Shown here piece by piece: positions 1 to 64,000 of a stretch of 64,000 nucleotides of DNA. How positions within the stretch are numbered: the first letter of the stretch is position 1; every line of letters starts with the position of its first letter. Origin of the DNA: Clostridia bacterium (GTDB lineage: Bacteria; Bacillota; Clostridia; Christensenellales; CAG-138). The notes beneath the pieces are model-generated. The model was given only the letters and a program-made list of their open reading frames with translations. It did no database searches and was not told where the DNA came from. The translations under genes and the position numbers were made by a program. The stretch lies in contig JAFXZJ010000055.1 of the NCBI GenBank assembly GCA_017541305.1, positions 25,778 to 89,777 on the forward strand, in the 5' to 3' direction.

Positions 1-895
1 GCATCTGGGAATAGGTCACCTTGGCGGTGTGAGAGGTGCCGTGGCCCATGAATACGAATGCGGTGCCGGCGGCGCCTACGGCCTCGAGGGAATCGAAATC
101 GCTGTCCTCAACCGCGGCGGCAACTACGGCCCTTGCCGCGGCTTCCTTATCGGCGTTGATGACGGAAGCGTCCGCGCCGACTTCACCCAGCAGGGGCTCG
201 GCGATCACGATGGTATCGATCTTGTCGGCATACTTATCGACGGCGGCCTTGAGCTCATCATACTCGGCGCCGTGCATAAGGTGGGTGGGCTGGATGACAA
301 GGGTCTTCACGCCGTTGCTGACGGCGCGCTCGAGAGCCTGATCCATGTTGTCGATCTTCTCACCGTCGCGGGCCTGAACGTGATTGATTATGATCTGCGC
401 GGTGAAGGCGCGGCGCACGCTCCACTCGGGGAAGGCGGCGGCAAGAGCATCCTCGATGCCCTTGATATCCTTGGCGCGGCTTTCGTTGAAGGAGGTGCCG
501 AAGGACACTACCAGCAGCTCTCTGTCGCCGATCTCGTCGCCGTTGCGGGGATCGTCGGCCTTGGCGTCGCCGGTGTCGCGGCCGAAGTAATCGGGATCGG
601 CCTCTTCACCCTCAACAAGCTCCTTCTGAGCGTCGGTCAGGGCGTCCCAAGCGGCCTTTGCCGCGGCGCACTGCTCGTCGGTCTTGTCGGTGCGCTCCTG
701 AACGTAGATGGCGTCGATAAGCGCGGCGACCTCGTCGGCAAGCTCCTTATCGGTCTTGCCGGAATTGTCGGCGGGCTTTTCGGTGGCGTCGGCGGGCTTA
801 TCGTCGGGCTTGGCAGGCTCGCTGCCGCAGGCGGCAAGGCCGCAGGTCATGCAGATGGCAAGCGCCATGCAAAGGATCTTAACAAAAGTTTTCAT
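1..895 (-). CDS. cbiK: Sirohydrochlorin cobaltochelatase CbiK-like lipoprotein; 5' end at 895, C-terminus beyond window start
   Basis: Minus-strand reading frame opens with ATG at 895, preceded by GGAGG. The translation starts MKTFVKILCMALAICMTCGLAACGSEP (signal peptide plus lipobox), followed by a Pro/Lys/Asp-rich linker and then LLVVSFGTS...HLMHGAEYDEL...FMGHGTSH, which are CbiK motifs. There is no stop before position 1. The ORF-track 29..1081(+) is its antisense shadow. Confidence 0.7.
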   Translation of the reverse strand, partial: MKTFVKILCMALAICMTCGLAACGSEPAKPDDKPADATEKPADNSGKTDKELADEVAALIDAIYVQERTDKTDEQCAAAKAAWDALTDAQKELVEGEEADPDYFGRDTGDAKADDPRNGDEIGDRELLVVSFGTSFNESRAKDIKGIEDALAAAFPEWSVRRAFTAQIIINHVQARDGEKIDNMDQALERAVSNGVKTLVIQPTHLMHGAEYDELKAAVDKYADKIDTIVIAEPLLGEVGADASVINADKEAAARAVVAAAVEDSDFDSLEAVGAAGTAFVFMGHGTSHTAKVTYSQM

Positions 896-1049
896 GTGTA
901 TTCCTCCTATAATCCGGGGCTTTCGCCCCGTTTTTTTACATCACCGGAGATATCGAAGGATGAAAAAAGGCCGCCGTCGGATCATGCCGACTGCGACCGT
1001 ATTTACGCAGCAAAACGCAAGCCTGCCGCCCCGAAAGCCGCGGGGAAGC

Positions 1050-1262
1050 ATACCCTTCGAATATCCAAGCAGGTCTCCTGACTTGCGTCTCGGGCAAAAC
1101 CGGCCGGGCCTTCTCAAGGTTTCCCTCAATGACCGACTTTCGTCTTAAACGGCGGTTTCTTGGCGCTTACAGTGGCGGTACCGTTCCGGATTCGCACCGG
1201 ATTCCCTATTCTCCCGCCAAAGCCTGAAGGCTCTGGCGCGCACTGTGAATATCTGTTCAGTT
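1050..1262 (-). promoter_or_regulatory. Cobalamin (AdoCbl) riboswitch upstream of cbiK, minus strand
   Basis: The reverse complement contains GGGAATCCGGTGCGAATCCGGAACGGTACCGCCACTGTAAGCG (GGTG..AATCC..GCCACTG core) and the B12 box GCAAGTCAGGAGACCTGC (fwd 1069-1086). Hairpins and a T-tract lie between this and the cbiK RBS. Confidence 0.6.
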
Positions 1263-1269
1263 TTAAAAA

Positions 1270-1299
1270 ATCATATCGCAGGCCGCGGTATTTGTCAAC
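1270..1299 (-). promoter_or_regulatory. Sigma-70-like promoter for the minus-strand riboswitch/cbiK
   Basis: Reverse complement reads TTGACA-18nt-TATGAT. Confidence 0.4.
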
Positions 1300-1346
1300 A
1301 TCATTTCGCGGTATATTTTCACGGCTGCGATAAGCCTTATAAACGC

Positions 1347-1375
1347 TTGACAAACCGCCCGAACGAGAATACAAT
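1347..1375 (+). promoter_or_regulatory. Sigma-70-like promoter for the plus-strand riboswitch/cbi operon
   Basis: TTGACA (1347-1352), 17-nt spacer, TACAAT (1370-1375). Confidence 0.5.
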
Positions 1376-1399
1376 AATGAAAACGAATACCGCTTTGAG

Positions 1400-1600
1400 T
1401 GCCCGATACGTCCCTTGGGATCTGTCGGGATGATAGACAACCGGGTGAGAAGCCCGGGCGGAACCGCCGCCGTAAGCGTTGAGGCGAAGCGCATGACGAA
1501 AGTCGGCCATTGGGGCGATCCCCCGAGAAGGCGCGCCGAGCCGCTTGAAACGCAAGCCGGAAGACCTGCTCAAAGCCATCTTCCTCCGAAGGTATCAGGA
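1400..1600 (+). promoter_or_regulatory. Cobalamin (AdoCbl) riboswitch controlling the btuCD-like/cbi operon
   Basis: Contains GGTGAGAAGCCCGGGCGGAACCGCCGCCGTAAGCG, GCCATTGGGG, and the B12 box CAAGCCGGAAGACCTGC (1553-1569). Lies directly upstream of an intrinsic terminator. Confidence 0.65.
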
Positions 1601-1632
1601 GGGGGCATGTTTGTTTTTTACGCGGAAAAACG

Positions 1633-1675
1633 GCCGCGCAGAGCGATTTTGCTTTGCGCGGCTTTCTTTCATTCT
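1633..1675 (+). terminator. Riboswitch expression-platform intrinsic terminator
   Basis: 12-bp stem GCCGCGCAGAGC/GCTTTGCGCGGC with loop GATTTT, followed by TTTCTTTCATTCT. Confidence 0.5.
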
Positions 1676-1694
1676 GAATATTCGGGAGCGCTGC

Positions 1695-2729
1695 ATGAAA
1701 AGGAAAGGTTCCGAAAAGGCAATGGGTGCGGGAAGATTCCGGGCGGTCATTCTGCTTCTTTTCGTCATGCTCGTTTTTGCGCTGATACTGAATCTTGCGA
1801 CAGGCTCCGTGCGGCTGAGTCCGCGTGAGATATGGTCGCTCCTGACCGCCGGCGGGGACGCTTCGACCGAAAGCATCATTCTCTTCAACGTTCGCATGCC
1901 CCGCATGCTGCTTGCGGCGATCCTGGGCGGCGCGCTTGCGGTATCGGGCTTTTTGCTTCAAAGCTTCTTCCGCAACCCCATCGCGGGGCCCTTCGTGCTG
2001 GGCATATCCTCCGGAGCGAAAATGATAGTCGGCATAACGATGATATTCCTCTCGGGCAGCATCGCCATGAGCCCCGCAGTGATGGTGGCCGCGGCCTTCA
2101 TCGGCTCGCTGCTCATCACGGCGCTCGTGCTGCTGTTTTCGCAGAAGGTAAAAAACATGGAGCTCCTGCTCGTGGTCGGCATCATGGTGGGCTATATCTG
2201 CTCCGCCGTGACCGATATGGCGGTCACCTTCGCCTCCGAGCAGGATATCGTCAATCTCAAATACTGGTCCATGGGCACCTTTTCGGGCAAGGGGTGGGAT
2301 TCCGTCGTAACCGCCGCGGTAATATGCCTGCCCGCAGTGCTTGCCTCGTGGCTGCTTTCCAAGCCCATGGGCGCTTACGCGCTGGGCGAAGGTTATGCGA
2401 TAAGCATGGGCGTTAGCGTAAAGCCCTTCCGCATAGCGCTCATACTGCTTTCAAGCCTGCTTTCCGCCTGTGTGACGGCGCTTGCGGGGCCCATCTCGTT
2501 CGTAGGCATCGCCGTGCCGCACATAACGAGGCGCCTTTTGAAAAGCTCACGGCCCGTGCTCGTAATACCCGCGGCATTCCTTGCCGGCGCGGTTTTCTGC
2601 GTGTTCTGCGATCTCATCGCAAGAACGGTCTTTGCGCCGACGGAGCTGAATATCGGCACCGTCACAAGCATATTCGGCGCGCCGGTGGTCATCTCAATGA
2701 TGATATCAAGAAGGAGGCGCGAAGCATGA
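1695..2729 (+). CDS. FecCD/BtuC-family ABC transporter permease, probable cobalamin/corrinoid uptake
   Basis: Polytopic membrane protein of about 345 aa under the B12 riboswitch. ATG at 1695 follows GGGAG and lies after the terminator. The upstream part of ORF 1545.. overlaps the riboswitch and is rejected. Confidence 0.8.
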   Translation: MKRKGSEKAMGAGRFRAVILLLFVMLVFALILNLATGSVRLSPREIWSLLTAGGDASTESIILFNVRMPRMLLAAILGGALAVSGFLLQSFFRNPIAGPFVLGISSGAKMIVGITMIFLSGSIAMSPAVMVAAAFIGSLLITALVLLFSQKVKNMELLLVVGIMVGYICSAVTDMAVTFASEQDIVNLKYWSMGTFSGKGWDSVVTAAVICLPAVLASWLLSKPMGAYALGEGYAISMGVSVKPFRIALILLSSLLSACVTALAGPISFVGIAVPHITRRLLKSSRPVLVIPAAFLAGAVFCVFCDLIARTVFAPTELNIGTVTSIFGAPVVISMMISRRRREA

Positions 2730-3823
2730 CCGAGTTTTTCAAAACGAGCGGCCTTGCCGTCGGCTATAACGGCAAAGCGCTGATAAGGGATATAGATCTT
2801 GCCCTGGAACGCGGCGGCGTACTGACGCTCATAGGGCCCAACGGATCGGGCAAATCCACCATATTAAAGACCGTTGCCCGCCAGCTTGCGGCTGTCCGCG
2901 GCACGGTGGCGATAGACGGAAGCCCGCTTTCGGCCATGAGCGCGAAAGAGCTTGCAAAAAAACAGGCCGTGGTGCTGACCGACCGCATCCGTCCCGAGCT
3001 GCTTTCCGTGCGCGAGATAGTCTCGCTCGGGCGCTATCCCTATACCGATATGGTGGGAAGGCTGACCGCGGAGGATCGGCGCATAGTTTCGGACGCGCTC
3101 GCGCTCGTAAGCGTTTCGGAGCTTGCCGAGCGCGATTTCGCCACCCTTTCCGACGGGCAGAAGCAGCGCGTGATACTGGCCCGTGCGCTCGCGCAGCAGC
3201 CGGAGCTGCTTGTGCTCGACGAGCCCACCGCGTTCCTCGATATAAAGCACAAGACCGAGCTTTTATGCCTTTTGCGCTCACTTGCGCGCGAGCGCGGCAT
3301 GACGGTCATAATGAGTCTGCACGAGATAGATCTTGCCGCAAAGGCATCCGACCTGCTTCTGTGCGTCAGGGGCGAGACCATCGCCGCGTTCGGCACGCCC
3401 GACGAGGTTATGCAAAAGCTGCCCATAGAGGAGCTTTACGATCTGAAAAAGGGCTCCTATAACGCCGCGTTCGGCAGTGTGGAGCTTGAAAAAATCAACG
3501 GAAAACCAAGGGTTTTCGTTATATCCGGCAACGGCTTCGGCATACCGGTGATGCGCAGGCTTCAAAGGGAGCGCGTGCCGTTTGCCGCGGGCATACTGTT
3601 TGAAAACGACGTCGACGCCGCCGTGGCGGCAAGCCTGGCCTCGGAGTGCGTGATCGCCGCGGCATTCGAGCCGATCACTGACGCGACGTTTGAAAGGGCA
3701 AGGGCGCTGATGCTCTCGTGCGAAAGGGTGATCGACGCCGGCACGCCCATAGGAACGCTCAACGGTCATAACGGAAAGCTTATCGATACGGCAAGGGAAA
3801 AGGGGCTTTTAAGTGAGTATTGA
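2726..3823 (+). CDS. ABC transporter ATP-binding protein (BtuD/FecE-like) with a ~120-aa C-terminal extension
   Basis: Walker A GPNGSGKST, signature LSDGQKQRV, Walker B LLVLDEPTAFLD. ATGA overlap with the permease gene. Confidence 0.85.
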   Translation: MTEFFKTSGLAVGYNGKALIRDIDLALERGGVLTLIGPNGSGKSTILKTVARQLAAVRGTVAIDGSPLSAMSAKELAKKQAVVLTDRIRPELLSVREIVSLGRYPYTDMVGRLTAEDRRIVSDALALVSVSELAERDFATLSDGQKQRVILARALAQQPELLVLDEPTAFLDIKHKTELLCLLRSLARERGMTVIMSLHEIDLAAKASDLLLCVRGETIAAFGTPDEVMQKLPIEELYDLKKGSYNAAFGSVELEKINGKPRVFVISGNGFGIPVMRRLQRERVPFAAGILFENDVDAAVAASLASECVIAAAFEPITDATFERARALMLSCERVIDAGTPIGTLNGHNGKLIDTAREKGLLSEY

Positions 3824-5171
3824 GAGTGCGAATGTCAACAGAGTGATGATAGCGGGCACGGGCTCGGGCTGCGGGAAGACGACAGTGACCTGCGCGGTGC
3901 TTTCGGCGCTCAAAAACCGCGGGCTTGACGTTGGCGCGGCCAAATGCGGTCCCGATTACATCGATCCCATGTTTCACAGGAGCGTGATCGGCGCGCCCTC
4001 GACCAACCTCGATCCCTTCTTTTTCGACGACAACACGCTCCGCTTCCTGCTTGCGAAAAACGGCGCGGAAAGGGAGCTGACCGTGGCGGAGGGTGTTATG
4101 GGTTATTACGACGGCCTCGGCCTCACCACCGCGAAGGCAAGCGCTTACGATCTTGCCCGGATCACGAAAACGCCCGTCATACTGACGGTAAACGCCAAGG
4201 GCGCTTCGCTTTCGATTTTGGCGCAGATAAAGGGCTTTTCCGAGTTCGTTCCGGAAAGCTTCATAAAGGGCGTTATACTCAACAACTGCTCCGAAAGGGT
4301 CTATTCCGCGCTCGCGCCCGAGATTGCGGCCCGTCTGGGCATAAAGCCGCTGGGCTTCATGCCCCACGTGCCAGAGGCCGAGATAGGCAGCCGCCATCTG
4401 GGCCTTATCACGGCGGACGAGATAGACGATATCAAGGCAAGGACGTCAAGGCTTGCCGAGCAGGCGGAAAAAAGCCTCGATCTGGATGGGATCGTCGGGC
4501 TTGCGCGCACCGCGCCCCGGCTTTCGTTCGAGCCCTTCGTTCCCGCCCCGCGCGAGCCCGTGCGGATCGCGGTCGCGCGCGACAGGGCGTTCTGCTTTTA
4601 TTACGAGGACAGCCTCGGGCTTCTTCGTGAAATGGGCGCCCGGCTCGTCCCCTTCAGCCCGCTCGAGGACGCCGCGCTGCCCGACGGCATAAACGCCCTT
4701 TACCTTGGCGGCGGCTACCCGGAGCTTTACGCCGGGCGGCTTTCCGCCAATATCGCCATGCGGCAAAGCGTCTTGAACGCCCTAAAAAGCGGGCTGCCGT
4801 GCATAGCGGAATGCGGCGGGTTCATGTATCTCACCGACCGCATCGGGGAATATCCCATGGTCGGCCTGATCAAAGGAAGCTGCTTTGACAACGGCCGCCT
4901 CACCCGCTTCGGCTACGTCACGCTCACCGCCGAAACGGATAATATGCTCTGCAAAAAGGGCGGGCGCATCCCCGCGCACGAATTCCATCACTGGGACGCC
5001 GAGGCTCCCGGCGATTCATTCACAGCTCAAAAGCCCAACGGCCCTGCCCGGCCCTGCGTGCACGCCTCCGAAACGCTTTACGCGGGCTATCCTCACATAC
5101 ATTTTTACGCATGCCCGTCCTTTGCCGAGGGCTTCTATAACGCCTGTTTAAAGGAGAAACACCGTGTTTGA
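3813..5171 (+). CDS. cbiA: Cobyrinate a,c-diamide synthase
   Basis: MIAGTGSGCGKTTVTCAVL...CGPDYIDPMFH; C-terminal glutamine amidotransferase-like domain. Confidence 0.85.
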   Translation: MSIESANVNRVMIAGTGSGCGKTTVTCAVLSALKNRGLDVGAAKCGPDYIDPMFHRSVIGAPSTNLDPFFFDDNTLRFLLAKNGAERELTVAEGVMGYYDGLGLTTAKASAYDLARITKTPVILTVNAKGASLSILAQIKGFSEFVPESFIKGVILNNCSERVYSALAPEIAARLGIKPLGFMPHVPEAEIGSRHLGLITADEIDDIKARTSRLAEQAEKSLDLDGIVGLARTAPRLSFEPFVPAPREPVRIAVARDRAFCFYYEDSLGLLREMGARLVPFSPLEDAALPDGINALYLGGGYPELYAGRLSANIAMRQSVLNALKSGLPCIAECGGFMYLTDRIGEYPMVGLIKGSCFDNGRLTRFGYVTLTAETDNMLCKKGGRIPAHEFHHWDAEAPGDSFTAQKPNGPARPCVHASETLYAGYPHIHFYACPSFAEGFYNACLKEKHRV

Positions 5172-5793
5172 AATAATCAGACCCATGGAGATCGAAAAAC
5201 GCAGTTTTGAGATCATCTCGTCCGTTCTTGCCGATATGAACGTCACGCTCGATCCCGAAAACGAGCCCGTGATAAAGCGCGTGATACACACGACGGCCGA
5301 TTTCGATTACGTAAACAACCTCGTTTTCTCGGAAGGCGCGGTCAAAAAAGGCATTGAAGCGCTTAAAAGCGGCTGCGATATCGTGACCGACACGCAGATG
5401 GCCCGATCGGGCATAAGCAAGGCCGCGCTCTCATCGCTCGGCGGGCAGGCGCACTGCTTTATGTCAGACGAGGACGTGGCCGCCGAGGCCAAGGCGCGCG
5501 GCGTTACCCGTGCGGCCGTATCCATGGAAAAAGCGGCGGGGCTTACCAAGCCCCTGATATTCGCCATAGGCAACGCGCCCACCGCGCTGATCGCGTTGGA
5601 CGAGTTGATCAAAGCGGGCCGGCTCGCGCCCGAGCTTGTGATAGGCGTGCCCGTAGGATTTGTGAACGTGGTCGAATCAAAGGAGCTCATCATCGCCTCA
5701 GAAGTCCCGCACATAGTCGCGCGCGGCAGAAAGGGCGGCTCCAACGTTGCGGCGGCGATAGTGAACGCACTGCTTTACCGTATAACAAGATGA
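5164..5793 (+). CDS. cbiC: Cobalt-precorrin-8 methylmutase
   Basis: CbiC fold with motif HTTADFDY; 209 aa; overlaps cbiA end. Confidence 0.85.
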   Translation: MFEIIRPMEIEKRSFEIISSVLADMNVTLDPENEPVIKRVIHTTADFDYVNNLVFSEGAVKKGIEALKSGCDIVTDTQMARSGISKAALSSLGGQAHCFMSDEDVAAEAKARGVTRAAVSMEKAAGLTKPLIFAIGNAPTALIALDELIKAGRLAPELVIGVPVGFVNVVESKELIIASEVPHIVARGRKGGSNVAAAIVNALLYRITR

Positions 5794-6926
5794 ATGAATT
5801 TATAGAAAAAGAAGGCAAAAAGCTTCGGTTGGGCTACACCACCGGCTCCTGCGCGGCGGCGGCCTCCAAGGCCGCGGCCTATATGCTCCTTTCCGGCAGG
5901 CGCAAGGAGCGCATATCGCTTGAAACGCCCAAGGGGATAGCGCTCGAACTCGATATCGAGGACATTCGTATGACCGAAGCCTCCGTCTCCTGCGCGGTAC
6001 GCAAGGACGCGGGCGACGATCCCGATATCACCGACGGCGCGCTGGTGTATTCGACCGTTTCGTTTACGAACGGCACGGGCGTTTTCATCGACGGCGGCGC
6101 GGGAGTGGGCAGAGTGACCAAGCCCGGCCTCGATCAGCCCGTGGGGAACGCCGCGATCAACTCGGTGCCGCGCAGTATGATACGCGAAAACGTAGAGCAG
6201 GTGATGCGGCTTTTCGATTGCTCCGGCGGGCTTTCCGTGATCATCTCCATCCCCGAGGGCGCGGAGCTTGCCAAAAAGACTTTCAATCCCCGCCTTGGCA
6301 TAGTGGGCGGAATATCCGTGCTGGGCACCACGGGCATAGTGGAGCCCATGAGCGAAAAGGCGCTTATCGAGACCATCCGCGCCGAGCTTTCGCAAAGACG
6401 CGCGCTGGGGTTCGACGCCGCTCTGCTGACGCCCGGCAATTACGGCGCGGAATTCATAAGAACGGGCTTAGGACTCGATCCCGAAAAGGCCGTTCAGACC
6501 TCGAATTTCATAGGCGATTCCATAGATATCTGCCGCGAGCTGGGCTTCAAAAGGATACTGCTCATAGGGCATATAGGCAAGCTCGTCAAGCTCGCGGGCA
6601 ATATGATGAATACCCATTCGAAATACGGCGACTGCCGCATGGAGCTGCTTGCCGCCCACGCCGGCGCGGCTGGCGCGGACGCGCAGCTTATCGCCAAAAT
6701 ACTCGACTGCGCCGCGTGCGACGAGGCGGTAAGGCTCCTGCGCGAAAAAGCTCCCGCGCTTGAAGCGGCGGCGCTGTCCGGCGTTACCGCCGCGGCCAAG
6801 GCGAATCTTGCCCGCCGCGCGGGCGAAGCCGTTAGCGTGGAAATGATAATGTTTTCAAAGGAATACGGCGTGCTCGGCAGTACCGAAAACGCCGGTGAAT
6901 ACATAGATTTATTCAAGGAGAATTGA
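5790..6926 (+). CDS. cbiD: Cobalt-precorrin-5B C1-methyltransferase
   Basis: LRLGYTTGSCAAAASKAA motif; 378 aa. Confidence 0.85.
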   Translation: MNEFIEKEGKKLRLGYTTGSCAAAASKAAAYMLLSGRRKERISLETPKGIALELDIEDIRMTEASVSCAVRKDAGDDPDITDGALVYSTVSFTNGTGVFIDGGAGVGRVTKPGLDQPVGNAAINSVPRSMIRENVEQVMRLFDCSGGLSVIISIPEGAELAKKTFNPRLGIVGGISVLGTTGIVEPMSEKALIETIRAELSQRRALGFDAALLTPGNYGAEFIRTGLGLDPEKAVQTSNFIGDSIDICRELGFKRILLIGHIGKLVKLAGNMMNTHSKYGDCRMELLAAHAGAAGADAQLIAKILDCAACDEAVRLLREKAPALEAAALSGVTAAAKANLARRAGEAVSVEMIMFSKEYGVLGSTENAGEYIDLFKEN

Positions 6927-7681
6927 TCATGGTCCATTTTGTCGGAGCGGGGAGCGGAGCCGCCGATCTCATCACCGTGCGCGGTGCGAGGCTCCTTTCG
7001 GAGGCGGACGTCGTCATCTGGGCGGGTTCGCTCGTCAACCCCGAATTGCTTTCCCATTGCAGGCCCGGCTGCGAGCTGCACGACAGCGCGCGCCTGACCC
7101 TCGAAGAGGTGATCGGAATAATCAAGGAAGCCGAGGCCGCGGGCAAAACCACCGTGCGCCTGCACACCGGCGACAGCTCGATATACGGCGCGGTGCGCGA
7201 GCAGTTCGACGAGCTTGAAAGCCTTGGGATCGAATACGACGTCACGCCCGGGGTATCGTCCTTCTGCGGCGCGGCGGCCTCCCTTAAGGCCGAATACACG
7301 CTGCCCGGCGTCAGCCAAACGGTCATAATCACGCGCGCGGCGGGCAAAACGCCCGTGCCCGAGCGCGAGAGCATCGCTTCGCTCGCCCGCCACGGGGCGA
7401 CCATGGTGCTGTTCCTTTCCACCTCGCTCACGGAAAAGCTGCAGAGCGAGCTGATCGAGGGAGGCTATTCCCCGGATACTCCCGCCGCGGTCGTCTACAA
7501 GGCCACCTGGCCCGACGAGCGCATATACCGCTGCACCGTGGGCACGCTCCACAGGACCGTGACTGAAAACGGCCTTAAAAAGACGAGCCTCATGATCGTC
7601 GGCGGCTGTATGGGGGACGAATACCTGCGCTCGCTCCTCTACGATCCCAAATTCACGACCGAATTCAGGGAAGCGAAATGA
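6923..7681 (+). CDS. cbiF: Cobalt-precorrin-4 C11-methyltransferase
   Basis: VHFVGAGSGAADLITVRG...VIWAGSLV tetrapyrrole methylase motifs. Confidence 0.85.
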   Translation: MIMVHFVGAGSGAADLITVRGARLLSEADVVIWAGSLVNPELLSHCRPGCELHDSARLTLEEVIGIIKEAEAAGKTTVRLHTGDSSIYGAVREQFDELESLGIEYDVTPGVSSFCGAAASLKAEYTLPGVSQTVIITRAAGKTPVPERESIASLARHGATMVLFLSTSLTEKLQSELIEGGYSPDTPAAVVYKATWPDERIYRCTVGTLHRTVTENGLKKTSLMIVGGCMGDEYLRSLLYDPKFTTEFREAK

Positions 7682-8697
7682 TCACTCTGTTCGCATACAG
7701 CAGAAAAGGCATGGATACGGCGCGTCGGATAGCCGTGGCGCTTGACGAAGCGCCGCACCTCTATACGGTCGAGCGTCTTGCGGGAAACGGCTTCCTGCCT
7801 GTCCCCAAGCCCTCCGCGCCGCTCTACGAGGAGGCCTTCAATACCTCCGACGCGCTCATATTCGTTTCCTCCTGCGGGATAGCGGTGCGCTCCATAGCGC
7901 CGTATATCAGGAGCAAGACCACGGATCCCGCCGTGATCGCCGCGGACGAGACGGGCCGGTTCGTAATATCCCTGCTCTCCGGGCATCTGGGCGGAGCGAA
8001 CGCGCTTGCCGAGCGGATAGCAAAGGCCATCGGCGCGGTTCCCGTGATCACCACCGCGACCGATTCCAACGGCCGTTTTTCCGTGGATTCGTGGGCAAAA
8101 ACGCACGGCTTCGCATTAAGCGGCATGGACGCGGCAAAGGCCGTTTCAGCCGCGATACTCGAAGGGGATGTTCCTTTCATAAGCGATTTTGAGATTAAGG
8201 GCGAGCTTCCCAACGGCCTGTGCTGGGGCGAAACCGGCGGCGTGGGCGTCTATGCGACTTATGCCGACGAAAGCGCGGCGCCCTTTGACAGCACGCTGCG
8301 GCTCATCCCCAAATGCGTCGTGCTCGGCATAGGCTGCCGCAGGGGAACGCCCGCCGAAAGTATAAAATACGCCGTGGATAAAACGCTTGCGTATAACGGG
8401 ATCGATTTTCGCGCGGTAAAGCGCGCCGCCTCGATCGACCTTAAAAAGGACGAGGCGGGCCTTATCGAATACTGCCGCGATGCGGGACTGCCCCTGAGCT
8501 TTTATTCCGCGGAGGAGCTTGGCGCCGTGAAGGGGGATTTCACCCCGTCCGGATTCGTTAAGCGCGTAACCGGTGTGGACAACGTTTGCGAAAGGGCCGC
8601 GCTGCTCGGAGCAAGCGAGCTGATAATAAAAAAGACTGCGGAAAACGGGGTCACCGTTGCCGCCGCGCTTGAAAAAACGGAGGTGCGATTTGGGTAA
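7678..8697 (+). CDS. cbiG: Cobalt-precorrin-5A hydrolase
   Basis: CbiG N- and C-terminal domains with LGIGCRRG motif. Confidence 0.8.
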   Translation: MITLFAYSRKGMDTARRIAVALDEAPHLYTVERLAGNGFLPVPKPSAPLYEEAFNTSDALIFVSSCGIAVRSIAPYIRSKTTDPAVIAADETGRFVISLLSGHLGGANALAERIAKAIGAVPVITTATDSNGRFSVDSWAKTHGFALSGMDAAKAVSAAILEGDVPFISDFEIKGELPNGLCWGETGGVGVYATYADESAAPFDSTLRLIPKCVVLGIGCRRGTPAESIKYAVDKTLAYNGIDFRAVKRAASIDLKKDEAGLIEYCRDAGLPLSFYSAEELGAVKGDFTPSGFVKRVTGVDNVCERAALLGASELIIKKTAENGVTVAAALEKTEVRFG

Positions 8698-9421
8698 ACT
8701 GTACGTCGTGGGCATAGGCCCGGGTGATTATGAAAACATGACCGTCCGCGCGGACGAGGCTTTGAAGGCGGCCGACGTGATAATCGGCTATCACGTTTAC
8801 GTCGAGCTCGTGCGCGGGCGCTATCCCGAAAAGGAATATCTGACCACCCCGATGACCGGGGAAGCCGACCGCTGCCGCATGGCGCTGGATGAAGCCTCCG
8901 GCGGAAAAACCGCCGCGATCATCTGCTCGGGAGACAGCGGCATTTACGGCATGGCGGGGCTGTGCTTTGAACTGCGCGGGGATAACGACGGGCCCGAGAT
9001 CGAAGTCATACCGGGCCTCACCGCCGCCTGCTCCGGCGCCGCGCTTCTGGGCGCGCCGCTCACGCACGATTTTGCCGTAATATCGCTCTCCGACAGGCTT
9101 ACCGAATGGCCTCTCATCGAAAGGCGGCTCCTGCGCGCGGCAGAGGGGGATCTGTCCATAGTCCTTTATAATCCCGCAAGTCACGGCCGTCCCGATCATT
9201 TGAAAAAAGCCTGTGAAATACTTATGAAAGTCCTGCCGGCGGAGCGCGTCTGCGGCGTCGCCCGGAATATCGGGCGCAAGGGCGAGCAGCGCTTTTTCAT
9301 GCCGCTGTCCTCGCTTTGCGGGTTTCCCGCGGATATGTTCTGCACGGTATTCATAGGCAATTCTTCAACCGCAATGATAAACGGAAATATGGTAACGCCA
9401 AGGGGGTATAAAAATGTTTAA
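8690..9421 (+). CDS. cbiH: Cobalt-factor III/precorrin-3B C17-methyltransferase (probable TTG start)
   Basis: LGKLYVVGIGPGDYENMTVRA... motif. GGAGGTG lies 5 nt before TTG at 8690. The ORF-track start at 8657 overlaps the cbiG end. Confidence 0.75.
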   Translation: MGKLYVVGIGPGDYENMTVRADEALKAADVIIGYHVYVELVRGRYPEKEYLTTPMTGEADRCRMALDEASGGKTAAIICSGDSGIYGMAGLCFELRGDNDGPEIEVIPGLTAACSGAALLGAPLTHDFAVISLSDRLTEWPLIERRLLRAAEGDLSIVLYNPASHGRPDHLKKACEILMKVLPAERVCGVARNIGRKGEQRFFMPLSSLCGFPADMFCTVFIGNSSTAMINGNMVTPRGYKNV

Positions 9422-11384
9422 GATCTGCGTATTCGCCGGCACAACCGAAGGCCGCAGGCTCGTCGAATTCTTAAAGGAACAGCAGGCCGAAATAACCGCC
9501 TGCACCGCCACCGAGTACGGCGGCGAGCTCATAGAGCCGTCTGAAACGCTCAAGGTGCTGGCCGGGCGCATGGACGAGCCGCACATGGAGGAGCTTTTCG
9601 GCGCGGAGCGCTTCGAGCTCGTTATCGACGCGACTCATCCATACGCCTCCGCGGTCACGGAAAACCTCATGCAGGCCTGCCTCAATACGGGCACCGAGTA
9701 TCTGCGCCTTGAGCGCGGCGGCATAAGCTCGCCCCAAAGCGCGGTCTGCGTTCCCGATACCGCGGGCGCCGTCGAATATCTTAACGGTACCGTCGGAAAC
9801 ATACTTCTCACCACCGGCTCGAAGGAGCTCTGCGATTTTTCGGCGATAGAGGATTTTGCCGAGCGCGCCTTTGCCCGCGTACTGCCCGTTGAAAGCTCGA
9901 TCGCCGCCTGCCGTGACGCGGGCCTCAAGCCCGCGCACATACTCGCCATGCAGGGGCCGTTCTCGGTAGGGATGAACGCCGCTATGATAAAGTCCGTCAA
10001 CGCCGCCTACGTCGTCACAAAGGAATCGGGCAAGGCGGGCGGCTTCGAGGAGAAGGCGCTTGCCGCGATGAAGGCGGGAGCGAAGCTGGTAGTCATAGGC
10101 CGTCCGGAAAGCGGCGCGCTTGGCGTCTCCTTCGGCGAAACGCTTGATCTGCTTGAAAAGCGCTTTGGCTTCACCGCAAAGCCCGCGGTATCCGTGGTCG
10201 GCATTGGCCCCGGCCCGCGTCAGGGCATGACGATAGCCGCGTCCGAGGCGGTATCCTCGGCCGAATGTCTCATCGGCGCAAAGCGCATGCTCGATACCGC
10301 CCGCCCCGACCAGACGGTGTTCGAAGCGGTCTCCCCCGATGCGATAGCCGATTTCATCAAGGAACATAAGGATTTTTCACGCTTTGCCGTGCTCATGAGC
10401 GGCGACGTCGGCTTTTACAGCGGAGCAAAAAAGCTCCTGCCCAAGCTTGATTTCTGCCGGGTGGACGTCATACCCGGCGTAAGCTCGCTTTCATATCTTT
10501 GCTCCCGTATCGGCGCTTCCTACGAGGATACGGTCAGCGTCAGCCTGCACGGACGCGACGCGGGCATAGTGCCCGCCGTTCGCCGCAGCCGCAGTGTGTT
10601 CGTGCTTGTCGGCGGCGAAAACGGCGCTGGCAGGCTGCTTTGCGAGCTTAACGAAGCCGGCCTCGGCAGCGTCGGCGCCGCAGTCGGCGAAAGACTCGGT
10701 TACGCCGACGAACGCGTCACCCGCGGCGCCGTAAGCGAGCTTGCCGGCAAAAGCTTCGACCCGCTCTCCGCGCTTTTGATCGAAAATCCCGAGCCGGAAA
10801 GCGCGGCCGCAGGACTCCCCGACGAGGCGTTTTTAAGGAATCCTGCCGATAAACCAGTCGTGCCCATGACCAAATCCGAGGTGCGCGCGGTCGTGATGAG
10901 CAAGCTGCGGCTGACGCCCGATTCCGTTTGCTGGGATATCGGCGCGGGCACCGGCTCCGTCACGGCGGAAGCGGCGCTTGCCGCTTATAACGGCAGGGTG
11001 TGCGCGATAGAAAAAAAGCCCGAAGCCGCCGAGCTCCTGAAGGAGAACATTTCAAGGTTCGGCCTCAAAAACGTCGATATCATCGAAGGCTCCGCGCCCG
11101 AGGCCTGCCTTTCGCTGCCCTCGCCCACGCACGCTTTCATAGGCGGCAGCTCCGGCAATATGCGCGGGCTTATATCGCTCTTGCTTGATAAAAACCCGCA
11201 TTGCCGCATCGTTGCCGCGGCGATCTCCCTCGAGACCGTCTCCGAGCTGGGCGCGATAATGAAGGAGGGCGCCTTCACGCAGGCCGAAGCCGTCTGCCTC
11301 AACGTCTCAAAGAGCCGCGCTGCGGGCGGCTATAACCTCATGACCGCTCAGAACCCGGTCTATATCTTCACTCTTCAAGCCTGA
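9414..11384 (+). CDS. Trifunctional fusion of CbiJ (precorrin-6x reductase), CbiE and CbiT (precorrin-6Y methyltransferase/decarboxylase)
   Basis: N-terminal segment MFKICVFAGTTEGRRL is CbiJ/CobK-like. Middle segment VSVVGIGPGPRQGMTIAASEA is a CbiE methylase. C-terminal segment KSEVRAVVMSKLRL...DIGAGTGSVTAEAA is a CbiT SAM-methyltransferase. Confidence 0.75.
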   Translation: MFKICVFAGTTEGRRLVEFLKEQQAEITACTATEYGGELIEPSETLKVLAGRMDEPHMEELFGAERFELVIDATHPYASAVTENLMQACLNTGTEYLRLERGGISSPQSAVCVPDTAGAVEYLNGTVGNILLTTGSKELCDFSAIEDFAERAFARVLPVESSIAACRDAGLKPAHILAMQGPFSVGMNAAMIKSVNAAYVVTKESGKAGGFEEKALAAMKAGAKLVVIGRPESGALGVSFGETLDLLEKRFGFTAKPAVSVVGIGPGPRQGMTIAASEAVSSAECLIGAKRMLDTARPDQTVFEAVSPDAIADFIKEHKDFSRFAVLMSGDVGFYSGAKKLLPKLDFCRVDVIPGVSSLSYLCSRIGASYEDTVSVSLHGRDAGIVPAVRRSRSVFVLVGGENGAGRLLCELNEAGLGSVGAAVGERLGYADERVTRGAVSELAGKSFDPLSALLIENPEPESAAAGLPDEAFLRNPADKPVVPMTKSEVRAVVMSKLRLTPDSVCWDIGAGTGSVTAEAALAAYNGRVCAIEKKPEAAELLKENISRFGLKNVDIIEGSAPEACLSLPSPTHAFIGGSSGNMRGLISLLLDKNPHCRIVAAAISLETVSELGAIMKEGAFTQAEAVCLNVSKSRAAGGYNLMTAQNPVYIFTLQA

Positions 11385-12367
11385 TGTTCGGTATTTGGTC
11401 ACTGTATGCGCTCCTTGCTGGAGCGCTCATAGACGTTTTGACGGGCGACCCGCATTGGCTCCCGCATCCCGTGATGCTGATGGGGAAGCTCATTTCGCTT
11501 CTCGAAAAGCTGCTGCGCCGCGTCTTCCCGAAGACCGCGCGCGGCGAAAACCTTGCGGGAGGCGTGCTGTGGACGATCATGGCGGGGGTCTCCTTCCTCG
11601 TGCCCGCGGCGCTGCTGATGCTGTGTTATCACTTTTCCCATTGGCTCGGATTCGGCGTCGAAAGCATAATGTGCTGGCAGTGCCTGGCGGCGCGTTCGCT
11701 TTATACCGAGAGCATGAAGGTGAAAAAAGCCCTCGATTCCGGGGATATTTCCGCTTCGCGCCGCGCCGTTTCCATGATAGTGGGCCGCGATACGGCCCTG
11801 CTTGACGAGAAGGCGGTCGCCCGCGCGGCGGTCGAGACCGTGGCGGAGAACACCTCCGACGGCGTGATCGCCCCGCTCATATTCCTTGCGATAGGCGGCG
11901 GGCCCCTCGGCTTTTTCTACAAGGCCGTGAACACGATGGATTCCATGCTCGGCTATATCGAGCCGCCCTATAAGCACGTCGGCCTTGTGCCCGCAAAGCT
12001 CGACGACGTTTTCAATTTCATACCGGCAAGGCTTTCCGCCCTCATAATGCTTGTCGGCGGCGGGCTGCTCGGCTTCAGCATCAAAAACGGTTGGCGCATA
12101 TTCCGGCGCGACCGTTATAAGCACGCAAGCCCCAATTCCGCGCAGACGGAATCCGTTATGGCGGGCCTGCTGGGTCTGCGCCTTGCGGGCGACGCTTACT
12201 ACCACGGCGTGCTTCACAAAAAGGATTTCATAGGCGATCCCCTGCGGGAGATCGAGAACGGGGATATCGCCCGTTCCAACCGCGTTATGTTTATGACGGC
12301 GGCGCTTTCGCTCCTGCTTTTCGGGGGGCTGCGCCTTGCCGCATTGGTTATCATCCATGCTTTATAA
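11384..12367 (+). CDS. cbiB: Adenosylcobinamide-phosphate synthase
   Basis: Membrane CobD/CbiB family: ...LTGDPHWLPHPVMLMGKLIS... Confidence 0.85.
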   Translation: MFGIWSLYALLAGALIDVLTGDPHWLPHPVMLMGKLISLLEKLLRRVFPKTARGENLAGGVLWTIMAGVSFLVPAALLMLCYHFSHWLGFGVESIMCWQCLAARSLYTESMKVKKALDSGDISASRRAVSMIVGRDTALLDEKAVARAAVETVAENTSDGVIAPLIFLAIGGGPLGFFYKAVNTMDSMLGYIEPPYKHVGLVPAKLDDVFNFIPARLSALIMLVGGGLLGFSIKNGWRIFRRDRYKHASPNSAQTESVMAGLLGLRLAGDAYYHGVLHKKDFIGDPLREIENGDIARSNRVMFMTAALSLLLFGGLRLAALVIIHAL

Positions 12368-13394
12368 AACAAAAAATCCCCACGGCGGGGATATTTACGA
12401 AGGAAATATCGAGCTTGATTTTTCCGCCAACACCAACCCCTTCGGCACGCCCGAGGGCGTGAAGTCGGCGGTCCTTTCAAGCCTCGGCGCCCTCTCCGCA
12501 TATCCCGATCCATATTGCCGCGGTCTCGTTTCGGCGATAGCGGAGCACGAAAACGTTCCCAAGGAATACGTCCTTTGCGGCGCGGGAGCGGCGGAGCTGA
12601 TCTATTCGTTCGCTTTCGCGGAAAATCCCGGGAAGGCGATCGAGCTTGCCCCGACTTTTGCCGAATACTGTCTGCCGCTTAAGGGCGCGCAAATAAAAAG
12701 GTTCCGGCTCAAGGAGGAAAACGACTTTCGCCCGAACGCGGAGCTCGTCGATTTCATCGGTGAGACCGAGCCCGACGCCGTGTTCCTGTGCAATCCCAAC
12801 AACCCGACGGGGCAAATGGCCGATCCCGCGCTTATCGAAGCCGCCGCAGAAAAATGCCGCGCCATCGGCTGCCGTCTCTTCCTTGACGAATGCTTTATGG
12901 ATCTTGCCGACGCGCCGTCAAGCTTTGTGCCGCGCCTTGCGGAATTCACGAACGTATTGGTGCTCAAGGCCTTCACCAAGGGCTTCGGCATGGCGGGGCT
13001 GCGCCTCGGTTACTGCCTGAGCGCGGATGAAGCCCTGCTCGGCCGCATGTCACGCGCCGTTCAGCCGTGGAACGTATCGATCCCGGCGCAGGCGGCGGGC
13101 ACGGCCGCCCTGAAAGAAACCGCCTTTCTTGAAAGAACGCGCGCGCTTATAAAAGCGGAGCGCCCGCGGATAGCCGAAAAGCTCAAAAAGCTCGGCATCG
13201 CGGTTTTCGGTTCCGACGTGAATTTCCTGCTTATAAAGGCCCCGCCCGAACTCGGCGAAAGGCTTCTTCAAAGGGGCATAAGGATAAGGGACTGCTCGAA
13301 TTTTCACGGCCTTGCAGAAGGCTTTTACCGCATAGCCGTGAAGCTTCCCGAAGAAAACGACCGACTGATCTCGGCGATCAAGGAGACGCTATGA
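12357..13394 (+). CDS. cobD: L-threonine-O-3-phosphate decarboxylase (class I/II aminotransferase family)
   Basis: [14 protein letters not shown]... with an aminotransferase fold. ATG at 12357 is more plausible than the track start at 12336. Confidence 0.8.
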
Positions 13395-14851
13395 AAGCCA
13401 GAAACATTATGATACAGGGCACCATGTCCAACGCGGGCAAAAGCCTGCTCTGCGCGGGGCTCTGCCGCATCTTCAAGCAGGACGGCCTGCGCGCCGCGCC
13501 CTTCAAGAGCCAGAATATGGCCCTTAACTCCTTTATCACAAAGGACGGCTTCGAGATGGGCCGCGCTCAGGTCGTGCAGGCCGAGGCGGCGGGAAAGGAG
13601 CCCGACGTGCGCATGAACCCGATCCTCCTGAAGCCGACGACGGACGTCGGCAGTCAGGTCATAGTCAACGGAAAGCCCATAGGCAATATGCGCGCCATGG
13701 AATACTATAAACGCAAGCGCGAATTCATCCCCGCGATCATGGAGGCTTACGATTCCCTCGCCGCCGAAAACGACGTCATGGTGATCGAAGGCGCGGGCAG
13801 TCCGGCGGAGATCAACCTGAAGGCCGGCGACATAGTCAATATGGGGCTTGCAAAGCTCGTCGACGCCCCCGTGCTGCTCGTGGGCGATATCGACCGCGGC
13901 GGCGTTTTCGCTCAGCTTTACGGCACGATCGCCCTTTTGGAAGAGGACGAGCGCGCGCGCGTTAAGGGCACCGTGGTCAACAAATTCCGCGGCGACAGAA
14001 AGATATTGGAGCCCGGGCTCGAGATACTCGAGCGCCTGTGCGGAGTGCCCGTTGCGGGCGTCATCCCCTATATCCGCGTCGATATCGACGACGAGGACAG
14101 CCTTTCCGAGCGCTTCACAAGGACGGGCGCCGCAAAGCTCGTCGACGTCGCCGTGATAAAGCTTCCGCGCATATCGAATTTCACCGATCTCGCACCCTTT
14201 GAGCGCTTCGAAAACGTTTCGGTGCGCTATATCGAGCGCCCGGCCGAGCTCGGTGAGCCCGATCTGATCGTGATCCCCGGCACCAAGAGCACCGTATCCG
14301 ATCTCGTCTGGCTTAGGGAGAGCGGCCTTGAAGCCCGGATAAAGCAGGCCGTGTCGCGCGGGACGCCCGTTTTCGGCGTCTGCGGCGGTTATCAGATGCT
14401 CGGCAGAAGCGTGAAGGATCCCGAAGGGGTCGAGGCCTCCGGCAGGACCGAGATCGCCGGCATGGGGCTTCTGCCGATCGAAACCGTATTCGAGGGCGAG
14501 AAGGTCCGGCGCCAGACGCGCGGCGTTTTTTCGGATATCCCCGGCATTTTCGCTTCACTGAACGGTCTTGCCTACGAGGGCTACGAGATCCATATGGGCA
14601 GAAGCGGGCAACTCCCGCCCGTCGTCTGCTGCGGCGGCGTTTACGGCAGTTATATCCACGGCATATTCGACGCCGCCGGTATTGCCGAAGCGATGCTTCG
14701 CGCGCTCTGCGAAAAGAAAAACGTCCCGTTTGATTCCCTCGGCTCATTCGACCCCAAGGCGCATAAGCAGGCCCAGTACGATAAGCTCGCCGCCGCCGTG
14801 CGCGAAGGGCTCGATATGGAGCTGGTGTATCGTATCCTCGGCCTCGGTTGA
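13391..14851 (+). CDS. cobQ: Cobyric acid synthase
   Basis: CobQ/CbiP N-terminal DTB-synthetase-like domain plus C-terminal GATase domain ([10 protein letters not shown]). Confidence 0.85.
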
Positions 14852-15075
14852 CTTTGCGCCCCTGCCGCAGCCGATGCGCCATTATCCGCTGCGCTTCGCC
14901 GGATATAATATTGAAATCTCAATCAAAACCGCGTATAATTAAGGCGTATCGATCCGCCGCCCATATCGGCGTACTGCCCGATGCGGGCGGCGGTAATTTA
15001 CCCGACCGGTTTTTAGCAAGCCGGGGACCCGAAGGCGCAGGGCTTCCTGCGGCGCGATAAGCGCAGGTAACGATC

Positions 15076-16689
15076 ATGGAAAAGATTTTTGTAACCGGGC
15101 ACCGCAATCCGGATACCGATTCGATCGTATCCGCAATGAGCTATGCGGCGCTTCGCAACGCTCTGGGCGAGCGGAACTGCGTTGCGGTGCGTCTCGGGCC
15201 GCTGAACGACGAATCAAAGCGCATACTCGACCGATTCGGCTTCGAGCCCCCGGTCTTCGTTAAGGATATGCGCATCCAGGTCAAGGATCTGGATTACGAC
15301 ACCCCGCCGGCGCTCAGCGCCGCGCTGACCGTCAACCGCGGCTGGAAGGTGCTCCGCAGCGACTCGAGCATCACAGCGATCCCCGTCACCAACGAGGAAG
15401 GCAAGCTGTTGGGCATGCTCACCGCGGGCGACGTGGCAAGCTATGATATCGAAACGATCGAGGATCCCACCGTTCGTGATATCCCTCTTTTCAACATACT
15501 CTCCGCGCTCGAGGGGCGCCTTCAGAACGATGACGCCGCCATTGAAAGCATATCGGGCGAGGTGGTCATAGGCGTGCCCAACGGCATGGATCGGGGGCTT
15601 TTCGGTCACGAAAATTACATTGCCGTCTGCGGCGATCAGCCGGACGTCATACGATCGGCGCTGGAGGCCAACATCCATTGCCTCATACTCTGCGAGACCG
15701 AGCTTTCGCCCGAGCTTCGCAGCATCCCGACCCGCACCTGCATCATCACCACCCCTTATTCCGCTTACCGCGCGGCAAGGCTCATATTCCAGGCTATCCC
15801 CATCGAGCGCATATGCCAGACTTCGGATCTGGTCACCTTCCGGCTCGATGACTATCTTGACGACGTGCGCGAGGTCGTATCCAAGACCCGCTATCGCTGT
15901 TATCCGATACTCGATCCGGATGACAGGGTCGTCGGCACCCTTTCGCGCTATCACATGCTCAAGCCGCGCCGCAAGAAGGTGGTGCTCGTCGATCACAACG
16001 AGGCCGCGCAGTCGGTCACGGGGCTCGATCAGGTAGAACTGCTCGGCATCATCGACCATCACCGCATCGCTGATATCCAGACGGCGAACCCGATATTCTT
16101 CCGCAACGAGATAATAGGCAGCACCACCACTATCGTCGCCGAGATGTATCAGGAAAAGGGCCTGATGCCCTCCGCCAAGATGGCGGGGCTCATGTGCGCC
16201 GCGATCATTTCGGACACGGTGATATTCAAATCGCCCACCGCCACCCCGCGCGACAGGGTGATAGCCGAGCGGCTTGCGCGCGTTGCGGGGCTCGATCTCG
16301 ACGAGCTTGGGCGCTTCATATTCACGTCCTCGCAGGGCGATGACAAGACCTGCCGCGAACTGATGTACAATGATTTCAAGGAATTCCACATCGCGGGGCA
16401 TTTCCTGGGCGTAAGCCAGATCACCTGCATGGATTCCGTCACCATGCTCGACCGCAAGGACGAATTCCTTGCCGAGATGAAAAAAGCCACGGCCGAAAAG
16501 CGCTATGACATAATGCTGCTTATGCTGACGGACGTGCTGCTCGAAGGCACCCAGATCATATTCCTGGGCAATGCCGACGATATCGCGCAGGCCTTCGGCG
16601 TAGAGCCCCGAGATTCCACCTTCTTCCTGCCGGGGGTCATGAGCCGCAAAAAGCAGGTCATCCCGATGCTCTCGGCCATGTGGGGATGA
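15076..16689 (+). CDS. CBS-domain family II (DHH-DHHA2) Mn-dependent inorganic pyrophosphatase
   Basis: DHH motifs GHRNPDTDSI and DHN, CBS pair in the middle, DHHA2 C-terminus. Confidence 0.8.
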   Translation: MEKIFVTGHRNPDTDSIVSAMSYAALRNALGERNCVAVRLGPLNDESKRILDRFGFEPPVFVKDMRIQVKDLDYDTPPALSAALTVNRGWKVLRSDSSITAIPVTNEEGKLLGMLTAGDVASYDIETIEDPTVRDIPLFNILSALEGRLQNDDAAIESISGEVVIGVPNGMDRGLFGHENYIAVCGDQPDVIRSALEANIHCLILCETELSPELRSIPTRTCIITTPYSAYRAARLIFQAIPIERICQTSDLVTFRLDDYLDDVREVVSKTRYRCYPILDPDDRVVGTLSRYHMLKPRRKKVVLVDHNEAAQSVTGLDQVELLGIIDHHRIADIQTANPIFFRNEIIGSTTTIVAEMYQEKGLMPSAKMAGLMCAAIISDTVIFKSPTATPRDRVIAERLARVAGLDLDELGRFIFTSSQGDDKTCRELMYNDFKEFHIAGHFLGVSQITCMDSVTMLDRKDEFLAEMKKATAEKRYDIMLLMLTDVLLEGTQIIFLGNADDIAQAFGVEPRDSTFFLPGVMSRKKQVIPMLSAMWG

Positions 16690-16732
16690 TCCGGCGAAAG
16701 CAGTCCTTTGCGCCGCGGCAGTGAGGAGAAAT

Positions 16733-17527
16733 ATGATCTGCGAGCTTAAAGACGTTTCCAGGGCCGAATGGCTTTTCAGCGGGATCGAGGATTCGATCGT
16801 CCGCTCCTGCCTTGCGGGGATGATGGGCGGTAAGATCTACGTGACCGACGCCGAAAAGCCGAAGTCGGCCGCCGCATTTCTTGCCTGCTTCGTTTTTTAC
16901 GTTGGCGAACCCTCAAGGGAGCTTGTCATGGCAAAGCCCCGGGGGCTCGTCTGCATGGTGCCGCAGAACGCGGAATGGGAAAAGCTGATAACCGAATGCC
17001 ACCCTTGCGCGGGCAGGGACACGCGATATGCGATCAGAAAGGATACGCGCTTTCAAAGGGACAGGCTCCGTGCCATCGCCGCCTCGCTTCCCGAAGGTTA
17101 TGAGTTCCGCCGCATCGACGCCGAGCTCTATGACGCCTGCCTCGGCGCCGAGCTTTTCACCGACTGCGTATGCCATTTCTCATCCGTTGAAGAATATTTG
17201 AGCCTGGGCCGGGGGTATGCCGTCATCAAGGAAGGGCGCATCGTTTCCGCCGCCTCTTCCTACACCGTGTTCCCCGGCGGGATCGAGGTCGAGATCGATA
17301 CCGTGCCGGAGGAGCGCCGAAAGGGCCTTGCCTCGGCCGTCGGCGCAAAGCTCATACTCTCCTGCCTGGATGACGGACTGTACCCCAGCTGGGATGCGGC
17401 GAATATGGATTCGGTGCGCCTGGCTCAAAGGCTGGGCTATGAATTAGACCGCGAATACACCTGCTGGTGGCTTGACGGATCCTCCGATCAGCCGATAAAG
17501 GATCCCGATAGACCGATCCTTCCTTAG
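16733..17527 (+). CDS. GNAT-family acetyltransferase-like protein
   Basis: C-terminal acetyl-CoA-binding-like region IEVEIDTVPEERRKGLASAVGAKL. GAGGAG RBS precedes ATG at 16733. Confidence 0.6.
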   Translation: MICELKDVSRAEWLFSGIEDSIVRSCLAGMMGGKIYVTDAEKPKSAAAFLACFVFYVGEPSRELVMAKPRGLVCMVPQNAEWEKLITECHPCAGRDTRYAIRKDTRFQRDRLRAIAASLPEGYEFRRIDAELYDACLGAELFTDCVCHFSSVEEYLSLGRGYAVIKEGRIVSAASSYTVFPGGIEVEIDTVPEERRKGLASAVGAKLILSCLDDGLYPSWDAANMDSVRLAQRLGYELDREYTCWWLDGSSDQPIKDPDRPILP

Positions 17528-17607
17528 GCGGCTTTGCGATTTGCGGCGATCCCGCCTGCAAAAAGCCGGCGTGACCGCTCCCATAATATCAAAAACGGCG
17601 CATTTGT

Positions 17608-17638
17608 CGCCCGGCATGCGACCCGGGCGGCTTTTTTT
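17608..17638 (+). terminator. Intrinsic terminator
   Basis: CGCCCGG-loop-CCGGGCG stem followed by GCTTTTTTT. Confidence 0.6.
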
Positions 17639-17682
17639 CGTGCTATAATATGCCTGTAAAACAAATCAAGGAGGTAAGACTT

Positions 17683-17862
17683 ATGTTTGGAGCAATTTTG
17701 GGAGATATGATAGGAGCGCCGTATGAATTCGACCGCGGGGATAAAACGAAGGATTTCCCGCTGTTCACTAAGGGCTCGGAATTCACCGACGATACCGTGA
17801 TGACCGTTGCCGTTGCCGAAGCGCTGATGGATGCCATGTGTATGATTATTGTACATTTTTAG
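17683..17862 (+). pseudogene. Truncated duplicate of the ADP-ribosylglycohydrolase 5' end, about 53 codons, with own promoter-like copy
   Basis: Positions 17683-17842 are nearly identical (one mismatch) to 20452-20611. The sequence then diverges into low-GC DNA and stops after MCMIIVHF. Confidence 0.6.
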
Positions 17863-18066
17863 AGCAACTCATCTGTTAACTGCATCCAGCATAGATGATG
17901 CCTATTAAAAGAATGCTGACAAGAACAAAAAGCAGTCCCCACTTTCCATCTTCCTTCCCAAGCATGTAAGCCAAATAAAATAAAGCAATTATCGCCATTA
18001 TTACTCCTTTCAAATAAGAAAAGCTTGCGATTATTCCGCAAGCGTCAATAAAAGCTTATCTATTTT

Positions 18067-19248
18067 TCAATCAATCAGTGTTTTGCGCGGGATATATTCC
18101 TCTACGATCAAGAATCTATTTTTATTAAATTTATATGCCGAAATAAAGTCTTTGTCTTTCTCCCATTTCGCACGCGCCAGTTCGTATTTCTCGTTTTGAT
18201 GTGTGTCGATGAAGAAATCAAGATAGCTTACGATTTCGTAAATCGGCATTATATCCATATCGACCAAATCCTTCAATACCTCGCGTCTTTCATATGTGCT
18301 TTTGTTTGATGCCTGATCCACCGAATACCCAAAGCTCTTTAAAACCGACTCCGCATTCAGTTTATCCCAGCCTCTCAAGCCTCGTCCTGTTTTTCCTGCA
18401 TTGTATATCGGCAATCCCGGATTACCATATTTATAAACAAAATCTCTGTATCTCTTATAATCAACATAACTTTGCTTGGTGGAATTGTTAAATGTTGCGT
18501 TTATTATTTCATATCTTTTTGTAAAAGGAGAGTACAGCAATAAATGTACAAGCTCCTCTTCCGATTCGGTTTTTTGCGTGAAATATCCTCCTCCTTTTTT
18601 GATTATAACCTCATTGATCAATACTCGTGAGAGCTTCTGTGTTTGACTGTCGAATTGCGAAGCCAGCACCTTAAATCTTACGCCTCTGATTTCTCCCTTA
18701 TGGGCCCTGCTTTTATGAAACGCCGCTGTAAGAATCTCCCTTGCGTCTTGTGATTCATAGAAAAGTATGTCTTTGTTTGCTGCTGTGCAATCTTCTTTAT
18801 CCGCAACGATCAGATAGTCATGAATCGTATCCTCGTTCTCCTTAACTCTGATCCCCACAATTGCCGAAGAGATCTTCTTCATTTTCGTATCCAGCTCTTT
18901 TCTTATTCTTTCCCTCTCTTTTTTCTCCGTGTATCTTGGCAGATCCTCGCCATTAAGAGTTATTCCCTTTGATAAATGATTATCTAAAAGCAGCTCTCTG
19001 AGATTCAAGTCATCCTTAACATACAATCTTCCGCAAAGCTCGCACTTCAAGCCTTCGATCCGCTGCATCTTATTCTCTCTTGATCTGATTTTGGTGTACC
19101 CATTTCTGAGAACAATCCCGCAATTGGCGCACTTTTCCATGCTACCCGAATACGTATATATTTTTCTTGGAAGATGATTGTTTTTCAAATAATCCGAAAA
19201 AGTACCCGGGTATTTTCTTGCCCCATCTTCGGTTCGATTCTTTTCCAC
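18067..19248 (-). CDS. Hypothetical 393-aa protein (AT-rich, CxxC...CxxC pairs), foreign origin
   Basis: Long intact ORF in the low-GC insert. Contains CANCG...CELCG zinc-ribbon-like cysteines. No recognisable family. Confidence 0.55.
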   Translation of the reverse strand: MEKNRTEDGARKYPGTFSDYLKNNHLPRKIYTYSGSMEKCANCGIVLRNGYTKIRSRENKMQRIEGLKCELCGRLYVKDDLNLRELLLDNHLSKGITLNGEDLPRYTEKKERERIRKELDTKMKKISSAIVGIRVKENEDTIHDYLIVADKEDCTAANKDILFYESQDAREILTAAFHKSRAHKGEIRGVRFKVLASQFDSQTQKLSRVLINEVIIKKGGGYFTQKTESEEELVHLLLYSPFTKRYEIINATFNNSTKQSYVDYKRYRDFVYKYGNPGLPIYNAGKTGRGLRGWDKLNAESVLKSFGYSVDQASNKSTYERREVLKDLVDMDIMPIYEIVSYLDFFIDTHQNEKYELARAKWEKDKDFISAYKFNKNRFLIVEEYIPRKTLID

Positions 19249-19260
19249 AACTGCCTCCTC

Positions 19261-19470
19261 CTACGCTGCCATTTCCTTGAGTCTTATTATATCATGAACA
19301 AGACGCTTTCTGCAATTCATCGTTCCGGTATATGTCTTTTTCCTTTTCTTTCTGCACTCCGGGCAGCGCTTCGGATCCTTCCAGTCCTTTGAGAGGAACC
19401 TCCTCTGTTCTTTGACATAAAAGACAAATTCTCTGTGGCAATCCTTGCATGTTAAGATCTCATTTTTCAT
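19261..19470 (-). CDS. Small zinc-ribbon protein (69 aa)
   Basis: MKNEILTCKDCHREF...RCPECRKKRKK. Start placed at the ATG immediately after the upstream gene's stop. Confidence 0.4.
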   Translation of the reverse strand: MKNEILTCKDCHREFVFYVKEQRRFLSKDWKDPKRCPECRKKRKKTYTGTMNCRKRLVHDIIRLKEMAA

Positions 19471-19471
19471 T

Positions 19472-19813
19472 TTACGCCTCCCTAAGTATGTCTTTAAAAG
19501 TGATCTCCAACCTGATCGTTCCGTTTGAAAGCGGATATATCTCAAAGCAGGCTGCATCCGAGATAATGCTTTTGAATTCCTCCGCGTCGCTTATGGATAA
19601 GGAATCGCCTTCGATCTGCACAGCTGCCATATTGAACTGCTTTACAAACTCGATCCTGTTGCCGCATCCCCCTCCTTCCCCTGCAAAGAGTTTGAAGGCC
19701 CTGTCTGCTTTGCGAACAAGCTCCGTGCATTTTTCGGGGTCAAGCTCCAGTTCGCTTTCGTCCGGCAGGCCCTTCAACAGATCCATAAGCTCTTCGATTT
19801 GTTTGTACTTGTC
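19472..19813 (-). CDS. Hypothetical 113-aa protein
   Basis: AAAGGAG RBS before ATG at 19813. Translation MDKYKQIEELMDLL.... Operonic with the two downstream genes. Confidence 0.45.
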   Translation of the reverse strand, partial: DKYKQIEELMDLLKGLPDESELELDPEKCTELVRKADRAFKLFAGEGGGCGNRIEFVKQFNMAAVQIEGDSLSISDAEEFKSIISDAACFEIYPLSNGTIRLEITFKDILREA

Positions 19814-19993
19814 CATTTGTAGATCTCCTTTATTGGTTTTGTCCACTCTGCATTTTCCCGGGCTTGTGACCGGTCGGCATAAACCGAGCTGCATTAGACG
19901 GGCGAGGTCGATTCCGTAAGACCTCGCCCTCAAGAGTATGAGGCACCACCAACCTGCCTCACCTCGTGCGCGGGCCGATCATGCCCGCATTGG

Positions 19994-20235
19994 AGCGCGT
20001 CGGAGCCCTGCCCCTCGGGTATTACCGCAAAGGGGTTAAGAAGCCTCCTCGGCGGCGCGTGGGCGCGTCGGGGCCTTGCCCCTCGGGTATTACCGCAAAG
20101 GGGGAGACAAGCCCCTCGGCGGCGCGTGAGCGCGTCGGAGCCTTGCCCCTCGGGTATTACCGCAAAGGGGACTACAAGCCCGCAGGAAGCGGCCTCGGCG
20201 CCTTGCCCCTCGTGTATTACGCAAAAGGGGTACAG
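19994..20235. repeat. Tandem array of four 59-70-bp repeats
   Basis: Unit GCGCGTCGGAGCCYTGCCCCTCGGGTATTACCGCAAAGGGG starts at 19994, 20064, 20130 and 20189 (last copy degenerate). Confidence 0.7.
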
Positions 20236-20451
20236 AACCCCCCTCCGCGTGCTTTTGTTGTTATGCGAGCGCTCATCTATATGTGTTCTGAAACGGCATT
20301 TGACTACATTTTCTAAAAATATATTTTATTTCGGAGCATTATTGCAACTGTTTGCCCTTCTTTTTTTCATTCGTCGCCGTGCAGGCGACCTATTCGGGCC
20401 GTTCATGTGCTATAATGTAGGCGCAAAACAGATCAGGGAGGTGTTTTAGAT

Positions 20452-21249
20452 ATGTTTGGAGCAATTTTGGGAGATATGATAGGAGCGCCGTATGAATTCG
20501 ACCGCGGGGATAAGACGAAGGATTTCCCGCTGTTCACTAAGGGCTCGGAATTCACCGACGATACCGTGATGACCGTTGCCGTTGCCGAAGCGCTGATGGA
20601 CACTCTCGGCGGCACGGACGACGAGATACGTGCGGTGATGATCCGCTCAATGCAAAAATGGGGACGCCGCTATCCCGCCGCCGGCTACGGCGCAAGGTTC
20701 ATCGGATGGGTCCGTTCCGACGATCCCACCCCTTACAACAGCTGCGGCAACGGCTCGGCCATGCGCGTTTCCGCCGCCGGCTGGCTTGGCGATACGCTCG
20801 GTGAGGTCCGCCGTCTCGCGCGGCTCTCCGCCGAGGTCACGCATAATCACCCCGAGGGCATAAAGGGCGCGGAAGCCGCCGCTTCCGCCATATTCCTTGC
20901 CCGCACCGGCAAAAGCAAGGCGCAGATCGAGGACTATATCACAAGCGAATTCGGCTATGATCTCTCCCGCACCTGCGACGAGATCCGTCCCGCCTACCGC
21001 CACGTGGAGATCTGTCAGCAGACCGTGCCCGAGGCGATCACCGCGTTCCTCGAGGGCGAAAGCTTTGAGGACGTGATCCGCACCGCCGTCTCGCTTGGCG
21101 GCGACTGCGACACGCTCACCTGCATCGCCGGAAGCATCGCCGAGGCATATTACGGCATACCCGACGAGCTCATACGGGCGGCTGAAAAACGCCTGACCCT
21201 TGACCTGCTCGCCGTGGAGCAGCGGCTTTACAAAACCATTTCGCGGTGA
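20452..21249 (+). CDS. ADP-ribosylglycohydrolase family protein
   Basis: MFGAILGDMIGAPYEFD...GNGSAMR...GGDCDTLTCIAG, typical ARH/DraG motifs. Confidence 0.8.
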   Translation: MFGAILGDMIGAPYEFDRGDKTKDFPLFTKGSEFTDDTVMTVAVAEALMDTLGGTDDEIRAVMIRSMQKWGRRYPAAGYGARFIGWVRSDDPTPYNSCGNGSAMRVSAAGWLGDTLGEVRRLARLSAEVTHNHPEGIKGAEAAASAIFLARTGKSKAQIEDYITSEFGYDLSRTCDEIRPAYRHVEICQQTVPEAITAFLEGESFEDVIRTAVSLGGDCDTLTCIAGSIAEAYYGIPDELIRAAEKRLTLDLLAVEQRLYKTISR

Positions 21250-21264
21250 TACCGATAAACCAAA

Positions 21265-21291
21265 GGGGCTCCGGCATTCAGCCGGAGCCCC
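21265..21291. terminator. Bidirectional hairpin terminator between convergent genes
   Basis: 11-bp stem GGGGCTCCGGC/GCCGGAGCCCC with loop ATTCA. Confidence 0.5.
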
Positions 21292-21307
21292 GCGCTTATT
21301 CATCTCG

Positions 21308-21769
21308 TCATTCCTTTGAGCGCACGGCGGACATCAGCGCGTTCTGCACGTGAGCGCGCGCCTCGGGCGAAAGCTTATCAAGCTCCTCGAACATTCTTGT
21401 AAAGTGGCGCCGCAGCACGCCCCTGGAATAATCCTCATAAAGCTCGCGTCCCAGCTCAGTGACCTCAACACGCTGATCCCTCCTGCAGCCGGGCATGCAC
21501 TTCTTTTCCACAAGCCCCTTCTGCTCAAGCCTTTGAGCGATCTTGGTAAAATTGCTGCGCGTTATGCCCAGGCGTTTTGCAACGGCGGCCATGTTGTCGC
21601 CCCGCTCCTCGTTCTCAAGCAGATATTCGACCACCTGTATCTGCGAATACGAATAGCTCACGCCCCCAAATTCCATCTTTTCAGTGCGGTAAACGCCCGC
21701 GTAGATATTGCAGTAACGGATCAGCGCTTCCACCACTCCGCGGTTCTCCCCCATCCAGTCGAGCTTCAT
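21308..21769 (-). CDS. MarR-family transcriptional regulator
   Basis: Winged-HTH MarR pattern ...MAAVAKRLGITRSNFTKIAQRLEQKGLVEK...RDQRV.... Confidence 0.8.
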   Translation of the reverse strand: MKLDWMGENRGVVEALIRYCNIYAGVYRTEKMEFGGVSYSYSQIQVVEYLLENEERGDNMAAVAKRLGITRSNFTKIAQRLEQKGLVEKKCMPGCRRDQRVEVTELGRELYEDYSRGVLRRHFTRMFEELDKLSPEARAHVQNALMSAVRSKE

Positions 21770-21910
21770 ACGCCTCGCCTCCTTCTATTGCATTATAGCA
21801 TATCCCCCGGCGCGATACAAAATATATATTGAGGTCTTGCCAAGCGGAACGATAGGGTGTATAATAGTATTGTTTCCAATGGAAACAATACTACGCATGG
21901 AGGAATCGAT

Positions 21911-23941
21911 ATGAAAAAGAAAGCATTGATCCTGCTTATCGTCGGGCTTTGCCTGATCCTTGCGGGAAGCGTTTTGGCAAGCGTCTTCAATTCGGGGGGC
22001 TTCACTTCCAACGTGAGCCGCATAACCTTTGAGGCGCAGAACGGAACCCTGAGCGGTCTTCTCTATATGCCGAACGGCGCTTCGGCCGAGGATCCCCGCC
22101 CCACCGTCATAGTCACGCACGGCTATCTCAACTCCGCCGAGATGCAGGACGCCAACGCGATCGAGCTGAGCCGCAGGGGGTTCGTGGTACTTGCGCTGGA
22201 TCAGTACGATCACGGCCATTCCGACCTTGACAATTCCGTCTACACCGGCACGAGCTTCATGGAGATCTGGGCTCCCTTCTGGATCAATTCTATGCATGAC
22301 GCCGTGGCCTATATGTATGAGCAGCCCTACGTGCTCAAGGACGCCGCGGGCAACGGCATGATCGGCGTGACCGGTCATTCCATGGGCGGCTTCGGCAGCA
22401 CGATGGCGCTTGCGATGGACGAGCAGGAGGCCGCGGCCACCGGAGTCCGCAAGATCTATTGCGGCCTGACCGAGGGCTCCGATTTCCTCTACACCGGCTT
22501 CTTTGCCGTCGACGTAGCCGCGGCCGACGCTTTGGGCGGCGGACGCACGATGGGCAAGGTCGCCGCGCAGTATGATGAATTCTTCTTCAACGCGCCCGAC
22601 GCGCCCGAAGGCACCGTGCGCCACAAGGACTTCGTTTCCACTCCCGACGGCATGGCGTTCCTGCAGCAGACCTCTCCCGCGCAGGCGGGCACCTGGTATA
22701 ACACCTCGGACGGCGGCCGCCGCATAATCTACCAGCCCGCGCAGACGCATCCCTGGAACCATTTCTCCAAGATCACCACCGCAAACGCCATTGAGTTCTA
22801 TACCGAAGCCTTCAAGGATCAGGCGACGTCCCTCAACGCGATCGATCCCGGCGACCAGCTCTGGCAGCTCAAGGAAGCTTCCGAGTGCCTCGCGCTCGTG
22901 GGCTTTGTGATATTCATACTCGGCGCGGCCTCCATCCTCATAGAGGTCCCGTTCTTCAGGCTTGCAAAGACCGGCGAGATCGCTCTGCAGCCCAAGGCCG
23001 GCGCGGGAAAATCCTGGCTCACCGCGCTCATACTCTGCATCGCGATAGTGCTTCCCGGCCTGTTCTTCACCCCGCTGATGGATGAAGGCCCCGGCTCTGC
23101 CTGGATGACCGCGCTGTTCATATTCGGTCTGGTCGTTGCCGCGGGCGGCCTTATTGCGTGCATAGTCAATATCGCCAAGATCAGGAAGGGCAGCGTTGCC
23201 GTGGGCTCCGTATTCATGATCGTCTCCGGCGCGGCCCTTGCGCTCGTTTCCAAATTCGCCATGTATCCCGACGGCGATTACTGGACCGCTCCCGGCCTTA
23301 ACAGCATCGCCTACTGGACGCTTGGCTGTGCGCTCATCAGCGCCTGCATACTCTCCACCGTGTTCGTCTGCCTCAAGGCAAAGGACGGCGCGAACTTCTC
23401 CACCTACGGCATACGCTTCAAGCCCCTTGCGATAATCGCGTCGCTCTGCACCGCGGTAGTATCCGTCGCCGCGGCTTACGGCGTGCTGTTCCTGATGGAT
23501 CTGCTCTTCAAGGCCGATTTCCGCATCTGGACCTTCGCCTTCAAGACCTTCGACGCCAATATATTCCCCGCTATACTCCGCTATCTGCCCACGTTCCTGC
23601 TGTTCTACGTCGTATCCACGATAGGCATAACCGTGAACACCAACACCGAGCGCATGAAGGGCTTCAAGGGATATCTGCTCGCCATCGCTCTCAATGCGGG
23701 CGGCGCGATACTCTGGCTCATACTGCAGTATGGCAAGCTCTTCTCCACCGGCGTCGCCATGCATCCCGGCTCCGCGCTCTCGGGCATAGTGCTCGTAGCC
23801 ATGGTGCCCACGCTCTCCATCGCCGCCATCATCTCGCGCAATCTGTATAAGAAGACCGGCAATATCTGGACTCCCGCCTTCCTCAACGCGCTGCTGATGA
23901 CCACGATGGCCGTTGCCAACACCATGGTCGCGTTCAAGTAA
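21911..23941 (+). CDS. Alpha/beta-hydrolase (GHSMG nucleophile elbow) fused to a C-terminal polytopic membrane domain
   Basis: N-terminal TM segment, VTHGY...VTGHSMGGFGS lipase/esterase motif, then about 10 hydrophobic helices. GGAGGA RBS before ATG at 21911. Confidence 0.7.
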   Translation: MKKKALILLIVGLCLILAGSVLASVFNSGGFTSNVSRITFEAQNGTLSGLLYMPNGASAEDPRPTVIVTHGYLNSAEMQDANAIELSRRGFVVLALDQYDHGHSDLDNSVYTGTSFMEIWAPFWINSMHDAVAYMYEQPYVLKDAAGNGMIGVTGHSMGGFGSTMALAMDEQEAAATGVRKIYCGLTEGSDFLYTGFFAVDVAAADALGGGRTMGKVAAQYDEFFFNAPDAPEGTVRHKDFVSTPDGMAFLQQTSPAQAGTWYNTSDGGRRIIYQPAQTHPWNHFSKITTANAIEFYTEAFKDQATSLNAIDPGDQLWQLKEASECLALVGFVIFILGAASILIEVPFFRLAKTGEIALQPKAGAGKSWLTALILCIAIVLPGLFFTPLMDEGPGSAWMTALFIFGLVVAAGGLIACIVNIAKIRKGSVAVGSVFMIVSGAALALVSKFAMYPDGDYWTAPGLNSIAYWTLGCALISACILSTVFVCLKAKDGANFSTYGIRFKPLAIIASLCTAVVSVAAAYGVLFLMDLLFKADFRIWTFAFKTFDANIFPAILRYLPTFLLFYVVSTIGITVNTNTERMKGFKGYLLAIALNAGGAILWLILQYGKLFSTGVAMHPGSALSGIVLVAMVPTLSIAAIISRNLYKKTGNIWTPAFLNALLMTTMAVANTMVAFK

Positions 23942-23958
23942 TACCGGATCGCAACTGA

Positions 23959-23986
23959 GGCCGGGCGGACCGCCCGGTCTCTTTTT
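23959..23986 (+). terminator. Intrinsic terminator
   Basis: CCGGGC-loop-GCCCGG stem followed by TCTCTTTTT. Confidence 0.5.
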
Positions 23987-24019
23987 CAAAATATATTTCG
24001 ATAAGTATCGAAACAGTTA

Positions 24020-24048
24020 TTGACTTGGCGCACATCCCGTGCTATATT
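24020..24048 (+). promoter_or_regulatory. Sigma-70-like promoter
   Basis: TTGACT-17nt-TATATT. Confidence 0.45.
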
Positions 24049-24093
24049 TATTTCGATGGCTGTCAAATCAGAATACGAAATAAGGTGAATGAC

Positions 24094-24426
24094 ATGAAGG
24101 AATTTATCGAATCTCTTAAAGCAGAAAACGCCGCGCTCAACAAAAAGGCGGCCGCGCTTCGCGCCGAAAACAAGGCCGACGAGGCGGTGTTCGCCACCGT
24201 GCGGGCGAACGTGTACGACATCTGCGCCACGGTTTGCGGCGTAAAGATGAAAACGGGCGATATCGAAGGCTTCGGCGCAATGCTCGACCGCTTCGAGGGC
24301 GAATGGGGCGCTTCGCTGCAGGCCGCCGAAAAGCAGGATAACGCCAAGAAGATCTGCGTTGAGCAGACCAAGCTCGAGGCGCTGGCGGACGTTCGCGCGC
24401 GCTTTGCGGCGGCAAGGGGCGAATGA
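24094..24426 (+). CDS. Small coiled-coil protein (111 aa), unknown function
   Basis: AAGGTGA RBS followed by ATG at 24094. The ATG at 24025 lies inside the promoter. Confidence 0.5.
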   Translation: MKEFIESLKAENAALNKKAAALRAENKADEAVFATVRANVYDICATVCGVKMKTGDIEGFGAMLDRFEGEWGASLQAAEKQDNAKKICVEQTKLEALADVRARFAAARGE

Positions 24427-24980
24427 TGGACAGGGACACGGCGATACGCATATTCAAAGCCCTCTCGGACGCTTCGCGGCTGAACATCATATCCGCCCTG
24501 CAAAACGGCGAGGCTTACGGCGAGCTGCTTGCCGAGCGGCTGGGCCTGAGCGCCTCCACCCTCTCCTTTCACATGAAAAAGCTGGAGGAAGCGGGGCTTG
24601 TCAGCTCCCGCAAGGAGCAGTATTACACCGTTTACACGCTGAACGGCTCGCTCACGAAGCTGCGCCTTTCCGACCTGATCTGCGGCGGCAGCCCCGCGGC
24701 GGAGGACGAGGCGCAGCGGCGCGAGGAGGAGTATCGGCAAAAGGTGCTAAAGGCGTTCTTCGAAGGCGACACGCTGCGCTCGATACCCGTTCAGCGAAAG
24801 AAAAAGCTGATATGCTATCAGCACATCGCCCGGCTTTTCGAGCCCGGCAGGGTGTATGAGGAAAAGGAGCTGAGCGATATCATCGCCTCCGTCCACGAGG
24901 ATTACTGCACGATCCGCCGCGACATGATCTCCGAAGGGATCCTCACGCGGGAAAACGGAAAGTATGTGCGCATAAAATGA
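24423..24980 (+). CDS. ArsR/SmtB-family HTH regulator with C-terminal DUF2087-like domain
   Basis: IFKALSDASRLNIISALQNGEAYGELLAERLGLSASTLSFHMKKLEEAGLV. Confidence 0.75.
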   Translation: MMDRDTAIRIFKALSDASRLNIISALQNGEAYGELLAERLGLSASTLSFHMKKLEEAGLVSSRKEQYYTVYTLNGSLTKLRLSDLICGGSPAAEDEAQRREEEYRQKVLKAFFEGDTLRSIPVQRKKKLICYQHIARLFEPGRVYEEKELSDIIASVHEDYCTIRRDMISEGILTRENGKYVRIK

Positions 24981-25123
24981 AACATGCTGCTCTCTGCCGT
25001 CCGCCGGCTGAACGCGGCAATAACGCCGCAGGCCTGCGGGCGGTTTATTCCTCCGCACGATTGAATTATCCGCAAGTATGTGTTAGACTTTATACAATAA
25101 AACGCACGGGGAAGTGATATCTT

Positions 25124-25693
25124 ATGCTGACGCTGAAAAGAGCCATGGAGCTTAACGATTCGCAGGTGACCGAGCATCACCTGATCATACACGCAAAAAA
25201 CGTGATGTACGCCATGGGCGCGATGGCCGATCATTTCGGCGAGGACCGCGCGCATTGGATGGCGATAGGCTATCTGCACGATTACGATTATGAAAAATAC
25301 CCCGATGAGCATCTTCGCCATACCGAAAACGAGCTTGCCGCCGAGGGAGTCGACCGGGCGGACGTCCGCGCGATACTCAGCCACGGCTGGGGAAGCTGCA
25401 CCGACGTGAAGCCCGAAACGAATATGGAAAAGAGCCTTTACACCGTGGACGAGCTGACGGGCATAATACAGGCCTGCGCGCACATGCGTCCCAACGGGAT
25501 ATCCGATCTTGAGGTGAAGAGCTTTATGAAAAAGTTCAAGGACAAGCGCTTCGCCGCAAAATGTGACCGCGAGCTGATAAAGAACGGCTGTGAAATGCTC
25601 GGCATGGAGGTATCCCAAGTCGCTTCCATAGTCATAGAGGGCATGAAGCCCTATGCCCGGGAGCTTGAGCTGCTCGGGACGGAGCACGAATAA
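25124..25693 (+). CDS. HD-domain phosphohydrolase
   Basis: H...HD metal-binding pattern (HHLIIHAKN...YLHDYDYEKY). Confidence 0.65.
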   Translation: MLTLKRAMELNDSQVTEHHLIIHAKNVMYAMGAMADHFGEDRAHWMAIGYLHDYDYEKYPDEHLRHTENELAAEGVDRADVRAILSHGWGSCTDVKPETNMEKSLYTVDELTGIIQACAHMRPNGISDLEVKSFMKKFKDKRFAAKCDRELIKNGCEMLGMEVSQVASIVIEGMKPYARELELLGTEHE

Positions 25694-25699
25694 AGCGAT

Positions 25700-26101
25700 A
25701 TGAGATTCACGCACACAAACAGGAAGGGCTTCTGGCTCGGCTTTATCGATTTCTTCACCGCCGGGCTGTTCTTTCTTTACTACATACCCTTCGGCGGCCT
25801 GCAGGATGAGCTGGAGGACGTGTTGGGGCACAAGCTGCAGCCCTATTGGCTCGCATACCTTTTGGGCATTCCCACCTTCTTCGTCTACACCCTCGTGTGG
25901 ATGTCAAGGATCGCCGAGGAGCTAAAGGCCAGGGCGATCGCACTCGGCATAGAGGGTCCGCACACCTCGTGGCGGCATCTTTTTTGGTGGAACATGCTCG
26001 GCTGCTTCACCTTCGGAGCTATGATCGCCACCGAAAGGTTCTTCGATACGCTGAACAAGATCGAGATAAAGCTGAACGAAGAGTCCGAAGGACGCGGGTG
26101 A
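25700..26101 (+). CDS. Small integral membrane protein
   Basis: Three to four hydrophobic helices; no recognisable family. Confidence 0.45.
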   Translation: MRFTHTNRKGFWLGFIDFFTAGLFFLYYIPFGGLQDELEDVLGHKLQPYWLAYLLGIPTFFVYTLVWMSRIAEELKARAIALGIEGPHTSWRHLFWWNMLGCFTFGAMIATERFFDTLNKIEIKLNEESEGRG

Positions 26102-26193
26102 ATATGAACGATAATGCCGTCCGATGCGCGATACCGTCCCTCCTTCGGAGATCCGCAAACCGCATCGCTTCGGGGAAAGGTTGATTTGTAATT

Positions 26194-27144
26194 GTGAAAT
26201 ACGGGTATTCGAAAAAGGCCGCCGCCGCAGTCTGCATAGTATTCATCACGGTCTGCGTTGGGATAACGATCGCCGCGTTCGCGTCCGACGGATGGGCGTT
26301 CAACTCCCGAACGATTCCGATTCTCGCCTTGTTCGGCAGCTTCGCTCTTGCTTCCGCGCTCCTGCTCATCGCCGTGCTCAACCGCAGGACAACGCCCGGA
26401 GAAGACGGCTTCGTTTACCGCACGTGGCTCGGCGCCGAGAGCGAATACCGCTATGACGAGGTCGAATGGTACACCGTTAACGATAATTCCACCGCCCATA
26501 TCGGCGTGCGCGGAAAAAAGCTCACGATAGATATTGACGAGGCAAACGGCCCCGCAGTGATAAAGCGGCTTGCCGCTGCCCGCGTTCCCGATCATGATCC
26601 CAAAATGACCGACGGCGTATTCGACGATTCCGGCGAACAGGCGAAAAGGGTGCTTTACCGCCGCGGCCGCGCAGGAATGGCGGGCATAGGGATCGGTTTT
26701 TCGGCGGCGCTTGTTCTGTTTGGGCTCGGCCCCGTTCTTCTCGGCGGCAATATCGACGGCTCCCCTGCCGAAAAAGCTCTGTTCATCGCCTTATGGGCGC
26801 TATTATGCTGCGGCGGCACTGCGTATTTCCTGCACACCGCGCTCGTGGGCATAAACGCCCGCGTCGAGCTTTACGGAGATCATTTCATATTCAGAAACGC
26901 TTTGGGCAAAAGAACGCGCTATGCGTATTCCGACTGCGTCTCCGTGAACGAGACCCGCTTTTACAACCGCGCGCCCGCACCCTCTCCGAACCCCCGTATT
27001 TTTCACATTTCAAAGATCAAAATGAGCGACGGCTCAAAAATAACCGTTGACGACAGGATGCTTCGCGACGGCCTGGGCGCCGCCATAGGTTACGCCGGGC
27101 TGCCGAAAAAGGTCAAAAACCCCGGAGAGATCGTGTTTCACTGA
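26194..27144 (+). CDS. Membrane protein, unknown function
   Basis: Multiple TM helices separated by soluble segments. Confidence 0.5.
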   Translation: MKYGYSKKAAAAVCIVFITVCVGITIAAFASDGWAFNSRTIPILALFGSFALASALLLIAVLNRRTTPGEDGFVYRTWLGAESEYRYDEVEWYTVNDNSTAHIGVRGKKLTIDIDEANGPAVIKRLAAARVPDHDPKMTDGVFDDSGEQAKRVLYRRGRAGMAGIGIGFSAALVLFGLGPVLLGGNIDGSPAEKALFIALWALLCCGGTAYFLHTALVGINARVELYGDHFIFRNALGKRTRYAYSDCVSVNETRFYNRAPAPSPNPRIFHISKIKMSDGSKITVDDRMLRDGLGAAIGYAGLPKKVKNPGEIVFH

Positions 27145-27239
27145 TAGTATCATCGGCATTTTGCTGTCGATCGGAACCGACGGGCCGATATTTATTATAG
27201 AATAACGGCCACCCGTCCGTTTTCGTTCCCATTTTGGAA

Positions 27240-27268
27240 TTGACTTGCCGGAAAAAAGGATGTATAAT
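27240..27268 (+). promoter_or_regulatory. Perfect sigma-70 promoter for tRNA-Leu
   Basis: TTGACT-17nt-TATAAT, about 10 nt upstream of the tRNA 5' end. Confidence 0.6.
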
Positions 27269-27277
27269 CATCACACT

Positions 27278-27360
27278 GCAGATGTGGTGGAACGGCATAC
27301 ACAGCGGACTTAAAATCCGCCGGCGAAAGCTTGAGGGTTCAAATCCCTCCATCTGCACCA
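27278..27360 (+). tRNA. tRNA-Leu (anticodon TAA), CCA-encoded
   Basis: Acceptor stem GCAGATG/CATCTGC, anticodon loop CTTAAAA, long variable arm, T-arm GGTTCAAATCC, 3' ACCA. Confidence 0.8.
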
Positions 27361-27395
27361 ATACCCCCATAGCCATCGGCTATGGGGGTATTGGT
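27357..27395. other. Perfect 16-17-bp palindrome abutting the tRNA 3' end (terminator or att-associated structure)
   Basis: CCAATACCCCCATAGC-CATCG-GCTATGGGGGTATTGG. Confidence 0.5.
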
Positions 27396-27503
27396 ATATA
27401 TGAATGAAGGGATTTGAAGGGCGGGTCAGCGAAAGCAACGGTGTTGCGCTCCTGATAAGGATACATCACTAGAACAATAAGCACAGTATAAGGCAGAACG
27501 AAA

Positions 27504-27540
27504 TCGAGACAGGCAGCGGGCTTGTCTCGATTATCTTTTT
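27504..27540 (+). terminator. Intrinsic terminator-like hairpin
   Basis: TCGAGACA/TGTCTCGA stem followed by TTATCTTTTT. Confidence 0.35.
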
Positions 27541-27654
27541 AGAAAACATTTTTGCACATCCGTTAAAGCGTATCCGGTCTGCTATCGAATTTCCAAAAAG
27601 TCAAAGGAGGATGCCTTCCGGCATGCCAAACCGAAGATGTGCCCTCACATTAAT

Positions 27655-28170
27655 TCAGCTTCTGCTTCTGCTTTTGCCGAACAGCGCAAGCGCTGCAATA
27701 CTCACAACGACGGAAGCGATGATGATGATGATCGTCTTTCGCGAGAGTTGGCCTTTGCTCCAAAGTATAATAAGATACACGACGCCTGCGATCGCCGCAG
27801 CAGCGAAAAATACCGTCAGGATCAAAAGGGCTATCCCGATCTTTGTGTTTTTTTCATCCTCTCGCCTAACAAGCGCTCTTCGATGCTCTGCTTTTTCCTG
27901 CAGTTCCTTTAGCCGCTTTTCACATTCCGCCTGTTTCTCTCTTGCTCCGGAGACAAACGGAATTGAAGCTGTCAGACGGATCGCGTCCTCGCATCCCGCC
28001 GTTGTATTATGCTGCATCAAACGGTCCGCCTCCTGTAGGATCCTGCCGTACTTCCGTACGTCCGCCAAATCAGCGTCAAATGCATTTCCGCAGGAATCAC
28101 AGACCATAAGTCCGGACTCAATCACGATATGCATATCTCCCCCACAGATGGGGCAGACGAATGGTTTCAT
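27655..28170 (-). CDS. Zinc-ribbon (CPICG...CDSCG) membrane-anchored protein, 171 aa
   Basis: N-terminal double CxxC, helical linker, two C-terminal TM helices. Confidence 0.6.
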   Translation of the reverse strand: MKPFVCPICGGDMHIVIESGLMVCDSCGNAFDADLADVRKYGRILQEADRLMQHNTTAGCEDAIRLTASIPFVSGAREKQAECEKRLKELQEKAEHRRALVRREDEKNTKIGIALLILTVFFAAAAIAGVVYLIILWSKGQLSRKTIIIIIASVVVSIAALALFGKSRSRS

Positions 28171-28199
28171 TATTTCATCACCACTCCTTCTTAAACACT

Positions 28200-28670
28200 A
28201 AATTGATTTTGTTACAAGAGCCGGACCGCTGTTTTATTATTCGCGCGACCGCCTAACGGTGGATAAGGCAAGGGCTTCACCCGCTTAAGATCAGCGCCTT
28301 CGGCGAGCCTTTCAAGATAGATGTATTTTTCGTTGTCACTAAGCTGCTTTCGTGATCTATCAATAACGTATTCCTTGTTATTTTTATAAAGACTGATTAT
28401 GAATTTGCAGCCGTATTTTCTTACTGTCTTTTCTGAATAAACGTGCGGATTGACGCCGGTGCACAGACGTTCCGCCCTTCCAAAGAAGTTTCAAGTCATT
28501 ATAAAATGGTCCTTCTCCTTCTTATCCCAGGGCACATCTCTGTGATAGGAATCGAGCAATTCATTCAATGCATTCAGCGTTCTGTCACGCCTTAACAGAA
28601 TCTTGTCGACAACGCATGTGATGACGCCAATAAGTATCGAAACAGCCGTCAGTATTTCTCCGATGAGCAT
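28200..28670 (-). pseudogene. Decayed paralog of the small membrane protein at 32955..33431
   Basis: The intact 59-codon N-terminal ORF 28491..28670 (MLIGEILTAVSILIGVITCVVDKILLRRDRTLNALNELLDSYHRD) aligns to MELIGTGIAALSLMLTTATFIWDKLLSRKQRTLETLNKLKDSYHRE. Downstream DNA still encodes ...YVIDRSRKQLSDNEKYIYLERLAEG in another frame (compare YLIDQRRKQFKDDEYYISIERLAEKF). Confidence 0.5.
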
Positions 28671-28687
28671 TGTATGCCTCCATCTAA

Positions 28688-30328
28688 TTATGTAATCAGA
28701 ATCGCGATTGTGATTGCAGCAATAATGACTGCCGCAACAATCAAGAGGACAATCCTCTCCCTCTTGTTTTTCTTCTTTGCATTTATCTCTTCTTCTTCTT
28801 TCTCAGCTTTCAGAGACTCGATCTTTTTTCGGCAGATCTCTATCTGATGCTCCGAATCCTTCCATCCGGGAATCGACTCAAATATCTTGATGGCTTTTTC
28901 ATAATCGTCAATATAATGACTACCCATTTTGCTGAAAGCCGCATTATAGAAAGAATCCATATATACAGCATTGGCTTTTTCTCGGCAGTCCGCAGCACGC
29001 TGTTCGGCATCCTTGAATCCGTTGATGCCAAGAAATGCTTTTTCGGCCTGCTTAAAATCATATTCGGACTTAGCGCAATTTGCGAGACCGTCAGCCTTGC
29101 GATAAAGTATGGCATTATTATACCCTATAAGCTCATCTTGCAGCTTTTTATCACCAAAACGGAGTGCTTTTTTGTAATTACTGAGTTGTTCAAAAGCATC
29201 TGTGCGGGAAACAAGATCGGCTCTTGTTGTGACCTTGAGTTCCGCCATAAGCTTAGCAACATATGCTTCCGCATTCTCAGGATCCTGATCCAGCACCTTT
29301 TCGGCGTATTCGTCCGCGCTCTGCCACTCGCCATCCTCCAGATACATGAAAGCGCGCTTCAAAAGCGGCGCTATGTTCGCACTGCCGCCAGTGACCACGG
29401 TGGTTTCCTTTACGACCGGCTTCGATTCGCCGTCACGGACGATCTTCTTGATTCCGCGGATAAGATCCTGCATGAAGCCAAGCTTACTCATATCCTGAGC
29501 CTGCAGATGGGAGAACTCGTCGGGCAGATCGTAGGGATCCATATCGCGGTAGGCGGGGATGAGCACCTTCTTGCCGCCGCTCTGCTTGACAAGCGAAAGG
29601 TAGCGGCTCCATTCGTTCTTTACCCACACCGCTTTGAAATGCTCCGGCTTGGTGCCGAGCACGACCATGACCTTTGCGCTGTTCAGCGCGGCGAAAATAT
29701 AGGGCTCGTAGGCCGTGCCGAGCTTATCCTCCAGTGTGATGCGCGAGAAGAAGACCTTGAAGCCCTCCTGCGTGAGCTGATGGTAGAGGTCGTTCGCCAG
29801 CACGGAATCCATCGTTCGCCTGCCGTTTGCATCCGTTTCCTTATAGCAAATGAAAACATCGAACGGCTCTTCCTTCTGCGATATGGCAAGGATGCCCTTT
29901 TGAATCTCATTTATGGCGTTTGCTTCCGCTTCATAGAGGGATCGCTGATACCCGTCAGCGTACCGCAGGGCGGATTTGTAGTTGTCGTCATCAAAAACGG
30001 AAGTGAATTGCGCGCGGTTGACCGTAGGCATACGTTTGCGTGTCGCAGGATCTTCCACGTATTCGATACCGTAGCGGCAGAGCACCAGCGACCAGTAAGC
30101 CTCCGCGTCCGTCGTGTCCTCGTTCAGTATCTGCTCGTAGATCCCCGCAGCCTTGTCGAACTCGTTGTTCCGGCGAAAATGGTTCGCGCGGTCGTATAGA
30201 TTTTCCTTACGCTCGGAGTCAAGCTTTGGCAAAGTCTGCTTAGAACCACAGTACTCGCACTCCGCAACGGTAGAGCCCTTGTCGATGATCAGGTCGCCCC
30301 CGCACATTTTGCATTTGAAAATGGACAT
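28688..30328 (-). CDS. Zinc-ribbon-TPR-TIR-domain protein with C-terminal TM anchor (TIR paralog 1)
   Basis: N-terminal MSIFKCKMCGG...CEYCGS. TIR block FDVFICYKETD...FFSRITLEDKLG...AALNSAKVMVVLGT...AVWVKNEWSRYL. TPR-like helices. C-terminal IVLLIVAAVIIAAITIAILIT. Confidence 0.8.
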   Translation of the reverse strand: MSIFKCKMCGGDLIIDKGSTVAECEYCGSKQTLPKLDSERKENLYDRANHFRRNNEFDKAAGIYEQILNEDTTDAEAYWSLVLCRYGIEYVEDPATRKRMPTVNRAQFTSVFDDDNYKSALRYADGYQRSLYEAEANAINEIQKGILAISQKEEPFDVFICYKETDANGRRTMDSVLANDLYHQLTQEGFKVFFSRITLEDKLGTAYEPYIFAALNSAKVMVVLGTKPEHFKAVWVKNEWSRYLSLVKQSGGKKVLIPAYRDMDPYDLPDEFSHLQAQDMSKLGFMQDLIRGIKKIVRDGESKPVVKETTVVTGGSANIAPLLKRAFMYLEDGEWQSADEYAEKVLDQDPENAEAYVAKLMAELKVTTRADLVSRTDAFEQLSNYKKALRFGDKKLQDELIGYNNAILYRKADGLANCAKSEYDFKQAEKAFLGINGFKDAEQRAADCREKANAVYMDSFYNAAFSKMGSHYIDDYEKAIKIFESIPGWKDSEHQIEICRKKIESLKAEKEEEEINAKKKNKRERIVLLIVAAVIIAAITIAILIT

Positions 30329-30348
30329 ATTGTTCCCTCCGGATATAG

Positions 30349-31050
30349 TTATTTATTCAGTTTGCAAAGCCTGTTCCTCTCCGAAAGAACTGACTGGGCT
30401 TTTTTGCATAGCGGCATTATGCTCTCGTTATCGCCATCGACTATTGCGCGCTGAATCTCCTGCATCAGGGCGTTGAGCTCGCCTTCGGCTTCGGCTGTCG
30501 CGTCATTTGAAACGGGATCGCAGTAGTTGAGCGCGTCTGCAAGCTTTTTCAGTTCCGCCCTTGCCTCTTCGTTTTCGCAGCCGGCCGCAAGGCTGTTGCC
30601 GATAGAGCGAAGCTCCCGGATCTTCTCGACGTCCTTTTTCAATACCGTATCCTGCCGCTCGATCTCATCTCTTGTGGCGTCGGTCGCAACGGCCCCGAGG
30701 ATTGCTACGGCAAAGAGAAGAATGAACACAAGCACGAAAGGCCACGCGGGAATGCCGGGAATGGCAGCAAGGCCCATTGCAAGAAAGCTCAGTATCAGCT
30801 GTACCGTCGCATAGATACTACCAACGCGAGCGATCGGAAAACCGTAAAAGCGGCTCTTTGCCGAATCGCCCTTGCCGAAAGCAACTGCAAATATGAGCAG
30901 ACTTGTAAGTATCGCGAGAAGGCCAAACCCGTAGCCCACCCAGAACACGGAGTTGTGTTTGAAAGGAAGCACGAATGCAAGAACGTTATAAACGACCAGG
31001 ATTACTGCGACCGTGATGATCGCGCGTATCATTTTTTTGCTGAGCTTCAT
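30349..31050 (-). CDS. 4-TM membrane protein with cytoplasmic coiled-coil tail
   Basis: Hydrophobic N-terminal half and coiled-coil C-terminal half. Gene is adjacent to (1-bp gap) the SPFH gene. Confidence 0.55.
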   Translation of the reverse strand: MKLSKKMIRAIITVAVILVVYNVLAFVLPFKHNSVFWVGYGFGLLAILTSLLIFAVAFGKGDSAKSRFYGFPIARVGSIYATVQLILSFLAMGLAAIPGIPAWPFVLVFILLFAVAILGAVATDATRDEIERQDTVLKKDVEKIRELRSIGNSLAAGCENEEARAELKKLADALNYCDPVSNDATAEAEGELNALMQEIQRAIVDGDNESIMPLCKKAQSVLSERNRLCKLNK

Positions 31051-31051
31051 A

Positions 31052-32950
31052 TTATTCTCCCTTCTTAAAGCCGCAGTCCGGGCAGAACTTGCTTGTTATG
31101 TCCTTTGCTCCGCATTCCGGGCAGATCCAACCCTTTTTTTCCTCAGGCTTCTTCGCGCCGCAATTCGGGCAGAATTTTGATTTGATTCCATTCGTTCCGC
31201 ATTCGGGGCATGTCCAGCCTGCCGTCTCATCTGGCTTTTTTGCTCCGCATTCGGGACAGAATTTGCTTGATATGTTTGTTGTTCCGCATACAGGGCACGT
31301 CCAACCGACTTTTGGTTCCGGCTTCTTTGCCCCGCAGTCCGGGCAGAACTTGCTTGTTATGTTTCGGGTCCCGCATTCGGGGCACGTCCAGCCTGCAGGA
31401 ACAGGCGTGCCTTCTGCGACAGAGGTCTGCTCCTGGGCATTCGGGTTTATCCCATTCATTATATTGCCTATCTGCGGAGCCATTGCGCTCATTGCAGCCA
31501 TACCCACGCCAAGACCCATGATATCACCCATCACACTGCCTCCGCCGACGCTGACTCCAGAGCCCATGTTGCCGATGCCCTCGGCGTATGCCTTCTGAAC
31601 TTCCGTCTGCAGGACGTCCTTCTGGTTGTATCCCTTTGCGGCCATGATCTCCGCCTCGGTCAAGCCATGCACCCGCGCGGCCTGTGCTTCCGCCTGTGCC
31701 TCAATGATCTTGCGCTCAGCCTCACGCCTTGCGACCTCTGTCTTTGTCGTTTCCCCCTGCAGGACTGCTTCGCGCCTTGCCGCCTCGACCTGCGCCTTTG
31801 CCTGCTCCTCAACGGTCTTCACAGTCGCCTGTGCCTGAACCACGCGGGTCTGCAGAACGATGGTATGCAGTTCACGGATGCGCTTGAAATTCGGATCGTC
31901 CTCGGGAAGGACGATATGCGTAACATAAAGCTGCGGAACGGTGAGGCCGTACTCCTCAAAGCCCTCTGTTACCTTTTGACGGAGCGAATCGGAGATGATC
32001 TCCAGCTTTTCATCCACCTCGAGTATGTCGATATCATTCGTCTTTATTACCGTTGGTAGATTGGTTTTGACTGCGCTTGCTATCATCGGACGGAAGGAGG
32101 CCTGCAGGCTCTTTGTGAATCCGGCACTGTCGCGATCTTCCCAAGCGACGCCGCTCGTCGTTCCCACAAGCTTAATAAGCAGTTTCCTCGAATCGCCAAC
32201 GGCAATGTTCATTTCTCCAGATGCGCCGATCTCAAGAGGCGTCCCGGTCAGAGGATCGATGAAACGCACCTTATCAGGCGTACCCCATTTGATGGCCATC
32301 TGAACGGTCTTGTTTATGAAATAGATCTCGCTGTGGAAGGTCCTCTCCGCGTTTGTGGGAAGCTTATACAGCTTTTCGAGCATCGGCAGCTGCTGTGTCT
32401 CAAGCGTGTAACGGCCCGGCCCGAACAGGTCGAGCGCCTGTCCGTCACGGAAGAATACCGCTTCCTGACTTTCATGGACGATGAGCTGGGAGCCGTAGTT
32501 GAAGTCCTCAACGGGATGCTTCCAGATGAAGGTAGAGTTGTCGCCCTCGTACTTGATTATGGATGCAAGGCCCTCCGCCTTGATGCGCTCCTTCTCAACG
32601 CGCTCGGCGACGTCGTTGTCATGGTCGCACACGGGGCAGACGTAGTGCGAAGCGGCCTTCGAGGTCTGGAGCCGGACGCCGCACTGCGCGCAGGAGAACT
32701 CGACAGTCTTGTCCTGCTCTGCCATCGTATTGATGGGCTCATGGCAGACGGGGCATTTAGCGCCGGCACCCTTGGATTGATCAAATACCACGTTGTTCCC
32801 GCAGTGCGGGCAAACGCGGCTTGCCAGCTTGTCCGTGCGGACATCAATAGTATACCCGCACGCACAGCTGATCTTTTTACTTGCGAAGAACCCAGCCTTC
32901 GCCTCAGCATAGCGCCCGCAGTTGGGGCATTCGATTACGAATTTTGCCAT
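31052..32950 (-). CDS. Multi-zinc-ribbon SPFH/Band-7 (PF13421-like) protein with four tandem C-terminal zinc-ribbon repeats
   Basis: Three N-terminal CxxC pairs. SPFH core IIKYEGDNSTFIWKHPVEDFNYGSQLIVHESQEAVFFRDGQALDLFGPGRYTL. Coiled coil. Four repeats of GWTCPECGT..I.SKFCPDCGAKKPE. Confidence 0.75.
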   Translation of the reverse strand: MAKFVIECPNCGRYAEAKAGFFASKKISCACGYTIDVRTDKLASRVCPHCGNNVVFDQSKGAGAKCPVCHEPINTMAEQDKTVEFSCAQCGVRLQTSKAASHYVCPVCDHDNDVAERVEKERIKAEGLASIIKYEGDNSTFIWKHPVEDFNYGSQLIVHESQEAVFFRDGQALDLFGPGRYTLETQQLPMLEKLYKLPTNAERTFHSEIYFINKTVQMAIKWGTPDKVRFIDPLTGTPLEIGASGEMNIAVGDSRKLLIKLVGTTSGVAWEDRDSAGFTKSLQASFRPMIASAVKTNLPTVIKTNDIDILEVDEKLEIISDSLRQKVTEGFEEYGLTVPQLYVTHIVLPEDDPNFKRIRELHTIVLQTRVVQAQATVKTVEEQAKAQVEAARREAVLQGETTKTEVARREAERKIIEAQAEAQAARVHGLTEAEIMAAKGYNQKDVLQTEVQKAYAEGIGNMGSGVSVGGGSVMGDIMGLGVGMAAMSAMAPQIGNIMNGINPNAQEQTSVAEGTPVPAGWTCPECGTRNITSKFCPDCGAKKPEPKVGWTCPVCGTTNISSKFCPECGAKKPDETAGWTCPECGTNGIKSKFCPNCGAKKPEEKKGWICPECGAKDITSKFCPDCGFKKGE

Positions 32951-32954
32951 GGTT

Positions 32955-33431
32955 TTATTCCTCCGTTTGAATATTGTCTGTTGAATTTGTTTTTTCCGAC
33001 GGGCTGTTCGTCTCCTGCCCGTTTGCGGCGCCGCGCGATCTGCGGAATTTCTCGGCGAGCCTTTCTATGCTGATATAGTATTCGTCATCCTTGAACTGCT
33101 TCCTTCTCTGGTCGATCAGATACACCTTGAAATCATCGTATAATCTGATTATCAACCTGCTTCCGCTGCTCTTCACGGTGCGGTAGGAATAGTACCCCGA
33201 AAGAACGCCCGAGCAGAAGCTCTCAAGCTTCCCGAAGTAATTGACGCAGTTTCTGTAATAATCCGAATTATCCTTCCTGTTCCTTCCGGCGATCTCTCTG
33301 TGATAGCTGTCCTTGAGCTTGTTGAGCGTTTCAAGCGTCCTCTGCTTTCTCGAAAGCAGCTTATCCCAGATAAACGTTGCCGTCGTCAGCATGAGCGATA
33401 AAGCGGCTATACCGGTTCCGATCAGTTCCAT
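32955..33431 (-). CDS. Small N-terminally membrane-anchored protein (158 aa)
   Basis: One N-terminal TM helix and a charged C-terminus. Paralogous decayed copy at 28200..28670. Confidence 0.55.
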   Translation of the reverse strand: MELIGTGIAALSLMLTTATFIWDKLLSRKQRTLETLNKLKDSYHREIAGRNRKDNSDYYRNCVNYFGKLESFCSGVLSGYYSYRTVKSSGSRLIIRLYDDFKVYLIDQRRKQFKDDEYYISIERLAEKFRRSRGAANGQETNSPSEKTNSTDNIQTEE

Positions 33432-33472
33432 TTTTCCTCCTCTGTTTACAAGGCTTACAGCGTATTCGGCGG

Positions 33473-36145
33473 TCAGTTTTGCATTGCCCTTATCCGCGAA
33501 TCGAGCTGCGCTATCTCCGCCTCGAGCTCCCTTCTGCGCTTGCCGGTAAAGAGGCCCTTGAGGTTTTTGAGCTCCGCTTCGGCTTCGGCACGGCGCTTTA
33601 AAAGGGTCTCGAGCAGAAGCCTGCGCTCGTTTTCCGCACGCTCCGCGGCTTCCCGGCGCTCACGCTCTGCGCGCTCAGCGGCTTCCCGGCGTTCACGCTC
33701 TCTCTGCTCATCTTTGGACTTTTGCTCCTGTTCAAGAGTATCGATACCGTCGAAAAGCTTCCAGTCCTTTGTATTGCATTGTCCATAATCAAACCCATTA
33801 CTTTTCCGAGTCTCAATGTACTTAGTCGCAACAACGGTGCCGTCTGATTTCAATCCGACTGTTCGTCCTGGCGCCGCAAATACCGCGACAATATCCGTCC
33901 AGTTCTTGACGTTGCACTGACCGTTAGTATTACTTCCTGCAGCTACTACAGTTCCATCCTCCTTAAGGCCTACAATATGATAATCGGAATCATCCTTGTT
34001 AGCCCATCCGACATCACTGGATCCGGCAATCGATAGGATGCCTTTCCATTTTTTGACCTGTGAGAGGAACCCGAAGTCGTCGGAACACACAACACGTCCG
34101 TCCTCTTTTAAGCCGATGATGGACGAATACGGTTCGTCGTAGAAAACGGAAACAGCGATGATGTCCGCCCATTTTGAAACCCGGTTTTTAAGCTTGTTGA
34201 GACCTTTGACAATATCTTCATATTCTTCATCATCCTCATCGTACTCGATGGAGTGATACGGAGAGACGACGACCTTCTTATCGTTCTTTATACCGACGAT
34301 CAGATCATAGGTGCTTGCAACTGAAACAATATTATTCCAACTCGCAAACGCTTCTGTATCGTCTGGATCGGTAGAAACGACCGTTCCATCCTTTCTGATA
34401 CCGAATACATCAGATTCGGAGGCAAACACATCTGTAATATCACGCCAGGCGACGGTCTTAGTATCCCCGGCGCAAACAGCCGAACCGTCGTTTCTCAGTC
34501 CGATAAGGAATCTATCTCCGGCAGCTAACTTGACTATGCCTCGCCATTTATCAATGTCAAAACTCTTCTTCGAGGCGAAAGCAACCGTACCGTCGCCTCT
34601 TAATCCGGCGGTAAAACTGTTACCGGCAGCTATCGAAACGATGTCTGACCAATCGCCGACTTCGCATTGGCCATCATAGGAAGAATACAATTCGCCGCGC
34701 AGACGGGAATAATCGTTTTGGACATGTTCTTTGTATTTTGTGGCAAATACTTTACCTTGGATATTCAATGCGACCGTATGGTTTTTTCCACAGCAGACCA
34801 GGTTTTGAGCCGAAGCATACTTGGCTCTCAAATCGATAAGGCGCTGCTTCCCGGCAGCAATGCTTTTTTCTTCCTGCTCGATTCTTGCCTTCTCCCTATC
34901 TTTCTGTTCCTTTTCGATTCTTGAGAACCATTCGGCTGTCTCCTTGTCTGCGAAGCGTTTAGCGCGTTCGTATTCCTTTCCCTGTTGTATCAAGGAAGAA
35001 AAATTCTGCTCAAAATCTTCCTTAGACCTCACGTTTGCCTCTGCAAGCATAATGCCCAGATAGGCTCTGCTGTTCTCCGGGTCGATATCGAGCACCTTGT
35101 TGAAATATCCCTCGGCTTGCCCGAACTCGCCCTCCTCAAGGAAGAGCTGCGCCCGCTTGAGCAGCGAACCCACGCTCGGACCCGCGTCCGTCTGCTGTAT
35201 CACCTGCTGAATTATCCGCTGCTCCGACTGCGCCTTTTCGGGCTCGTCCTTTCCGATCACCTTTTTGATGCCGCGGATCAGGTCCTGTATAAAGCCGATC
35301 TTTGCCATATCATAGCTTTGCAGAACGGAGAGCTGCTCGGGAAGATCGTATGGATCCATGCCCTTGTAGCATGGCAAAAGGAGCTTTGAGCGATCCTTGC
35401 GCATCAGCGCGAGAAAACGGCTCCACTCGTTCTTGACCCAGACGGCGTTGAAATATTCCGGCTTCGAGCCGATCGCGATCATAACCTTTGCGGAATTGAG
35501 CGCGGCGAAGATATAGGGCTCGTACTCGGAGCCTACCTTATCCTCGAGCGTTATCCTCGAGAAGAACACGCGGTAGCCTTCGCTTGTGAGCTGATAGTAG
35601 ATCTCCTGCGCGTCGATGCTGTCCTTTGTACGCTCCTTGGTGTTGTCGTCGGTCTCCTTATAGCAGATGAAAACGTCGAAAGGCTCCTCGTTCTGCGAGG
35701 TGGCGAGTATGCCCTTCTGTACCTCCGCGATCTTCGCTCCGTCCTTCTGATACTGGCGGCGGGTGATGCCATCGGAGTTTTCGAGCGCGGCGATGTAATC
35801 CACGTCCTCAAGGAAGCTGTCAAAGCTCGCCCTGTGGCAGGTGGGGATGTATTCATACGTGTTCGGATCCTCAACGTACTCTATACCGAACCTGCACAGC
35901 GCGCAGCACCAGTGCGCCTCGGCGTCGGCGTCGTCCTCACGAACGATGTTCTCGTAGATCGCAAGCGCCTTATCGAATTCGCCCGCGCGCCTGAAATGAT
36001 TTCCCCTGTTGAACAGCGCCGCCCGCTGCTCGTCCGATACCTTAGGCAGAGTCATCGTCGACCCGCAGTATTCGCAGGTCCCAAAGGTCTTTTCTTCATT
36101 GAGGACTATGTCCCCACCGCACATTTTGCATTTGATAATCGCCAT
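33473..36145 (-). CDS. Zinc-ribbon-TPR-TIR protein with RCC1-like beta-propeller repeats and C-terminal ERERREAAERA coiled-coil (TIR paralog 2)
   Basis: N-terminal MAIIKCKMCGG...CEYCGS. TIR block FDVFICYKETDDNTKERT...AVWVKNEWSRFL. Seven to eight RCC1-like repeats such as GLKEDGTVVAAGSNTNGQCNVKNW. Duplicated ERERREAAERAE segment. Confidence 0.8.
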   Translation of the reverse strand: MAIIKCKMCGGDIVLNEEKTFGTCEYCGSTMTLPKVSDEQRAALFNRGNHFRRAGEFDKALAIYENIVREDDADAEAHWCCALCRFGIEYVEDPNTYEYIPTCHRASFDSFLEDVDYIAALENSDGITRRQYQKDGAKIAEVQKGILATSQNEEPFDVFICYKETDDNTKERTKDSIDAQEIYYQLTSEGYRVFFSRITLEDKVGSEYEPYIFAALNSAKVMIAIGSKPEYFNAVWVKNEWSRFLALMRKDRSKLLLPCYKGMDPYDLPEQLSVLQSYDMAKIGFIQDLIRGIKKVIGKDEPEKAQSEQRIIQQVIQQTDAGPSVGSLLKRAQLFLEEGEFGQAEGYFNKVLDIDPENSRAYLGIMLAEANVRSKEDFEQNFSSLIQQGKEYERAKRFADKETAEWFSRIEKEQKDREKARIEQEEKSIAAGKQRLIDLRAKYASAQNLVCCGKNHTVALNIQGKVFATKYKEHVQNDYSRLRGELYSSYDGQCEVGDWSDIVSIAAGNSFTAGLRGDGTVAFASKKSFDIDKWRGIVKLAAGDRFLIGLRNDGSAVCAGDTKTVAWRDITDVFASESDVFGIRKDGTVVSTDPDDTEAFASWNNIVSVASTYDLIVGIKNDKKVVVSPYHSIEYDEDDEEYEDIVKGLNKLKNRVSKWADIIAVSVFYDEPYSSIIGLKEDGRVVCSDDFGFLSQVKKWKGILSIAGSSDVGWANKDDSDYHIVGLKEDGTVVAAGSNTNGQCNVKNWTDIVAVFAAPGRTVGLKSDGTVVATKYIETRKSNGFDYGQCNTKDWKLFDGIDTLEQEQKSKDEQRERERREAAERAERERREAAERAENERRLLLETLLKRRAEAEAELKNLKGLFTGKRRRELEAEIAQLDSRIRAMQN

Positions 36146-36188
36146 ACTATTCTCCTATAGCAAATTAAGCATTTTAACACTGACTTTT

Positions 36189-36614
36189 CTAAACTCTACG
36201 ATCACGTTCTAAGTCTATTGCTATCTGCTCTGTCTCCTGAGTGGAACACTCAAAAACATACAGTTTATGTAACAGCTCCGAATCTGAAGGATAGGATGCA
36301 CCTCGTCTGTTAATTTCGATTTGTATTTCAGACTTAAGAGATTGGTTCTTAAAGAAAGTATCGTATAATTCGACTCTCTCTTTTGTCATTTGATCTTTGC
36401 TGTTAATGTACTCCTGCATTAGATCATGAAGAAATAACGGGTCATAAGCTTTAATGTTAGCAATTGTATCATCCGCCCTTTTAAGAGTATTATTCACATA
36501 ATTGGTGAACCTCTGAATGTTTTCAATGCCAAAGAACACAATCTTGCAATCATCACAAAGAAAAGCTTCGTTCTTCCATTCACACGGTTTATTGCAACTT
36601 GGGCAGTTATACAT
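36189..36614 (-). CDS. Small zinc-ribbon protein (CPSCN...CDDC), 141 aa
   Basis: Low-GC ORF between TIR paralogs 2 and 3. Confidence 0.45.
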   Translation of the reverse strand: MYNCPSCNKPCEWKNEAFLCDDCKIVFFGIENIQRFTNYVNNTLKRADDTIANIKAYDPLFLHDLMQEYINSKDQMTKERVELYDTFFKNQSLKSEIQIEINRRGASYPSDSELLHKLYVFECSTQETEQIAIDLERDRRV

Positions 36615-36760
36615 AATCTTTCCTCCTAAACGTATTATACTAATTAAGTTGTGTAACGCAAGTAGTAGCTTGAATCAGCATACCTATTATTGCCCTTTTT
36701 CTAACAAGCGGAAGCACAATCCTTCTTTACCAAACAGACGTTTTCATAAGCACATGCATT

Positions 36761-39196
36761 CTAATCTCCAACCTTATTATCTAACCTGACCCACATTGCA
36801 GGACGAATAGCAGCATAACCATAACCGTTATTGCCCGAAACTGAGCAATGAGGGCTAATCCAACCTTCATCCGTGACTTTTGTTGCTTTTGTTGGATCTT
36901 CACCCGGTGTTCTCAGCCACCATCCGATCCTTGCATCGTTAGCTTTTCCGCCAACCCATTTGGCCTTGCCATTTACGATTTTATATGGAGAAACATATGA
37001 GTTATAAGCTTCTGCCTCCGATATTGTATAATATGTTGGGGCACATAATCTTTCAGTTTCTGACCGATAATACTTCTCAACATCCAAGACGCTAAGAAGA
37101 AACACCTTGTCGGTTGTGCCTTTACCTGGGGTAGAACTATACTTAGGGTTTTTATCAGCAGAAACCTTAGATGCTACAATACGGCTACGTTCTTCCGAAG
37201 TAAATGCGGTGATATAGAAAGAATTATTCAGCCATTTTCTCAATGAGCAAGTTTCCCATGTAACGCTCGTGACACAAAAGTTATACTGCTTATAGTCTAA
37301 TGCATATTTGCTGATGAGTAGCATACAATCATTCTCTACTGCGTACACCTGCCACTCGATAGGTTCGGAAGGGCTCCCTTTTTTTTGAATGTATCTACCA
37401 AACATATACGAAATAGGCGGAGCTTCTGGAAAAAGCTCTTTCACTGCAAGAGCAACATCTCGCCTTTTTTTATAAATATCAAGTGCTTCATTATAGCTAT
37501 ATGCGCTTGTAGTATTGTTGTGATTTGTCTCAGATAGAGTTTCAAGTTTTTTCGCAAACGCGGTTGCTTTTTCAAGATCATGCTCGATTTCTTCTCTTGA
37601 TGCATAGCCTTGAAGTTTTGTTTCTAACTGGTTAAGTCGTGAACGAACGGAATCCTTCTTCCTCTCATAATCAGAAAGCAGATAATCTATTTGTTTCTTC
37701 TCTTTACCAGCAAAAATGCCGAGTTTTGATTTCTGCGCTGTAAGCTCTGTCTGCTTAGATGAGTAGTCGCGAATCTCATTATTCATCAGCCCAATCTGTT
37801 CCTTAATATCATCAAAACAGATTAGTATTCCTTTAATGAATTCTATTCTTTTATTCGCAGACGAAATGCGTTCCTTGAGAGTAGGCGCACTAGGATTTGC
37901 TCTCATGAGTGCATCAGCAACTAGCTCAACTATGTTGTTCTCTTTAAACGCCTCTTCATCTTTAATGCGTTCATTTATCACATCAATATAGTTGCTTAGT
38001 TCTGATACAATGCTTGGTTCACCAAAACGTGCTATTTTTAAATAATTATAGTTTCCTTCAAACGGTCTCTTGCATCCTGCAAGTTCTGTTTGATGGGATA
38101 CTCTCAACTCGGCCATCAGTTTCACGAGATAAGCTCTAGCATTCTCCGGTTCATAGTCAAGAACCTTTTCAGCATACTCGTCTGCGTTCTTCCATTCCCC
38201 GTCTTCGAGATACAGAAACGCACGGTTCAAAAGCGCAGAAGTATTTGCACCAGGCGAACTTTGGACAAACGAATGCACAGGAGCTATTTCTTTCGTATCT
38301 TCCTTTGGCAGCAGTTTCTTTATTGCACGAATAAGATCCTGATCTGCGCCGACCTTGCCCATATCCTGAGATTGGAGTTTCGAAAACTCTTTGGGCATAT
38401 CATATGCGTCGATATCCTTGAAGCAAGGAATGAGCCGTTTCGTCTTGTCCTTTTCCATGAGCTTGAGGAAGCGGCTCCATTCGTTCTTGACCCAGACCGC
38501 ATTGAAATACTCATAATCAGTTCCAAATACAAGCATGATCTTTGCGCTGTTGAGCGCAGCAAAAACATAAGGCTCATACTCCTGCCCGAGCTTGTCCTCC
38601 AGCGTTATCCTTGAGAAAAACACACGATAGCCGGCATCGTTCAGCTTATCGTAGATATCTTGCGCAAGCACTGAGTCTATGGTGCGCTGCCCGACCTCTG
38701 CCGTTTCCTTATAGCAGATGAAAATATCATAGGGCTCTTCTTTACCCGAAACTTCAATTATGCTTTTACGCAGTTCCTCTATCCGCTTGGCTTCCTCCCG
38801 ATAGACCTTACGGGAAAGAGCGTCGGAATTCTCCATGACTTGTTCAAAATCCTTGTCGTCCATCACGCTGTCAAAGCTCGAGCGGTGACAGGTCGGGATC
38901 TTTTTTCCTGTGGCAGGATCATCCACATACTCTATACCGTAGCGGCAAAGCACGAGACCCCAGTAGGCCTCTGCTTCCTCGGGAAAGTCCGCAACGACGG
39001 ACTCAAAAACACCGGCGGCCTTGTCGAACTCGCACGCCGCACGCAGCCTGTTCGCCCTCGCAAACAGCGTCATTTTTTTGTCATTATCAGCTGTGGGAAC
39101 TGTCTGAACGCTGCCGCAGTATTCGCATTCCGCTACTGTTGAGCCTTCCGTCAGGATCAGATCGCCTCCGCACATTTTGCATTTGATAATCGCCAT
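36761..39196 (-). CDS. Zinc-ribbon-TPR-TIR protein with long coiled-coil and C-terminal DUF6273-like domain (TIR paralog 3)
   Basis: Same N-terminus and TIR core as paralogs 1 and 2. C-terminal motifs IEWQVYAVEN...LRKWLNNSFY...KVFLLSVLDVEKYY...GWWLRTPGEDP...AIRPAMWVRLD. Confidence 0.8.
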   Translation of the reverse strand: MAIIKCKMCGGDLILTEGSTVAECEYCGSVQTVPTADNDKKMTLFARANRLRAACEFDKAAGVFESVVADFPEEAEAYWGLVLCRYGIEYVDDPATGKKIPTCHRSSFDSVMDDKDFEQVMENSDALSRKVYREEAKRIEELRKSIIEVSGKEEPYDIFICYKETAEVGQRTIDSVLAQDIYDKLNDAGYRVFFSRITLEDKLGQEYEPYVFAALNSAKIMLVFGTDYEYFNAVWVKNEWSRFLKLMEKDKTKRLIPCFKDIDAYDMPKEFSKLQSQDMGKVGADQDLIRAIKKLLPKEDTKEIAPVHSFVQSSPGANTSALLNRAFLYLEDGEWKNADEYAEKVLDYEPENARAYLVKLMAELRVSHQTELAGCKRPFEGNYNYLKIARFGEPSIVSELSNYIDVINERIKDEEAFKENNIVELVADALMRANPSAPTLKERISSANKRIEFIKGILICFDDIKEQIGLMNNEIRDYSSKQTELTAQKSKLGIFAGKEKKQIDYLLSDYERKKDSVRSRLNQLETKLQGYASREEIEHDLEKATAFAKKLETLSETNHNNTTSAYSYNEALDIYKKRRDVALAVKELFPEAPPISYMFGRYIQKKGSPSEPIEWQVYAVENDCMLLISKYALDYKQYNFCVTSVTWETCSLRKWLNNSFYITAFTSEERSRIVASKVSADKNPKYSSTPGKGTTDKVFLLSVLDVEKYYRSETERLCAPTYYTISEAEAYNSYVSPYKIVNGKAKWVGGKANDARIGWWLRTPGEDPTKATKVTDEGWISPHCSVSGNNGYGYAAIRPAMWVRLDNKVGD

Positions 39197-39217
39197 ATGA
39201 GCCTCCTATATGAACGT

Positions 39218-39409
39218 TTATTTTTCCGTTATCTCCATATGACGGAGCGCGAACTCCAACCCTAACAAAATGATCTCGTTTCGCGTGCGCCCGGTATCCT
39301 GCGCGACCTTATCGACGTCGTGCAGCATATCCTTTGGCATACGAACCGAGATCACCTGTGATTCCTCCGTGTATCTTTTCGGAGTTATTATCAGCTTCTG
39401 CTCTGTCAT
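39218..39409 (-). CDS. Ribbon-helix-helix (CopG/antitoxin-like) DNA-binding protein, 64 aa
   Basis: MTEQKLIITPKRYTEESQVISVRMPKDMLHDVDKVAQDTGRTRNEIILLGLEF. GGAGGT RBS precedes the ATG. Confidence 0.55.
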   Translation of the reverse strand: MTEQKLIITPKRYTEESQVISVRMPKDMLHDVDKVAQDTGRTRNEIILLGLEFALRHMEITEK

Positions 39410-39821
39410 GCAGTACCTCCGTGTCCTTGTTCCATTGTAACACAATTGTATTCTGTTTGCAATACCCAATTATATTTAATTTCGATTAATAGTCATTTTC
39501 CATCTCCGCTATGCAAGTATAAGGGCCACAGAGATCTACACTACTCTAAAAAACGCCCCGAAGCGTAGCTGCCAAAATCGATTTGCCTGAAAGTTGTGTT
39601 GAAATCTTCGATTCGCCTCATTACGGCATTAAATCGGTGTAATAGTGTGCAGCAGTCTACTTCTGCCTCGTCAACCCAAGATCATACTGCTGATAATCCG
39701 GCAGCTCATATTCCATACGGATATCGAACTGCGCGTGGTGCTTACTCTTCACCGGGGGATCGGGATTTGTCAGCGCACCCTTGCCGACTCAGTTGAACAA
39801 AAGTGTCATGCTATGTTGACG

Positions 39822-40166
39822 TCATTGCTTCTCAATAAAATCCGATAGTATCTTCAGCAGTTCGGGGACGTCGTTTTTGACGGTGTCATAAATGATGGTG
39901 AGATCAACACTGCCGTATTCGTGGACGATCCTGTTGCGCAGACCCTTGACCGCCCTCCACGGGATCTCCGTGTTCTGTGCTTTGAAATCCTCGGAAAGCT
40001 TGTCCGCGCTTTCCGAGACCTGAATAAGCCTGAACATGGCGGAGTCGGCCAAAACTTCGTCTTTTTCAAGCTCCTCTTTCGTAATACGCGCGGTGTGAGC
40101 GACGATGAAGCCAAGATCGTTAATGATCCGATTCACATAGTAGCGGTCATTTTTGACATTATCCAT
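39822..40166 (-). CDS. hepT: HepT-like (DUF86) RNase toxin
   Basis: RNRIVHEY motif (Rx4HxY). Overlaps the upstream mntA by 8 nt. Confidence 0.8.
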   Translation of the reverse strand: MDNVKNDRYYVNRIINDLGFIVAHTARITKEELEKDEVLADSAMFRLIQVSESADKLSEDFKAQNTEIPWRAVKGLRNRIVHEYGSVDLTIIYDTVKNDVPELLKILSDFIEKQ

Positions 40167-40629
40167 AGATCTTTATACCATCCTTCAATACTTCATTTAC
40201 AAGATCGGGGTTTTCGGCAAGCTGCGAATAAGAAAGCACATCCACCTTCTTCTTCAAGCCTTCTCGAAGAGCTTCCACGAGATCGTAGAACCGGATCCCG
40301 GAAACCTTTGTCGAGAGAAGCAGATCGACGTCGCTCTCTTCACCGGCTTTGCCTTTCGCATAAGAGCCGAAAAGATAGCAGTATTCGACTTCATAAGCCG
40401 GAAGTATCTCGGCGCATTTTTGAGTGATGGCCTCAATACTCAATACTCCATGGCTTTCGTCCATATACCCGTACTGCTCGAGCTTTTGGAAAATGTAAAG
40501 GTACTTGAAGGATGTGCGCTTCCTCTCATCGTTCTCGTAGTTTTGATATGTTCGCAAGGGCATTCCGAGGAAAGCAGCGCTTTCCGCCTGCGTCAACCCC
40601 TTGCTTTTTCTTAGTTCTTTTAGTGTCAT
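40159..40629 (-). CDS. mntA: MntA-like nucleotidyltransferase antitoxin with N-terminal XRE HTH
   Basis: HTH LKELRKSKGLTQAESAAFLG. NTase motif LFGSYAKGKAGEESDVDLLL. AGGTGA RBS before ATG at 40629. Confidence 0.8.
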   Translation of the reverse strand: MTLKELRKSKGLTQAESAAFLGMPLRTYQNYENDERKRTSFKYLYIFQKLEQYGYMDESHGVLSIEAITQKCAEILPAYEVEYCYLFGSYAKGKAGEESDVDLLLSTKVSGIRFYDLVEALREGLKKKVDVLSYSQLAENPDLVNEVLKDGIKIYG

Positions 40630-40906
40630 AGCATTCACCTCGGTATGATTATAGCATACTTGCGTCCGCTTCGCAAGCAACAATACGCAACAATTGCGCA
40701 TTATATGCAACAATTACACGCAATTGCTGCGTTTAATGTTGCATATTCGTGCGCAAAGGCTGCGTATATCGGCTGATTTAGCCTCACAGATTAGTTTTGC
40801 ATTATGCAGCCAAACGTATCCCCGTTGCTCCGCAAGAGCTCACATTTTTCATTCCCGTATCGCCATTTGGAATCAATTGCTAGCTAACGAAAGGATTCCC
40901 CGAGTT

Positions 40907-41046
40907 GTTTGGTTGCCCCATAGATTTACACTACTCTCAAACCTTCCCGGCGTACACCGCGACGTCCGCCGGTTTGAGTACCCCATAGATTTACACTACT
41001 CTCAAACTGATGCTGATAGTTATAGTATCGCCGAACTGTTTGAGTA
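40907..41046 (+). CRISPR. CRISPR-like remnant: two 36-nt repeats, 29- and 30-nt spacers, truncated third repeat; type II-like repeat termini
   Basis: GTTTGGTTGCCCCATAGATTTACACTACTCTCAAAC at 40907-40942 and GTTTGAGTACCCCATAGATTTACACTACTCTCAAAC at 40972-41007. Termini GTTTGAG/CTCAAAC are reverse-complementary. A partial repeat GTTTGAGTA at 41038 runs into the recombinase fragment. No cas genes in the window. Confidence 0.45.
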
Positions 41047-41234
41047 TCAAAGAGCTGACGCCCGAGCTTGTGAATACTCTCATCCGCCGAATCGAAATCC
41101 ATGAACCACAGCTAATCGACGGTCAGCGAACTGTAAACGTTGACATTTTCTTCACCGGCATCGGAATGTTCTCAGTACCCGATTCGGAAGAGCTGTCCGC
41201 TTTGATCGCCGAATTTTCCAAACATTCAGCATAA
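41044..41234 (+). pseudogene. 3' fragment of a large serine recombinase gene (last ~62 codons) plus conserved downstream hairpin
   Basis: [20 protein letters not shown]...[27 protein letters not shown] is about 85% identical to the C-terminus of 53342..55009. The next 60 bp (hairpin GGTGCAGGC..GCCTGCACC plus ACCCTCAAAAG) match 55010-55070. Confidence 0.65.
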
Positions 41235-41437
41235 AAAAACGGTGCAGGCCTTGAAAGCCTGCACCACCCCTCAAAAGGGATCCTTATACGGAACGTACCG
41301 TAAGACGGTTTTTCTCATTCTCTGTTCCTCCGGGGCGGATAGGTCTAATTTGACAGCGACGTTATTATACTATGCCCCAACCGCTGCTGTCAACAGGAAG
41401 AGAAAGCGCCGACCGTGTCAAGTTCTTCTGGGAGAAA

Positions 41438-42877
41438 TCAAACGACGGAATCGAGAGGCATGAGCTTCGCGTAAGCCTTGAGGATGGCGGTAGTGCCGGT
41501 GAGCTTGCCGTAGGACAGGCCAGCGGGAGCATGCTCGTTCTCGAATACGCTCCAATCGTGATATCCGCCGAAAGCCTCGTTGATCTGCTTTTCGGCGTAT
41601 TTGCTGTATATCTCAAGCCCGTTTTTAAGGGCATTGTGATCCTTAGTGCGTTCCTTTCGGCTCCTTGAAACGCGGATGTGATCCGGGGTGACCTTGCCGC
41701 CGTTTTCGGTGAAGATGCGGAGCATTGCCATCTTGCCAAGACCCTCCCTTGTCCATGCGAGAGGATTCCTTGAAAGGCGCTCCGAAAGCAGATGACTGAC
41801 GAGGGGTTCTGTGCAGCTTCCGGGATGATCGCCGGTAAGGCGTTCTACTATCGAATCCCAGTTATTTTGGAAGTAGTTGACAAGCTCGGAGAGCGCTTTC
41901 TCCCCCTTCTCGTCCTGCTTCTCGCCTATCGAAGCACAGAAGCGGACGAATGAATCGAAGTCATTCTCTCTTACAGCCTTCTTGATAACTCCGGCATAGG
42001 AGGAGGCTCCCTTGAGCATGAACAGCTTTTTGAAGTATTTCTCCAAATGGAAGCCATCCATCACGAATACGGCGTTCGGCATCAGCGTTCCGAGATTCGT
42101 GATCCAGTTCCCGCCGTCGGCGTGGATATAAACGTTCTTTACTTTGTCCATGTCATATCGCTCGTATATGGCGGCAGTAACGTTCTCAATAAAAGCTCCG
42201 TTATCCATCCCGAAGCCCTGAAAATGCACCGGGTTTATCGTTTTGTGCCTCTTTGGGTCCGAGGTATCCATACCCTCGGTAACGGTAACAAGAGGCACGA
42301 AAGCGCTTTTCCTCGGACGCAGATGAACGTGATCCTCATCGGCAAATACGTGAAGCTCGGAGGGAGTGTGCTTCGCTCTCTCCATTGCCGTTACAGGCGC
42401 TTTCATGGACAGAAGCTTGTTGTTTACAGTCTGACGGCTGACAAGACCTCCGGCAACATTTGCAGACTTCTGCATGGACATGGATGCGGCATACTGCACG
42501 AGCTCAGCGCAGAGCTCCTTTGACAGCCTCTCGTTCGGCTCTATCCCGATAAGGTGATCTACAAGATAGATGTTCCTTCCGTCTTTAAAGGAGAAATACG
42601 TCCGCTTGAAACGAAGCTCTCCCAATGCGGTCGTAAACACACGGGGAACATTCCGTTCTTTCACAGTCAGCCCGTCGAGCTTTCTCTCCTTCTTTGCGGC
42701 AAGAACAGCGTTATCTATTTCGCCTATAGCGGCGGATACAATCTCCAACGTGCCGGACTTCACGACCGAAGATAGCTTCTCAACGATCTTTGCCAGGTCA
42801 GACAGACCGACTTTTTCGATCGTTTTTAAAATTTCCTCTACCAATCCACAGGCTGTTTGTGTTATAATGTCTTTCAC
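41438..42877 (-). CDS. DDE transposase-like protein (ISLre2/UPF0236-family-like), 479 aa
   Basis: Family assignment is from memory. Acidic residues appear in IHADGGNWI...VFVMDGFHLEKY contexts. No clear terminal inverted repeats found by eye. Confidence 0.5.
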   Translation of the reverse strand: MKDIITQTACGLVEEILKTIEKVGLSDLAKIVEKLSSVVKSGTLEIVSAAIGEIDNAVLAAKKERKLDGLTVKERNVPRVFTTALGELRFKRTYFSFKDGRNIYLVDHLIGIEPNERLSKELCAELVQYAASMSMQKSANVAGGLVSRQTVNNKLLSMKAPVTAMERAKHTPSELHVFADEDHVHLRPRKSAFVPLVTVTEGMDTSDPKRHKTINPVHFQGFGMDNGAFIENVTAAIYERYDMDKVKNVYIHADGGNWITNLGTLMPNAVFVMDGFHLEKYFKKLFMLKGASSYAGVIKKAVRENDFDSFVRFCASIGEKQDEKGEKALSELVNYFQNNWDSIVERLTGDHPGSCTEPLVSHLLSERLSRNPLAWTREGLGKMAMLRIFTENGGKVTPDHIRVSRSRKERTKDHNALKNGLEIYSKYAEKQINEAFGGYHDWSVFENEHAPAGLSYGKLTGTTAILKAYAKLMPLDSVV

Positions 42878-43159
42878 GGGGCGCGCCTCACTTTCGTAAT
42901 GTTTGTAGGGTAAACAAATAATATCACGAAAGGTGCGTTCCCGTATTTCTTTTTTCTAAAACGAAACCACGTCTGTTTTCCGCTCCGCCCCCGCGGGGGC
43001 GGAGGCCCCGCCTCCCGGCGGGAAGGGTTTCGTTCTTTCTCCCAGATTTATTTTACACTAACGAAAGCGCCGCCGGCGGCTGTTATTCCCCGTTTTTCTT
43101 GAAAAAGAAGAACGTTTATGATACATTCAGATCGATCGTCGGTCTTTGCGGAGGTTATT

Positions 43160-43882
43160 ATGAAAAAGCTTTTTTATGCGATCATCGCGCTGCTTCTTGT
43201 ATGCGCAATGCTTTGGGGCTGTGCTCCGAAAAATGATGCCAAAGGCGGTACCGGGCCGCAGGAGGACGAGTATGCTTTCAACGTCGAAAACCAGGCGTAC
43301 TGGCGTGAAAGGCTTCAGTACTACCGCAAGGACGACGGCGTTCGCCAGATCATGCTCGTTCGGTGCACGGAGGGCAGCAATGCGACCGTTCAGTTTTATA
43401 CCAAGCTTACCAATCAGAACAACGCATGGACGCTCCTGTTTGAAACGGACGCCTATATCGGCAAGAACGGAGCCGGCAAAACTCAGGAGGGAGACGCCAA
43501 AACGCCCTACGGGGATTTCGGCGTTTTAAGCGCGTTCGGGATCCTGTACGATCCCGGAACGAAGCTCGATTATATCAACGTGACCGAGACCACCTATGCC
43601 TGCGATGAGGAGTGCGAATATTACAATCGGATCATCGACACCCGGGAGACCGGCCATGACTGCAGCGGCGAGGAGATGTTCATCTATTCGCCCGAATACA
43701 ATTACGGCATCGCGCTTGATTATAATCCGGCGTGCGAATGGCCTCTCGGCTCTTCCATCTTCCTCCATTGCAAGGGCGCAAAGGTCTTCACCGGGGGCTG
43801 CATCGCCATCGATGAAGAGCTGATGAAGCTCGTTCTTATGAACGCCGAGCCCGGCATGCGCGTCATTATTCATGAAGAATGA
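43160..43882 (+). CDS. Lipoprotein with L,D-transpeptidase (YkuD)-like catalytic motif
   Basis: Signal peptide plus lipobox LWGCAPKND. C-terminal FLHCKGAKVFTGGCIAID resembles the LDT H...G..C active site. GGAGG RBS before ATG at 43160. Confidence 0.5.
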   Translation: MKKLFYAIIALLLVCAMLWGCAPKNDAKGGTGPQEDEYAFNVENQAYWRERLQYYRKDDGVRQIMLVRCTEGSNATVQFYTKLTNQNNAWTLLFETDAYIGKNGAGKTQEGDAKTPYGDFGVLSAFGILYDPGTKLDYINVTETTYACDEECEYYNRIIDTRETGHDCSGEEMFIYSPEYNYGIALDYNPACEWPLGSSIFLHCKGAKVFTGGCIAIDEELMKLVLMNAEPGMRVIIHEE

Positions 43883-43914
43883 GCAATAAATACTGCATTA
43901 TTGGAGAAACAAGT

Positions 43915-45312
43915 ATGAAAAGGCTGCTTTTCTCGATCATCGCGCTGCTCCTTGCGTGCTGCATGCTTTGGGGCTGCGCTCCGAAGAACGACGTCCCGGA
44001 CGCCACCGAGCCGCCGGAGCCCGCGAGCACCGACGCCGCTCAGCCGACCGAGGCTGCAGGCACGGACGTTCCCGGGACCGAAGCGCCGGAGGCTGTAACG
44101 GCAGGCATGGCGTATGAAGGTGTAAGCAATTACTGCCGGTACGTGTACGGCTGGGGAACGGGCAGAGAAGGCACCGAAAACTGCTCGCTGATGATGGGCG
44201 AAGAGACGGAAACGGAATACCTGGTGCTGTTCCGCAGCTATACCGATACTTTTGTTGATTTCTACGTCGATAAAACGAGCGGCTCCACGAGGATGGTGGA
44301 GCGCATACCGTCGCTCAATATCGAGGAAGAAGCGGGAACGTTCGATCTGTTCGATTATCTTGGGGAAAATGCTCCTACGCCCGTTCCGGAAGAGCCGACG
44401 GCGGAGCCTGAACGCTTCGTTTTCCGGCCGAAGGTCTGCTCCGTGTATCTTGAGGAGATATTCGGCGAGACCATGTGCGAGACCTGGTTCAACCTTGTGG
44501 ATGCGGTCATGGCGGGCGAAAACACCTTTGCCTGCCCCGATAAGCACACCTACGATTGGGTCATGGGACAGTTCCCGAATAAGTGCTTCCCGGTGTTCGT
44601 GGAGCTCATCGACTTTGCGTATGACCGGAACGATCCGGTCAAAGACGGCGTCGGGAGCTTTACCTGGCTCGTTTCCCCCGAGGAAGCCGCGGCGAGGATC
44701 GCGGAGTTCGCGGAGCAGATCGAAGGCATCCTAAACGAGGTGCTCGAACCCGATTGGTCGGACGTTGAAAAAGCGCTTGCGCTGTACGTTTACTTCTCGA
44801 GGACCTATGAATACGATTGGGATACGTACCATGTGGATATGGAAAATCAGGTGGATTATACCACGACCTTACGCCTCTTCGAAACGGGGACGGGCATCTG
44901 CCGCGAGATCGCTCCGGCGTATTCCTACCTTTTGATGCAGGCCGGCGTCGACGCCGCCACTGTCAAGGGCAGCTTGCATGAATGGAGCTATGTCCGCATA
45001 AACGGCCGCAATTACCATATCGACCCGACATACGTGCTCAGCGAGATGGATAAGCTGATCTATTTTATGATGACGGACGATCAGCGCGACGCGACCGGCT
45101 GCAGTAAGGATAATTTTATCTACGTCTCCAACTATGCGCAGGATCATCCTCATCCTGACTACAAGGCGGACGACGACTTTTTCGCGCCGGTATGGGATTA
45201 CCGCTTTGAAAAGCTTTTCCCGGACGAGAACAGGATCCGCTGCTGGCGGTATGCCGAAGGCGATGCGCAGGAGCATTTCGAATTCGATTATTCCGGTTTT
45301 GATCAGCAATAA
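43915..45312 (+). CDS. Transglutaminase-like cysteine protease domain lipoprotein
   Basis: Signal peptide and lipobox identical to the neighbour (LWGCAPKND). GTGICREIAPAYSYLLMQAGVDAATVKGSLHEWSYVRINGRNYHIDPTY forms a Cys-His-Asp core. Confidence 0.65.
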   Translation: MKRLLFSIIALLLACCMLWGCAPKNDVPDATEPPEPASTDAAQPTEAAGTDVPGTEAPEAVTAGMAYEGVSNYCRYVYGWGTGREGTENCSLMMGEETETEYLVLFRSYTDTFVDFYVDKTSGSTRMVERIPSLNIEEEAGTFDLFDYLGENAPTPVPEEPTAEPERFVFRPKVCSVYLEEIFGETMCETWFNLVDAVMAGENTFACPDKHTYDWVMGQFPNKCFPVFVELIDFAYDRNDPVKDGVGSFTWLVSPEEAAARIAEFAEQIEGILNEVLEPDWSDVEKALALYVYFSRTYEYDWDTYHVDMENQVDYTTTLRLFETGTGICREIAPAYSYLLMQAGVDAATVKGSLHEWSYVRINGRNYHIDPTYVLSEMDKLIYFMMTDDQRDATGCSKDNFIYVSNYAQDHPHPDYKADDDFFAPVWDYRFEKLFPDENRIRCWRYAEGDAQEHFEFDYSGFDQQ

Positions 45313-45388
45313 AGCGGTGCATACGGCAGAATAATAAGACCGGAGCCGATCCGGGTAAACAAACGGTAACGGAAAAGGAGAAAGCAGG

Positions 45389-45991
45389 ATGCGATCAGAT
45401 ACGATCCACGTAACGAACGGAGGCGCCGGCTTCGGCAAGGCGCTTGAGCAGGCGGAGCGCGTTGCGGCGTTCAAGGACCTGACCGAAAAGAGCGCGATGC
45501 ATCTTCGGCTGCTGACCGAAGAGATGATGGGCATAATGCACGCGCTGACCGGCGAAAAGGAAGCCGATTTCTGGATAGATGACGAAGAGGGAGTGTTCTC
45601 GCTGCATCTTACAGCCAAAGCGGAGATGGATTCGGAAATGCGGAAAAAGCTGCTGGCCGTTTCCCAAAGCGGCAAAAACGCCGCCAGGGGCGTAACGGGA
45701 AAGCTGCGAGATCTGTTCGAAAGGTTCATGGCTCCCGGCGATATGAGCGTCGGCCAGTCGCTTGCAGCCGGCTTTTGCTGTGATAACATAGATCTGGAAT
45801 TCGGCATGATGCATTTTATGCCGGATGATTACTGGTCCCTGCGCCGCTACAGCGCTTCACTTGAAAGGGCTTCCGAACCGGATGAAAACTGGGATGAGCT
45901 TGAAAGATCCGTTGTCGCGAACCTTGCGGACGACGTGAGGATCGGCATAAAGGGCCGCGACGTCGAGATCATCATTATCAAGAGATTCTGA
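45389..45991 (+). CDS. Hypothetical 200-aa protein upstream of a STAS protein
   Basis: No recognisable motif; operonic with 46003..46299. Confidence 0.45.
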   Translation: MRSDTIHVTNGGAGFGKALEQAERVAAFKDLTEKSAMHLRLLTEEMMGIMHALTGEKEADFWIDDEEGVFSLHLTAKAEMDSEMRKKLLAVSQSGKNAARGVTGKLRDLFERFMAPGDMSVGQSLAAGFCCDNIDLEFGMMHFMPDDYWSLRRYSASLERASEPDENWDELERSVVANLADDVRIGIKGRDVEIIIIKRF

Positions 45992-46002
45992 AAGGAGCCA
46001 CC

Positions 46003-46299
46003 ATGGAACTGAATTTTGAAAGCAGCAACAGTGCCGCCGTCATCGGCATCACCGGCAGGCTGGACACCGTGACCGCGCCGGAACTGGAGGAGTACATCAA
46101 TTCCAGGCTCGGCGGCGTCGAAACGCTGACGCTTGACTGCGCAGGCCTTGAATACATCTCCTCCGCGGGCCTTCGCGTGCTGCTGCGCACACAGAAGAAA
46201 ATGGCCGCGTGCGGAGAACTGAAGCTGATAAACGTGAGTCCGATAATCATGGAGATCTTCGAGATCACGGGCTTTAATGAGATACTGACGATCGAATGA
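46003..46299 (+). CDS. STAS-domain anti-sigma-factor antagonist (SpoIIAA-like)
   Basis: ...AVIGITGRLDTVTAPELEEYI...LDCAGLEYISSAGLRVLL... STAS signature including the phosphorylatable Ser. Confidence 0.75.
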   Translation: MELNFESSNSAAVIGITGRLDTVTAPELEEYINSRLGGVETLTLDCAGLEYISSAGLRVLLRTQKKMAACGELKLINVSPIIMEIFEITGFNEILTIE

Positions 46300-46481
46300 A
46301 GCCGGGACGGCGGGCATGACCCGCCGGAGGTCCGAGCACTGAATAAGTGATGAGCATCGAGCTCATCGGTAAAGCGTCTGCCCAAAGCATGAAACACGTA
46401 TTTCGAGTTCCCGGTCGCTTCCGTGTATCTGAAACGATAACGGAAGCGGAGCGATTCCGTACAATTATATTCACGCAAAAA

Positions 46482-46508
46482 GCACCGCAAAGAACGGTGC
46501 TTTAATTT
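46482..46508. terminator. Bidirectional hairpin terminator
   Basis: AAGCACCG-CAAAGAA-CGGTGCTT with T-rich flanks, between convergent genes. Confidence 0.45.
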
Positions 46509-46547
46509 ATTCATGTGCCGACTTGGTACTCAGCTCTATGAATGGCG

Positions 46548-48182
46548 TTACAGGTCAGCCGCGGCTTCGATAGCCGTTTCAGGCGCTTGATCCTTTTTGA
46601 TGCATCCGGACTTTTGCGCGCTCATGAGAAGCTCGAGCTGCATGCAGTAGCCGTTCAGTGCGGGCATCAGATATCCCACCGTGGAACCGATGATGACTGC
46701 GAGCGGCATCATGGAAAGATCCGTTCCGCAGGATGAGAACATGATCGGCAAGACCGCAAAGGCCGAGCCTGGGATGGGCGGAGCGGCAATAGCAACAATG
46801 ACCGAAACGAAAACCAGCTTTGCAAGCATAATCGTGTCGACCGACCCTGCGGACATATATGTGAGGACCCAAACTATCGAGCCGAGCATTATCGCGCCGC
46901 AGGGCATATATATGACGATGCCGAGCGGCAGTCCGAAATTGACAAACTTTTCGTCGATACCCCACTTTTGCTTGCAGCATTTCATGCTCTCGGGAAGAGC
47001 CGAAACCTGCGAGCTGGTGGTAAGGTTGATGATAAGCGCCGGAAGCTGTGCGGAGAAAAGCTCTTTGAACGGACGCTTTGTGACGATCAGAGCCCGGACC
47101 AAAGTCACAGCGACGGTAATTGCGGAGGCGCCGAGGCAAATGATGACGATCTTGGATACGCCGCCCAGCTCCGAAAGCTTTCCGCTCAAAAGCAGATTCG
47201 TAAAGCCGAGGTAAACGAACAGCGGAAGCAGCTTGCAGACCGCCGCCATCATACGGTTAACGAGCGTTCCGGCTTCGTCGATGAACGTGCGTAGATGTCC
47301 CACCTTGTCGCCAAGGCCGAGCATGATCACGCCTATGAAGACGGCGATAACTATGACCTGCAGGTCGTTGTCTATACGGAAGGGCTCGATGAGGTTGCCG
47401 GGGATGATATCGAGGATGAGATTTGTGAGGTCGCCGAATACGTTTCCTCCGCCCGCCGATGAGGTCGGGGAGATGATGCCCATTGGCAGACCAACGGCGA
47501 TCATAGCGATCATAGCGATCCCATAGGTCACCATCATTCTTTTCAGGAGTCTTCCGCCGAGTTTTCCAAAAGAGGAAACGTCACCGATCCCGCTTATCCC
47601 AAGAATTACCGCGCAGAACACCAGCGGAGTTGCCAGAGCCGAAAAGACGGCGGAAAGCTTGGTGAACAGCCCCGAAACGAGCGGGATCATATAATCATTA
47701 AGAGCTGCCTCGGGGAGAAGTCCCGATACGAGCCAGGTGACGACCGACAGCACTGCTGCAAGAAGAATCCCGATCAGCATCGAGTTTTTTCGTTTCCTTA
47801 GGGGCGCCGGGACCGTTACGACGTTAAGACCGCGGTTCTGGCGGTAGGCATATTGCGGATCAAGATTGAGTTTGGCAAGAATGCTATACGATAAGCTTGC
47901 TTCCGGATCTGTCTCAAGAGGATTTCGCGGAGCGCCCTTTTGCGACAGTTCAAACGAGATGCTCCCGAACCTGCGAATACCTTTAATGGTGCATGGCTCA
48001 TCTGTTCCGTACAGATCACGAAAACGCAAAAGCAGCTCCTCAATGGTAAGCCGCAGCTTTACCGTGCTTTCCGCTCGTTTGCCGGCGTATTCCCGGTACG
48101 CATTGACGGCATTTTCCGACCATGAATCGATTGCTTCGTTCGTCAGTTTTTTCGTATCCTGAAAGAATATCATTCTCATCAT
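46548..48182 (-). CDS. Dicarboxylate/amino acid:cation symporter (DAACS) family transporter with ~130-aa N-terminal soluble extension
   Basis: Multiple TM helices. C-terminal NFGLPLGIVIYMPCGAIMLG resembles the DAACS PLGATINMDG motif. Confidence 0.65.
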   Translation of the reverse strand: MMRMIFFQDTKKLTNEAIDSWSENAVNAYREYAGKRAESTVKLRLTIEELLLRFRDLYGTDEPCTIKGIRRFGSISFELSQKGAPRNPLETDPEASLSYSILAKLNLDPQYAYRQNRGLNVVTVPAPLRKRKNSMLIGILLAAVLSVVTWLVSGLLPEAALNDYMIPLVSGLFTKLSAVFSALATPLVFCAVILGISGIGDVSSFGKLGGRLLKRMMVTYGIAMIAMIAVGLPMGIISPTSSAGGGNVFGDLTNLILDIIPGNLIEPFRIDNDLQVIVIAVFIGVIMLGLGDKVGHLRTFIDEAGTLVNRMMAAVCKLLPLFVYLGFTNLLLSGKLSELGGVSKIVIICLGASAITVAVTLVRALIVTKRPFKELFSAQLPALIINLTTSSQVSALPESMKCCKQKWGIDEKFVNFGLPLGIVIYMPCGAIMLGSIVWVLTYMSAGSVDTIMLAKLVFVSVIVAIAAPPIPGSAFAVLPIMFSSCGTDLSMMPLAVIIGSTVGYLMPALNGYCMQLELLMSAQKSGCIKKDQAPETAIEAAADL

Positions 48183-48344
48183 CCTCGCTTTCCGAATTCT
48201 TTATATTATAACGCCGTGTCCAGCAAATGTCCAACAAACACGGGCGGCTTCAAAATAATTTGGGAAGTTATGCGAAAAAGCGGCGGAAGCAATTCCGCTG
48301 CCGGGTGGTTTAGAGCCTTATCGGCAACACGTACTGTCACAACT

Positions 48345-48911
48345 TTATTTGCGGAATCTTCTTTCGATCTCCTCTTCGCATTCGCGCAATATTTCCTCGA
48401 CCGGGGCGCCTTCAATATCGAGCCCGACGGCCTTTATCAGCTCAACGGTCTCGATCCCGTAGAAATTCTGCGCAAGCGCCCTGACGTATCCAAACCCGTA
48501 TTCCTCCGGGAAGAAGTCCCCTCCGGCTGTCGTGACGTAATACAGCTTCTTCGCACGGCACATTCCGACCGGCACGCCCTCCGGCGTGTATCGGAAGGTT
48601 ATACCGACCACGTTGATCTGCTCAAAATAGGTCTTAAATGCCGCCGGGAACGAGAGATCCCAGAACGGAGCGGCGATAACGATCGCATCCGCTTGTACAA
48701 ACTGCCTTGCATAGCCGAACATCGGATCCGCAAGATCCCCTTCCTGCAAAAGACGGTCCCGTTTTTGAAGGAAAGCCTCGTCGACCTTCGGAAAATCGCA
48801 TTTTTCAAGGTTTACGTGCTCGTAAGCACCGCCGAGAACATCAAGCAGGCGGAGCGCGAGTCGCCTCGTCCGGGAGGCTTCACGAACACAGGCGTCAATG
48901 AAAAGTATCAT
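48345..48911 (-). CDS. FMN-dependent NAD(P)H oxidoreductase (azoreductase/flavodoxin_2-like)
   Basis: IVIAAPFWDLSFPAAFKTYFEQINVVGITFRYTPEG...YYVTTAGG parallels AzoR IVIAAPMYNF...GVTFRYTENG...ITSRGG. Confidence 0.7.
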   Translation of the reverse strand: MILFIDACVREASRTRRLALRLLDVLGGAYEHVNLEKCDFPKVDEAFLQKRDRLLQEGDLADPMFGYARQFVQADAIVIAAPFWDLSFPAAFKTYFEQINVVGITFRYTPEGVPVGMCRAKKLYYVTTAGGDFFPEEYGFGYVRALAQNFYGIETVELIKAVGLDIEGAPVEEILRECEEEIERRFRK

Positions 48912-48939
48912 TTTTCAGCTCCTTTGACTTTACCGGGCT

Positions 48940-50076
48940 TTACTTCCCCAGCCTTGCGGTCAGCGCATCGAGCTGTTCGCGGCTGAGCCCGATCGAAAGC
49001 AGGTATTCTGCTGCTGCTTCCTTCATGTCGGCCGTCTCAAGATCGTACTTTCCAAACAGAGCGGAAAGCGTCTTAATAAGGTTGTTCCTGAGGATGATCG
49101 CATACGTTGCGTCGTCGGGCCCGACGTGATAAAAGTTTCGGTAAGTGAGCATATAATCTGCCGCGACCTCATCATAGTCTGCGCCGACGAAGCATTCGAG
49201 GATCGCGCACAGGATGCCGCTGCGGTCCTTGCCCTCCTTGCAGTGGATAAGATACGGTCCGTCGTTCCCGATGATAAACAGCACGCACTCCCGGACCTTT
49301 TCGCCGAACTCCGCCGAGGCGAAATCATAGCTCATTTCGATATTTGCTATCGTACAATCGCTGTAATAGCTTCCGGGGAAAGTATCGAACTCATTCATCC
49401 CGTCAGCCGGGTCGCCGAGGTTTATCACCGATCGGATCCCCGCTTTTTCCATCGCCTGCATGGCGAACTCGTTCCTGCCGAGATCCGGATCGATCGGCGA
49501 GCTGCTGCGATAGAGAACGCCTTCCCTCATTCCCGAGACCGCGACCGCTCTGAAATTGGCATAATCCTCGTCCGAAAGATCGGCGTAATCGTCGCGATCG
49601 TTCGTCCTCTCAAGGTTGCGGGCGTTGTATTCGTCAAGATAGCCGCGCTTTTCCTTCAGCGCAACAGCGACCTCGGTGACGGACTGATCCCATTCGTAGC
49701 CCGGATCCTCTTCGATCGTCCGCTTTTCGCCGATACCGGTTTCCTGAGCGAACGACCCCATATTGATCGCGAGGGTGATATCGTCGTCCTCGGGATCGTA
49801 TCTCATTATCATACACCCGGCGTCGACGTCGGTGTAGGACGTTCCGACTGGAAGCGCATATTCCCGGTCCGCGATCTTCACGGTGACGATATCGCCGATT
49901 TCAATTCCGTTTGCCTTCAACTCGTCGAACGTCGTGTCCAGCATCACGTTTCCGGACTTCTTGATGTTCGCGATCTCCACGACAAAGGGCTTAGCGGCTT
50001 TATTGCAGCCCGAAAACAAAAGCAGCACGGACATGGCAGCAAGCAGGATGCAAATGGCCTGTTTGAACGTTTTCAC
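48940..50076 (-). CDS. Lipoprotein with protein-tyrosine-phosphatase-like CX5R domain
   Basis: Signal peptide plus lipobox LLFSGCNKA. P-loop HCKEGKDRSG (CX5R). Confidence 0.6.
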   Translation of the reverse strand: MKTFKQAICILLAAMSVLLLFSGCNKAAKPFVVEIANIKKSGNVMLDTTFDELKANGIEIGDIVTVKIADREYALPVGTSYTDVDAGCMIMRYDPEDDDITLAINMGSFAQETGIGEKRTIEEDPGYEWDQSVTEVAVALKEKRGYLDEYNARNLERTNDRDDYADLSDEDYANFRAVAVSGMREGVLYRSSSPIDPDLGRNEFAMQAMEKAGIRSVINLGDPADGMNEFDTFPGSYYSDCTIANIEMSYDFASAEFGEKVRECVLFIIGNDGPYLIHCKEGKDRSGILCAILECFVGADYDEVAADYMLTYRNFYHVGPDDATYAIILRNNLIKTLSALFGKYDLETADMKEAAAEYLLSIGLSREQLDALTARLGK

Positions 50077-50428
50077 AGCGAAACACCTCAGCTAAATTAT
50101 TACTGACGTTATTATACCGTTTTTAATGCTTCCGCACAAGAGAAAACAAGGCGGAGTTTTACTGCGGATGCTTACTGCATCAGTGTTAACTGCAAAAGGT
50201 TCTTTACCGCGACGCGGCATAGGGTCAGAGGGCACAGCCCTTGCAAGCGGCCGTTTGGGTATAAAAAGGCGATGCTTGCAGGGACATTAACCCATCGGTA
50301 ATTCATATGGCCTCGCAGAGCGCAAAGCACTTTTGATGGACTTGCTCCGTCAAAAGTGCTTTTGCGTTACTTTCGCAGAAAGTAACAAAGGCATTAACCG
50401 GGTTGTTGGTAGCTTTATCAGATTCACG

Positions 50429-50992
50429 TCAGCAACCGTATTCGTAGTAGTCGGGAACAGTCATGCTTTTGAGGAATTTGCTGTTTGCGGTGATCGGCGA
50501 ATCTCCGAGCTCATAGCCCTTTTCTTTCATGAGCCTTGCCTTGAAATCAAGAAACTCAGCCGGAACGTTCAAGGATGAAGCGGCCTGGGAGAAAGACTGA
50601 CCATCATCCAACGCGCCGAAGAAATCATCGTCGGAGATCAGGAGTTCCGATGCGAAGAGGTTCGCTTCCTTTTCACAGCGGCTGCTTTCGTCAAAAAGTG
50701 CAAGCTCATGGAAAGCGTGCATGCCCGAATCGGCGTGCAACATAGCGTGCCCGAGCTCATGTGCGGTAATTATGCGCTGTATCATGTAGGGAAGATCGGA
50801 GTTGACCGTGATCACTTTGATGCGGTTGCTTTTGACGAAAAAACCCTTTATCGCATCTTTGCCCTTGCCCATAGGGGAACAGCATACCGGGATGCCGAGG
50901 AGAGAACACAAAGCAAAGGGATCCGTCTCGCCGCATTTCGCTTTGAGCTTTGCGACAGAACGAACGATGTTATCGCATGCCATTATCTTCAC
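50429..50992 (-). CDS. ImmA/IrrE-family metallopeptidase (DUF955)
   Basis: HELGHAMLH HEXXH motif. Gene lies immediately downstream of an XRE regulator gene. Confidence 0.7.
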   Translation of the reverse strand: MKIMACDNIVRSVAKLKAKCGETDPFALCSLLGIPVCCSPMGKGKDAIKGFFVKSNRIKVITVNSDLPYMIQRIITAHELGHAMLHADSGMHAFHELALFDESSRCEKEANLFASELLISDDDFFGALDDGQSFSQAASSLNVPAEFLDFKARLMKEKGYELGDSPITANSKFLKSMTVPDYYEYGC

Positions 50993-51093
50993 CCCTTTCG
51001 CATAGGTTATCCGCCGATATTATACTGCATTCTTCCAGATCTGCAATACAAAAAATGGTACTCACTTACCGACTGGACAAATATATCCGAAGA

Positions 51094-51528
51094 TCAATCC
51101 TGATCCTTTTTGCCGAACTTCCTTCGCGCCTCTTCCTTGCAGGTGATGTATGCCTTCATGACGGCTTCAAAGAATGCGTCCTTCTGCTCCTGTGAAAGCT
51201 CACCGCCTGCAAACAGAGCTGTATTGGCGGACAGTAGCTCATCCATATTCTTTGCTCCTGCGGCTCCGTAACGCTCTCGAGCTTCGGCGATGTAATCGTC
51301 CTTTTCGATATCCGCCATAGGATCCTCGCATTCATCATCGGAAAGGAATTTGACCGAAACACCCAAAGCCTTTGCCAGCTTCAGCATAGAAGCCGGGCGG
51401 GGCTTTTTTTCGCCCTTCTCATATGCGATCACGGAACGGACCGATAAGCCAATCTTCTTGCCAAGCTGCGGTTGAGAGATTCCGAGGGATACCCTCGCTT
51501 CCTTCACTTTCTCAGAAAAGGTCTTCAT
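51094..51528 (-). CDS. XRE-family HTH transcriptional regulator
   Basis: KEARVSLGISQPQLGKKIGLSVRSVIAYEKGEKKP HTH_3 motif. Confidence 0.8.
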   Translation of the reverse strand: MKTFSEKVKEARVSLGISQPQLGKKIGLSVRSVIAYEKGEKKPRPASMLKLAKALGVSVKFLSDDECEDPMADIEKDDYIAEARERYGAAGAKNMDELLSANTALFAGGELSQEQKDAFFEAVMKAYITCKEEARRKFGKKDQD

Positions 51529-51573
51529 TGGAACACCACCTTATAATTATTCATAAAAGTTCAATGAACCCTA

Positions 51574-51602
51574 TTGACATTAGTTCAACACAGTGATACA
51601 AT
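51574..51602 (+). promoter_or_regulatory. Perfect sigma-70 promoter driving the mobC-parB-int operon
   Basis: TTGACA-17nt-TACAAT. GTTCA/TGAAC half-sites nearby are possible XRE operators. Confidence 0.5.
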
Positions 51603-51699
51603 CACGCATGAACAATATTGAACTATCATGCATATTATACTTGAACCGCAGCCCCGTGTCAAGCGTAAATGCAAAAAAGTTCACCGGTTTATTCGAGGG

Positions 51700-51860
51700 A
51701 GTCCCTGCAAGCATCGCCTTTGTCATGACAAAGGCCGCTTGCGTTCGGACTTGCAAGCATCGCCTTTGTGTTCACAAAGTCTGCATGCGTGCAATTGTCC
51801 TTGCAAGCATGGGATTTGTGTCCCCAAATCCGCTTGTCGAGGCACGCCCCAAGCCCCTAT
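51700..51860 (+). repeat. Three tandem imperfect palindromes (CTTGCAAGCATCGCCTTTGT..ACAAAGGC..GCTTGC), oriT/operator-like
   Basis: Repeated hairpin-forming units in the leader of mobC. An inverted homologous copy lies at 58389-58450 and another unit at 59790-59835. Confidence 0.55.
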
Positions 51861-51903
51861 TCCGCACAGCGAGAGAGAGAATGATGATCAAACGGAGGTA
51901 TAA

Positions 51904-52224
51904 ATGAGAAACCGAGAGTATGACATGCACCTGCGTCTGAACGAAGCGGAGTACCGCAAGCTCGGCGAGCTGGCACAAAAAGCGGGAGTCACCCGATCTG
52001 TAGTGCTGCGAAAAATGATCGTGGGCACGGAGATCAAGGAACGTCCTAACGTCGATTTCATTGATCTGGTCAGCACGATCGACCATCTGTGCATAAACGT
52101 GAACCAGATCGCGCATCACGCAAACGTGCAGGGCGGTATCACCGCAGAGGAGGCCACTGAAGCAAAACGGTTGGTGACGGAGATCAGAAAAAGGCTTTAC
52201 TTGAAAAAGGACATTTGGATGTGA
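51904..52224 (+). CDS. mobC: MobC-family relaxosome accessory protein (RHH)
   Basis: MRNREYDMHLRLNEAEYRKLGELAQKAGVTRSVVLRK... About 88% identical to the minus-strand copy at 58033..58353. Confidence 0.7.
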   Translation: MRNREYDMHLRLNEAEYRKLGELAQKAGVTRSVVLRKMIVGTEIKERPNVDFIDLVSTIDHLCINVNQIAHHANVQGGITAEEATEAKRLVTEIRKRLYLKKDIWM

Positions 52225-53070
52225 AGGAATTGAAAGAAATAAGGATCTGTGATTTGAAGCCCTTTGAGGAACACCCTTACAAGGTGCTTGACAATGAAGA
52301 GATGGACGCATTGGTAGAAAGCATCTTGGAACACGGGATAATGACACCACTGATCGTACGGCGGGTCGGTAACGGTTACGAGATCATATCCGGGCACAGG
52401 CGCGCGCATGCGGCAGAATTGGCGGGACTGGAGACTGTTCCGGCGATCGAGATGGATATGACAAAGGATGAGGCAGAGGTTGCTCTTGTTGACAGTAATC
52501 TTCACCGCGAACATCTGCTGCCGAGCGAAAAGGCGTTTGCTTACAAGCTCAAACTCGAAGCTCTGTCCCGTCAGGGCAGGCGGACGGACTTAACTTCGGG
52601 ACAAGTTGTCCCGAAGTCAGATGGCAACCGAACGACTGCTGTCATCGGGGGGCAGACTGGTGAAAGCTACAAGACCGTGCAGCGCTACATCCGCCTCACA
52701 CACCTTATCCCCGCTCTTCTCGATATGGTAGATGACGGACGTATCGCGTTTTCCGTCGGTGTTGAACTTTCATTCCTTGACAGCGATCTGCAGGCAGCGC
52801 TCATGACCGCTATTGATCTGAACGACTGTACGCCGTCATATGCCCAGGCCTGCCGGATGCACAAGGCCGTGAACGACGGCTCTATCAGCGAGGAAATGAT
52901 CGATAAAATCATGGCGGAAGAAAAGCCGAATCAGAAGGAAAAGGTCAGCATATCCGCGGATGAGCTTCGCGGGTACGTGCCAAACGGCACTCCATCCGAG
53001 ATGAAGGCGTTTATCAGAAAAGCATGTGAGCATTATTCGGATTATCTCAAGCGAAAGGAGCGTAATAGCG

Positions 53071-53084
<14 letters not shown>
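52215..53084 (+). CDS. ParB/Srx N-terminal domain nuclease-like protein
   Basis: GHRRAHAAELAGL motif. About 93% identical to 57179..58057. Confidence 0.8.
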
Positions 53085-55009
<1,925 letters not shown>

Positions 55010-55158
55010 AAACGGTGCAGGCATTAACCGCCTGCACCAACCCTCAAAAAGTATCCTTATACGGAATGCCCCGTGTTGCTTTCGCCCGCCCCGGGTTTTG
55101 ATCCCTGCCCGTTTTGCGCAGCACGAAGTGCAAGCTAAACGTGGCAATAGGGTCAAAA

Positions 55159-55179
55159 CAAATCCCTCCATCTGCACCA
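55159..55179 (+). repeat. Direct repeat of the tRNA-Leu 3' end (att-like), 21/21 identical to 27340-27360
   Basis: CAAATCCCTCCATCTGCACCA. Flanked on both sides by convergent serine recombinase genes. Confidence 0.6.
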
Positions 55180-55180
55180 T

Positions 55181-55226
55181 AGCGAGTATTGACAACGGAT
55201 TTCAGTCAATACTCGCTTTTCTTTTG
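55181..55226 (+). terminator. Hairpin terminator
   Basis: AGCGAGTATTGAC-loop-GTCAATACTCGCT followed by TTTCTTTTG. Confidence 0.5.
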
Positions 55227-55236
55227 CCTAAAATGC

Positions 55237-57178
<1,942 letters not shown>

Positions 57179-57182
<4 letters not shown>

Positions 57183-58057
57183 CTTACTTCCTCACGCTTC
57201 CGCTTGAGATAATCCGAGTAGTGTTCACAGGCCTTGCGGATAAACGCCTTCATCTCGGAGGGCGTGCCGTTTGGAATATAACCGCGAAGCTCATCCGCGT
57301 AGATGCTGATCTTCTCCTTCTGATTCGGTTTTTCCTCGGCCATGATCTTATCGATCATTTCCTCGCTGATAGTCCCGTCGTTCACGGCCTTGTGCATACG
57401 GCATGCCTGGGCATATGACGGCGTGCAGTCGTTCAGATCAATAGCAGTCATGAGCGCGGCCTGCAGATCGCTGTCAAGGAAGGAGAGTTCAACGCCTACG
57501 GAGAACGCGATGCGCTGATCATCGACCATATCAAGCAGGGCGGGGATAAGGTGTGTGAGACGTATGTAGCGCTGCACGGTCTTGTAGCTTTCACCGGTCT
57601 GCTCCCCGATGACAGCAGTCGTTCGGTTGCCATCCGACTTCGGGACAACTTGTACCGAAGCTAAATCCGTTCTCTTGCCCTGACGGGATAGAGCTTCGAG
57701 TCTAAGCTTGTAAGCAAACGCCTTTTCGCTCGGCAGCAGATGTTCGCGGTGAAGATTACTGTCAACAAGAGCTACGGCGGCCTCATCCTTTGTCATATCC
57801 ATCTCGATCGCCGGAACAGTCTCCAGTCCCGCCAATTCCGCCGCATGCGCACGCCTGTGCCCGGATACGATCTCATACTTGTTATCACCAATTCGCCGCA
57901 CGATCAGCGGCGTCATTATCCCGTGTTCCCGGATGCTCTCCGCCAGAGCGTCCATTTCTTCATTGTCGATCACCTTGTACGGGTGCCCCTCAAAGGGCCT
58001 CAAATCACTTATCCTTATTTCTTTCAATTCCTTCACATCCATATCTCCTTTTTCCAA
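57179..58057 (-). CDS. ParB/Srx N-terminal domain protein (mirror copy)
   Basis: GHRRAHAAELAGL motif. About 93% identical to 52215..53084. Confidence 0.8.
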
Positions 58058-58353
58058 TATAGCCTTTTCCTGATCTCCATTACCAATCGCTTTGCCTCGG
58101 CTGCTTCCTCCGCGGTGATACCGCCCTGCATGTTCGCGTGATGCGCGATCTGGTTGACGTTTATCGCCAGATGGTCGATCGACTGAATAAGTTCGATGAA
58201 ATCGACGTTCGGACGTTCCTTTATCTCCGTGCCCATTATGAACTTTCGCAGCACAACCGATCGGGTAACGCCCGCTTTCTGTGCCAGCTCGCCGAGCTTG
58301 CGGTACTCCGCTTCGTTCAGCCGCAGGTGCATGTCGTACTCTCGTTTTCTCAT
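58033..58353 (-). CDS. mobC: MobC-family relaxosome accessory protein (mirror copy)
   Basis: About 88% identical to 51904..52224. Confidence 0.7.
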   Translation of the reverse strand: MRKREYDMHLRLNEAEYRKLGELAQKAGVTRSVVLRKFIMGTEIKERPNVDFIELIQSIDHLAINVNQIAHHANMQGGITAEEAAEAKRLVMEIRKRLYWKKEIWM

Positions 58354-58745
58354 TTATACCTCCGTTTATTTATCGTTCTTCCTACCGCTGTGCGGCATAG
58401 GGGCTTGGGGCTTGCCTCAACAAGCGGATTTGGGGACACAAATCCCATGCTTGCGGGGACAATCACGGGTCATATGCATGGCATCACGGCGGCATCACCG
58501 TTCTGCCCTGTGATGCCAAAAACGGCGTGTTTGGCACCATGCTCTTCAAGGCATTTAGTGTAAATAAAGAGGCTCCCGACGATAGACCTATCCCGTGTGG
58601 GGTAGGCTATCTGTCGGAAGCCTCTTGGTTCAATGCCAAGTCCGATCCCATAACAGATCTTACCGCTGCGGCCGGCGACCCTGACGGTTCATGCCGAATC
58701 CGACGCTTCATGCGCAGCGGAGTTTGTATTCAATTGTTTTTCATG

Positions 58746-58931
58746 TCACGCCCGTTTTCTTTCCCGCTCCCTGCGGAGAAGCTCGACCTCCACGCGGCTG
58801 TTCTCGTCCACGCTTATATGAAGATCGGCTCCGCACTTGGGGCAGTTCAATTCCATTCCGTCACAAGTTTTCGCCTTGCAGATATGCTTGCCGCATTTCG
58901 GACAGCAAGCGTACAGCATAACGTCTTCCAA
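58746..58931 (-). CDS. Small double zinc-ribbon protein (61 aa)
   Basis: CPKCGK...CPKCGADL. Confidence 0.4.
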   Translation of the reverse strand: MEDVMLYACCPKCGKHICKAKTCDGMELNCPKCGADLHISVDENSRVEVELLRRERERKRA

Positions 58932-58945
58932 TTCTTCTTGCCTCC

Positions 58946-59542
58946 TTAAGTCAGATCCTTGAATACACTCACCGCGACGCCCTGTATCTCACAGGAGTCG
59001 ACGTAAATATCCTCCAGCCTGCTGTTTTCCGGGTGGAGTCTTATCCGGTGCTTCCCGGGCTCGGGGTAATAGCGCTTGAGTGTTGCTTCATCCTCGATGA
59101 GAGCGACGACTATCTGCCCGGGCTCGGCGGTATCCTGTTTCCTGACGAGCACCATATCTCCGTCGTCGATACCGGCCTCGATCATACTTTCGCCGTTGGC
59201 ATACAGCAGATAGAAGGGGCCCTCTCCAAACAGTGACACCGGGAGCTTGACGTATCCCTCGATATTCTCCTCCGCAAGCTTAGGCAGCCCGCAGGCGACG
59301 CGGCCGGGGATTCCGACTCTCGTGACGCGAGGATCATCCTTCGCCGCACGGACGTTCCTTACTCCGGAATACTCCAGTATGCCGTCCCGGTTCATCTGGC
59401 TGATGTACCGATACACCGTAGGCTTGGAGCTTCCGACGCCGTCGGCGATCTCCTGCATCGAAGGGGAATAGCCGTGCCTGTCCGCATATTCGCAAACGAA
59501 CCGCTCTATTGCAGCCATTAGCGTCTTATCCTTGCTTCTCAT
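58946..59542 (-). CDS. lexA: LexA-like repressor (S24 peptidase with N-terminal winged HTH)
   Basis: HTH SMQEIADGVGSSKPTVYRYISQM. S24 motifs GESM (Ser) and LKRY (Lys). GGAGGTGG RBS before ATG at 59542. Confidence 0.75.
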   Translation of the reverse strand: MRSKDKTLMAAIERFVCEYADRHGYSPSMQEIADGVGSSKPTVYRYISQMNRDGILEYSGVRNVRAAKDDPRVTRVGIPGRVACGLPKLAEENIEGYVKLPVSLFGEGPFYLLYANGESMIEAGIDDGDMVLVRKQDTAEPGQIVVALIEDEATLKRYYPEPGKHRIRLHPENSRLEDIYVDSCEIQGVAVSVFKDLT

Positions 59543-59944
59543 GCCACCTCCGATTAAATAAAACATATGTTTCATTACCACACATATTATGCATACCCCG
59601 ATCTTCACTGTCAATACCTTTTTGAAAACTTTTTTGCGAAATGACAATTTTGTCGCGCGATACACAGAACTCGTTTCTTTCGGTATTGTCCTGTGGCATC
59701 AAAAACATATGAAAATGGCATCACGGAAAGGCGTTTATCCAAACCGTGATGCCATGTTCATTTTCAACTATTCCCAGTTTTCCCTGCGGTTAATGTCCTT
59801 GCAAGCATCGCCTTTCTATACCCAAAAGGCCGCTTGATAGAGGTTAGCCCCCTTGGACCCGATGCCGCAGGAGCGGGTTAAAGTACTTTTCAATTACAGT
59901 AACAGCCTATACCAGCAAATGCAACCAACAAATTTATGCTGCAT

Positions 59945-60430
59945 TTAGTCACCATTTAGATAGAACTCCCTCTTAATTTCTAACATTCTGCTTTTCATAT
60001 TAGCAACTATCATAAACCCCGCCTTGTATCCAAAGCCGTAATCATAACTCACCATATTTGAAAGGCGTCTTTCATCACTTGTGCAGCCTTTTCGATTGGT
60101 ACTCTTTTTCATTTCAACACATATAAGATTTGTAAAACCATACTCGTAGGATTGCCCTCTTTTATGAACGATCAAGTCGACTGTTATCGGCGCATCGTAC
60201 ATGCGTTTTTCAGCCCTGTCTTTACCGTCATAACCTCTGTTATACTCTACATCAACGACATAGTCATGATAATCCGTTCCAATTAGAGCTTTTGACAAAT
60301 GCATTGCAAATCTGGCGCAAACACATCGCTCACTCAAGTCGTTTTCCAAAAGGTACTTTTCGCAAGAGTTAAAGCTTTCAACGGCAGTGCTCACGATTCT
60401 TTTCAGTTCGGCGTTCATAATAATCTCCAT
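59945..60430 (-). CDS. Hypothetical protein with possible PD-(D/E)XK nuclease-like motif
   Basis: ITVDLIVHKRG...NLICVEMKKS (D...ExK pattern). Weak call. Confidence 0.4.
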   Translation of the reverse strand: MEIIMNAELKRIVSTAVESFNSCEKYLLENDLSERCVCARFAMHLSKALIGTDYHDYVVDVEYNRGYDGKDRAEKRMYDAPITVDLIVHKRGQSYEYGFTNLICVEMKKSTNRKGCTSDERRLSNMVSYDYGFGYKAGFMIVANMKSRMLEIKREFYLNGD

Positions 60431-60547
60431 TTATCAAGTTAGTCCAGTCAACCACCAGTCAACTAAATGTCATCATCAAAAAGCCTTTAATATCAATGCT
60501 TTTTATAGCCTGACACACGTCAAAATCAACTATGGATCAACTAAAAC

Positions 60548-62011
60548 TCACGCCCAATACGGCAGATATTTTCTGCTCTTATCGGAGGTGTATTCGGGCG
60601 AAATATAGATCAGCCCGGCGTTGCAGGTATCGGTTAGAAGCCTCGACACCATGGAGCTGTTCTTCTTGTCGATATTGAATCTTTCCCGAAGCGAGGAATT
60701 CGTCATGTATTCGCGATTCACTCGTTTGAGGCAGGCGTGAAGATAACAAGCGCGCAGCCTGTCGTCCCGACTCATCTTTGCGAATTCCTTATGCGCATAA
60801 AGAACGACCTTAGTATGGTCGTTATAGATCTCGATCTCCGGCGCGGGAAGCTGGTAAAACTCGGTTTCAAAAACGACCTTATCGTATCCGCTGCCGCGTT
60901 CCTCACAGACGCCTATGCGCCGCATAAACGACGCAAGCTGCTCATTGCGGGAGATTGGCGGATGATCGACGAATCTTGCCTTATCAATGAGAGGCGCGCC
61001 GGGGTTTGTTATCTCCATGCGGTCGCTGAATATCTCGATCATGGGGCCGGTGCCGATCATATAGAAATTCTGGTGTATCAAAGCGTTTGCGATAAGCTCG
61101 CGAACGGCGATATCGGGATACATCGGAACGACCTTCCTCAAAGCCTTACCTATAATTTCATTATTCGGCAGGAGATTTGTCACGAAAGAGATCAGACCTT
61201 CAAATCCACTCGCATATCCCTTGCCGCCGACCTGCTCCTTGCTTGCCGCGCTGATCCTGTCCTTGCCCTCGTACTTGATTACCCTGACGGCTTTGCGCTC
61301 AAGCGACGGGAAATCACTGAGTCTCTTTGCAAAAAGTATCGCGCCGAGATTCGTGATGTTGTAATTTCCGGTTTCGGCTTTTGCAATGAGCTTATCATTC
61401 AGCAATGCTTCCAGTATTTTCTTCTTGTCCGACGGAAGATCGGCCGAAAGCAGATCGAAGTATGAAGAATAATCCAACTCACGCAGAACGAAATCACCCG
61501 ACACGTTTTCCATGGCGATGAGCGTTTCAAAGGGTTTCTTGGAGAAGATCGCCCAAAGCTCGCGCTCGGTATCGGGATAATCCTTGAGCTTCTTTTTGTA
61601 TGAATCGATACGGATGTAATCGACAGACCTGAACTTAACGGGCACGCTTGAGGCGCGTGCGATCTCGAGCAAAACTACGCTTTTGCCTTCCATCTCCGTT
61701 GTGTGGAAATAGAACTGTACCTGCGGATCGAGCTGTGTACTTATCCACAAATCGAGGCCCTGGTTCCCGACCTTTGTCTGCTGGGGGATGAAAGACGTCC
61801 CGACGATCTCGTGCGTTGTATCATCAACGCCCCATATCATAAATGCGTGTTCCTGATTGAACAGCGCTGCTGTGTTTGACAGCGCGCTTATGTACTCGCC
61901 TATCTGCTGCGGATCGACGATGTTGGTTTTGAACTCAATCCAAGGCTGCTCGTATAAGTGCTTTCGTGCCTCATCGATTATTGAGTTTATCATATTGTTA
62001 GGGAATGGCAT
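60548..62011 (-). CDS. AlbA_2 (Schlafen-like DNA-binding) plus HATPase_c_4 divergent AAA domain protein, putative regulator
   Basis: Architecture typical of proteins annotated RecG-like/ATP-dependent DNA helicase C-terminal domain: ...RELIANALIHQNFYMIGTGPMIEIFSDRMEITNPG.... Confidence 0.65.
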   Translation of the reverse strand: MPFPNNMINSIIDEARKHLYEQPWIEFKTNIVDPQQIGEYISALSNTAALFNQEHAFMIWGVDDTTHEIVGTSFIPQQTKVGNQGLDLWISTQLDPQVQFYFHTTEMEGKSVVLLEIARASSVPVKFRSVDYIRIDSYKKKLKDYPDTERELWAIFSKKPFETLIAMENVSGDFVLRELDYSSYFDLLSADLPSDKKKILEALLNDKLIAKAETGNYNITNLGAILFAKRLSDFPSLERKAVRVIKYEGKDRISAASKEQVGGKGYASGFEGLISFVTNLLPNNEIIGKALRKVVPMYPDIAVRELIANALIHQNFYMIGTGPMIEIFSDRMEITNPGAPLIDKARFVDHPPISRNEQLASFMRRIGVCEERGSGYDKVVFETEFYQLPAPEIEIYNDHTKVVLYAHKEFAKMSRDDRLRACYLHACLKRVNREYMTNSSLRERFNIDKKNSSMVSRLLTDTCNAGLIYISPEYTSDKSRKYLPYWA

Positions 62012-62285
62012 AAACGCACCTCCTCATATTAATTATATCATTTATTATGCGATCAGTCAACTAATCAATTCGAAACAATCAAGATAATTTTAGGCAATTT
62101 TAATTGGTTTTTATGTACGATTGTTTGATGCAACAAATCATGCTGTATAAATCAATCAAGTAAAATAGTTTATCGGTTTGCAATATCAAAAAAGCCATGC
62201 TTTATAAGCACAGCATTTGATTTCGACTAATTCAATTCGCTTCCATATTGTTCATGAATATGCAATGAGCTCAAACACCATTTCG

Positions 62286-63062
62286 TCAATATTCATCTGT
62301 TATACTCAGATATTCCTCCAAACACAGTGAGTGCTCGTAAATGTACTCCGCCGCATTCTTCCCTACATAGCGGAAATGCCAGGGCTCGTACTGGACGCCC
62401 GTTATGTGCTGCTTGTCATTTGGGTAACGCAGTATAAATCCGAAACGGTGAGCGTTTTGCGCGAGCCACTGCGCCTCGGGAGTCAACTCATAGCCGGGGT
62501 TTGAGTGAGGGCAGCTTTCGCAGAGGATGTCGAAGGCAAGGCCTGTGGTGTGCTCCGAGCAGTTGGTCGGCATCAGCTTTACGGGATTGTTGTACGGATC
62601 GCTGCCGTAGGTCGGATCCTCTTTGATCTTACCCTCCCACATCATCTGCTGCTCCCAGATATAGCGGAACGCGCTTGCGATTATGAAATGGAAATCGCAC
62701 TCCTGCTCCGCGGCAAGAAGCATCTCATTAAGCGCCTTGACCGCGGTCTCGTTCGCATGGCGGCGGGGATCGCAATAGACGTTGTTTGCCGTGAGATAGT
62801 CGCAGACGAGTACGACGGGCGGCTCTTCATAGATCTGATGATCGAAATTGACGAGAATCAGAAACGGATCGCCCGACGGTATTGGGGACCAAGTTTCCGT
62901 CGGGCCTGCCGTATCCGAAGGTGAAGCGAGTTCAAACGGGCGTATGGCTTCCGTTGCTGAAGTGTTCTCCTCCGGATAGATGCCTAACGTATCTTTTGCC
63001 GAGCATGCGGCAAGAATAAACGCCGATACCAATATTATCGCCATCAAAAACAGTTTCTTCAT
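62286..63062 (-). CDS. VanY-like D-Ala-D-Ala carboxypeptidase (M15 family) lipoprotein
   Basis: Lipobox ILAACSA. SEHTTGLAFDI zinc-ligand motif. C-terminal EPWHFRY. Confidence 0.75.
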   Translation of the reverse strand: MKKLFLMAIILVSAFILAACSAKDTLGIYPEENTSATEAIRPFELASPSDTAGPTETWSPIPSGDPFLILVNFDHQIYEEPPVVLVCDYLTANNVYCDPRRHANETAVKALNEMLLAAEQECDFHFIIASAFRYIWEQQMMWEGKIKEDPTYGSDPYNNPVKLMPTNCSEHTTGLAFDILCESCPHSNPGYELTPEAQWLAQNAHRFGFILRYPNDKQHITGVQYEPWHFRYVGKNAAEYIYEHSLCLEEYLSITDEY

Positions 63063-63137
63063 AAAACCGCCTCCTTGCTTTGCTTAAAGCATAGGGGGCG
63101 GTTGTAAAATCGTTTTTTTGAAGTTGTAGCCGGGATG

Positions 63138-63992
63138 TTAACTATTCGGCAAATATCTGTTAAATATGCTTTCGAGTCCGGCTATTGTCAGAACTATGAT
63201 CATTGGCATGTAGTTTGAAAAGTATCGCCATCTCGCCTCCCAGAAGAGCAGGAAGAGCATCAGCCCAAACAGCGCAAGGCGCGGCGCGAAAAGATCCCGC
63301 GCGGTGCGTTTGCCTTTGACGTCGAGCACGCATGATACGATAAGCGGGATATAGAGCGCGATCAGCGCACCGGTGCAGATATGCTTGTAGACGGCATGAT
63401 GCTCCCCGTCCTTTACGAGAAAGCTTTGGAGCGCGTTGTCATCTCCGTGCGGACAGTCGAGACAGTCGGAAAGTCCGTACGTGCCGTCGCCGAAGTCTAT
63501 CCCGAGCTTCCTCGTGAAAAGCTCTGCATAATCGCCGATATCATAGCTTTTCAGCCTTTCAAGAAGTCTTTCCTTCACCGCGTTCCTGCGTTCCGCGGTA
63601 TCCTCAAAAGACTTTGTGAATGCGTACTCGTTTCTATTGTACGTACCGTTACCCACAGTTCCCATCATCACCCAATGGAGAATAGGCGTTTCAAGCCTTT
63701 TAGCCTCCCTCCTGTCAAGATGTCGGAATATGATCCCCTGCGCGGCAAGGGAGCAAGCCAACATCAATATTGCGGTTATGGGCAGCATCGGGACGAACTT
63801 TTTCAGGTCCTGATTTAGCACAGCGTCGACGATCACGGCTATCAGCATTATTACGACCGTAGCCTTTATGCCGTATCCCACTCCCGCGGCAAGGCCCATA
63901 AGGGCAAATATGAGGAGCCTTTTTATCAGTTTTTCCTGCTCACGCGCAGCGAGATAGAGGCTGAATATGAGTATCGGAAAGACCATCGTCAA
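63138..63992 (-). CDS. Polytopic membrane protein, possibly 5'-truncated by the window edge
   Basis: Multiple hydrophobic helices. The ORF opens 8 nt from the window end, so the true start may lie upstream. Confidence 0.45.
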   Translation of the reverse strand: MTMVFPILIFSLYLAAREQEKLIKRLLIFALMGLAAGVGYGIKATVVIMLIAVIVDAVLNQDLKKFVPMLPITAILMLACSLAAQGIIFRHLDRREAKRLETPILHWVMMGTVGNGTYNRNEYAFTKSFEDTAERRNAVKERLLERLKSYDIGDYAELFTRKLGIDFGDGTYGLSDCLDCPHGDDNALQSFLVKDGEHHAVYKHICTGALIALYIPLIVSCVLDVKGKRTARDLFAPRLALFGLMLFLLFWEARWRYFSNYMPMIIVLTIAGLESIFNRYLPNS

Positions 63993-64000
63993 AGCATCAG

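Follow-up and report, generated by a model that had tools for sequence, protein, structure and literature searches.

Among Thoeris systems, loci exist in which one ThsA gene is accompanied by several ThsB genes, and type II Thoeris includes membrane-spanning ThsA effectors. A large sensor carried by the TIR protein itself is usual for fused sensor-effectors, which deplete NAD+ directly. Regarding membrane-associated modules, the Band_7_1 protein YdjI of Bacillus subtilis reaches the membrane only together with YdjG/YdjH (PMC8581546), YdjG being a zinc-ribbon transmembrane (TM) protein (PMC9239133), and the targets of cellular DGRs are described for the most part as proteins anchored in the membrane that bind substrates outside the cell (PMC8144416). 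The array described here, located in a window of 64,000 nucleotides (the whole stretch of DNA that was analyzed), combines an SPFH protein, a 4-TM protein, and TIR proteins, and none of its ten proteins matches a PADLOC-DB v2 model. The only defence-related match in NCBIfam is ThcB4, far too weak with 25.5 bits for a cut-off of 220, and no description of an SPFH/4-TM/TIR cluster was found in the literature searched, in line with the initial annotation, which held that this is not a described defence family.

The interval 27655-39469 contains ten minus-strand genes according to the ORF listing (g1 to g10), with the same calls on identical public contigs, instead of the eleven counted previously; all of the ORFs reported at that time are present, on this strand and with unchanged coordinates. 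A tRNA-Leu(taa) gene is found at 27278..27360 on the plus strand (ARAGORN) and, 87 bp past it, a strain-variable insertion of 27.6 kb carrying the array occupies 27448..55072, as delimited from sibling contigs, blastn break points, and junction sequences. This insertion is bounded by a 7-bp GTGTTGC repeat at 27441-27447 and 55066-55072 (junction sequences; repeats D13-D15), divides a palindrome located downstream of the tRNA gene (junction comparison), and is absent from sibling-strain contigs (L168-L170). It is probably made up of two serine-recombinase elements in tandem, the first of which (27448 to about 41301) contains the array, with an attR-like end at 41279-41301 and only a C-terminal remnant of its recombinase at 41010-41234; an intact recombinase is found in the insertion at 53318-55009. 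The array is cargo of an integrative element, and the tRNA-borne island proposed earlier is real, with limits now placed at 27448-55072. The HepT/MntA pair that had been reported as its neighbour does adjoin the array, based on precomputed Pfam hits.

Three genes encode TIR paralogs, in which an N-terminal zinc ribbon and TPR-like helices (Pfam TPR matches in all three) precede the TIR domain. g3 (28688..30328, minus strand; 546 aa; Pfam TIR_2 E=1.3e-11) is tail-anchored: its TIR domain (about 29426-29863; Glu239 codon at 29612-29614) is followed by helical repeats and by a single hydrophobic segment, residues 522-546 (TM at 28691-28765), with a K/R-rich N-flank, which forms the extreme C-terminus with nothing after it. 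g7 (33473..36145, minus strand; 890 aa; TIR_2 E=5.2e-11) has a TIR domain at about 35243-35680 (Glu codon at 35426-35428), an RCC1-like propeller at about 33746-34804 (Pfam RCC1_2, 2.4e-19), and a C-terminal coiled coil, and it lacks a TM helix, although most of its relatives have one at about residues 563-594. g9 (36761..39196, minus strand; 811 aa; TIR_2 E=1.4e-11) is soluble, as no hydrophobic segment was found by hydropathy scan, and combines a TIR domain at about 38294-38731 (catalytic-position Glu codon at 38480-38482) with a coiled coil and a C-type-lectin-like DUF6273 domain at 36785-37333 (Pfam, 1.6e-26). The TIR motifs quoted by the initial annotation are present and the C-termini do differ, with a tail anchor, RCC1, and DUF6273, respectively. 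Nevertheless, the cores are not near-identical as it had stated, since their identity is 57-60% across residues 1-300 and 63-67% in the TIR domain. Each paralog type has relatives of more than 80% identity in other genomes. The g3 core is 80-89% identical to proteins from other Clostridia families, and g7-type cores elsewhere have a median identity of 82%, with 21 of 25 located upstream of an SPFH gene and 18 of 25 bearing RCC1. Full-length TM-less relatives of g9, about 44% identical, occur in four loci (L163, L105, L033, L102).

The central block of these proteins is a TIR fold, as proposed from the start, with HMM matches, AlphaFold/Foldseek comparisons, and the WxxxE alignment all in agreement. 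The AF2 model of g3 (pLDDT 85) matched SARM1 (probability 1.0), MyD88 (TMt 0.75), and RUN1 TIRs in Foldseek, and the W235-x3-E239 motif aligns with the catalytic-position Glu of TIRs, WVKNE of g3 corresponding to WCQYE in a TLR TIR and to WTEYE in the bacterial TIR 7uxr. When the TIR cores were checked for the catalytic Glu, an invariant WxxxE Glu was found at this position: E239 does not vary among 60 relatives, and the WxxxE motif is kept in 145 of 147 cluster representatives. The TIR domains would be expected to have NADase activity.

At 50% identity, the proteins that match the TIR core with E<=1e-30, which are 293-3073 aa long, fall into more than 4,060 clusters, each with its own C-terminus, and the match is always at residues 1-297. 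The conserved TIR with hypervariable ends noted initially thus extends over the whole family, with the same N-terminal 300 residues and C-terminal domains that include DUF6273, RCC1, LRR_5 (BspA-LRR), Flg_new, Lectin_C, and GLUG. About 76% of the representatives have a single TM helix between the TIR half and the C-terminal domains, where TM helices and out-facing topology are predictions from hydropathy and flanking charges only. The archetype of the family would thus seem to be a receptor that spans the membrane and bears an ectodomain, its C-terminal domains being presumably extracellular; compared to a Toll-like receptor, it would be built inverted, with a hypervariable outer end. Such an archetype was absent from the earlier reading. 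g3, g7, and g9, which have no ectodomain, are atypical forms of the family. We also observe that seven relatives (L010, L034, L036, L037, L044, L052, L083) carry a complete DGR that targets their C-lectin end for hypermutation, with the VR at the 3' end of the TIR-core ORF, bAvd and RT downstream, and 81-100% of the TR/VR mismatches at TR adenines. No DGR is present within the window.

The two genes between g3 and g6 encode the proposed shared module. g5 (31052..32950, minus strand; 632 aa; Pfam Band_7_1 2.4e-36) is a soluble SPFH protein, with no hydrophobic segment by hydropathy scan, composed of N-terminal zinc ribbons (32591-32950), the Band_7_1 domain (31898-32509), a coiled coil, a G/M-rich low-complexity stretch, and four tandem 29-aa zinc ribbons (31055-31393); it has 13 CxxC motifs and Pfam matches to DZR (6e-15) and Zn_ribbon_3, and its zinc-ribbon region contains 87-nt tandem repeats (D2/D8). 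g4 (30349..31050, minus strand; 233 aa) has four TM helices and a cytosolic four-helix bundle, is best conserved in the TM2-TM3 loop (RSKFYGFPIAR), a DPVS motif, and the C-terminal ERNRLCKLNK, and belongs to no family recognized in our searches, which included Pfam and NCBIfam. No nucleotide-binding or pore domain can be recognised in either protein. The multi-zinc-ribbon SPFH and 4-TM proteins were thus correctly named initially, and the suggested resemblance to ydjGHI holds for the soluble Band_7_1 protein with its C-terminal zinc finger and for the membrane partners, but not for PspA, which is missing, nor for g4, which has no detectable family. As g5 has the family and layout of YdjI, including the low-complexity stretch (PMC8581546), and as g1 and g3 combine a zinc ribbon with C-terminal TM helices, YdjG being a zinc-ribbon TM protein (PMC9239133), the locus could be a YdjGHI/SamGHI-type envelope-stress module, in which the SPFH protein and its membrane partner stabilise the membrane or monitor it and the TIR is an assembly scaffold only, on YdjG-like anchors. 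We consider this very unlikely, as the array and the annotated related loci lack a PspA/IM30 gene, g4 lacks a detectable family, the locus is strain-variable, and the conserved Glu, the C-terminal hypervariability, and the DGR targeting would be unexpected of a housekeeping stress module.

The cassette is conserved well beyond the window. In 57 of 59 4-TM-anchored loci the SPFH gene immediately precedes the 4-TM gene, and 22 of the 23 that have full flanks (at least 4 kb either side of the 4-TM gene) contain one or more TIR genes, the remaining one being cut by a contig end. Among 79 TIR-anchored genome loci, the SPFH core is found in 60 and the 4-TM gene in 52, always in the order SPFH-4TM-TIR on one strand. 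Co-localization with SPFH/zinc-ribbon genes, expected from the initial annotation, is therefore almost obligatory; at least one related TIR gene stands solitary. One SPFH/4-TM pair is accompanied by one to three TIR paralogs, which are distinct, individually conserved subtypes, mirroring the Thoeris layout in which a single ThsA serves several ThsB. This arrangement, together with the strongly conserved cytosolic motifs of the 4-TM protein, might indicate Thoeris-like immune signalling, in which the variable TIR paralogs are sensors that make a small NAD+-derived signal and SPFH/4-TM is an effector that receives it and damages or depolarises the membrane, the pair being obligatory because it is the single shared effector. 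Such a mechanism seems unlikely, since Pfam detects in g4/g5 no known signal-binding domain, whether SLOG, Macro, SAVED, STING, CARF, or another, and since the TIR proteins bear large sensor domains of their own.

The family is confined to gut and rumen Clostridia, and purifying selection on its core is very strong, with 87-89% protein identity versus 45-55% identity at third codon positions. Neighbours of the relatives include integrases, AbiH, an RM S subunit, WYL, Fic, MobA, and TnpV; some relatives lie amid housekeeping genes, where neither mobile nor defence genes adjoin them, and only 2 hits were obtained in 2.9 million viral contigs. A non-immune role in outside-in sensing or adhesion would fit this distribution, the housekeeping-like conservation and surroundings, and the internal TM helix followed by BspA-type LRR, Listeria-Bacteroides repeats, Lectin_C, GLUG, or DUF6273: the archetype would be a surface receptor or adhesin that binds host glycans, food particles, or other cells, the TIR/SPFH/4-TM side would pass the contact into a physiological response, and the DGR would broaden the ligand range, as in other cellular DGR targets, most of which are described as membrane-anchored and as binding extracellular substrates (PMC8144416). 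Nevertheless, we find this role unlikely, given the catalytic-position Glu kept by nearly all representatives, the lack of any ectodomain in g3, g7, and g9, and the soluble C-lectin forms, whose status as a conserved subtype implies that part of the sensing is cytoplasmic. In addition, the window copy is strain-variable mobile-element cargo adjoining a toxin-antitoxin pair, and AbiH, RM, WYL, and Fic occur beside relatives.

Although described initially as closing the array, the RHH gene g10 (39218..39409, minus strand) is the first, 5'-most gene of the operon, and a promoter-like site lies upstream of it at 39496-39469. It encodes an RHH/CopG-type repressor (Pfam RHH_1 1.4e-4, Arc; PHROG transcriptional repressor 4e-6) of 63 aa from ATG, as on the public contigs, or 83 aa if starting from TTG at 39469; the upstream sigma-70-like site (minus strand, ATGACT-16-TATAAT) is a candidate by consensus match only, agreeing at 10 of 12 positions. 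A g10 homolog is the first gene in 12 of 79 TIR-anchored and 13 of 23 full-flank 4-TM-anchored loci. Accessory genes, all on the minus strand, include g8 (36189..36614), coding for a 141-aa protein with an N-terminal CxxC...CxxC and no match in Pfam, PADLOC, NCBIfam, or PHROG, and g6 (32955..33431), coding for a DUF4760 protein (Pfam 6.6e-13) with an N-terminal hydrophobic helix. g2 (28491..28670) encodes a 59-aa N-terminal fragment paralogous to g6 (BLASTP, 46% identity over 46 aa, E=4e-13) and is probably a remnant. g1 (27655..28170; 171 aa), separated from the rest of the array by a 320-bp gap, has a zinc ribbon (Zn_Ribbon_TF match below threshold, 22 bits), one helical repeat, and two TM helices (hydrophobic segments 108-168); it matches the N-terminal zinc ribbon (E=5e-5) and one C-terminal helical repeat (0.003) of g3, and resembles g3 minus the TIR. 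Regarding the small proteins included in the system initially, only the 4-TM g4 and the RHH protein are conserved, whereas g1, g2, g6, and g8, like HepT/MntA, are conserved in 0/79 related loci. The constant N-terminus, the variable C-terminus, and the small gene after each TIR gene of the window could recall polymorphic toxin cassettes, with an N-terminal trafficking part, swappable C-terminal toxins, and g8, g6, and g2 as immunity genes. This is disfavoured to the point of being scarcely credible, because the C-lectin, RCC1, and LRR ends are binding modules and not toxin folds, the N-terminal zinc ribbon comes without a secretion signal, the small genes recur in 0/79 related loci, and the sole enzyme-like domain sits in the constant part.

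We lean slightly towards the region being a conflict or defence system. The TIR fold with its kept Glu, the conserved cassette, the hypervariable C-termini, the DGR in relatives, the way YdjI is recruited to the membrane (PMC8581546), the absence of the insertion from siblings, the adjoining HepT/MntA pair, the mobile and defence neighbours of relatives, and the scarcity of viral-contig hits count for it. Counting against it are the strong purifying selection on the core, unusual for immune proteins, the BspA-LRR, Flg_new, and C-lectin ectodomains of the archetype, typical of adhesins, the relatives amid housekeeping genes, the solitary TIR gene, the lack of a nucleotide-binding or pore domain in g4 and g5 and of a PADLOC v2 match, and the ThcB4 score far short of its cut-off.

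Such a defence system would comprise one to several sensor-effectors, one shared membrane module, and one repressor. The N-terminal half of the sensor-effectors (zinc ribbon, TPR-like helices, TIR with the catalytic-position Glu) would be strongly constrained and cytoplasmic, and the C-terminal binding domain freely exchangeable, lying beyond the single TM helix in the archetype; as g7 (RCC1) and g9 (C-lectin) are soluble, the binding domains of the window would face the cytoplasm. Soluble g5 would dock on the 4-TM g4, paralleling YdjI with YdjG/YdjH. We tentatively propose, as a possible course of events at less than even odds, that the variable domain binds a ligand coming from the invader, that the TIR halves then gather on the SPFH/4-TM platform, perhaps via zinc-ribbon contacts, and turn into active NAD+ glycohydrolases, and that the infected cell is arrested or killed as its NAD+ collapses. 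SPFH, 4-TM, and TIR genes form a very large and apparently undescribed gene cluster of gut Clostridia, and the region analyzed here stands about an even chance of being a TIR-based multi-sensor conflict system at the membrane, most probably directed against phages.

The array consists of ten ORFs on the minus strand within 27655-39469, and identical public metagenome contigs carry the same ten gene calls. In transcription order, it opens with g10 (39218-39409, 63 aa), an RHH gene (Pfam RHH_1) with a promoter-like site just 5' of it, followed by g9 (36761-39196, 811 aa), the first of three zinc ribbon-TPR-TIR paralogs (Pfam TIR_2, TPR, and DUF6273), g8 (36189-36614, 141 aa), which has no family, and the second paralog, g7 (33473-36145, 890 aa; TIR_2, TPR, and RCC1_2). 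Downstream lie g6 (32955-33431, 158 aa; DUF4760), the SPFH gene g5 (31052-32950, 632 aa; Band_7_1 at 2.4e-36 and many zinc ribbons), g4 (30349-31050, 233 aa), encoding a 4-TM protein that matches no Pfam or NCBIfam family, and the third paralog, g3 (28688-30328, 546 aa; TIR_2 and TPR). The g5 protein is soluble, with no hydrophobic segment, and carries four C-terminal zinc ribbons. The last two genes are g2 (28491-28670, 59 aa), a DUF4760 fragment without a family match of its own that is a truncated copy of g6, and g1 (27655-28170, 171 aa), which resembles g3 minus the TIR domain and combines a zinc ribbon with a TM segment, as in YdjG; its best Pfam match, Zn_Ribbon_TF, scores 22 bits against a cut-off of 29. 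The intergenic gaps, taken from the coordinates, are 1-146 bp from g10 to g2 and 320 bp before g1. The TIR array of the initial annotation is thus confirmed by ORF calls and Pfam, but with ten genes, not eleven; the paralog cores, described there as near-identical, are 57-60% identical among g3, g7, and g9, and the RHH gene, which was thought to close the array, is the first to be transcribed. GC content varies along the array, from ~39-43% over g9 and g8 (36000-39000) to ~54% over g5 and g4 (30000-33000), a mosaic which suggests that the paralog modules came from different sources.

The central block of the three paralogs had been assigned a TIR fold, and this assignment holds. Pfam TIR_2 is matched with E ~1e-11 in each of g3, g7, and g9, and an AlphaFold (AF2) model of g3 (pLDDT 85) consists of a zinc ribbon (residues 1-35), helices with a beta-hairpin (residues 39-152), a TIR fold (residues 155-300) followed by a disordered linker, and helical repeats (residues 319-490) leading into a long helix that ends in a TM segment. 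In a Foldseek search, the TIR part matched SARM1 (9mw1_B, probability 1.0, TMt 0.62), RUN1 (7rx1), and MyD88 (7beq, TMt 0.75); whole-model results were dominated by TPR proteins, and only the local TIR matches are informative. A phmmer search against the PDB aligned W235-V-K-N-E239 of g3 with WCQYE in a TLR TIR domain (7ylf) and WTEYE in a bacterial TIR domain (7uxr). E239 is invariant in 60/60 family members, and the WxxxE motif is present in 145 of the 147 cluster representatives. The Glu codons, all on the minus strand, are at 29612-29614 in g3, 35426-35428 in g7, and 38480-38482 in g9, within the WxxxE motif at the start of helix alpha-C, a position which we take to be that of the catalytic Glu of TIR NADases (e.g., E642 of SARM1). 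As far as sequence can tell, it is plausible that these TIR domains are competent NADases.

The pairing of a conserved TIR region with variable ends, also proposed initially, extends to a large protein family. HMMER, run exhaustively against 1.84 billion cluster representatives (50% identity) with the 300-residue core as query, gave 4,060 proteins with E<=1e-30, in which the core is always N-terminal and the total length ranges from 293 to 3,073 aa; a word-indexed search gave at least 8,000 candidates. Since clustering was done at 50% identity and the cores of the representatives are 62-94% identical to that of g3, the multiplicity of clusters reflects the C-terminal parts. Between the window (29429-30328) and four related loci (L004, L005, L007, and L008), the core is 87-89% identical in protein sequence, with third codon positions only 45-55% identical. 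This codon pattern indicates a core under strong purifying selection across Clostridia families; recent horizontal transfer as the source of the 80-90% core identity was discarded because synonymous sites are near saturation. The cassette partners are far less conserved than the core, with 43-79% identity for the SPFH protein and 22-52% for the 4-TM protein. A polymorphic-toxin reading of the constant N-terminus and variable C-terminus was also rejected.

A hydropathy scan found exactly one internal hydrophobic segment in 112 of the 147 representatives, about 30 residues long and at a median position of residue 543. Ahead of it lies a stretch rich in K/R, and the sequence continues beyond it for a median of 327 residues and a maximum of 2,438; likewise, 110/165 complete locus ORFs have a hydrophobic segment with further sequence behind it. 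We refer to this typical form (TIR half, single TM helix, C-terminal ectodomain) as the archetype, and predict from hydropathy and flanking charges that it is oriented N-in/C-out with its C-terminal domain facing outward, because the zinc ribbon and TIR domain require a cytoplasmic location, a signal peptide is absent, and positive charges lie N-terminal of the segment. The C-terminal domains of the family resemble those of surface proteins and include DUF6273/C-lectin, RCC1 propellers, BspA-type LRR_5, Listeria-Bacteroides repeats (Flg_new), InlB B-repeats, Lectin_C, and GLUG; in the archetype proteins checked, LRR_5, Flg_new, Lectin_C, or DUF6273 lies C-terminal of the predicted TM helix. 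Five giant members, P0317 (3073 aa), P0370, P0386, P0266, and P0271, have the TIR core at the N-terminus and one predicted TM helix, and their post-TM content comprises long Listeria-Bacteroides repeat arrays, BspA-type LRRs, an InlB B-repeat, Lectin_C, and GLUG. In outline, these giants have the layout of an inverted Toll-like receptor. None of the window paralogs has a TM helix between TIR domain and ectodomain: g3 ends at its TM segment, and g7 and g9 contain no hydrophobic segment. Tail-anchored forms like g3 account for 10 of the 120 closest relatives, and C-lectin proteins without a TM helix, to which g9 belongs, form a conserved subtype: several loci encode full-length relatives of ~44% identity.

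Adhesin-type ectodomains and a core under housekeeping-like constraint would also be expected of a non-immune system for surface sensing or adhesion, which is the main functional rival to a defence role. Such a function fits less well with the conserved catalytic-position Glu, with window copies that have no ectodomain, and with the mobile or defence-type contexts of the cassette described below. On balance, we lean towards a conflict or defence role for the cassette.

The DUF6273 domain has a C-lectin-like fold and is a target of diversity-generating retroelements (DGRs) in gut phages (PMC10743442; bioRxiv 10.1101/2024.10.15.618418; PMC11792537). TR/VR (template and variable region) pairs were found in seven related loci, L010, L034, L036, L037, L044, L052, and L083, where the VR is the last ~125-160 nt of a TIR-TM-DUF6273 gene, in one ORF with the TIR core, and the TR lies ~500-700 bp downstream of the last VR. 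Each pair has 17-26 mismatches, 81-100% of them at template adenines. A single TR matches the VRs of two TIR paralogs in L044, a full bAvd, TR, and RT set is present in L010 (9986-14477), and RT homologs are located 3' of the template in five loci. All the targeted proteins are of the predicted TM type. We conclude from these signatures that a DGR hypermutates the C-terminal DUF6273 domain of TIR proteins in the seven relatives. Within the window, repeat finding, self-BLAST with an adenine-bias filter, an RT motif scan, and tblastn with the RT of a relative yielded no TR/VR pair and no RT.

The proposed association of TIR proteins with an SPFH scaffold recurs widely. At least 581 relatives of the g3 core occur in species-representative genomes, almost all of them gut and rumen Clostridia MAGs (Oscillospiraceae, Ruminococcaceae, Lachnospiraceae, Acutalibacteraceae, Anaerovoracaceae, and others). 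Among 79 loci anchored on the TIR core, 60 have an SPFH core close by and 52 a g4 homolog, always on one strand in the order SPFH, 4-TM, TIR; short contigs make up many of the remainder. Independent anchoring on the 4-TM gene in metagenome contigs placed the SPFH gene directly upstream in 57 of the 59 loci whose flanks were long enough. Of the 23 4-TM-anchored loci with at least 4 kb on each side, 22 contain one or more complete TIR cores, the 23rd being cut by the contig end, and an RHH gene comes first in 13 of these 23. Variants of the window layout (RHH, TIR, x, TIR-RCC1, x, SPFH, 4-TM, TIR, where x is another gene) are seen in, e.g., L109, L116, L121, L137, and L141. The other small genes of the array, initially counted as members of the system, do not follow this pattern: g1, g2, g6, and g8, as well as the HepT/MntA pair, were found in 0/79 related loci, and we therefore consider them local additions outside the core system. 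Cores elsewhere have median identities of 84% for the g3 type, 82% for the g7 type, which is mostly upstream of the SPFH gene and mostly joined to RCC1, and 66% for the g9 type; the three window paralogs are distinct subtypes, each conserved in other genomes. At least one TIR gene is solitary, away from any cassette. Some loci show further variation: the SPFH protein of L175 (1749-2891) ends in a SHOCT domain in place of the zinc ribbons, and a gene for a ~170-aa HTH_17 protein is inserted between cassette genes in L083 (9473-9985) and L112 (2265-2780).

Sibling-strain contigs share the left flank and the tRNA-Leu gene and are devoid of the array. Their alignment with the window breaks at 27447 and 55073, which delimits a 27,625-bp insertion (27448-55072) flanked by the 7-bp repeat GTGTTGC (27441-27447 and 55066-55072), within a palindrome 87 bp past the tRNA-Leu gene. 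Inside the insertion, a recombinase C-terminal remnant (DUF4368 end, 41010-41234) and an attR-like end (~41279-41301) form a segment, 41010-41301, that is 85-88% identical to 54820-55074, the end of an intact large serine recombinase gene (53318-55009). This segment probably represents what is left of the right end of the array-bearing element, and the similarity suggests that the insertion is made of two tandem serine-recombinase elements, the first, decayed one carrying the array and HepT/MntA and the second carrying the intact recombinase gene on the plus strand. The remnant is followed by a UPF0236 transposase gene (41438-42877). The HepT/MntA pair (39822-40713), a HEPN toxin and a nucleotidyltransferase antitoxin with an HTH, shares the strand of the array and immediately precedes it. 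An att repeat of the tRNA 3' end was sought and none was found in the window, the junction being the 7-bp repeat in the palindrome downstream of the tRNA gene. A plasmid origin was set aside, with no megablast match of 27400-41300 in PLSDB, as was a phage origin, with only two relatives in IMG/VR viral contigs; in PHROG, the array matched only through the RHH repressor and, weakly, through zinc ribbons. Elsewhere, the cassette neighbours integrases, AbiH, an RM S subunit, WYL regulators, Fic, MobA relaxase, and TnpV, and it is also found between housekeeping genes.

Other features of the window were recorded alongside. Where two integrative elements meet, an inverted duplication with ParB_N genes (51794-53057 and 57197-58463, 86-90% identical) flanks convergent large serine recombinase genes (53318-55009 on the plus strand, 55237-56967 on the minus strand). 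A Schlafen AlbA_2 and HATPase_c_4 protein (60548-62011) is encoded beside a VanY carboxypeptidase in a neighbouring element that is also present in sibling strains. Two 150-bp direct repeats (17682-17831 and 20451-20600, 99% identical) surround a ~2.6-kb low-GC (~43-46%) segment, which appears to be a small cassette with a target duplication because the repeats are the 5' part of an ADP-ribosylglycohydrolase gene. At 19979-20240, a 67-nt unit is repeated four times in tandem; the copy number is probably strain-variable, since the L168 alignments overlap by 171 nt in this sibling contig and 240 nt in the window.

None of the ten proteins matched a system model in PADLOC-DB v2.0.0 beyond chance-level hits to Cas12u1 (0.0038, zinc ribbon) and AbiH (0.0068, g6), and the sole defence-related NCBIfam match was ThcB4, at 25.5 bits against a cut-off of 220. 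Compared with known bacterial TIR defence (Thoeris ThsB/ThsA and the Avs/bNACHT, SPARTA, and TIR-SAVED fusions), the family has in common a TIR domain with the catalytic-position Glu and a setting in mobile elements or islands. As in the fusions, a sensor domain is joined to the TIR domain, and as in Thoeris, variable TIR paralogs stand beside one invariant partner module. Nevertheless, there is no ThsA-type partner, NTPase, Argonaute, or SAVED here; the partners are an SPFH protein with zinc ribbons and a 4-TM protein of no assigned class, and the TIR domain comes after a zinc ribbon and TPR module and, in the archetype, faces the cytoplasm as part of a predicted single-pass receptor. The array falls outside Thoeris because ThsA is absent: no Pfam match to SIR2, SLOG, or Macro and no PADLOC Thoeris match was obtained for the ten proteins. 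The main mechanistic rival is nonetheless a Thoeris-like scheme in which the TIR paralogs make a signal and SPFH/4-TM is the shared membrane effector; a single invariant module with several variable TIR proteins fits it well, whereas the known signal-binding domains are absent.

In B. subtilis, YdjI, a soluble SPFH protein of the Band_7_1 type that ends in a zinc finger, reaches the membrane only via YdjG/YdjH (PMC8581546; PMC9239133). Relative to the PspA-YdjGHI (SamGHI) system, g5 has the YdjI-like layout of Band_7_1 and C-terminal zinc ribbons, the SPFH gene is beside membrane-protein genes, and the set includes a zinc-ribbon TM protein. The cassette differs in that its zinc-ribbon proteins carry TIR domains with hypervariable ends, in that its 4-TM partner is related to no family by the models used, and in belonging to the mobile accessory genome instead of forming a sigma-W stress operon; PspA_IM30 had no match in the array or in the annotated related loci. 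The likeness to ydjGHI drawn initially is clear for g5 only.

The nearest concept is that of DGR-diversified C-lectin (FGS) sensors in STAND or MoxR-vWA NTPase conflict systems of multicellular bacteria among the cyanobacteria and proteobacteria (Kaur et al. 2020; Doré et al. 2024; PMC7159879; PMC10907252), where the diversified targets are treated as cytoplasmic. Anticipatory diversification of an immune sensor is the common idea, and in our relatives a C-terminus of C-lectin fold on an effector-domain (TIR) protein is hypermutated by an adjacent Avd-TR-RT. However, these relatives have no NTPase, belong to gut Clostridia, place the lectin beyond a predicted TM helix, and have an SPFH/4-TM partner; the window itself has no DGR. 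DUF6273-bearing DGR targets of gut phages (tentaclins, Mtd-like receptor-binding proteins) share the C-lectin-like scaffold, the C-terminal VR, and the WWLRSPG...VRPALW frame, but they are virion proteins binding host surfaces, whereas here the target is a cellular TIR protein with 2 matches in viral contigs. The archetype also resembles animal Toll-like receptors in its predicted single pass, binding ectodomain (LRR in some), and cytoplasmic TIR domain; the order is inverted, with an N-terminal TIR domain, a C-terminal ectodomain, and type II topology, the LRRs are BspA-type, and the conserved Glu of the NAD+-cleaving type suggests an enzymatic rather than an adaptor output. Common descent with these receptors is suggested for the TIR domain at most. 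In full-text literature searches of incomplete coverage, we found neither TIR linked to SPFH nor DGR-targeted TIR proteins of Clostridia, and Roux et al. 2021 (PMC8144416) does not mention TIR. The view that this is not a described defence family thus agrees with PADLOC v2 and the searched literature, and we regard the finding as a putative TIR conflict system of undescribed form, in which the partners and architecture are new and the TIR conflict theme is known.

If the cassette is a defence system, the TIR proteins would act as sensor-effectors whose variable ends bind invader-derived ligands, outside the cell in the archetype and in the cytoplasm in the window. Binding would cluster the TIR halves on an SPFH/4-TM platform, possibly via the zinc ribbons common to all partners, and the clustered TIR domains would cleave NAD+, leading to abortive infection. 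The g4 protein may be the membrane anchor of g5, by analogy with the recruitment of YdjI by YdjG/YdjH, since g5 is soluble with the YdjI layout and YdjI is membrane-bound only through these proteins. The exact chain from ligand binding through clustering and NAD+ cleavage to abortive infection is tentative, and we would not expect it to be correct in every step. Bolder still, and in our view unlikely, is that the family is an outside-in bacterial counterpart of Toll-like receptors, in which a diversifiable ectodomain (C-lectin, LRR, or propeller) would recognise phages or other invaders before or at adsorption and signal through the TM helix to a TIR NADase on SPFH/4-TM, while soluble paralogs (g7 and g9) would watch the cytoplasm in parallel and DGR-bearing strains would form a population-level anticipatory receptor repertoire.

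TIR domains are a common currency of animal, plant, and bacterial immunity, and to our knowledge the bacterial TIR systems known so far all sense infection intracellularly. This family points to another arrangement, with a cytoplasmic TIR domain, one predicted membrane pass, and a presumably outward-facing hypervariable binding domain. If it is immune, TIR defence would gain a class that is scaffolded at the membrane, bacterial SPFH proteins would gain a role beyond the control of stress and proteolysis, and the anticipatory diversification of receptors would become tractable in dominant gut commensals. Otherwise, the family would still be an abundant and so far unrecognised device by which gut bacteria signal from surface to cytoplasm.

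Follow-up and report, generated by a model that had tools for sequence, protein, structure and literature searches.

What does an SPFH protein that carries zinc ribbons at both ends do in the middle of an array of TIR genes? SPFH proteins (flotillins, stomatins, HflK/C, and YdjI) are ubiquitous, and their bacterial clients are mostly unknown. The gene in question lies in the 64-kb window, that is, the whole stretch of Clostridia bacterium DNA that was analyzed, and was read in a preliminary description as a module of the Bacillus subtilis ydjGHI type fused into one gene. Here, the gene and its neighbor are assigned to the core of a cassette that is conserved in gut and rumen Clostridia and made up of three families: the SPFH protein, a translationally coupled four-transmembrane (4-TM) protein, and TIR receptor-like proteins. 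The most likely role of this cassette is that of a conflict sensor system at the membrane, directed against phages or other invaders, and not PspA-type envelope repair; to this reading we assign a probability of roughly 0.6.

The zinc-ribbon SPFH protein and its membrane partner

The earlier assignment of the 632-aa protein (SPFH632) to the SPFH family was borne out by Pfam, with a PF13421 (Band_7_1) match at E=2.4e-36 and 125.8 bits against a cut-off of 24, and a Band_7 match that runs as far as aa 386 (Table 1). The number of zinc ribbons, three N-terminal and four C-terminal, was likewise reproduced by a Cys-pattern scan. The N-terminal ribbons are all complete and are covered by weak Zn_Ribbon_TF and Zn_ribbon_6 matches. 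Their Cys pairs number six, of which five are CxxC and one is CxC, where only three CxxC pairs had originally been counted. A linker of ~40 aa without a domain match leads from these ribbons to the SPFH core, and a weak FloT (flotillin) match follows at aa 364-450. The C-terminal ribbons (aa 523-539, 552-568, 581-597, and 610-626) belong to a region for which DZR (E=6e-15) and Zn_ribbon_3 (E=2.4e-14) matches were obtained. As had been claimed, the repetition extends to the DNA: the period is 87 nt, or 29 codons, in frame (TRF, 31194-31396, 2.3 copies, 76% matches; self-blastn pairs across 31061-31396, 72-82% identity), so the array is a coding repeat rather than a non-coding one in the wrong frame.

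Table 1. Features of the cassette region, with positions in the window
Feature	Position	Strand	Evidence
ZnTM171: zinc ribbon, helical region, two C-terminal TM helices; occasional accessory	27655..28170	-	Pfam, TM scan
TIR546: ZnR, TPR-like helices, TIR, TPR, C-terminal tail-anchor TM (aa 526-544)	28688..30328	-	TIR_2 E=1.3e-11
TM233: 233 aa, 4 TM helices and cytoplasmic four-helix bundle	30349..31050	-	TM scan, AF2, synteny
SPFH632: soluble YdjI-type (PF13421) SPFH protein, 632 aa	31052..32950	-	Pfam, TM scan, homologs
SPFH632 aa 523-626: four tandem 29-aa zinc-ribbon repeats	31055..31390	-	DZR + Zn_ribbon_3, TRF, self-blastn
SPFH632 aa ~352-450: E/A-rich helical (flotillin-like coiled-coil) region; aa ~451-520: Gly/Met-rich low-complexity linker	31391..31897	-	weak FloT match, sequence
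SPFH632 aa 148-351: SPFH (Band_7_1) core	31898..32509	-	Pfam
SPFH632 aa 8-31, 47-69, 87-108: three N-terminal zinc ribbons	32627..32929	-	Cys-pattern scan
DUF4760 gene: variable slot between TIR890 and SPFH gene	32955..33431	-	PF15956 E=6.6e-13
TIR890: ZnR-TPR-TIR-TPR module, C-terminal RCC1 propeller, coiled coil, no TM	33473..36145	-	Pfam, TM scan
141-aa protein: N-terminal zinc ribbon, between two TIR genes; variable cargo	36189..36614	-	sequence
TIR811: TIR paralog, C-terminal DUF6273 (C-type-lectin-like) domain, no TM	36761..39196	-	Pfam, TM scan
Small ribbon-helix-helix protein, directly upstream of first TIR gene	39218..39469	-	RHH_1 E=1.4e-4

SPFH632 is not a chance ORF: its homologs fill more than 8000 protein clusters, often over the full length, and are named "SPFH domain-containing protein" by NCBI. 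Among the homologs, the number of ribbons is 0, 1, or 3 at the N-terminus and 0-5 at the C-terminus. No TM segment was found in SPFH632 by a scan for hydrophobic 19-mers (mean Kyte-Doolittle of at least 1.6), and a PDB sequence search returned no solved relative.

The membrane partner, TM233, does begin 1 nt from the SPFH632 stop (junction TAA-t-ATG), as described previously; its gene is located downstream and not upstream, both genes being on the minus strand, and the GGAG ribosome-binding site ahead of its start falls within the SPFH632 3' end. TM233 carries the conserved motifs SDPVS and, at the C-terminus, ERNRxCKLNK. Its AF2 model (pLDDT 89.7), built like the other AF2 model on an alignment of database homologs, contains the four TM helices plus a helical bundle, and a fold search with it found only generic helical bundles. 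With the exception of a spurious FHIPEP hit, Pfam gave no match at E<0.01 for TM233 and no family in 120 listed homologs; neither a TPM domain nor NfeD (PF01957) was among the results. The protein has 3863 representative clusters, and its divergence correlates with that of the SPFH protein (rho=0.75, n=119).

In B. subtilis, YdjI is soluble, without a TM segment, and a membrane protein of its own operon is needed for its recruitment (PMC8581546, PMC11237479). It is composed of an SPFH domain, a low-complexity region, and one C-terminal zinc finger, while YdjG combines two zinc ribbons with a TM segment and an NTF2-like domain related to YpeB, and YdjH has a TPM domain and TM. A function of this operon is the recruitment of PspA to foci in the membrane during envelope stress. 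SPFH632 resembles YdjI/SamI (PF13421, COG4260) in its subfamily, its lack of a TM segment, and its layout of SPFH domain, helical low-complexity region, and C-terminal zinc binding. The locus could accordingly be taken as a PspA-type envelope-stress module, in which the fused gene and its membrane partner unite the functions of YdjG, YdjH, and YdjI, leaving the TIR genes as bystanders or secondary clients. The common Pfam family, the recruitment of soluble YdjI by operon partners, which SPFH632 and TM233 parallel, and the zinc ribbons with which YdjG begins all favor this. However, because YdjI already has a C-terminal zinc finger, the C-terminal ribbons represent a native feature amplified to four copies and not a YdjG fusion, and the three extra N-terminal ribbons have no counterpart in YdjI. 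Compared with pspA-ydjGHI (samGHI), the cassette is without pspA, the NTF2-like and TM parts of YdjG, and the TPM protein YdjH; its membrane partner comes from an unrelated family of 4-TM helical-bundle proteins, and its constant neighbors are TIR proteins. Thus, the YdjI-type character of the SPFH protein stands and the fusion does not.

Conserved synteny of the SPFH, TM233, and TIR genes

In an SPFH-anchored set of 80 genome loci from diverse Clostridia (985 ORFs), only three families recurred: SPFH, TM233 (66 loci), and ZnR-TPR-TIR (116 genes in 69 loci). The next commonest family was found in 8 of the 80 loci, and no PspA-like or other fourth recurrent family was present in them; the flanking genes changed in nearly every locus. 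In 66-72 of 80 loci, the TM233 gene directly followed the SPFH gene in the same orientation, and 114 of the 116 TIR genes were co-directional. Every one of the 24 loci flanked by 8 kb or more on both sides contained a TIR gene. When the search was anchored reciprocally on the TIR gene, SPFH or TM233 was found in 62 of 80 metagenome loci and in 30 of the 33 that were 12 kb or longer. These loci were the ones that best matched a single paralog, TIR546, and the figures may not extend to all TIR paralogs. The usual gene order in these loci was SPFH-TM-TIR. The association was seen across several families and orders of Clostridia, and the cassette is distributed very widely, being near-ubiquitous in gut and rumen Clostridia. 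The SPFH protein and its TM partner almost always share an operon-like cassette with TIR receptor-like proteins. The link to the TIR genes, which had been the most speculative point of the preliminary description, therefore emerged as a synteny conserved in both directions. A separate observation, a negative correlation between TIR546 identity and SPFH identity (rho=-0.33), was set aside, since paralogy and the use of two sampling schemes both act as confounders.

These data bear on two of the alternatives. Against a PspA-type module, no PspA-like family recurs in 80 loci, the TIR family is the invariable partner, and many cassette SPFH proteins carry no ribbons at all. As a homology claim this reading is largely refuted, and as an explanation of the locus it is quite improbable. 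It could also be that an ordinary SPFH-TM233 operon is merely located in a hotspot for TIR and mobile defense genes, without functional coupling, since the locus does take up unrelated cargo (DUF4760 or YaaC, AbiH, SIR2_2, and toxin-antitoxin genes). Coincidental co-location is nevertheless disfavored, and we consider it highly improbable: the three families alone recur while the flanks differ, the TIR genes are co-directional and tightly spaced, the association is recovered from both anchors across families and orders, and the lone viral contig with the cassette retains the triad.

That contig was the only one of 2.9 million viral contigs with the cassette. INPHARED contained no match to the TIR module, and on plasmids the matches were limited to distant PF13421 proteins and a single degenerate variant, carried by Butyrivibrio pNP21. 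A phage- or plasmid-borne element was rejected on these results. The near-absence from phage collections fits a host system and provides no direct phage link.

The zinc ribbons are dispensable for the cassette. All 49 cassette SPFH partners of the second locus set match PF13421, 32 of 53 SPFH partners in TIR-anchored loci are without zinc ribbons, and in 29 of 49 TIR-linked partners a SHOCT tail takes the place of the ribbons. A model in which one ribbon docks one TIR protein is unsupported, given the many ribbon-less partners and the lack of a significant correlation between zinc-ribbon count and TIR gene count (rho=0.33, p=0.12, n=24).

TIR paralogs and their variable domains

As stated earlier, the SPFH632-TM233 pair lies within a TIR array: three TIR_2 (PF13676) genes, all on the minus strand, flank it on both sides, with scores of 43.5-45.5 bits against a cut-off of 28. 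TIR546 starts 20 nt past the TM233 stop and is preceded by a GGAGG ribosome-binding site. It is an ectodomain-less allele of a predicted single-pass TIR receptor family. Of the 120 closest TIR546 homologs, 119 have a TM segment whose N-side is rich in K/R (positive-inside signature), and the C-terminal part beyond it, with a median of 263 aa, is predicted to be outside. No remnant of a lost ectodomain was found downstream of TIR546. A frameshifted DUF4760-like pseudogene sits downstream of this gene.

Across loci, cassettes contain one to five TIR paralogs, each built on a ZnR-TPR-TIR-TPR module, and paralog number and C-terminal domains differ between close relatives. Among 102 TIR family members, the C-terminal domains included RCC1 (35) and DUF6273 (34), as well as LRR, Ank, and TPR. 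The variable ones (RCC1, DUF6273, LRR, and Ank) are putative ligand-binding domains, often beyond the TM helix. In the TIR part, a WVKNEW motif was present in 91 of 116 family members, and W235, N238, E239, and W240 were invariant in 52 TIR sequences. The W-x3-E spacing, with Glu four residues past Trp, matches the plant SxWCxxEL pattern, and E239 is, by motif position, a candidate catalytic-type Glu. The AF2 model of TIR546 (pLDDT 83) matched the TIR domains of SARM1, MyD88, MAL, SPARTA, and TIR-STING, with target-normalized TM-scores of about 0.6-0.72 against stand-alone TIR-domain chains; a PDB sequence search with TIR546 found designed TPRs only. None of the eight cassette-region proteins, TIR proteins included, matched a PADLOC v2 model, and the only NCBIfam hit for the TIR proteins was a weak, sub-threshold match to ThcB4 (Thoeris TIR; 25.5 bits versus a cut-off of 220). 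Identity with a known defense system was rejected on these grounds.

Self-blastn detected no second copy (template repeat) of the TIR811 3' end in the 64-kb window, and the idea of a diversity-generating retroelement (DGR) at work on TIR811, the DUF6273 gene of the window, was rejected. In five related loci (L087, L094, L107, L114, and L162), the DUF6273 end is a DGR variable repeat. The repeats are 126-127 nt long and 80-86% identical, with 89-100% of mismatches at adenines of the template repeat, and L087 additionally carries bAvd and RVT_1 genes.

Accessory genes and genomic context

The DUF4760 gene is cargo, not core; in strains with a 98% identical SPFH protein, a YaaC gene occupies its slot. 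Genes intercalated in other loci, some of the Abi or toxin-antitoxin type, include AbiH, SIR2_2, AAA_21, RES, and ParE. The 141-aa protein had no Pfam, NCBIfam, or PADLOC match and no homolog in the 80 loci, and occurs in close strains, while a ZnTM171 homolog was found in 6 of the 80 loci. The ribbon-helix-helix protein is a possible regulator whose membership in the cassette is uncertain, and a promoter scan placed a promoter-like site at its gene (39496-39469). The G+C content is 0.39-0.54 in the cassette versus about 0.56-0.62 across the first 16 kb of the window, and a HepT/MNT pair and a UPF0236 transposase are located upstream of the cassette.

A further alternative is a role outside immunity. 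The very wide presence in Clostridia would also fit a housekeeping or developmental membrane-signaling role, or one in sensing at the cell surface, in which the SPFH platform organizes receptors for stimuli such as glycans of host or diet, neighbor cells, or developmental cues, and the TIR domains act as assembly or signaling modules without abortive infection. The lectin-like and propeller ectodomains and the failure of known defense models to match are in keeping with this, as is SamGHI (YdjGHI) of B. subtilis, which is described as a stress-sensor complex affecting differentiation. On the other hand, the strict conservation of the catalytic-type Glu suggests that the TIRs are enzymatic, close relatives differ in paralog number and C-terminal domains, and DGR hypermutation of the sensor domain, Abi/TA-type intercalated genes, and a low-G+C island are hallmarks of conflict systems. 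We regard non-immune sensing as unlikely.

Proposed mechanism and significance

For the conflict sensor system favored here, a mechanism can be proposed. By analogy with YdjG/H-YdjI and SPFH-NfeD, the 4-TM protein would anchor an oligomeric SPFH assembly on the inner face of the membrane, and this platform would gather membrane-anchored and soluble TIR sensors. A ligand on the variable domain, or a membrane perturbation felt by the platform, could then cause the TIR domains to assemble, and the assembled TIRs, judging from TIR biology, would consume NAD+ or make a nucleotide signal, so that the infected cell is arrested. The earlier suggestion that the SPFH scaffold localizes or activates the TIR proteins is a reasonable one.

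A bolder version is possible, if doubtful. The cassette may be a bacterial analogue of Toll-like-receptor signaling, with single-pass receptors (outer lectin-like, propeller, or LRR domains, DGR-hypermutated in some lineages), an enzymatic TIR, and a flotillin-like SPFH platform on a 4-TM anchor, which would detect phage or foreign ligands at the surface or membrane and respond with NAD+-based growth arrest. If so, it would be a new, very widespread membrane-organized immune class in gut Clostridia and a striking functional parallel to Toll-like receptors in lipid rafts.

To our knowledge, the bacterial TIR systems described to date have soluble partners and dedicated effectors, and our search of the literature on SPFH proteins with TIR, phage defense, or immunity found no description of the cassette. 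The cassette ties one SPFH subfamily to defined candidate clients, the TIR receptors, so that what bacterial SPFH platforms organize can be put directly to the test. It further suggests that the abundant, poorly studied gut and rumen Clostridia possess a large and so far undescribed family of membrane-associated TIR sensors, some of them with hypervariable lectin-like domains predicted outside the membrane. Should invaders be sensed at the envelope, this would be a new logic for bacterial immunity, with surface or membrane sensing in place of cytoplasmic sensing.

Comparison with known systems

The animal Toll-like receptors in flotillin-rich rafts are similar in formal architecture only: in both, a ligand-binding domain of repeat or lectin type lies outside, a single TM helix connects it to a cytoplasmic TIR, and an SPFH-family scaffold sits at the membrane. 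The orientation here is inverted (TIR N-terminal, type II), the ectodomains are unrelated, there is no evidence of common architectural descent, and the bacterial TIRs are probably enzymes.

In SPFH-NfeD pairs (HflK/C-FtsH, QmcA-YbbJ, YuaG(FloT)-YuaF, and YqiK-YqiJ), an SPFH gene is also tightly coupled to a small multi-TM partner, and the expectation for the SPFH oligomers is that they surround their clients as a platform or cage at the membrane. However, TM233 has no NfeD or other Pfam match, SPFH632 itself lacks a TM or hairpin, and the clients of the cassette would be TIR proteins and not a protease.

Variable C-lectin-type sensors coupled to effectors such as TIR are known from the DGR-diversified sensors of multicellular bacteria (PMC10907252) and from NTP-dependent diversifying conflict systems (PMC7159879), and in L087 and four other related loci a genuine DGR variable repeat forms the sensor end. 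Unlike both, the cassette has an SPFH/4-TM pair in place of a STAND, MoxR, or vWA NTPase core. Its hosts are unicellular gut and digester Clostridia, its sensors are often single-pass membrane proteins, and the window itself is without a DGR.

Thoeris and other TIR defense systems (ThsB, TIR-STING, SPARTA TIR-APAZ, and TIR-SAVED) share the TIR fold, the catalytic-type Glu, and the island context, and several TIR paralogs per locus recall the multiple thsB genes. Cassette loci contain no ThsA-like or other conserved effector gene comparable to the SIR2/SLOG ThsA or Macro-TM effectors of Thoeris. Instead, the cassette TIR shares one polypeptide with a ZnR/TPR module and variable sensor domains, and its constant partners are the SPFH protein and the 4-TM protein.

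Identity of the zinc-ribbon SPFH protein

The preliminary description had assigned the 632-aa zinc-ribbon protein (SPFH632) to the SPFH family, and a family-level search bore this out. PF13421 (Band_7_1), the family of Bacillus subtilis YdjI/SamI, matched aa 148-351 (E=2.4e-36; 125.8 bits against a cut-off of 24), and the double zinc ribbon family DZR (6e-15) and Zn_ribbon_3 (2.4e-14) were also hit. A Cys-pattern scan recovered the described arrangement of three complete N-terminal ribbons (aa 8-31, 47-69, and 87-108) and four tandem C-terminal ribbons at 29-aa spacing (aa 523-626). The DNA of the C-terminal ribbons is an 87-nt repeat, detected by Tandem Repeats Finder at 31194-31396 (2.3 copies, 76% matches) and by self-blastn as pairs over 31061-31396 (72-82% identity). 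Because this repeat is in frame, the ribbons are coding and not noncoding repeats read in the wrong frame. An E/A-rich helical stretch, within which aa 364-450 weakly match FloT, and a Gly/Met-rich linker lie between the SPFH core and the C-terminal ribbons. No TM segment was found in SPFH632 by a hydropathy scan, and the ~40-aa linker from the N-terminal ribbons to the core gave no domain match and holds no NTF2-like domain.

Taken alone, SPFH632 is a new, unremarkable member of a known and very large family. It matched more than 8,000 protein clusters, more than 100 of them at full length with 63-98% identity, and its relatives are named "SPFH domain-containing protein [Oscillospiraceae]" at NCBI. 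Scanning species-representative genomes yielded 347 loci, nearly all in Clostridia. Homologs have 0, 1, or 3 N-terminal and 0-5 C-terminal ribbons; 3+3 is the commonest combination, followed by the window's own 3+4. It is the surroundings, not SPFH632 alone, that decide the interpretation.

Cassette genes and upstream features in the window
Feature	Position	Strand	Length or location
TIR546 (TIR paralog)	28688..30328	minus	546 aa
TM233 (4-TM partner)	30349..31050	minus	233 aa
SPFH632 (zinc-ribbon SPFH protein)	31052..32950	minus	632 aa
TIR890 (TIR paralog)	33473..36145	minus	890 aa
TIR811 (TIR paralog)	36761..39196	minus	811 aa
RHH (CopG-like) gene	within 39218-42877		upstream of cassette
HepT-like/MNT nucleotidyltransferase toxin-antitoxin pair	39822-40166, 40159-40713		upstream of cassette
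UPF0236 transposase	41438-42877		upstream of cassette

The 4-TM partner and comparison with YdjGHI

The membrane partner, TM233, had been placed upstream of the SPFH gene; on the coding strand it is downstream. The two genes meet at TAA-t-ATG, with GGAG within the SPFH 3' end, and the gaps between the three core window genes are 1 nt and 20 nt. TM233 has four hydrophobic helices by hydropathy. In its AlphaFold2 model (57 homologs; pLDDT, 89.7), a cytoplasmic four-helix bundle continues from the fourth TM helix. Conserved motifs are SDPVS and, at the C terminus, ERNRxCKLNK. None of the 120 homologs listed has a Pfam family, and apart from one spurious source label all are unnamed or "hypothetical." A profile search reached 3,863 representative clusters; of the 150 listed, almost every one is a ~230-aa protein that stands alone.

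The locus had been read as ydjGHI fused into one gene, of which the kinship with YdjI stands but the fusion is not supported. YdjI has a C-terminal zinc finger and is recruited to the membrane by YdjG and YdjH (PMC8581546). YdjG combines two zinc ribbons with a TM segment and an NTF2-like domain related to YpeB, and YdjH is a membrane protein with a TPM domain (PMC11237479). Both the NTF2-like domain and the TM segment of YdjG are missing from SPFH632, and its three N-terminal ribbons are extra compared with YdjI. TM233 lacks a TPM domain and hence is not YdjH; unlike the partner in SPFH-NfeD pairs, it is not NfeD either. Given the published descriptions of the YdjI operon, the C-terminal ribbons are an amplified native feature rather than a captured YdjG. 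A PspA-type repair role is improbable for the pair.

Conservation of the SPFH/4-TM/TIR cassette

Conservation was analyzed in the 80 best loci from one species-representative genome scan, with ORFs called mechanically, and in the 80 best metagenome loci from one scan with the TIR family, which is biased towards the TIR546-type paralog. Searches with the window proteins found the TM233 family in 72 of the 80 genome loci, always co-directional and mostly directly 3' of the SPFH gene, with a gap usually below 100 nt (~1.5-3 kb in six loci); loci without it were mostly ended by a contig edge. The ZnR-TPR-TIR protein was found in ~70 of the 80. Unbiased all-against-all clustering of the 985 ORFs in these loci gave exactly three recurrent families, namely, SPFH (73 loci), the 4-TM protein (66 loci), and TIR (116 genes in 69 loci, 114 co-directional). 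The next most frequent family occurred in only 8 of the 80 loci; therefore, the flanks vary between genomes and the triad is constant.

The preliminary description's placing of SPFH genes beside TIR genes held in both directions of the synteny search. At least one TIR gene was present in each of the 24 loci that extend 8 kb or more to both sides, and an SPFH or 4-TM gene was found in 62/80 TIR-anchored metagenome loci, including 30/33 of those of at least 12 kb, typically in the order SPFH, 4-TM, TIR on one strand. SPFH proteins and 4-TM proteins diverge from their window counterparts in a correlated way (rho=0.75, n=119), and thus the pair travels as a unit. The triad was unchanged where the SPFH gene has no N-terminal ribbons (L068-L080), and it was kept on the sole viral contig found. 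Cultured carriers include Pseudoflavonifractor capillosus An827 (L036), Eubacterium xylanophilum ATCC 35991 (L056), and Ruminococcus flavefaciens YAD2003 (L058). Against such counts, mere co-location of the SPFH pair and TIR genes is very unlikely.

A PF13421 SPFH gene was also observed on the 20-kb Butyrivibrio fibrisolvens plasmid pNP21 (NZ_CP146965.1, 6700-10053; locus L165), followed by an unannotated 4-TM gene fragment and a zinc-ribbon/TPR-like protein in which no TIR was detectable. The arrangement looks like a variant of the cassette or a degenerate form of it.

The cassette is not defined by its zinc ribbons. In the TIR-anchored set, 32 of 53 SPFH partners lack any ribbon, and a Pfam scan of 49 found PF13421 in all 49, a C-terminal SHOCT in 29, and DZR ribbons in 16. 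Many cassette SPFH proteins in the metagenome set (L084-L163) are ribbon-free, ~380 aa long, and end in SHOCT (e.g., L087:7876-9030). PF13421 is the family to which SHOCT is most often joined, and oligomerization is the function proposed for SHOCT (PMC3581485). Since some partners have SHOCT and others ribbons, the two tails look like assembly or adaptor modules that can replace each other. Ribbon number had no significant relation to TIR gene number.

Domains and predicted topology of the TIR proteins

The N-terminal ~380 aa of the three window paralogs form a conserved module common to all of them, in the order zinc ribbon, TPR-like helices, TIR domain, and TPR, with TIR_2 scores of 43.5-45.5 bits (cut-off, 28). 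A WVKNEW motif occurs in 91 of 116 family members, and a 52-sequence alignment shows no variation at W235, N238, E239, or W240. The W-x3-E spacing is that of the motif carrying the catalytic Glu in enzymatic TIRs, as in the plant SxWCxxEL. By this motif spacing, rather than by superposition, the conserved Glu is predicted to be of the catalytic type. An AlphaFold2 model (pLDDT, 83) matched the TIR domains of SARM1, TIR-STING, SPARTA, MyD88, MAL, and plant RUN1/L7, and the TIR domain is intact as judged from motif conservation and predicted-fold matches.

Past the shared module, 102 members were scanned: 35 have RCC1 propellers and 34 have DUF6273, and a few have a BspA-type LRR or ankyrin (one hit each, alignment A4) or extra TPR. 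Pfam hits to a CIDE-N domain were observed in five TIR-family members (best E=2.8e-6; L001-L080, alignment A4). DUF6273 is a C-type-lectin-like ligand-binding fold, present in phage receptor-binding proteins targeted by diversity-generating retroelements (DGRs) (PMC10743442).

The TM topology of all TIR proteins was predicted from hydropathy. A TM-type segment is present in 46 of 111 TIR paralogs of the genome loci; TIR890 and TIR811 have none. TIR546 has a C-terminal tail-anchor helix (aa 526-544), and the window copy ends 2 aa beyond it. Among its 120 closest database homologs (P0241-P0360), 119 have a strongly hydrophobic segment past aa 380, followed by a median of 263 residues, mostly the DUF6273 domain. 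The 15 residues before the segment contain on average 7.2 Lys+Arg, versus 1.9 in the 15 after. By the positive-inside rule, this K/R-rich N side predicts that the homologs cross the membrane once, with the TIR module in the cytoplasm and the lectin-like domain outside. The window TIR546 is an ectodomain-less allele. A database protein of 99% identity has this form too, and no remnant of an ectodomain was found downstream of TIR546. The predicted layout of the homologs, with an outer domain, one TM helix, and a cytoplasmic TIR, is similar to that of Toll-like receptors. A non-immune surface-sensing role of the cassette is considered unlikely.

Hypermutation in related loci

Repeat pairs of 126-127 nt with 80-86% identity were found in five related loci (L087, L094, L107, L114, and L162), with 89-100% of the mismatches on adenines of one copy, the template. 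In L087, the variable copy occupies the final 127 nt ahead of the stop region in a TIR-TM-DUF6273 gene (10001..12454) that adjoins an SPFH/4-TM pair; next come bAvd, the template repeat, and a reverse transcriptase gene (RVT_1) (10001-14435 overall). L087 thus holds a textbook, complete DGR. No DGR-type repeat was found in the window.

Genomic context of the cassette

The cassette is island-like in character. Its region has a G+C content of 0.39-0.54, lower than the ~0.56-0.62 of the window's first 16 kb. The slot between TIR and SPFH genes holds a DUF4760 gene in the window (158 aa, 32955-33431) but a YaaC-family gene (375 aa, L081:8846-9973) in strains with a 98% identical SPFH protein, in which the neighboring TIR paralog has 839 aa instead of 890. 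Genes intercalated in the cassettes of other genomes encode AbiH, SIR2_2, AAA_21/AAA_15, DUF2971, RES, ParE, HNH, and CAP12-type TIR.

Several further features of the window were observed. Downstream of TIR546 (~28200-28670, minus strand) is an apparent second, frameshifted DUF4760-like gene, of which a 59-aa ORF resembles the N terminus of the intact protein and the remainder is in another frame. A 1.27-kb inverted repeat (51794-53057 and 57197-58463, 88% identity) may represent two mobile-element copies or a duplicated gene. Direct repeats of ~235 nt (17601-17831 and 20368-20600, 87% identity) flank a stretch of low G+C content (18001-20000, 0.43 versus ~0.59 nearby), with tandem-like repeats at 19993-20242; this region looks like an inserted element.

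Proposed mechanism and comparison with known systems

The identities, topologies, tight operon structure, and mutual fidelity of the three families across changing contexts were computed here. We put at roughly 60% the probability that the cassette serves as a sensor system for conflict or immunity, organized by the SPFH pair. In such a system, by analogy with the YdjG/H-YdjI and SPFH-NfeD pairs, the 4-TM protein would hold an oligomer of the SPFH protein beneath the membrane. The SPFH platform may then collect TIR sensors, several of them predicted to be membrane-anchored themselves. Either a ligand bound by the variable domain or membrane damage detected through the platform would permit TIR self-assembly, which the platform could either restrain or promote. 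NAD+ consumption or signal synthesis would presumably follow, as in other TIR systems.

The SPFH/4-TM/TIR-receptor cassette matched no PADLOC model, and no description of it was found in the searchable literature. It is not categorically new, since every part has precedents in TIR-based conflict systems and SPFH-partner pairs. In multicellular bacteria, C-lectin sensors that are diversified by DGRs and linked to TIR or other effectors have been proposed to sense antigens, in work that makes no mention of Clostridia or Firmicutes (PMC10907252). The core of those systems is a STAND or MoxR NTPase, whereas the cassette has an SPFH partner instead.

What the first reader, a model, noticed from the sequence alone, without database searches (positions are those of the whole stretch)
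33473..36145. TIR paralog 2 carries an RCC1-like beta-propeller and an internally duplicated ERERREAAERAE coiled-coil
- About 7-8 degenerate repeats of the form h-h-G-L-K/R-x-D-G-T-V-V-a-x-G...GQCNV..W follow the TIR domain. This is the RCC1 blade signature.
- The C-terminus contains the verbatim DNA-level duplication EAAERAERERREAAERAE. This indicates recent slippage or expansion.
- A propeller is a plausible ligand or protein sensor for a TIR effector.
Basis: seen in the sequence. Interest (0 to 1): 0.55.

Follow-up and report, generated by a model that had tools for sequence, protein, structure and literature searches.

The report
TIR protein with RCC1-like propeller
This gene encodes a cytoplasmic TIR-domain protein fused to a short-bladed RCC1/BLIP-II-type beta-propeller and a charged helical tail; it is an already-deposited but uncharacterised member of a large gut and rumen Clostridia family that sits in a conserved operon with a membrane-scaffold (SPFH) protein.

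Summary
The ORF at 33473..36145 (-) is real. Its product is 890 aa, identical to GenBank MBR6109932.1.

**Propeller: confirmed.**
- Pfam RCC1_2 scores E 2.4e-19.
- The AlphaFold2 model has pLDDT 84 and shows eight three-stranded units.
- The best structural matches are BLIP-II, UVR8, ACR4 and RCC1.

**Duplication: partly confirmed.**
- ERERREAAERA x2 is exact at protein level only.
- The DNA copies match at 29/33 positions, and all four differences are synonymous.
- The gene is base-for-base identical in four independent assemblies.
- It is therefore neither an artefact nor a visibly recent slippage.

**"Coiled-coil" label: doubtful.**
- The duplicated stretch has 28/42 charged and 2/42 hydrophobic residues. 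This fits an ER/K-type single helix used as a variable-length spacer.
- A conserved C-terminal helix-loop-helix (NLKGLFTGKRRR) follows it.

**TIR domain.** It keeps the catalytic-Glu position (E240).

**Context.**
- Three TIR paralogs share the N-terminal ~400 aa and differ in C-terminal modules.
- They lie in a conserved operon: RHH, TIR-X paralogs, SPFH/Zn-ribbon protein, 4-TM protein. This operon recurs across many Clostridia species.

**Function: inferred, not shown.** The likely role is a TIR enzyme with a propeller as binding module. No PADLOC model matches. A sample of flanks showed little sign of defence islands.

Interest is moderate.

The parts
33473..36145 (-). Whole ORF, 890 aa. 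Identical to GenBank MBR6109932.1, 'TIR domain-containing protein [Clostridia bacterium]'.
   Evidence: identical DNA in L001-L004
36050..36145 (-). N-terminal four-Cys zinc ribbon (aa 1-32). C6, C9, C24 and C27 are invariant or nearly so in the family.
   Evidence: alignment A2; three short strands in the AF2 model
35690..36034 (-). Helical TPR-like N-domain (aa 38-152) with a conserved CRFGIEYVEDP hairpin. AF2 confidence is low here.
   Evidence: weak Pfam TPR hits at aa 42-85
35246..35680 (-). TIR domain (aa 156-300).
   Evidence: Pfam TIR_2, E 5.2e-11, 43.5 bits against cut-off 28; profile matches to TLR and L6 TIR chains; alternating strand/helix pattern
35426..35428 (-). Codon of E240 in 'AVWVKNEWS', the putative catalytic glutamate of the TIR domain.
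   Evidence: Aligns with the Glu of L6 'DSKWCLMEL'. The L6 catalytic Glu is E135 (PMC8295901). E240 is invariant in A2 and in all three window paralogs.
34946..35173 (-). TPR repeats (aa 325-400). This is the last part shared by the three paralogs.
   Evidence: Pfam TPR_1/TPR_2/TPR_19; paralog similarity ends at aa 385-413
34817..34945 (-). Long charged helix leading into the propeller (aa 401-443).
   Evidence: AF2 H401-443, pLDDT 84-91
33758..34807 (-). RCC1/BLIP-II-type beta-propeller (aa 447-796). It has eight units of three strands each. Blade cores average only 30% identity to one another.
34169..34249 (-). Acidic helical insertion in unit 5 (aa 633-659, EYDEDDEEYEDIVKGLNKLKNRVSKW). It is absent from aligned homologues.
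   Evidence: alignment A2 columns 1001-1030; AF2 helix 640-656
33620..33745 (-). ER/K-rich helical spacer (aa 801-842): 28/42 charged, 2/42 hydrophobic.
   Evidence: part of AF2 helix 801-861, pLDDT about 87-92; composition; variable length in homologues
33635..33700 (-). Tandem duplication of the 33-nt / 11-aa unit ERERREAAERA (aa 816-826 and 827-837). DNA identity is 29/33 with four synonymous differences.
33479..33619 (-). Conserved C-terminal helix-loop-helix (aa 843-889). Hydrophobic residues follow a heptad pattern on both helices.
   Evidence: AF2 H801-861 and H868-889; heptad positions 874/878/881/885/888; motif conserved in 35 of the 120 top homologues
33545..33562 (-). Loop LKGLFT (aa 862-867) at the hairpin tip, followed by the basic run KRRR. 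K863, G864, F866 and G868 are invariant or nearly invariant.
39218..39409 (-). Context: 63-aa ribbon-helix-helix gene heading the cluster. It is 60-65% identical to the gene in the same position in two other genomes.
   Evidence: promoter-like site at 39496-39469
36761..39196 (-). Context: TIR paralog with a C-terminal DUF6273 domain (811 aa).
31052..32950 (-). Context: SPFH (Band_7_1) protein with several C-terminal zinc ribbons, YdjI-like in architecture.
   Evidence: found in 35 of 41 related loci of at least 15 kb; PMC11237479
30349..31050 (-). Context: 233-aa protein with four predicted transmembrane helices.
   Evidence: found in 31 of 41 related loci
28688..30328 (-). Context: TIR paralog with a C-terminal transmembrane anchor (546 aa).

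Best explanation
**Architecture (shown or predicted here).** The gene encodes a soluble cytoplasmic multidomain protein. In order the domains are:
- a zinc ribbon;
- a helical domain;
- a TIR domain;
- TPR repeats;
- a long helix;
- an eight-unit, three-stranded-blade RCC1/BLIP-II-type propeller;
- an ER/K-rich helical spacer;
- a conserved C-terminal helical hairpin.

**Context (shown).** It is one of three old paralogs. They share the N-terminal ~400 aa and carry different C-terminal modules: a propeller, DUF6273, or a membrane anchor. They sit in a conserved Clostridial operon of an RHH gene, one or more TIR-X genes, an SPFH/zinc-ribbon gene and a 4-TM gene.

**Mechanism (inferred).**
- The constant TIR half is an NAD+-cleaving output domain. 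Its catalytic-Glu position is conserved.
- The variable C-terminal module is the binding or sensing part that decides what each paralog responds to.
- Ligand binding would drive TIR self-association and NAD+ cleavage. The SPFH and 4-TM partners would supply a membrane-proximal scaffold or effector.

**The duplication.** The ERERREAAERA repeat is an old, protein-preserving lengthening of a spacer helix. It sets the distance between the propeller and the C-terminal hairpin. More speculatively, the Leu-Phe plus KRRR tip of that hairpin could dock on the membrane or on a partner.
For: **Architecture.**
- Pfam TIR_2, TPR and RCC1_2 all score above their cut-offs.
- AF2 of aa 436-800 gives pLDDT 84 and pTM 0.79, with eight strand triplets.
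- Foldseek's top hit is BLIP-II at E 8.5e-14.
- The full-length AF2 model shows helices 401-443, 801-861 and 868-889 with a break at the LKGLFT loop.

**TIR competence.** E240 aligns with the catalytic-Glu motif of L6. It is invariant in the family.

**Modularity.**
- The paralogs are 52-55% identical over aa 1 to about 400 and unrelated beyond that.
- Family members carry RCC1-type, DUF6273 or other C-termini.

**Operon.**
- An SPFH homologue occurs in 35, the 4-TM protein in 31 and the RHH in 23 of 41 species-level loci of at least 15 kb. Up to five TIR paralogs occur per locus.
- The same gene order occurs with different flanks in three genomes.

**Spacer.**
- Linker length ranges from 37 to 116 aa, and other homologues have similar 7-11-aa tandem duplications.
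- The duplicated stretch is 28/42 charged.
- The nearest homologue, P0002, has a single unit-like copy.
Against: - No enzymatic or phenotypic data exist.
- None of the eight cluster proteins matches a PADLOC model, apart from two chance-level hits at E 0.004-0.007.
- Among 134 flanking ORFs sampled from 22 related loci, only about ten matched a PADLOC model. Only one, a Type I restriction enzyme, is clear-cut, so defence-island enrichment is not evident.
- Flanks in three inspected genomes are housekeeping genes.
- No TIR-half homologue was found in the phage or plasmid collections.
- AF2 confidence for the TIR half is low, pLDDT 38-78.
- This paralog's blades are unusually degenerate, averaging 30% core identity against 64-85% in relatives. 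That could mean relaxed constraint rather than a specialised sensor.
- The membrane-docking idea for the hairpin tip has no direct support.
Confidence: 0.55

Rival explanations
1. Membrane-stress or scaffolding system rather than immunity. The TIR-X paralogs would act as adaptors or regulators recruited to an SPFH (YdjI-like) membrane microdomain together with the 4-TM protein. The TIR domain would mediate protein-protein contacts, and the propeller would bind an envelope-related partner.
For: - Linkage to the SPFH/zinc-ribbon and 4-TM genes is tight.
- The SPFH-plus-C-terminal-zinc-ribbon architecture is the one described for the B. subtilis pspA-linked ydj operon (PMC11237479; PMC8581546).
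- One paralog is membrane-anchored, and several cluster genes encode membrane proteins.
- The TIR half is very strongly conserved, 60-80% identity across Clostridial families.
- A sample of flanks shows little sign of defence islands.
Against: - The catalytic-Glu position is invariant. A pure adaptor would not need it.
- Multiple paralogs with swapped binding modules, and highly self-similar repeats in relatives, are features usually seen in conflict systems.
- No PspA-like gene was noticed in the cluster.
Confidence: 0.25
2. The ERERREAAERA duplication is a recent replication-slippage event or a contingency locus, and its copy number varies between strains.
For: - It is a tandem 33-nt repeat detected by TRF.
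- Homologues show variable spacer lengths and similar small duplications.
Against: - The copies differ at 4 of 33 bases, all synonymous.
- The gene is identical in four assemblies from different samples.
- Its 90%-identity cluster has one member.
- Two copies of a 33-nt unit at 88% identity make a poor slippage substrate.
Confidence: 0.07
3. This paralog is a decaying copy. Its propeller is degenerating under relaxed selection and no longer binds anything specific.
For: - Blade cores average 30% identity, against 64-85% in relatives.
- The GQC loops are lost in five of the eight units.
- There is a lineage-specific acidic insertion.
Against: - The ORF is an intact 890 aa, with no frameshift or stop.
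- AF2 still folds it confidently.
- All four differences between the duplicated units are synonymous, which suggests purifying selection on the tail.
- Divergent blades are normal in mature propellers.
Confidence: 0.1

Closest known systems
BLIP-II (beta-lactamase inhibitory protein II, Streptomyces; PDB 1jtd, 3qhy)
   Same: - The model here shows the same kind of compact three-stranded blade.
   Different: - From my own knowledge, BLIP-II is a secreted, stand-alone, seven-bladed inhibitor.
- Here there are eight units. They are embedded in a cytoplasmic TIR protein between two long helices.
- Global TM-scores are only 0.33-0.58.
Classical RCC1-like domains (RCC1, UVR8, HERC2 RLD) and the ACR4/CR4 'crinkly' propeller
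   Same: - The Pfam RCC1_2 signature is present.
   Different: - From my own knowledge, classical RCC1 has seven four-stranded blades of 51-68 aa.
- Here the units are 33-56 aa with three strands each, and there are eight of them.
Bacterial and plant TIR NADases (Thoeris ThsB, TirS/TcpC, plant L6/RUN1, SARM1)
   Same: - A TIR_2 domain is present.
- A Glu sits at the catalytic position.
   Different: - No ThsA-like partner was found and no PADLOC Thoeris model matched.
- The NCBIfam ThcB4 hit on a paralog scores 25 bits against a cut-off of 220.
- The N-terminal zinc ribbon and helical domain, and the C-terminal propeller and tail, are not features of those proteins.
- Activity is untested.
B. 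subtilis YdjI-type SPFH/zinc-ribbon proteins of the pspA-ydj operon (comparison for the neighbouring gene)
   Same: Band-7 plus C-terminal zinc-ribbon architecture, in Firmicutes.
   Different: - No PspA, YdjG or YdjH homologues were recognised here.
- The partners are TIR proteins, a 4-TM protein and an RHH gene.
ER/K single alpha-helix (SAH) spacers (myosin VI/X type; named from my own knowledge)
   Same: - The stretch is very rich in E/R/K, with 16 i,i+4 opposite-charge pairs in 42 residues and almost no hydrophobic residues.
- It is predicted as one long helix.
- Its length varies between homologues.
   Different: Whether the helix is monomeric has not been shown. The last ~45 aa do have a heptad pattern and probably pack as a hairpin or coiled coil.

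Membership tests
RCC1/BLIP-II beta-propeller superfamily | Tandem repeats matching the RCC1 repeat profile | tested here: met
   Pfam RCC1_2 E 2.4e-19, 69 bits against cut-off 22. WD40_RLD matches only partially, 37.9 bits against 150.
RCC1/BLIP-II beta-propeller superfamily | Propeller fold with RCC1-type structures as nearest neighbours | tested here: met
   [not shown]
RCC1/BLIP-II beta-propeller superfamily | Seven blades | tested here: inconclusive
   [not shown]
Classical RCC1 repeat (Pfam RCC1, 51-68 aa, four strands) | Long four-stranded blades | tested here: not met
   Units are 33-56 aa with three strands each. There is no PF00415 hit for this protein.
TIR domain (catalytic type) | TIR profile match | tested here: met
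   TIR_2, 43.5 bits against cut-off 28. Profile hits to TLR and L6 TIR chains.
TIR domain (catalytic type) | Glutamate at the catalytic position | tested here: met
   E240 aligns with the L6 WCLMEL Glu. The L6 catalytic Glu is E135 (PMC8295901). E240 is invariant in A2 and A3. The PDB-chain numbering offset was not independently verified.
TIR domain (catalytic type) | NAD+ cleavage activity | not testable with these tools
   Needs a biochemical assay.
Thoeris and other catalogued defence systems (PADLOC-DB v2) | Match to a system's protein models and presence of its partner genes | tested here: not met
   None of the eight cluster proteins gave a meaningful hit. The ThcB4 NCBIfam hit on a paralog is far below its cut-off.
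Coiled coil (as claimed for the duplicated stretch) | Heptad pattern of hydrophobic a/d positions | tested here: not met
   aa 801-842 have 2/42 hydrophobic residues. A heptad pattern appears only in aa 843-889.
ER/K single alpha-helix spacer | E/R/K-rich helix with i,i+4 salt-bridge pattern and a predicted continuous helix | tested here: met
   28/42 charged residues and 16 i,i+4 opposite-charge pairs. AF2 helix 801-861 at pLDDT about 87-92. Monomeric state is not testable here.
Recent slippage or contingency repeat | Identical DNA copies and copy-number variation between strains | tested here: not met
   DNA identity is 29/33. There are no differences among four assemblies. The 90% cluster is a singleton.
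DGR-diversified binding protein | Template/variable repeat pair with adenine-specific mismatches nearby | tested here: not met
   No such pair was found in the window or in 86 related loci.

The most novel reading that the evidence does not exclude
The operon of an RHH gene, one or more TIR-X genes, an SPFH/zinc-ribbon gene and a 4-TM gene may be a widespread, so far undescribed system of gut and rumen Clostridia. It could serve immunity or membrane surveillance. In it, arrays of TIR paralogs would form a small receptor repertoire feeding a membrane-associated effector or scaffold. The paralogs share a constant catalytic half and carry interchangeable binding modules: RCC1-type propellers with highly self-similar repeats, the DUF6273 domain (also found in phage receptor-binding proteins), or membrane anchors. 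The ER/K spacer and the Leu-Phe/KRRR hairpin would tether the propeller paralogs to that membrane complex.
Probability: 0.3. Interest if true: 0.7.

Novelty: new variant of a known kind. Interest (0 to 1): 0.4.

Why it matters
TIR domains are a shared currency of immunity in bacteria, plants and animals. How bacterial TIR enzymes are coupled to sensors is known for only a few systems.

- **Abundance.** This family is abundant. At least 131 matches were found among species-representative genomes of Oscillospiraceae, Ruminococcaceae, Lachnospiraceae and Christensenellales.
- **Absence from catalogues.** It is absent from the 2023 PADLOC catalogue. It is linked to an SPFH membrane-scaffold protein, a combination I found no paper on.
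- **If the TIR half is an NADase gated by the C-terminal module.** The family would then be a natural series of one effector with many sensors in dominant gut anaerobes.
- **The specific finding.** It is modest: a correct domain call plus an old duplication in a spacer.

Tried and rejected
- **DGR diversification.** DUF6273 on the neighbouring paralog is discussed in papers on DGR targets and phage receptor-binding proteins. No template/variable repeat with adenine-biased mismatches was found in the window or in 86 loci.
- **Paired-stalk idea.** I asked whether the helices before and after the propeller pair up. If so, their lengths should co-vary. They do not: Spearman 0.04, p 0.85, n 28.
- **Other contexts of the tail motif.** A profile of the C-terminal motif (A5) returned only 35-91-aa fragments from short contigs. 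The search was uninformative.
- **Defence-island test.** I ran 134 flanking ORFs from 22 loci against PADLOC. Only about ten matched any model, and only one match, a Type I restriction enzyme, is clear-cut. Enrichment is not evident. Only a sample of loci was scanned and there was no formal background.
- **Phage and plasmid collections.** Only RCC1-repeat matches turned up, none to the TIR half.
- **PDB sequence search with the whole protein.** Only designed TPR proteins and TOM70 matched.
- **afdb50 fold library.** It was not available.
- **A second zinc site in the H78/C80/C81/C84/C103/H104 cluster.** I dropped the idea because these residues are not conserved in the two paralogs.
Full report
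**1. Observation**

The coordinates 33473..36145 (-) delimit an intact 890-aa ORF.

After a TIR domain there are eight degenerate repeats. They span aa 447-499, 500-534, 535-567, 568-603, 604-659, 660-700, 701-749 and 750-796.
- Six carry a strict G-[LI]-[KR]-x-D-G core and two a degenerate one.
- GQC is retained in three places.
- Pfam scores the protein for RCC1_2 at E 2.4e-19, 69 bits against a cut-off of 22. It scores TIR_2 at 43.5 bits against 28. Several TPR families also match.

The C-terminal duplication is real. ERERREAAERA occurs twice in tandem, at aa 816-826 and 827-837 (window 33635..33700).
- It is exact only as protein. The DNA copies share 29 of 33 bases.
- All four differences are synonymous third positions.
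- An 11/11 match is far beyond what this composition would give by chance. My own estimate is of the order of 1e-6.

The whole gene is base-for-base identical in four loci from different samples and assemblers. The repeats are therefore not an assembly artefact. The protein is GenBank MBR6109932.1, and its 90% cluster has one member. No copy-number variants are on record.

**2. The propeller**

AlphaFold2 on aa 436-800, with 51 homologues in the alignment, gave pLDDT 84.2 and pTM 0.79. The model has eight consecutive triplets of strands. The full-length model reproduces them.

Fold searches agree on the superfamily.
- These are mixed with eight-bladed WD40, BamB and cd1-type propellers. Those align over about 250-259 residues, against 222-242 for the seven-bladed RCC1 types.
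- Foldseek ranks BLIP-II first (E 8.5e-14), then UVR8, RCC1 and ACR4. TM-scores are only moderate, 0.33-0.58. A blade-number mismatch would explain that.

So the propeller call is right. The domain is the short-blade, three-stranded BLIP-II/crinkly kind, and this protein most likely has eight blades. I could not inspect coordinates, so ring closure is inferred.

**3. The family**

All 120 listed hits carry TIR_2 plus RCC1_2/WD40_RLD.
- Canonical members have seven 38-aa repeats with the consensus SAGxxHTVGLKxDGTVVAVGxNxxGQCDVSxWTDIVAV.
- Repeat counts are 7 in 80 of 120 and 8 in 21 of 120, and run up to 20.
- In relatives the blade cores are 64-85% identical to one another. In the window protein they average only 30%, with a maximum of 48%.
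- The window protein also has a private acidic helical insertion in unit 5. This copy is therefore an unusually diverged propeller, not a recently expanded one.

**4. The tail**

- AF2 predicts one long helix at aa 801-861, a break at LKGLFT (862-867), and a second helix at 868-889, all at pLDDT around 85-92.
- The motif L-Q-T-E-L-A-N-L-K-G-L-F-[TS]-G-K-R-R-K-E-I-E-A-R-L occurs in 35 of the 120 top homologues. K863, G864, F866 and G868 are invariant or nearly so.
- Between the last blade and this motif lies a spacer of 37-116 aa. Other homologues carry comparable small tandem duplications, for example REERERAKRAA/REERERANRAA.
- In the window protein the spacer (aa 801-842) has 28/42 charged and 2/42 hydrophobic residues, with 16 i,i+4 opposite-charge pairs. 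A heptad pattern appears only in aa 843-889.
- The duplicated stretch is therefore better described as an ER/K-type single-helix spacer than as a coiled coil.
- The nearest homologue, P0002, has one unit-like copy, so the duplication is lineage-specific.

**5. The TIR half**

- The three window paralogs (890, 811 and 546 aa) are 52-55% identical over the first 385-413 aa and unrelated afterwards. Their C-termini are a propeller, DUF6273, and a transmembrane anchor.
- A profile of their TIR regions aligns FNAVWVKNEWS with ADSKWCLMELA of flax L6. The catalytic Glu of L6 is E135 (PMC8295901).
- E240 is invariant in the family. Catalytic competence is thus plausible but untested.
- AF2 confidence in this half is low, pLDDT 38-78.

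**6. Context**

All cluster genes are on the minus strand with short gaps between them:
- RHH (39218..39409);
- TIR-DUF6273;
- a 141-aa zinc-ribbon protein;
- TIR-propeller;
- DUF4760;
- SPFH with several zinc ribbons;
- a 4-TM protein;
- TIR-TM;
- a zinc-ribbon membrane protein.

A promoter-like site lies upstream of the RHH gene.

The same order, RHH then TIR-X then SPFH/zinc-ribbon then 4-TM, occurs with different flanks in a Faecousia MAG and an Oscillospiraceae MAG. The Faecousia MAG also has a TIR-less TPR-propeller-tail protein.

I analysed the best 79 of at least 131 matches in species-representative genomes. They come from Oscillospiraceae, Ruminococcaceae, Lachnospiraceae and Christensenellales, and include Neglectibacter timonensis. 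Of the 41 loci of at least 15 kb:
- 35 encode the SPFH homologue;
- 31 encode the 4-TM protein;
- 23 encode the RHH;
- up to five TIR paralogs occur per locus.

The SPFH-plus-zinc-ribbon architecture is that of the B. subtilis pspA-linked ydj operon (PMC11237479; PMC8581546).

**7. Function**

- No cluster protein matches PADLOC.
- A sample of 134 flanking ORFs gave only about ten hits. Only one, a Type I restriction enzyme, was clear-cut.
- The TIR half is absent from the phage and plasmid collections.
- In the window the cluster abuts a HepT/MNT toxin-antitoxin pair and a UPF0236 gene.

I therefore commit to a TIR enzyme whose C-terminal module is the binding or sensing part. It would work in a membrane-proximal complex with the SPFH and 4-TM proteins. 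Immunity is the more likely role. A membrane-stress or adaptor role is the main rival. The architecture is shown. The operon conservation is shown. Everything about activity, ligand and output is inference.

**8. Novelty**

The protein and its domain hits are already in public databases. JGI even names relatives as RCC1/TPR proteins. I found no paper on TIR-RCC1 proteins of bacteria or on the TIR/SPFH operon. A Dictyostelium TIR protein with RCC1 repeats is mentioned in PMC13142454. I rate it a new variant of a known kind, of moderate interest.

Noticed in passing
window 27655..39409 (-); related loci L005-L086: There is a conserved operon: an RHH gene, one to five TIR-X paralogs, an SPFH/zinc-ribbon gene and a 4-TM gene. 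It recurs across many Clostridia species with different flanks. The SPFH gene is present in 35 of 41 loci of at least 15 kb. None of its proteins matches PADLOC.
   Followed up: partly
window 36761..39196 (-): A TIR paralog ends in DUF6273. Papers discuss this domain for phage receptor-binding proteins and DGR targets. No DGR-type repeat was found nearby. This paralog also has a GIFAGKEKKQI motif mid-protein that resembles the tail motif of the propeller paralog.
   Followed up: partly
L005 15723..17372 (+): A TIR-less protein (549 aa) has TPR repeats, a seven-repeat RCC1-type propeller and the same C-terminal tail. It lies downstream of the SPFH gene in a Faecousia MAG. The propeller plus tail therefore moves as a cassette without the TIR domain.
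   Followed up: no
window 17682..17831 and 20451..20600: A 150-nt direct repeat at 99% identity brackets a low-GC (0.43) 2.8-kb segment with one 393-aa ORF (18067..19248, -). The second copy is the 5' end of an ADP-ribosylglycohydrolase gene (20452..21249). This looks like an insertion that duplicated the gene start.
   Followed up: no
window 19979..20240: Four tandem units of about 67 nt, each containing a GC-rich hairpin-like core, lie just upstream of the ADP-ribosylglycohydrolase gene.
   Followed up: no
window 51794..53057 and 57197..58463: Inverted repeats of about 1.26 kb, 86-90% complementary, flank about 4.1 kb. This could be an invertible or composite element.
   Followed up: no
window 41045..41301 and 54820..55074: Direct repeats of about 260 nt, 85-88% identical, lie 13.8 kb apart. 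The first is next to the UPF0236 gene at 41438..42877.
   Followed up: no
window 39822..40713 (-): A HepT-like RNase and an HTH-MNT nucleotidyltransferase pair, a toxin-antitoxin type, lie immediately upstream of the TIR cluster.
   Followed up: no
window 31061..31393: Four tandem 87-nt units at 63-79% identity encode the repeated zinc ribbons at the C-terminus of the SPFH protein.
   Followed up: no
homologues P0002, P0016, P0029 and others: Relatives have propeller blades 64-85% identical to each other, with some pairs at 100%. This suggests concerted evolution or recent repeat turnover, in contrast with the window copy.
   Followed up: partly
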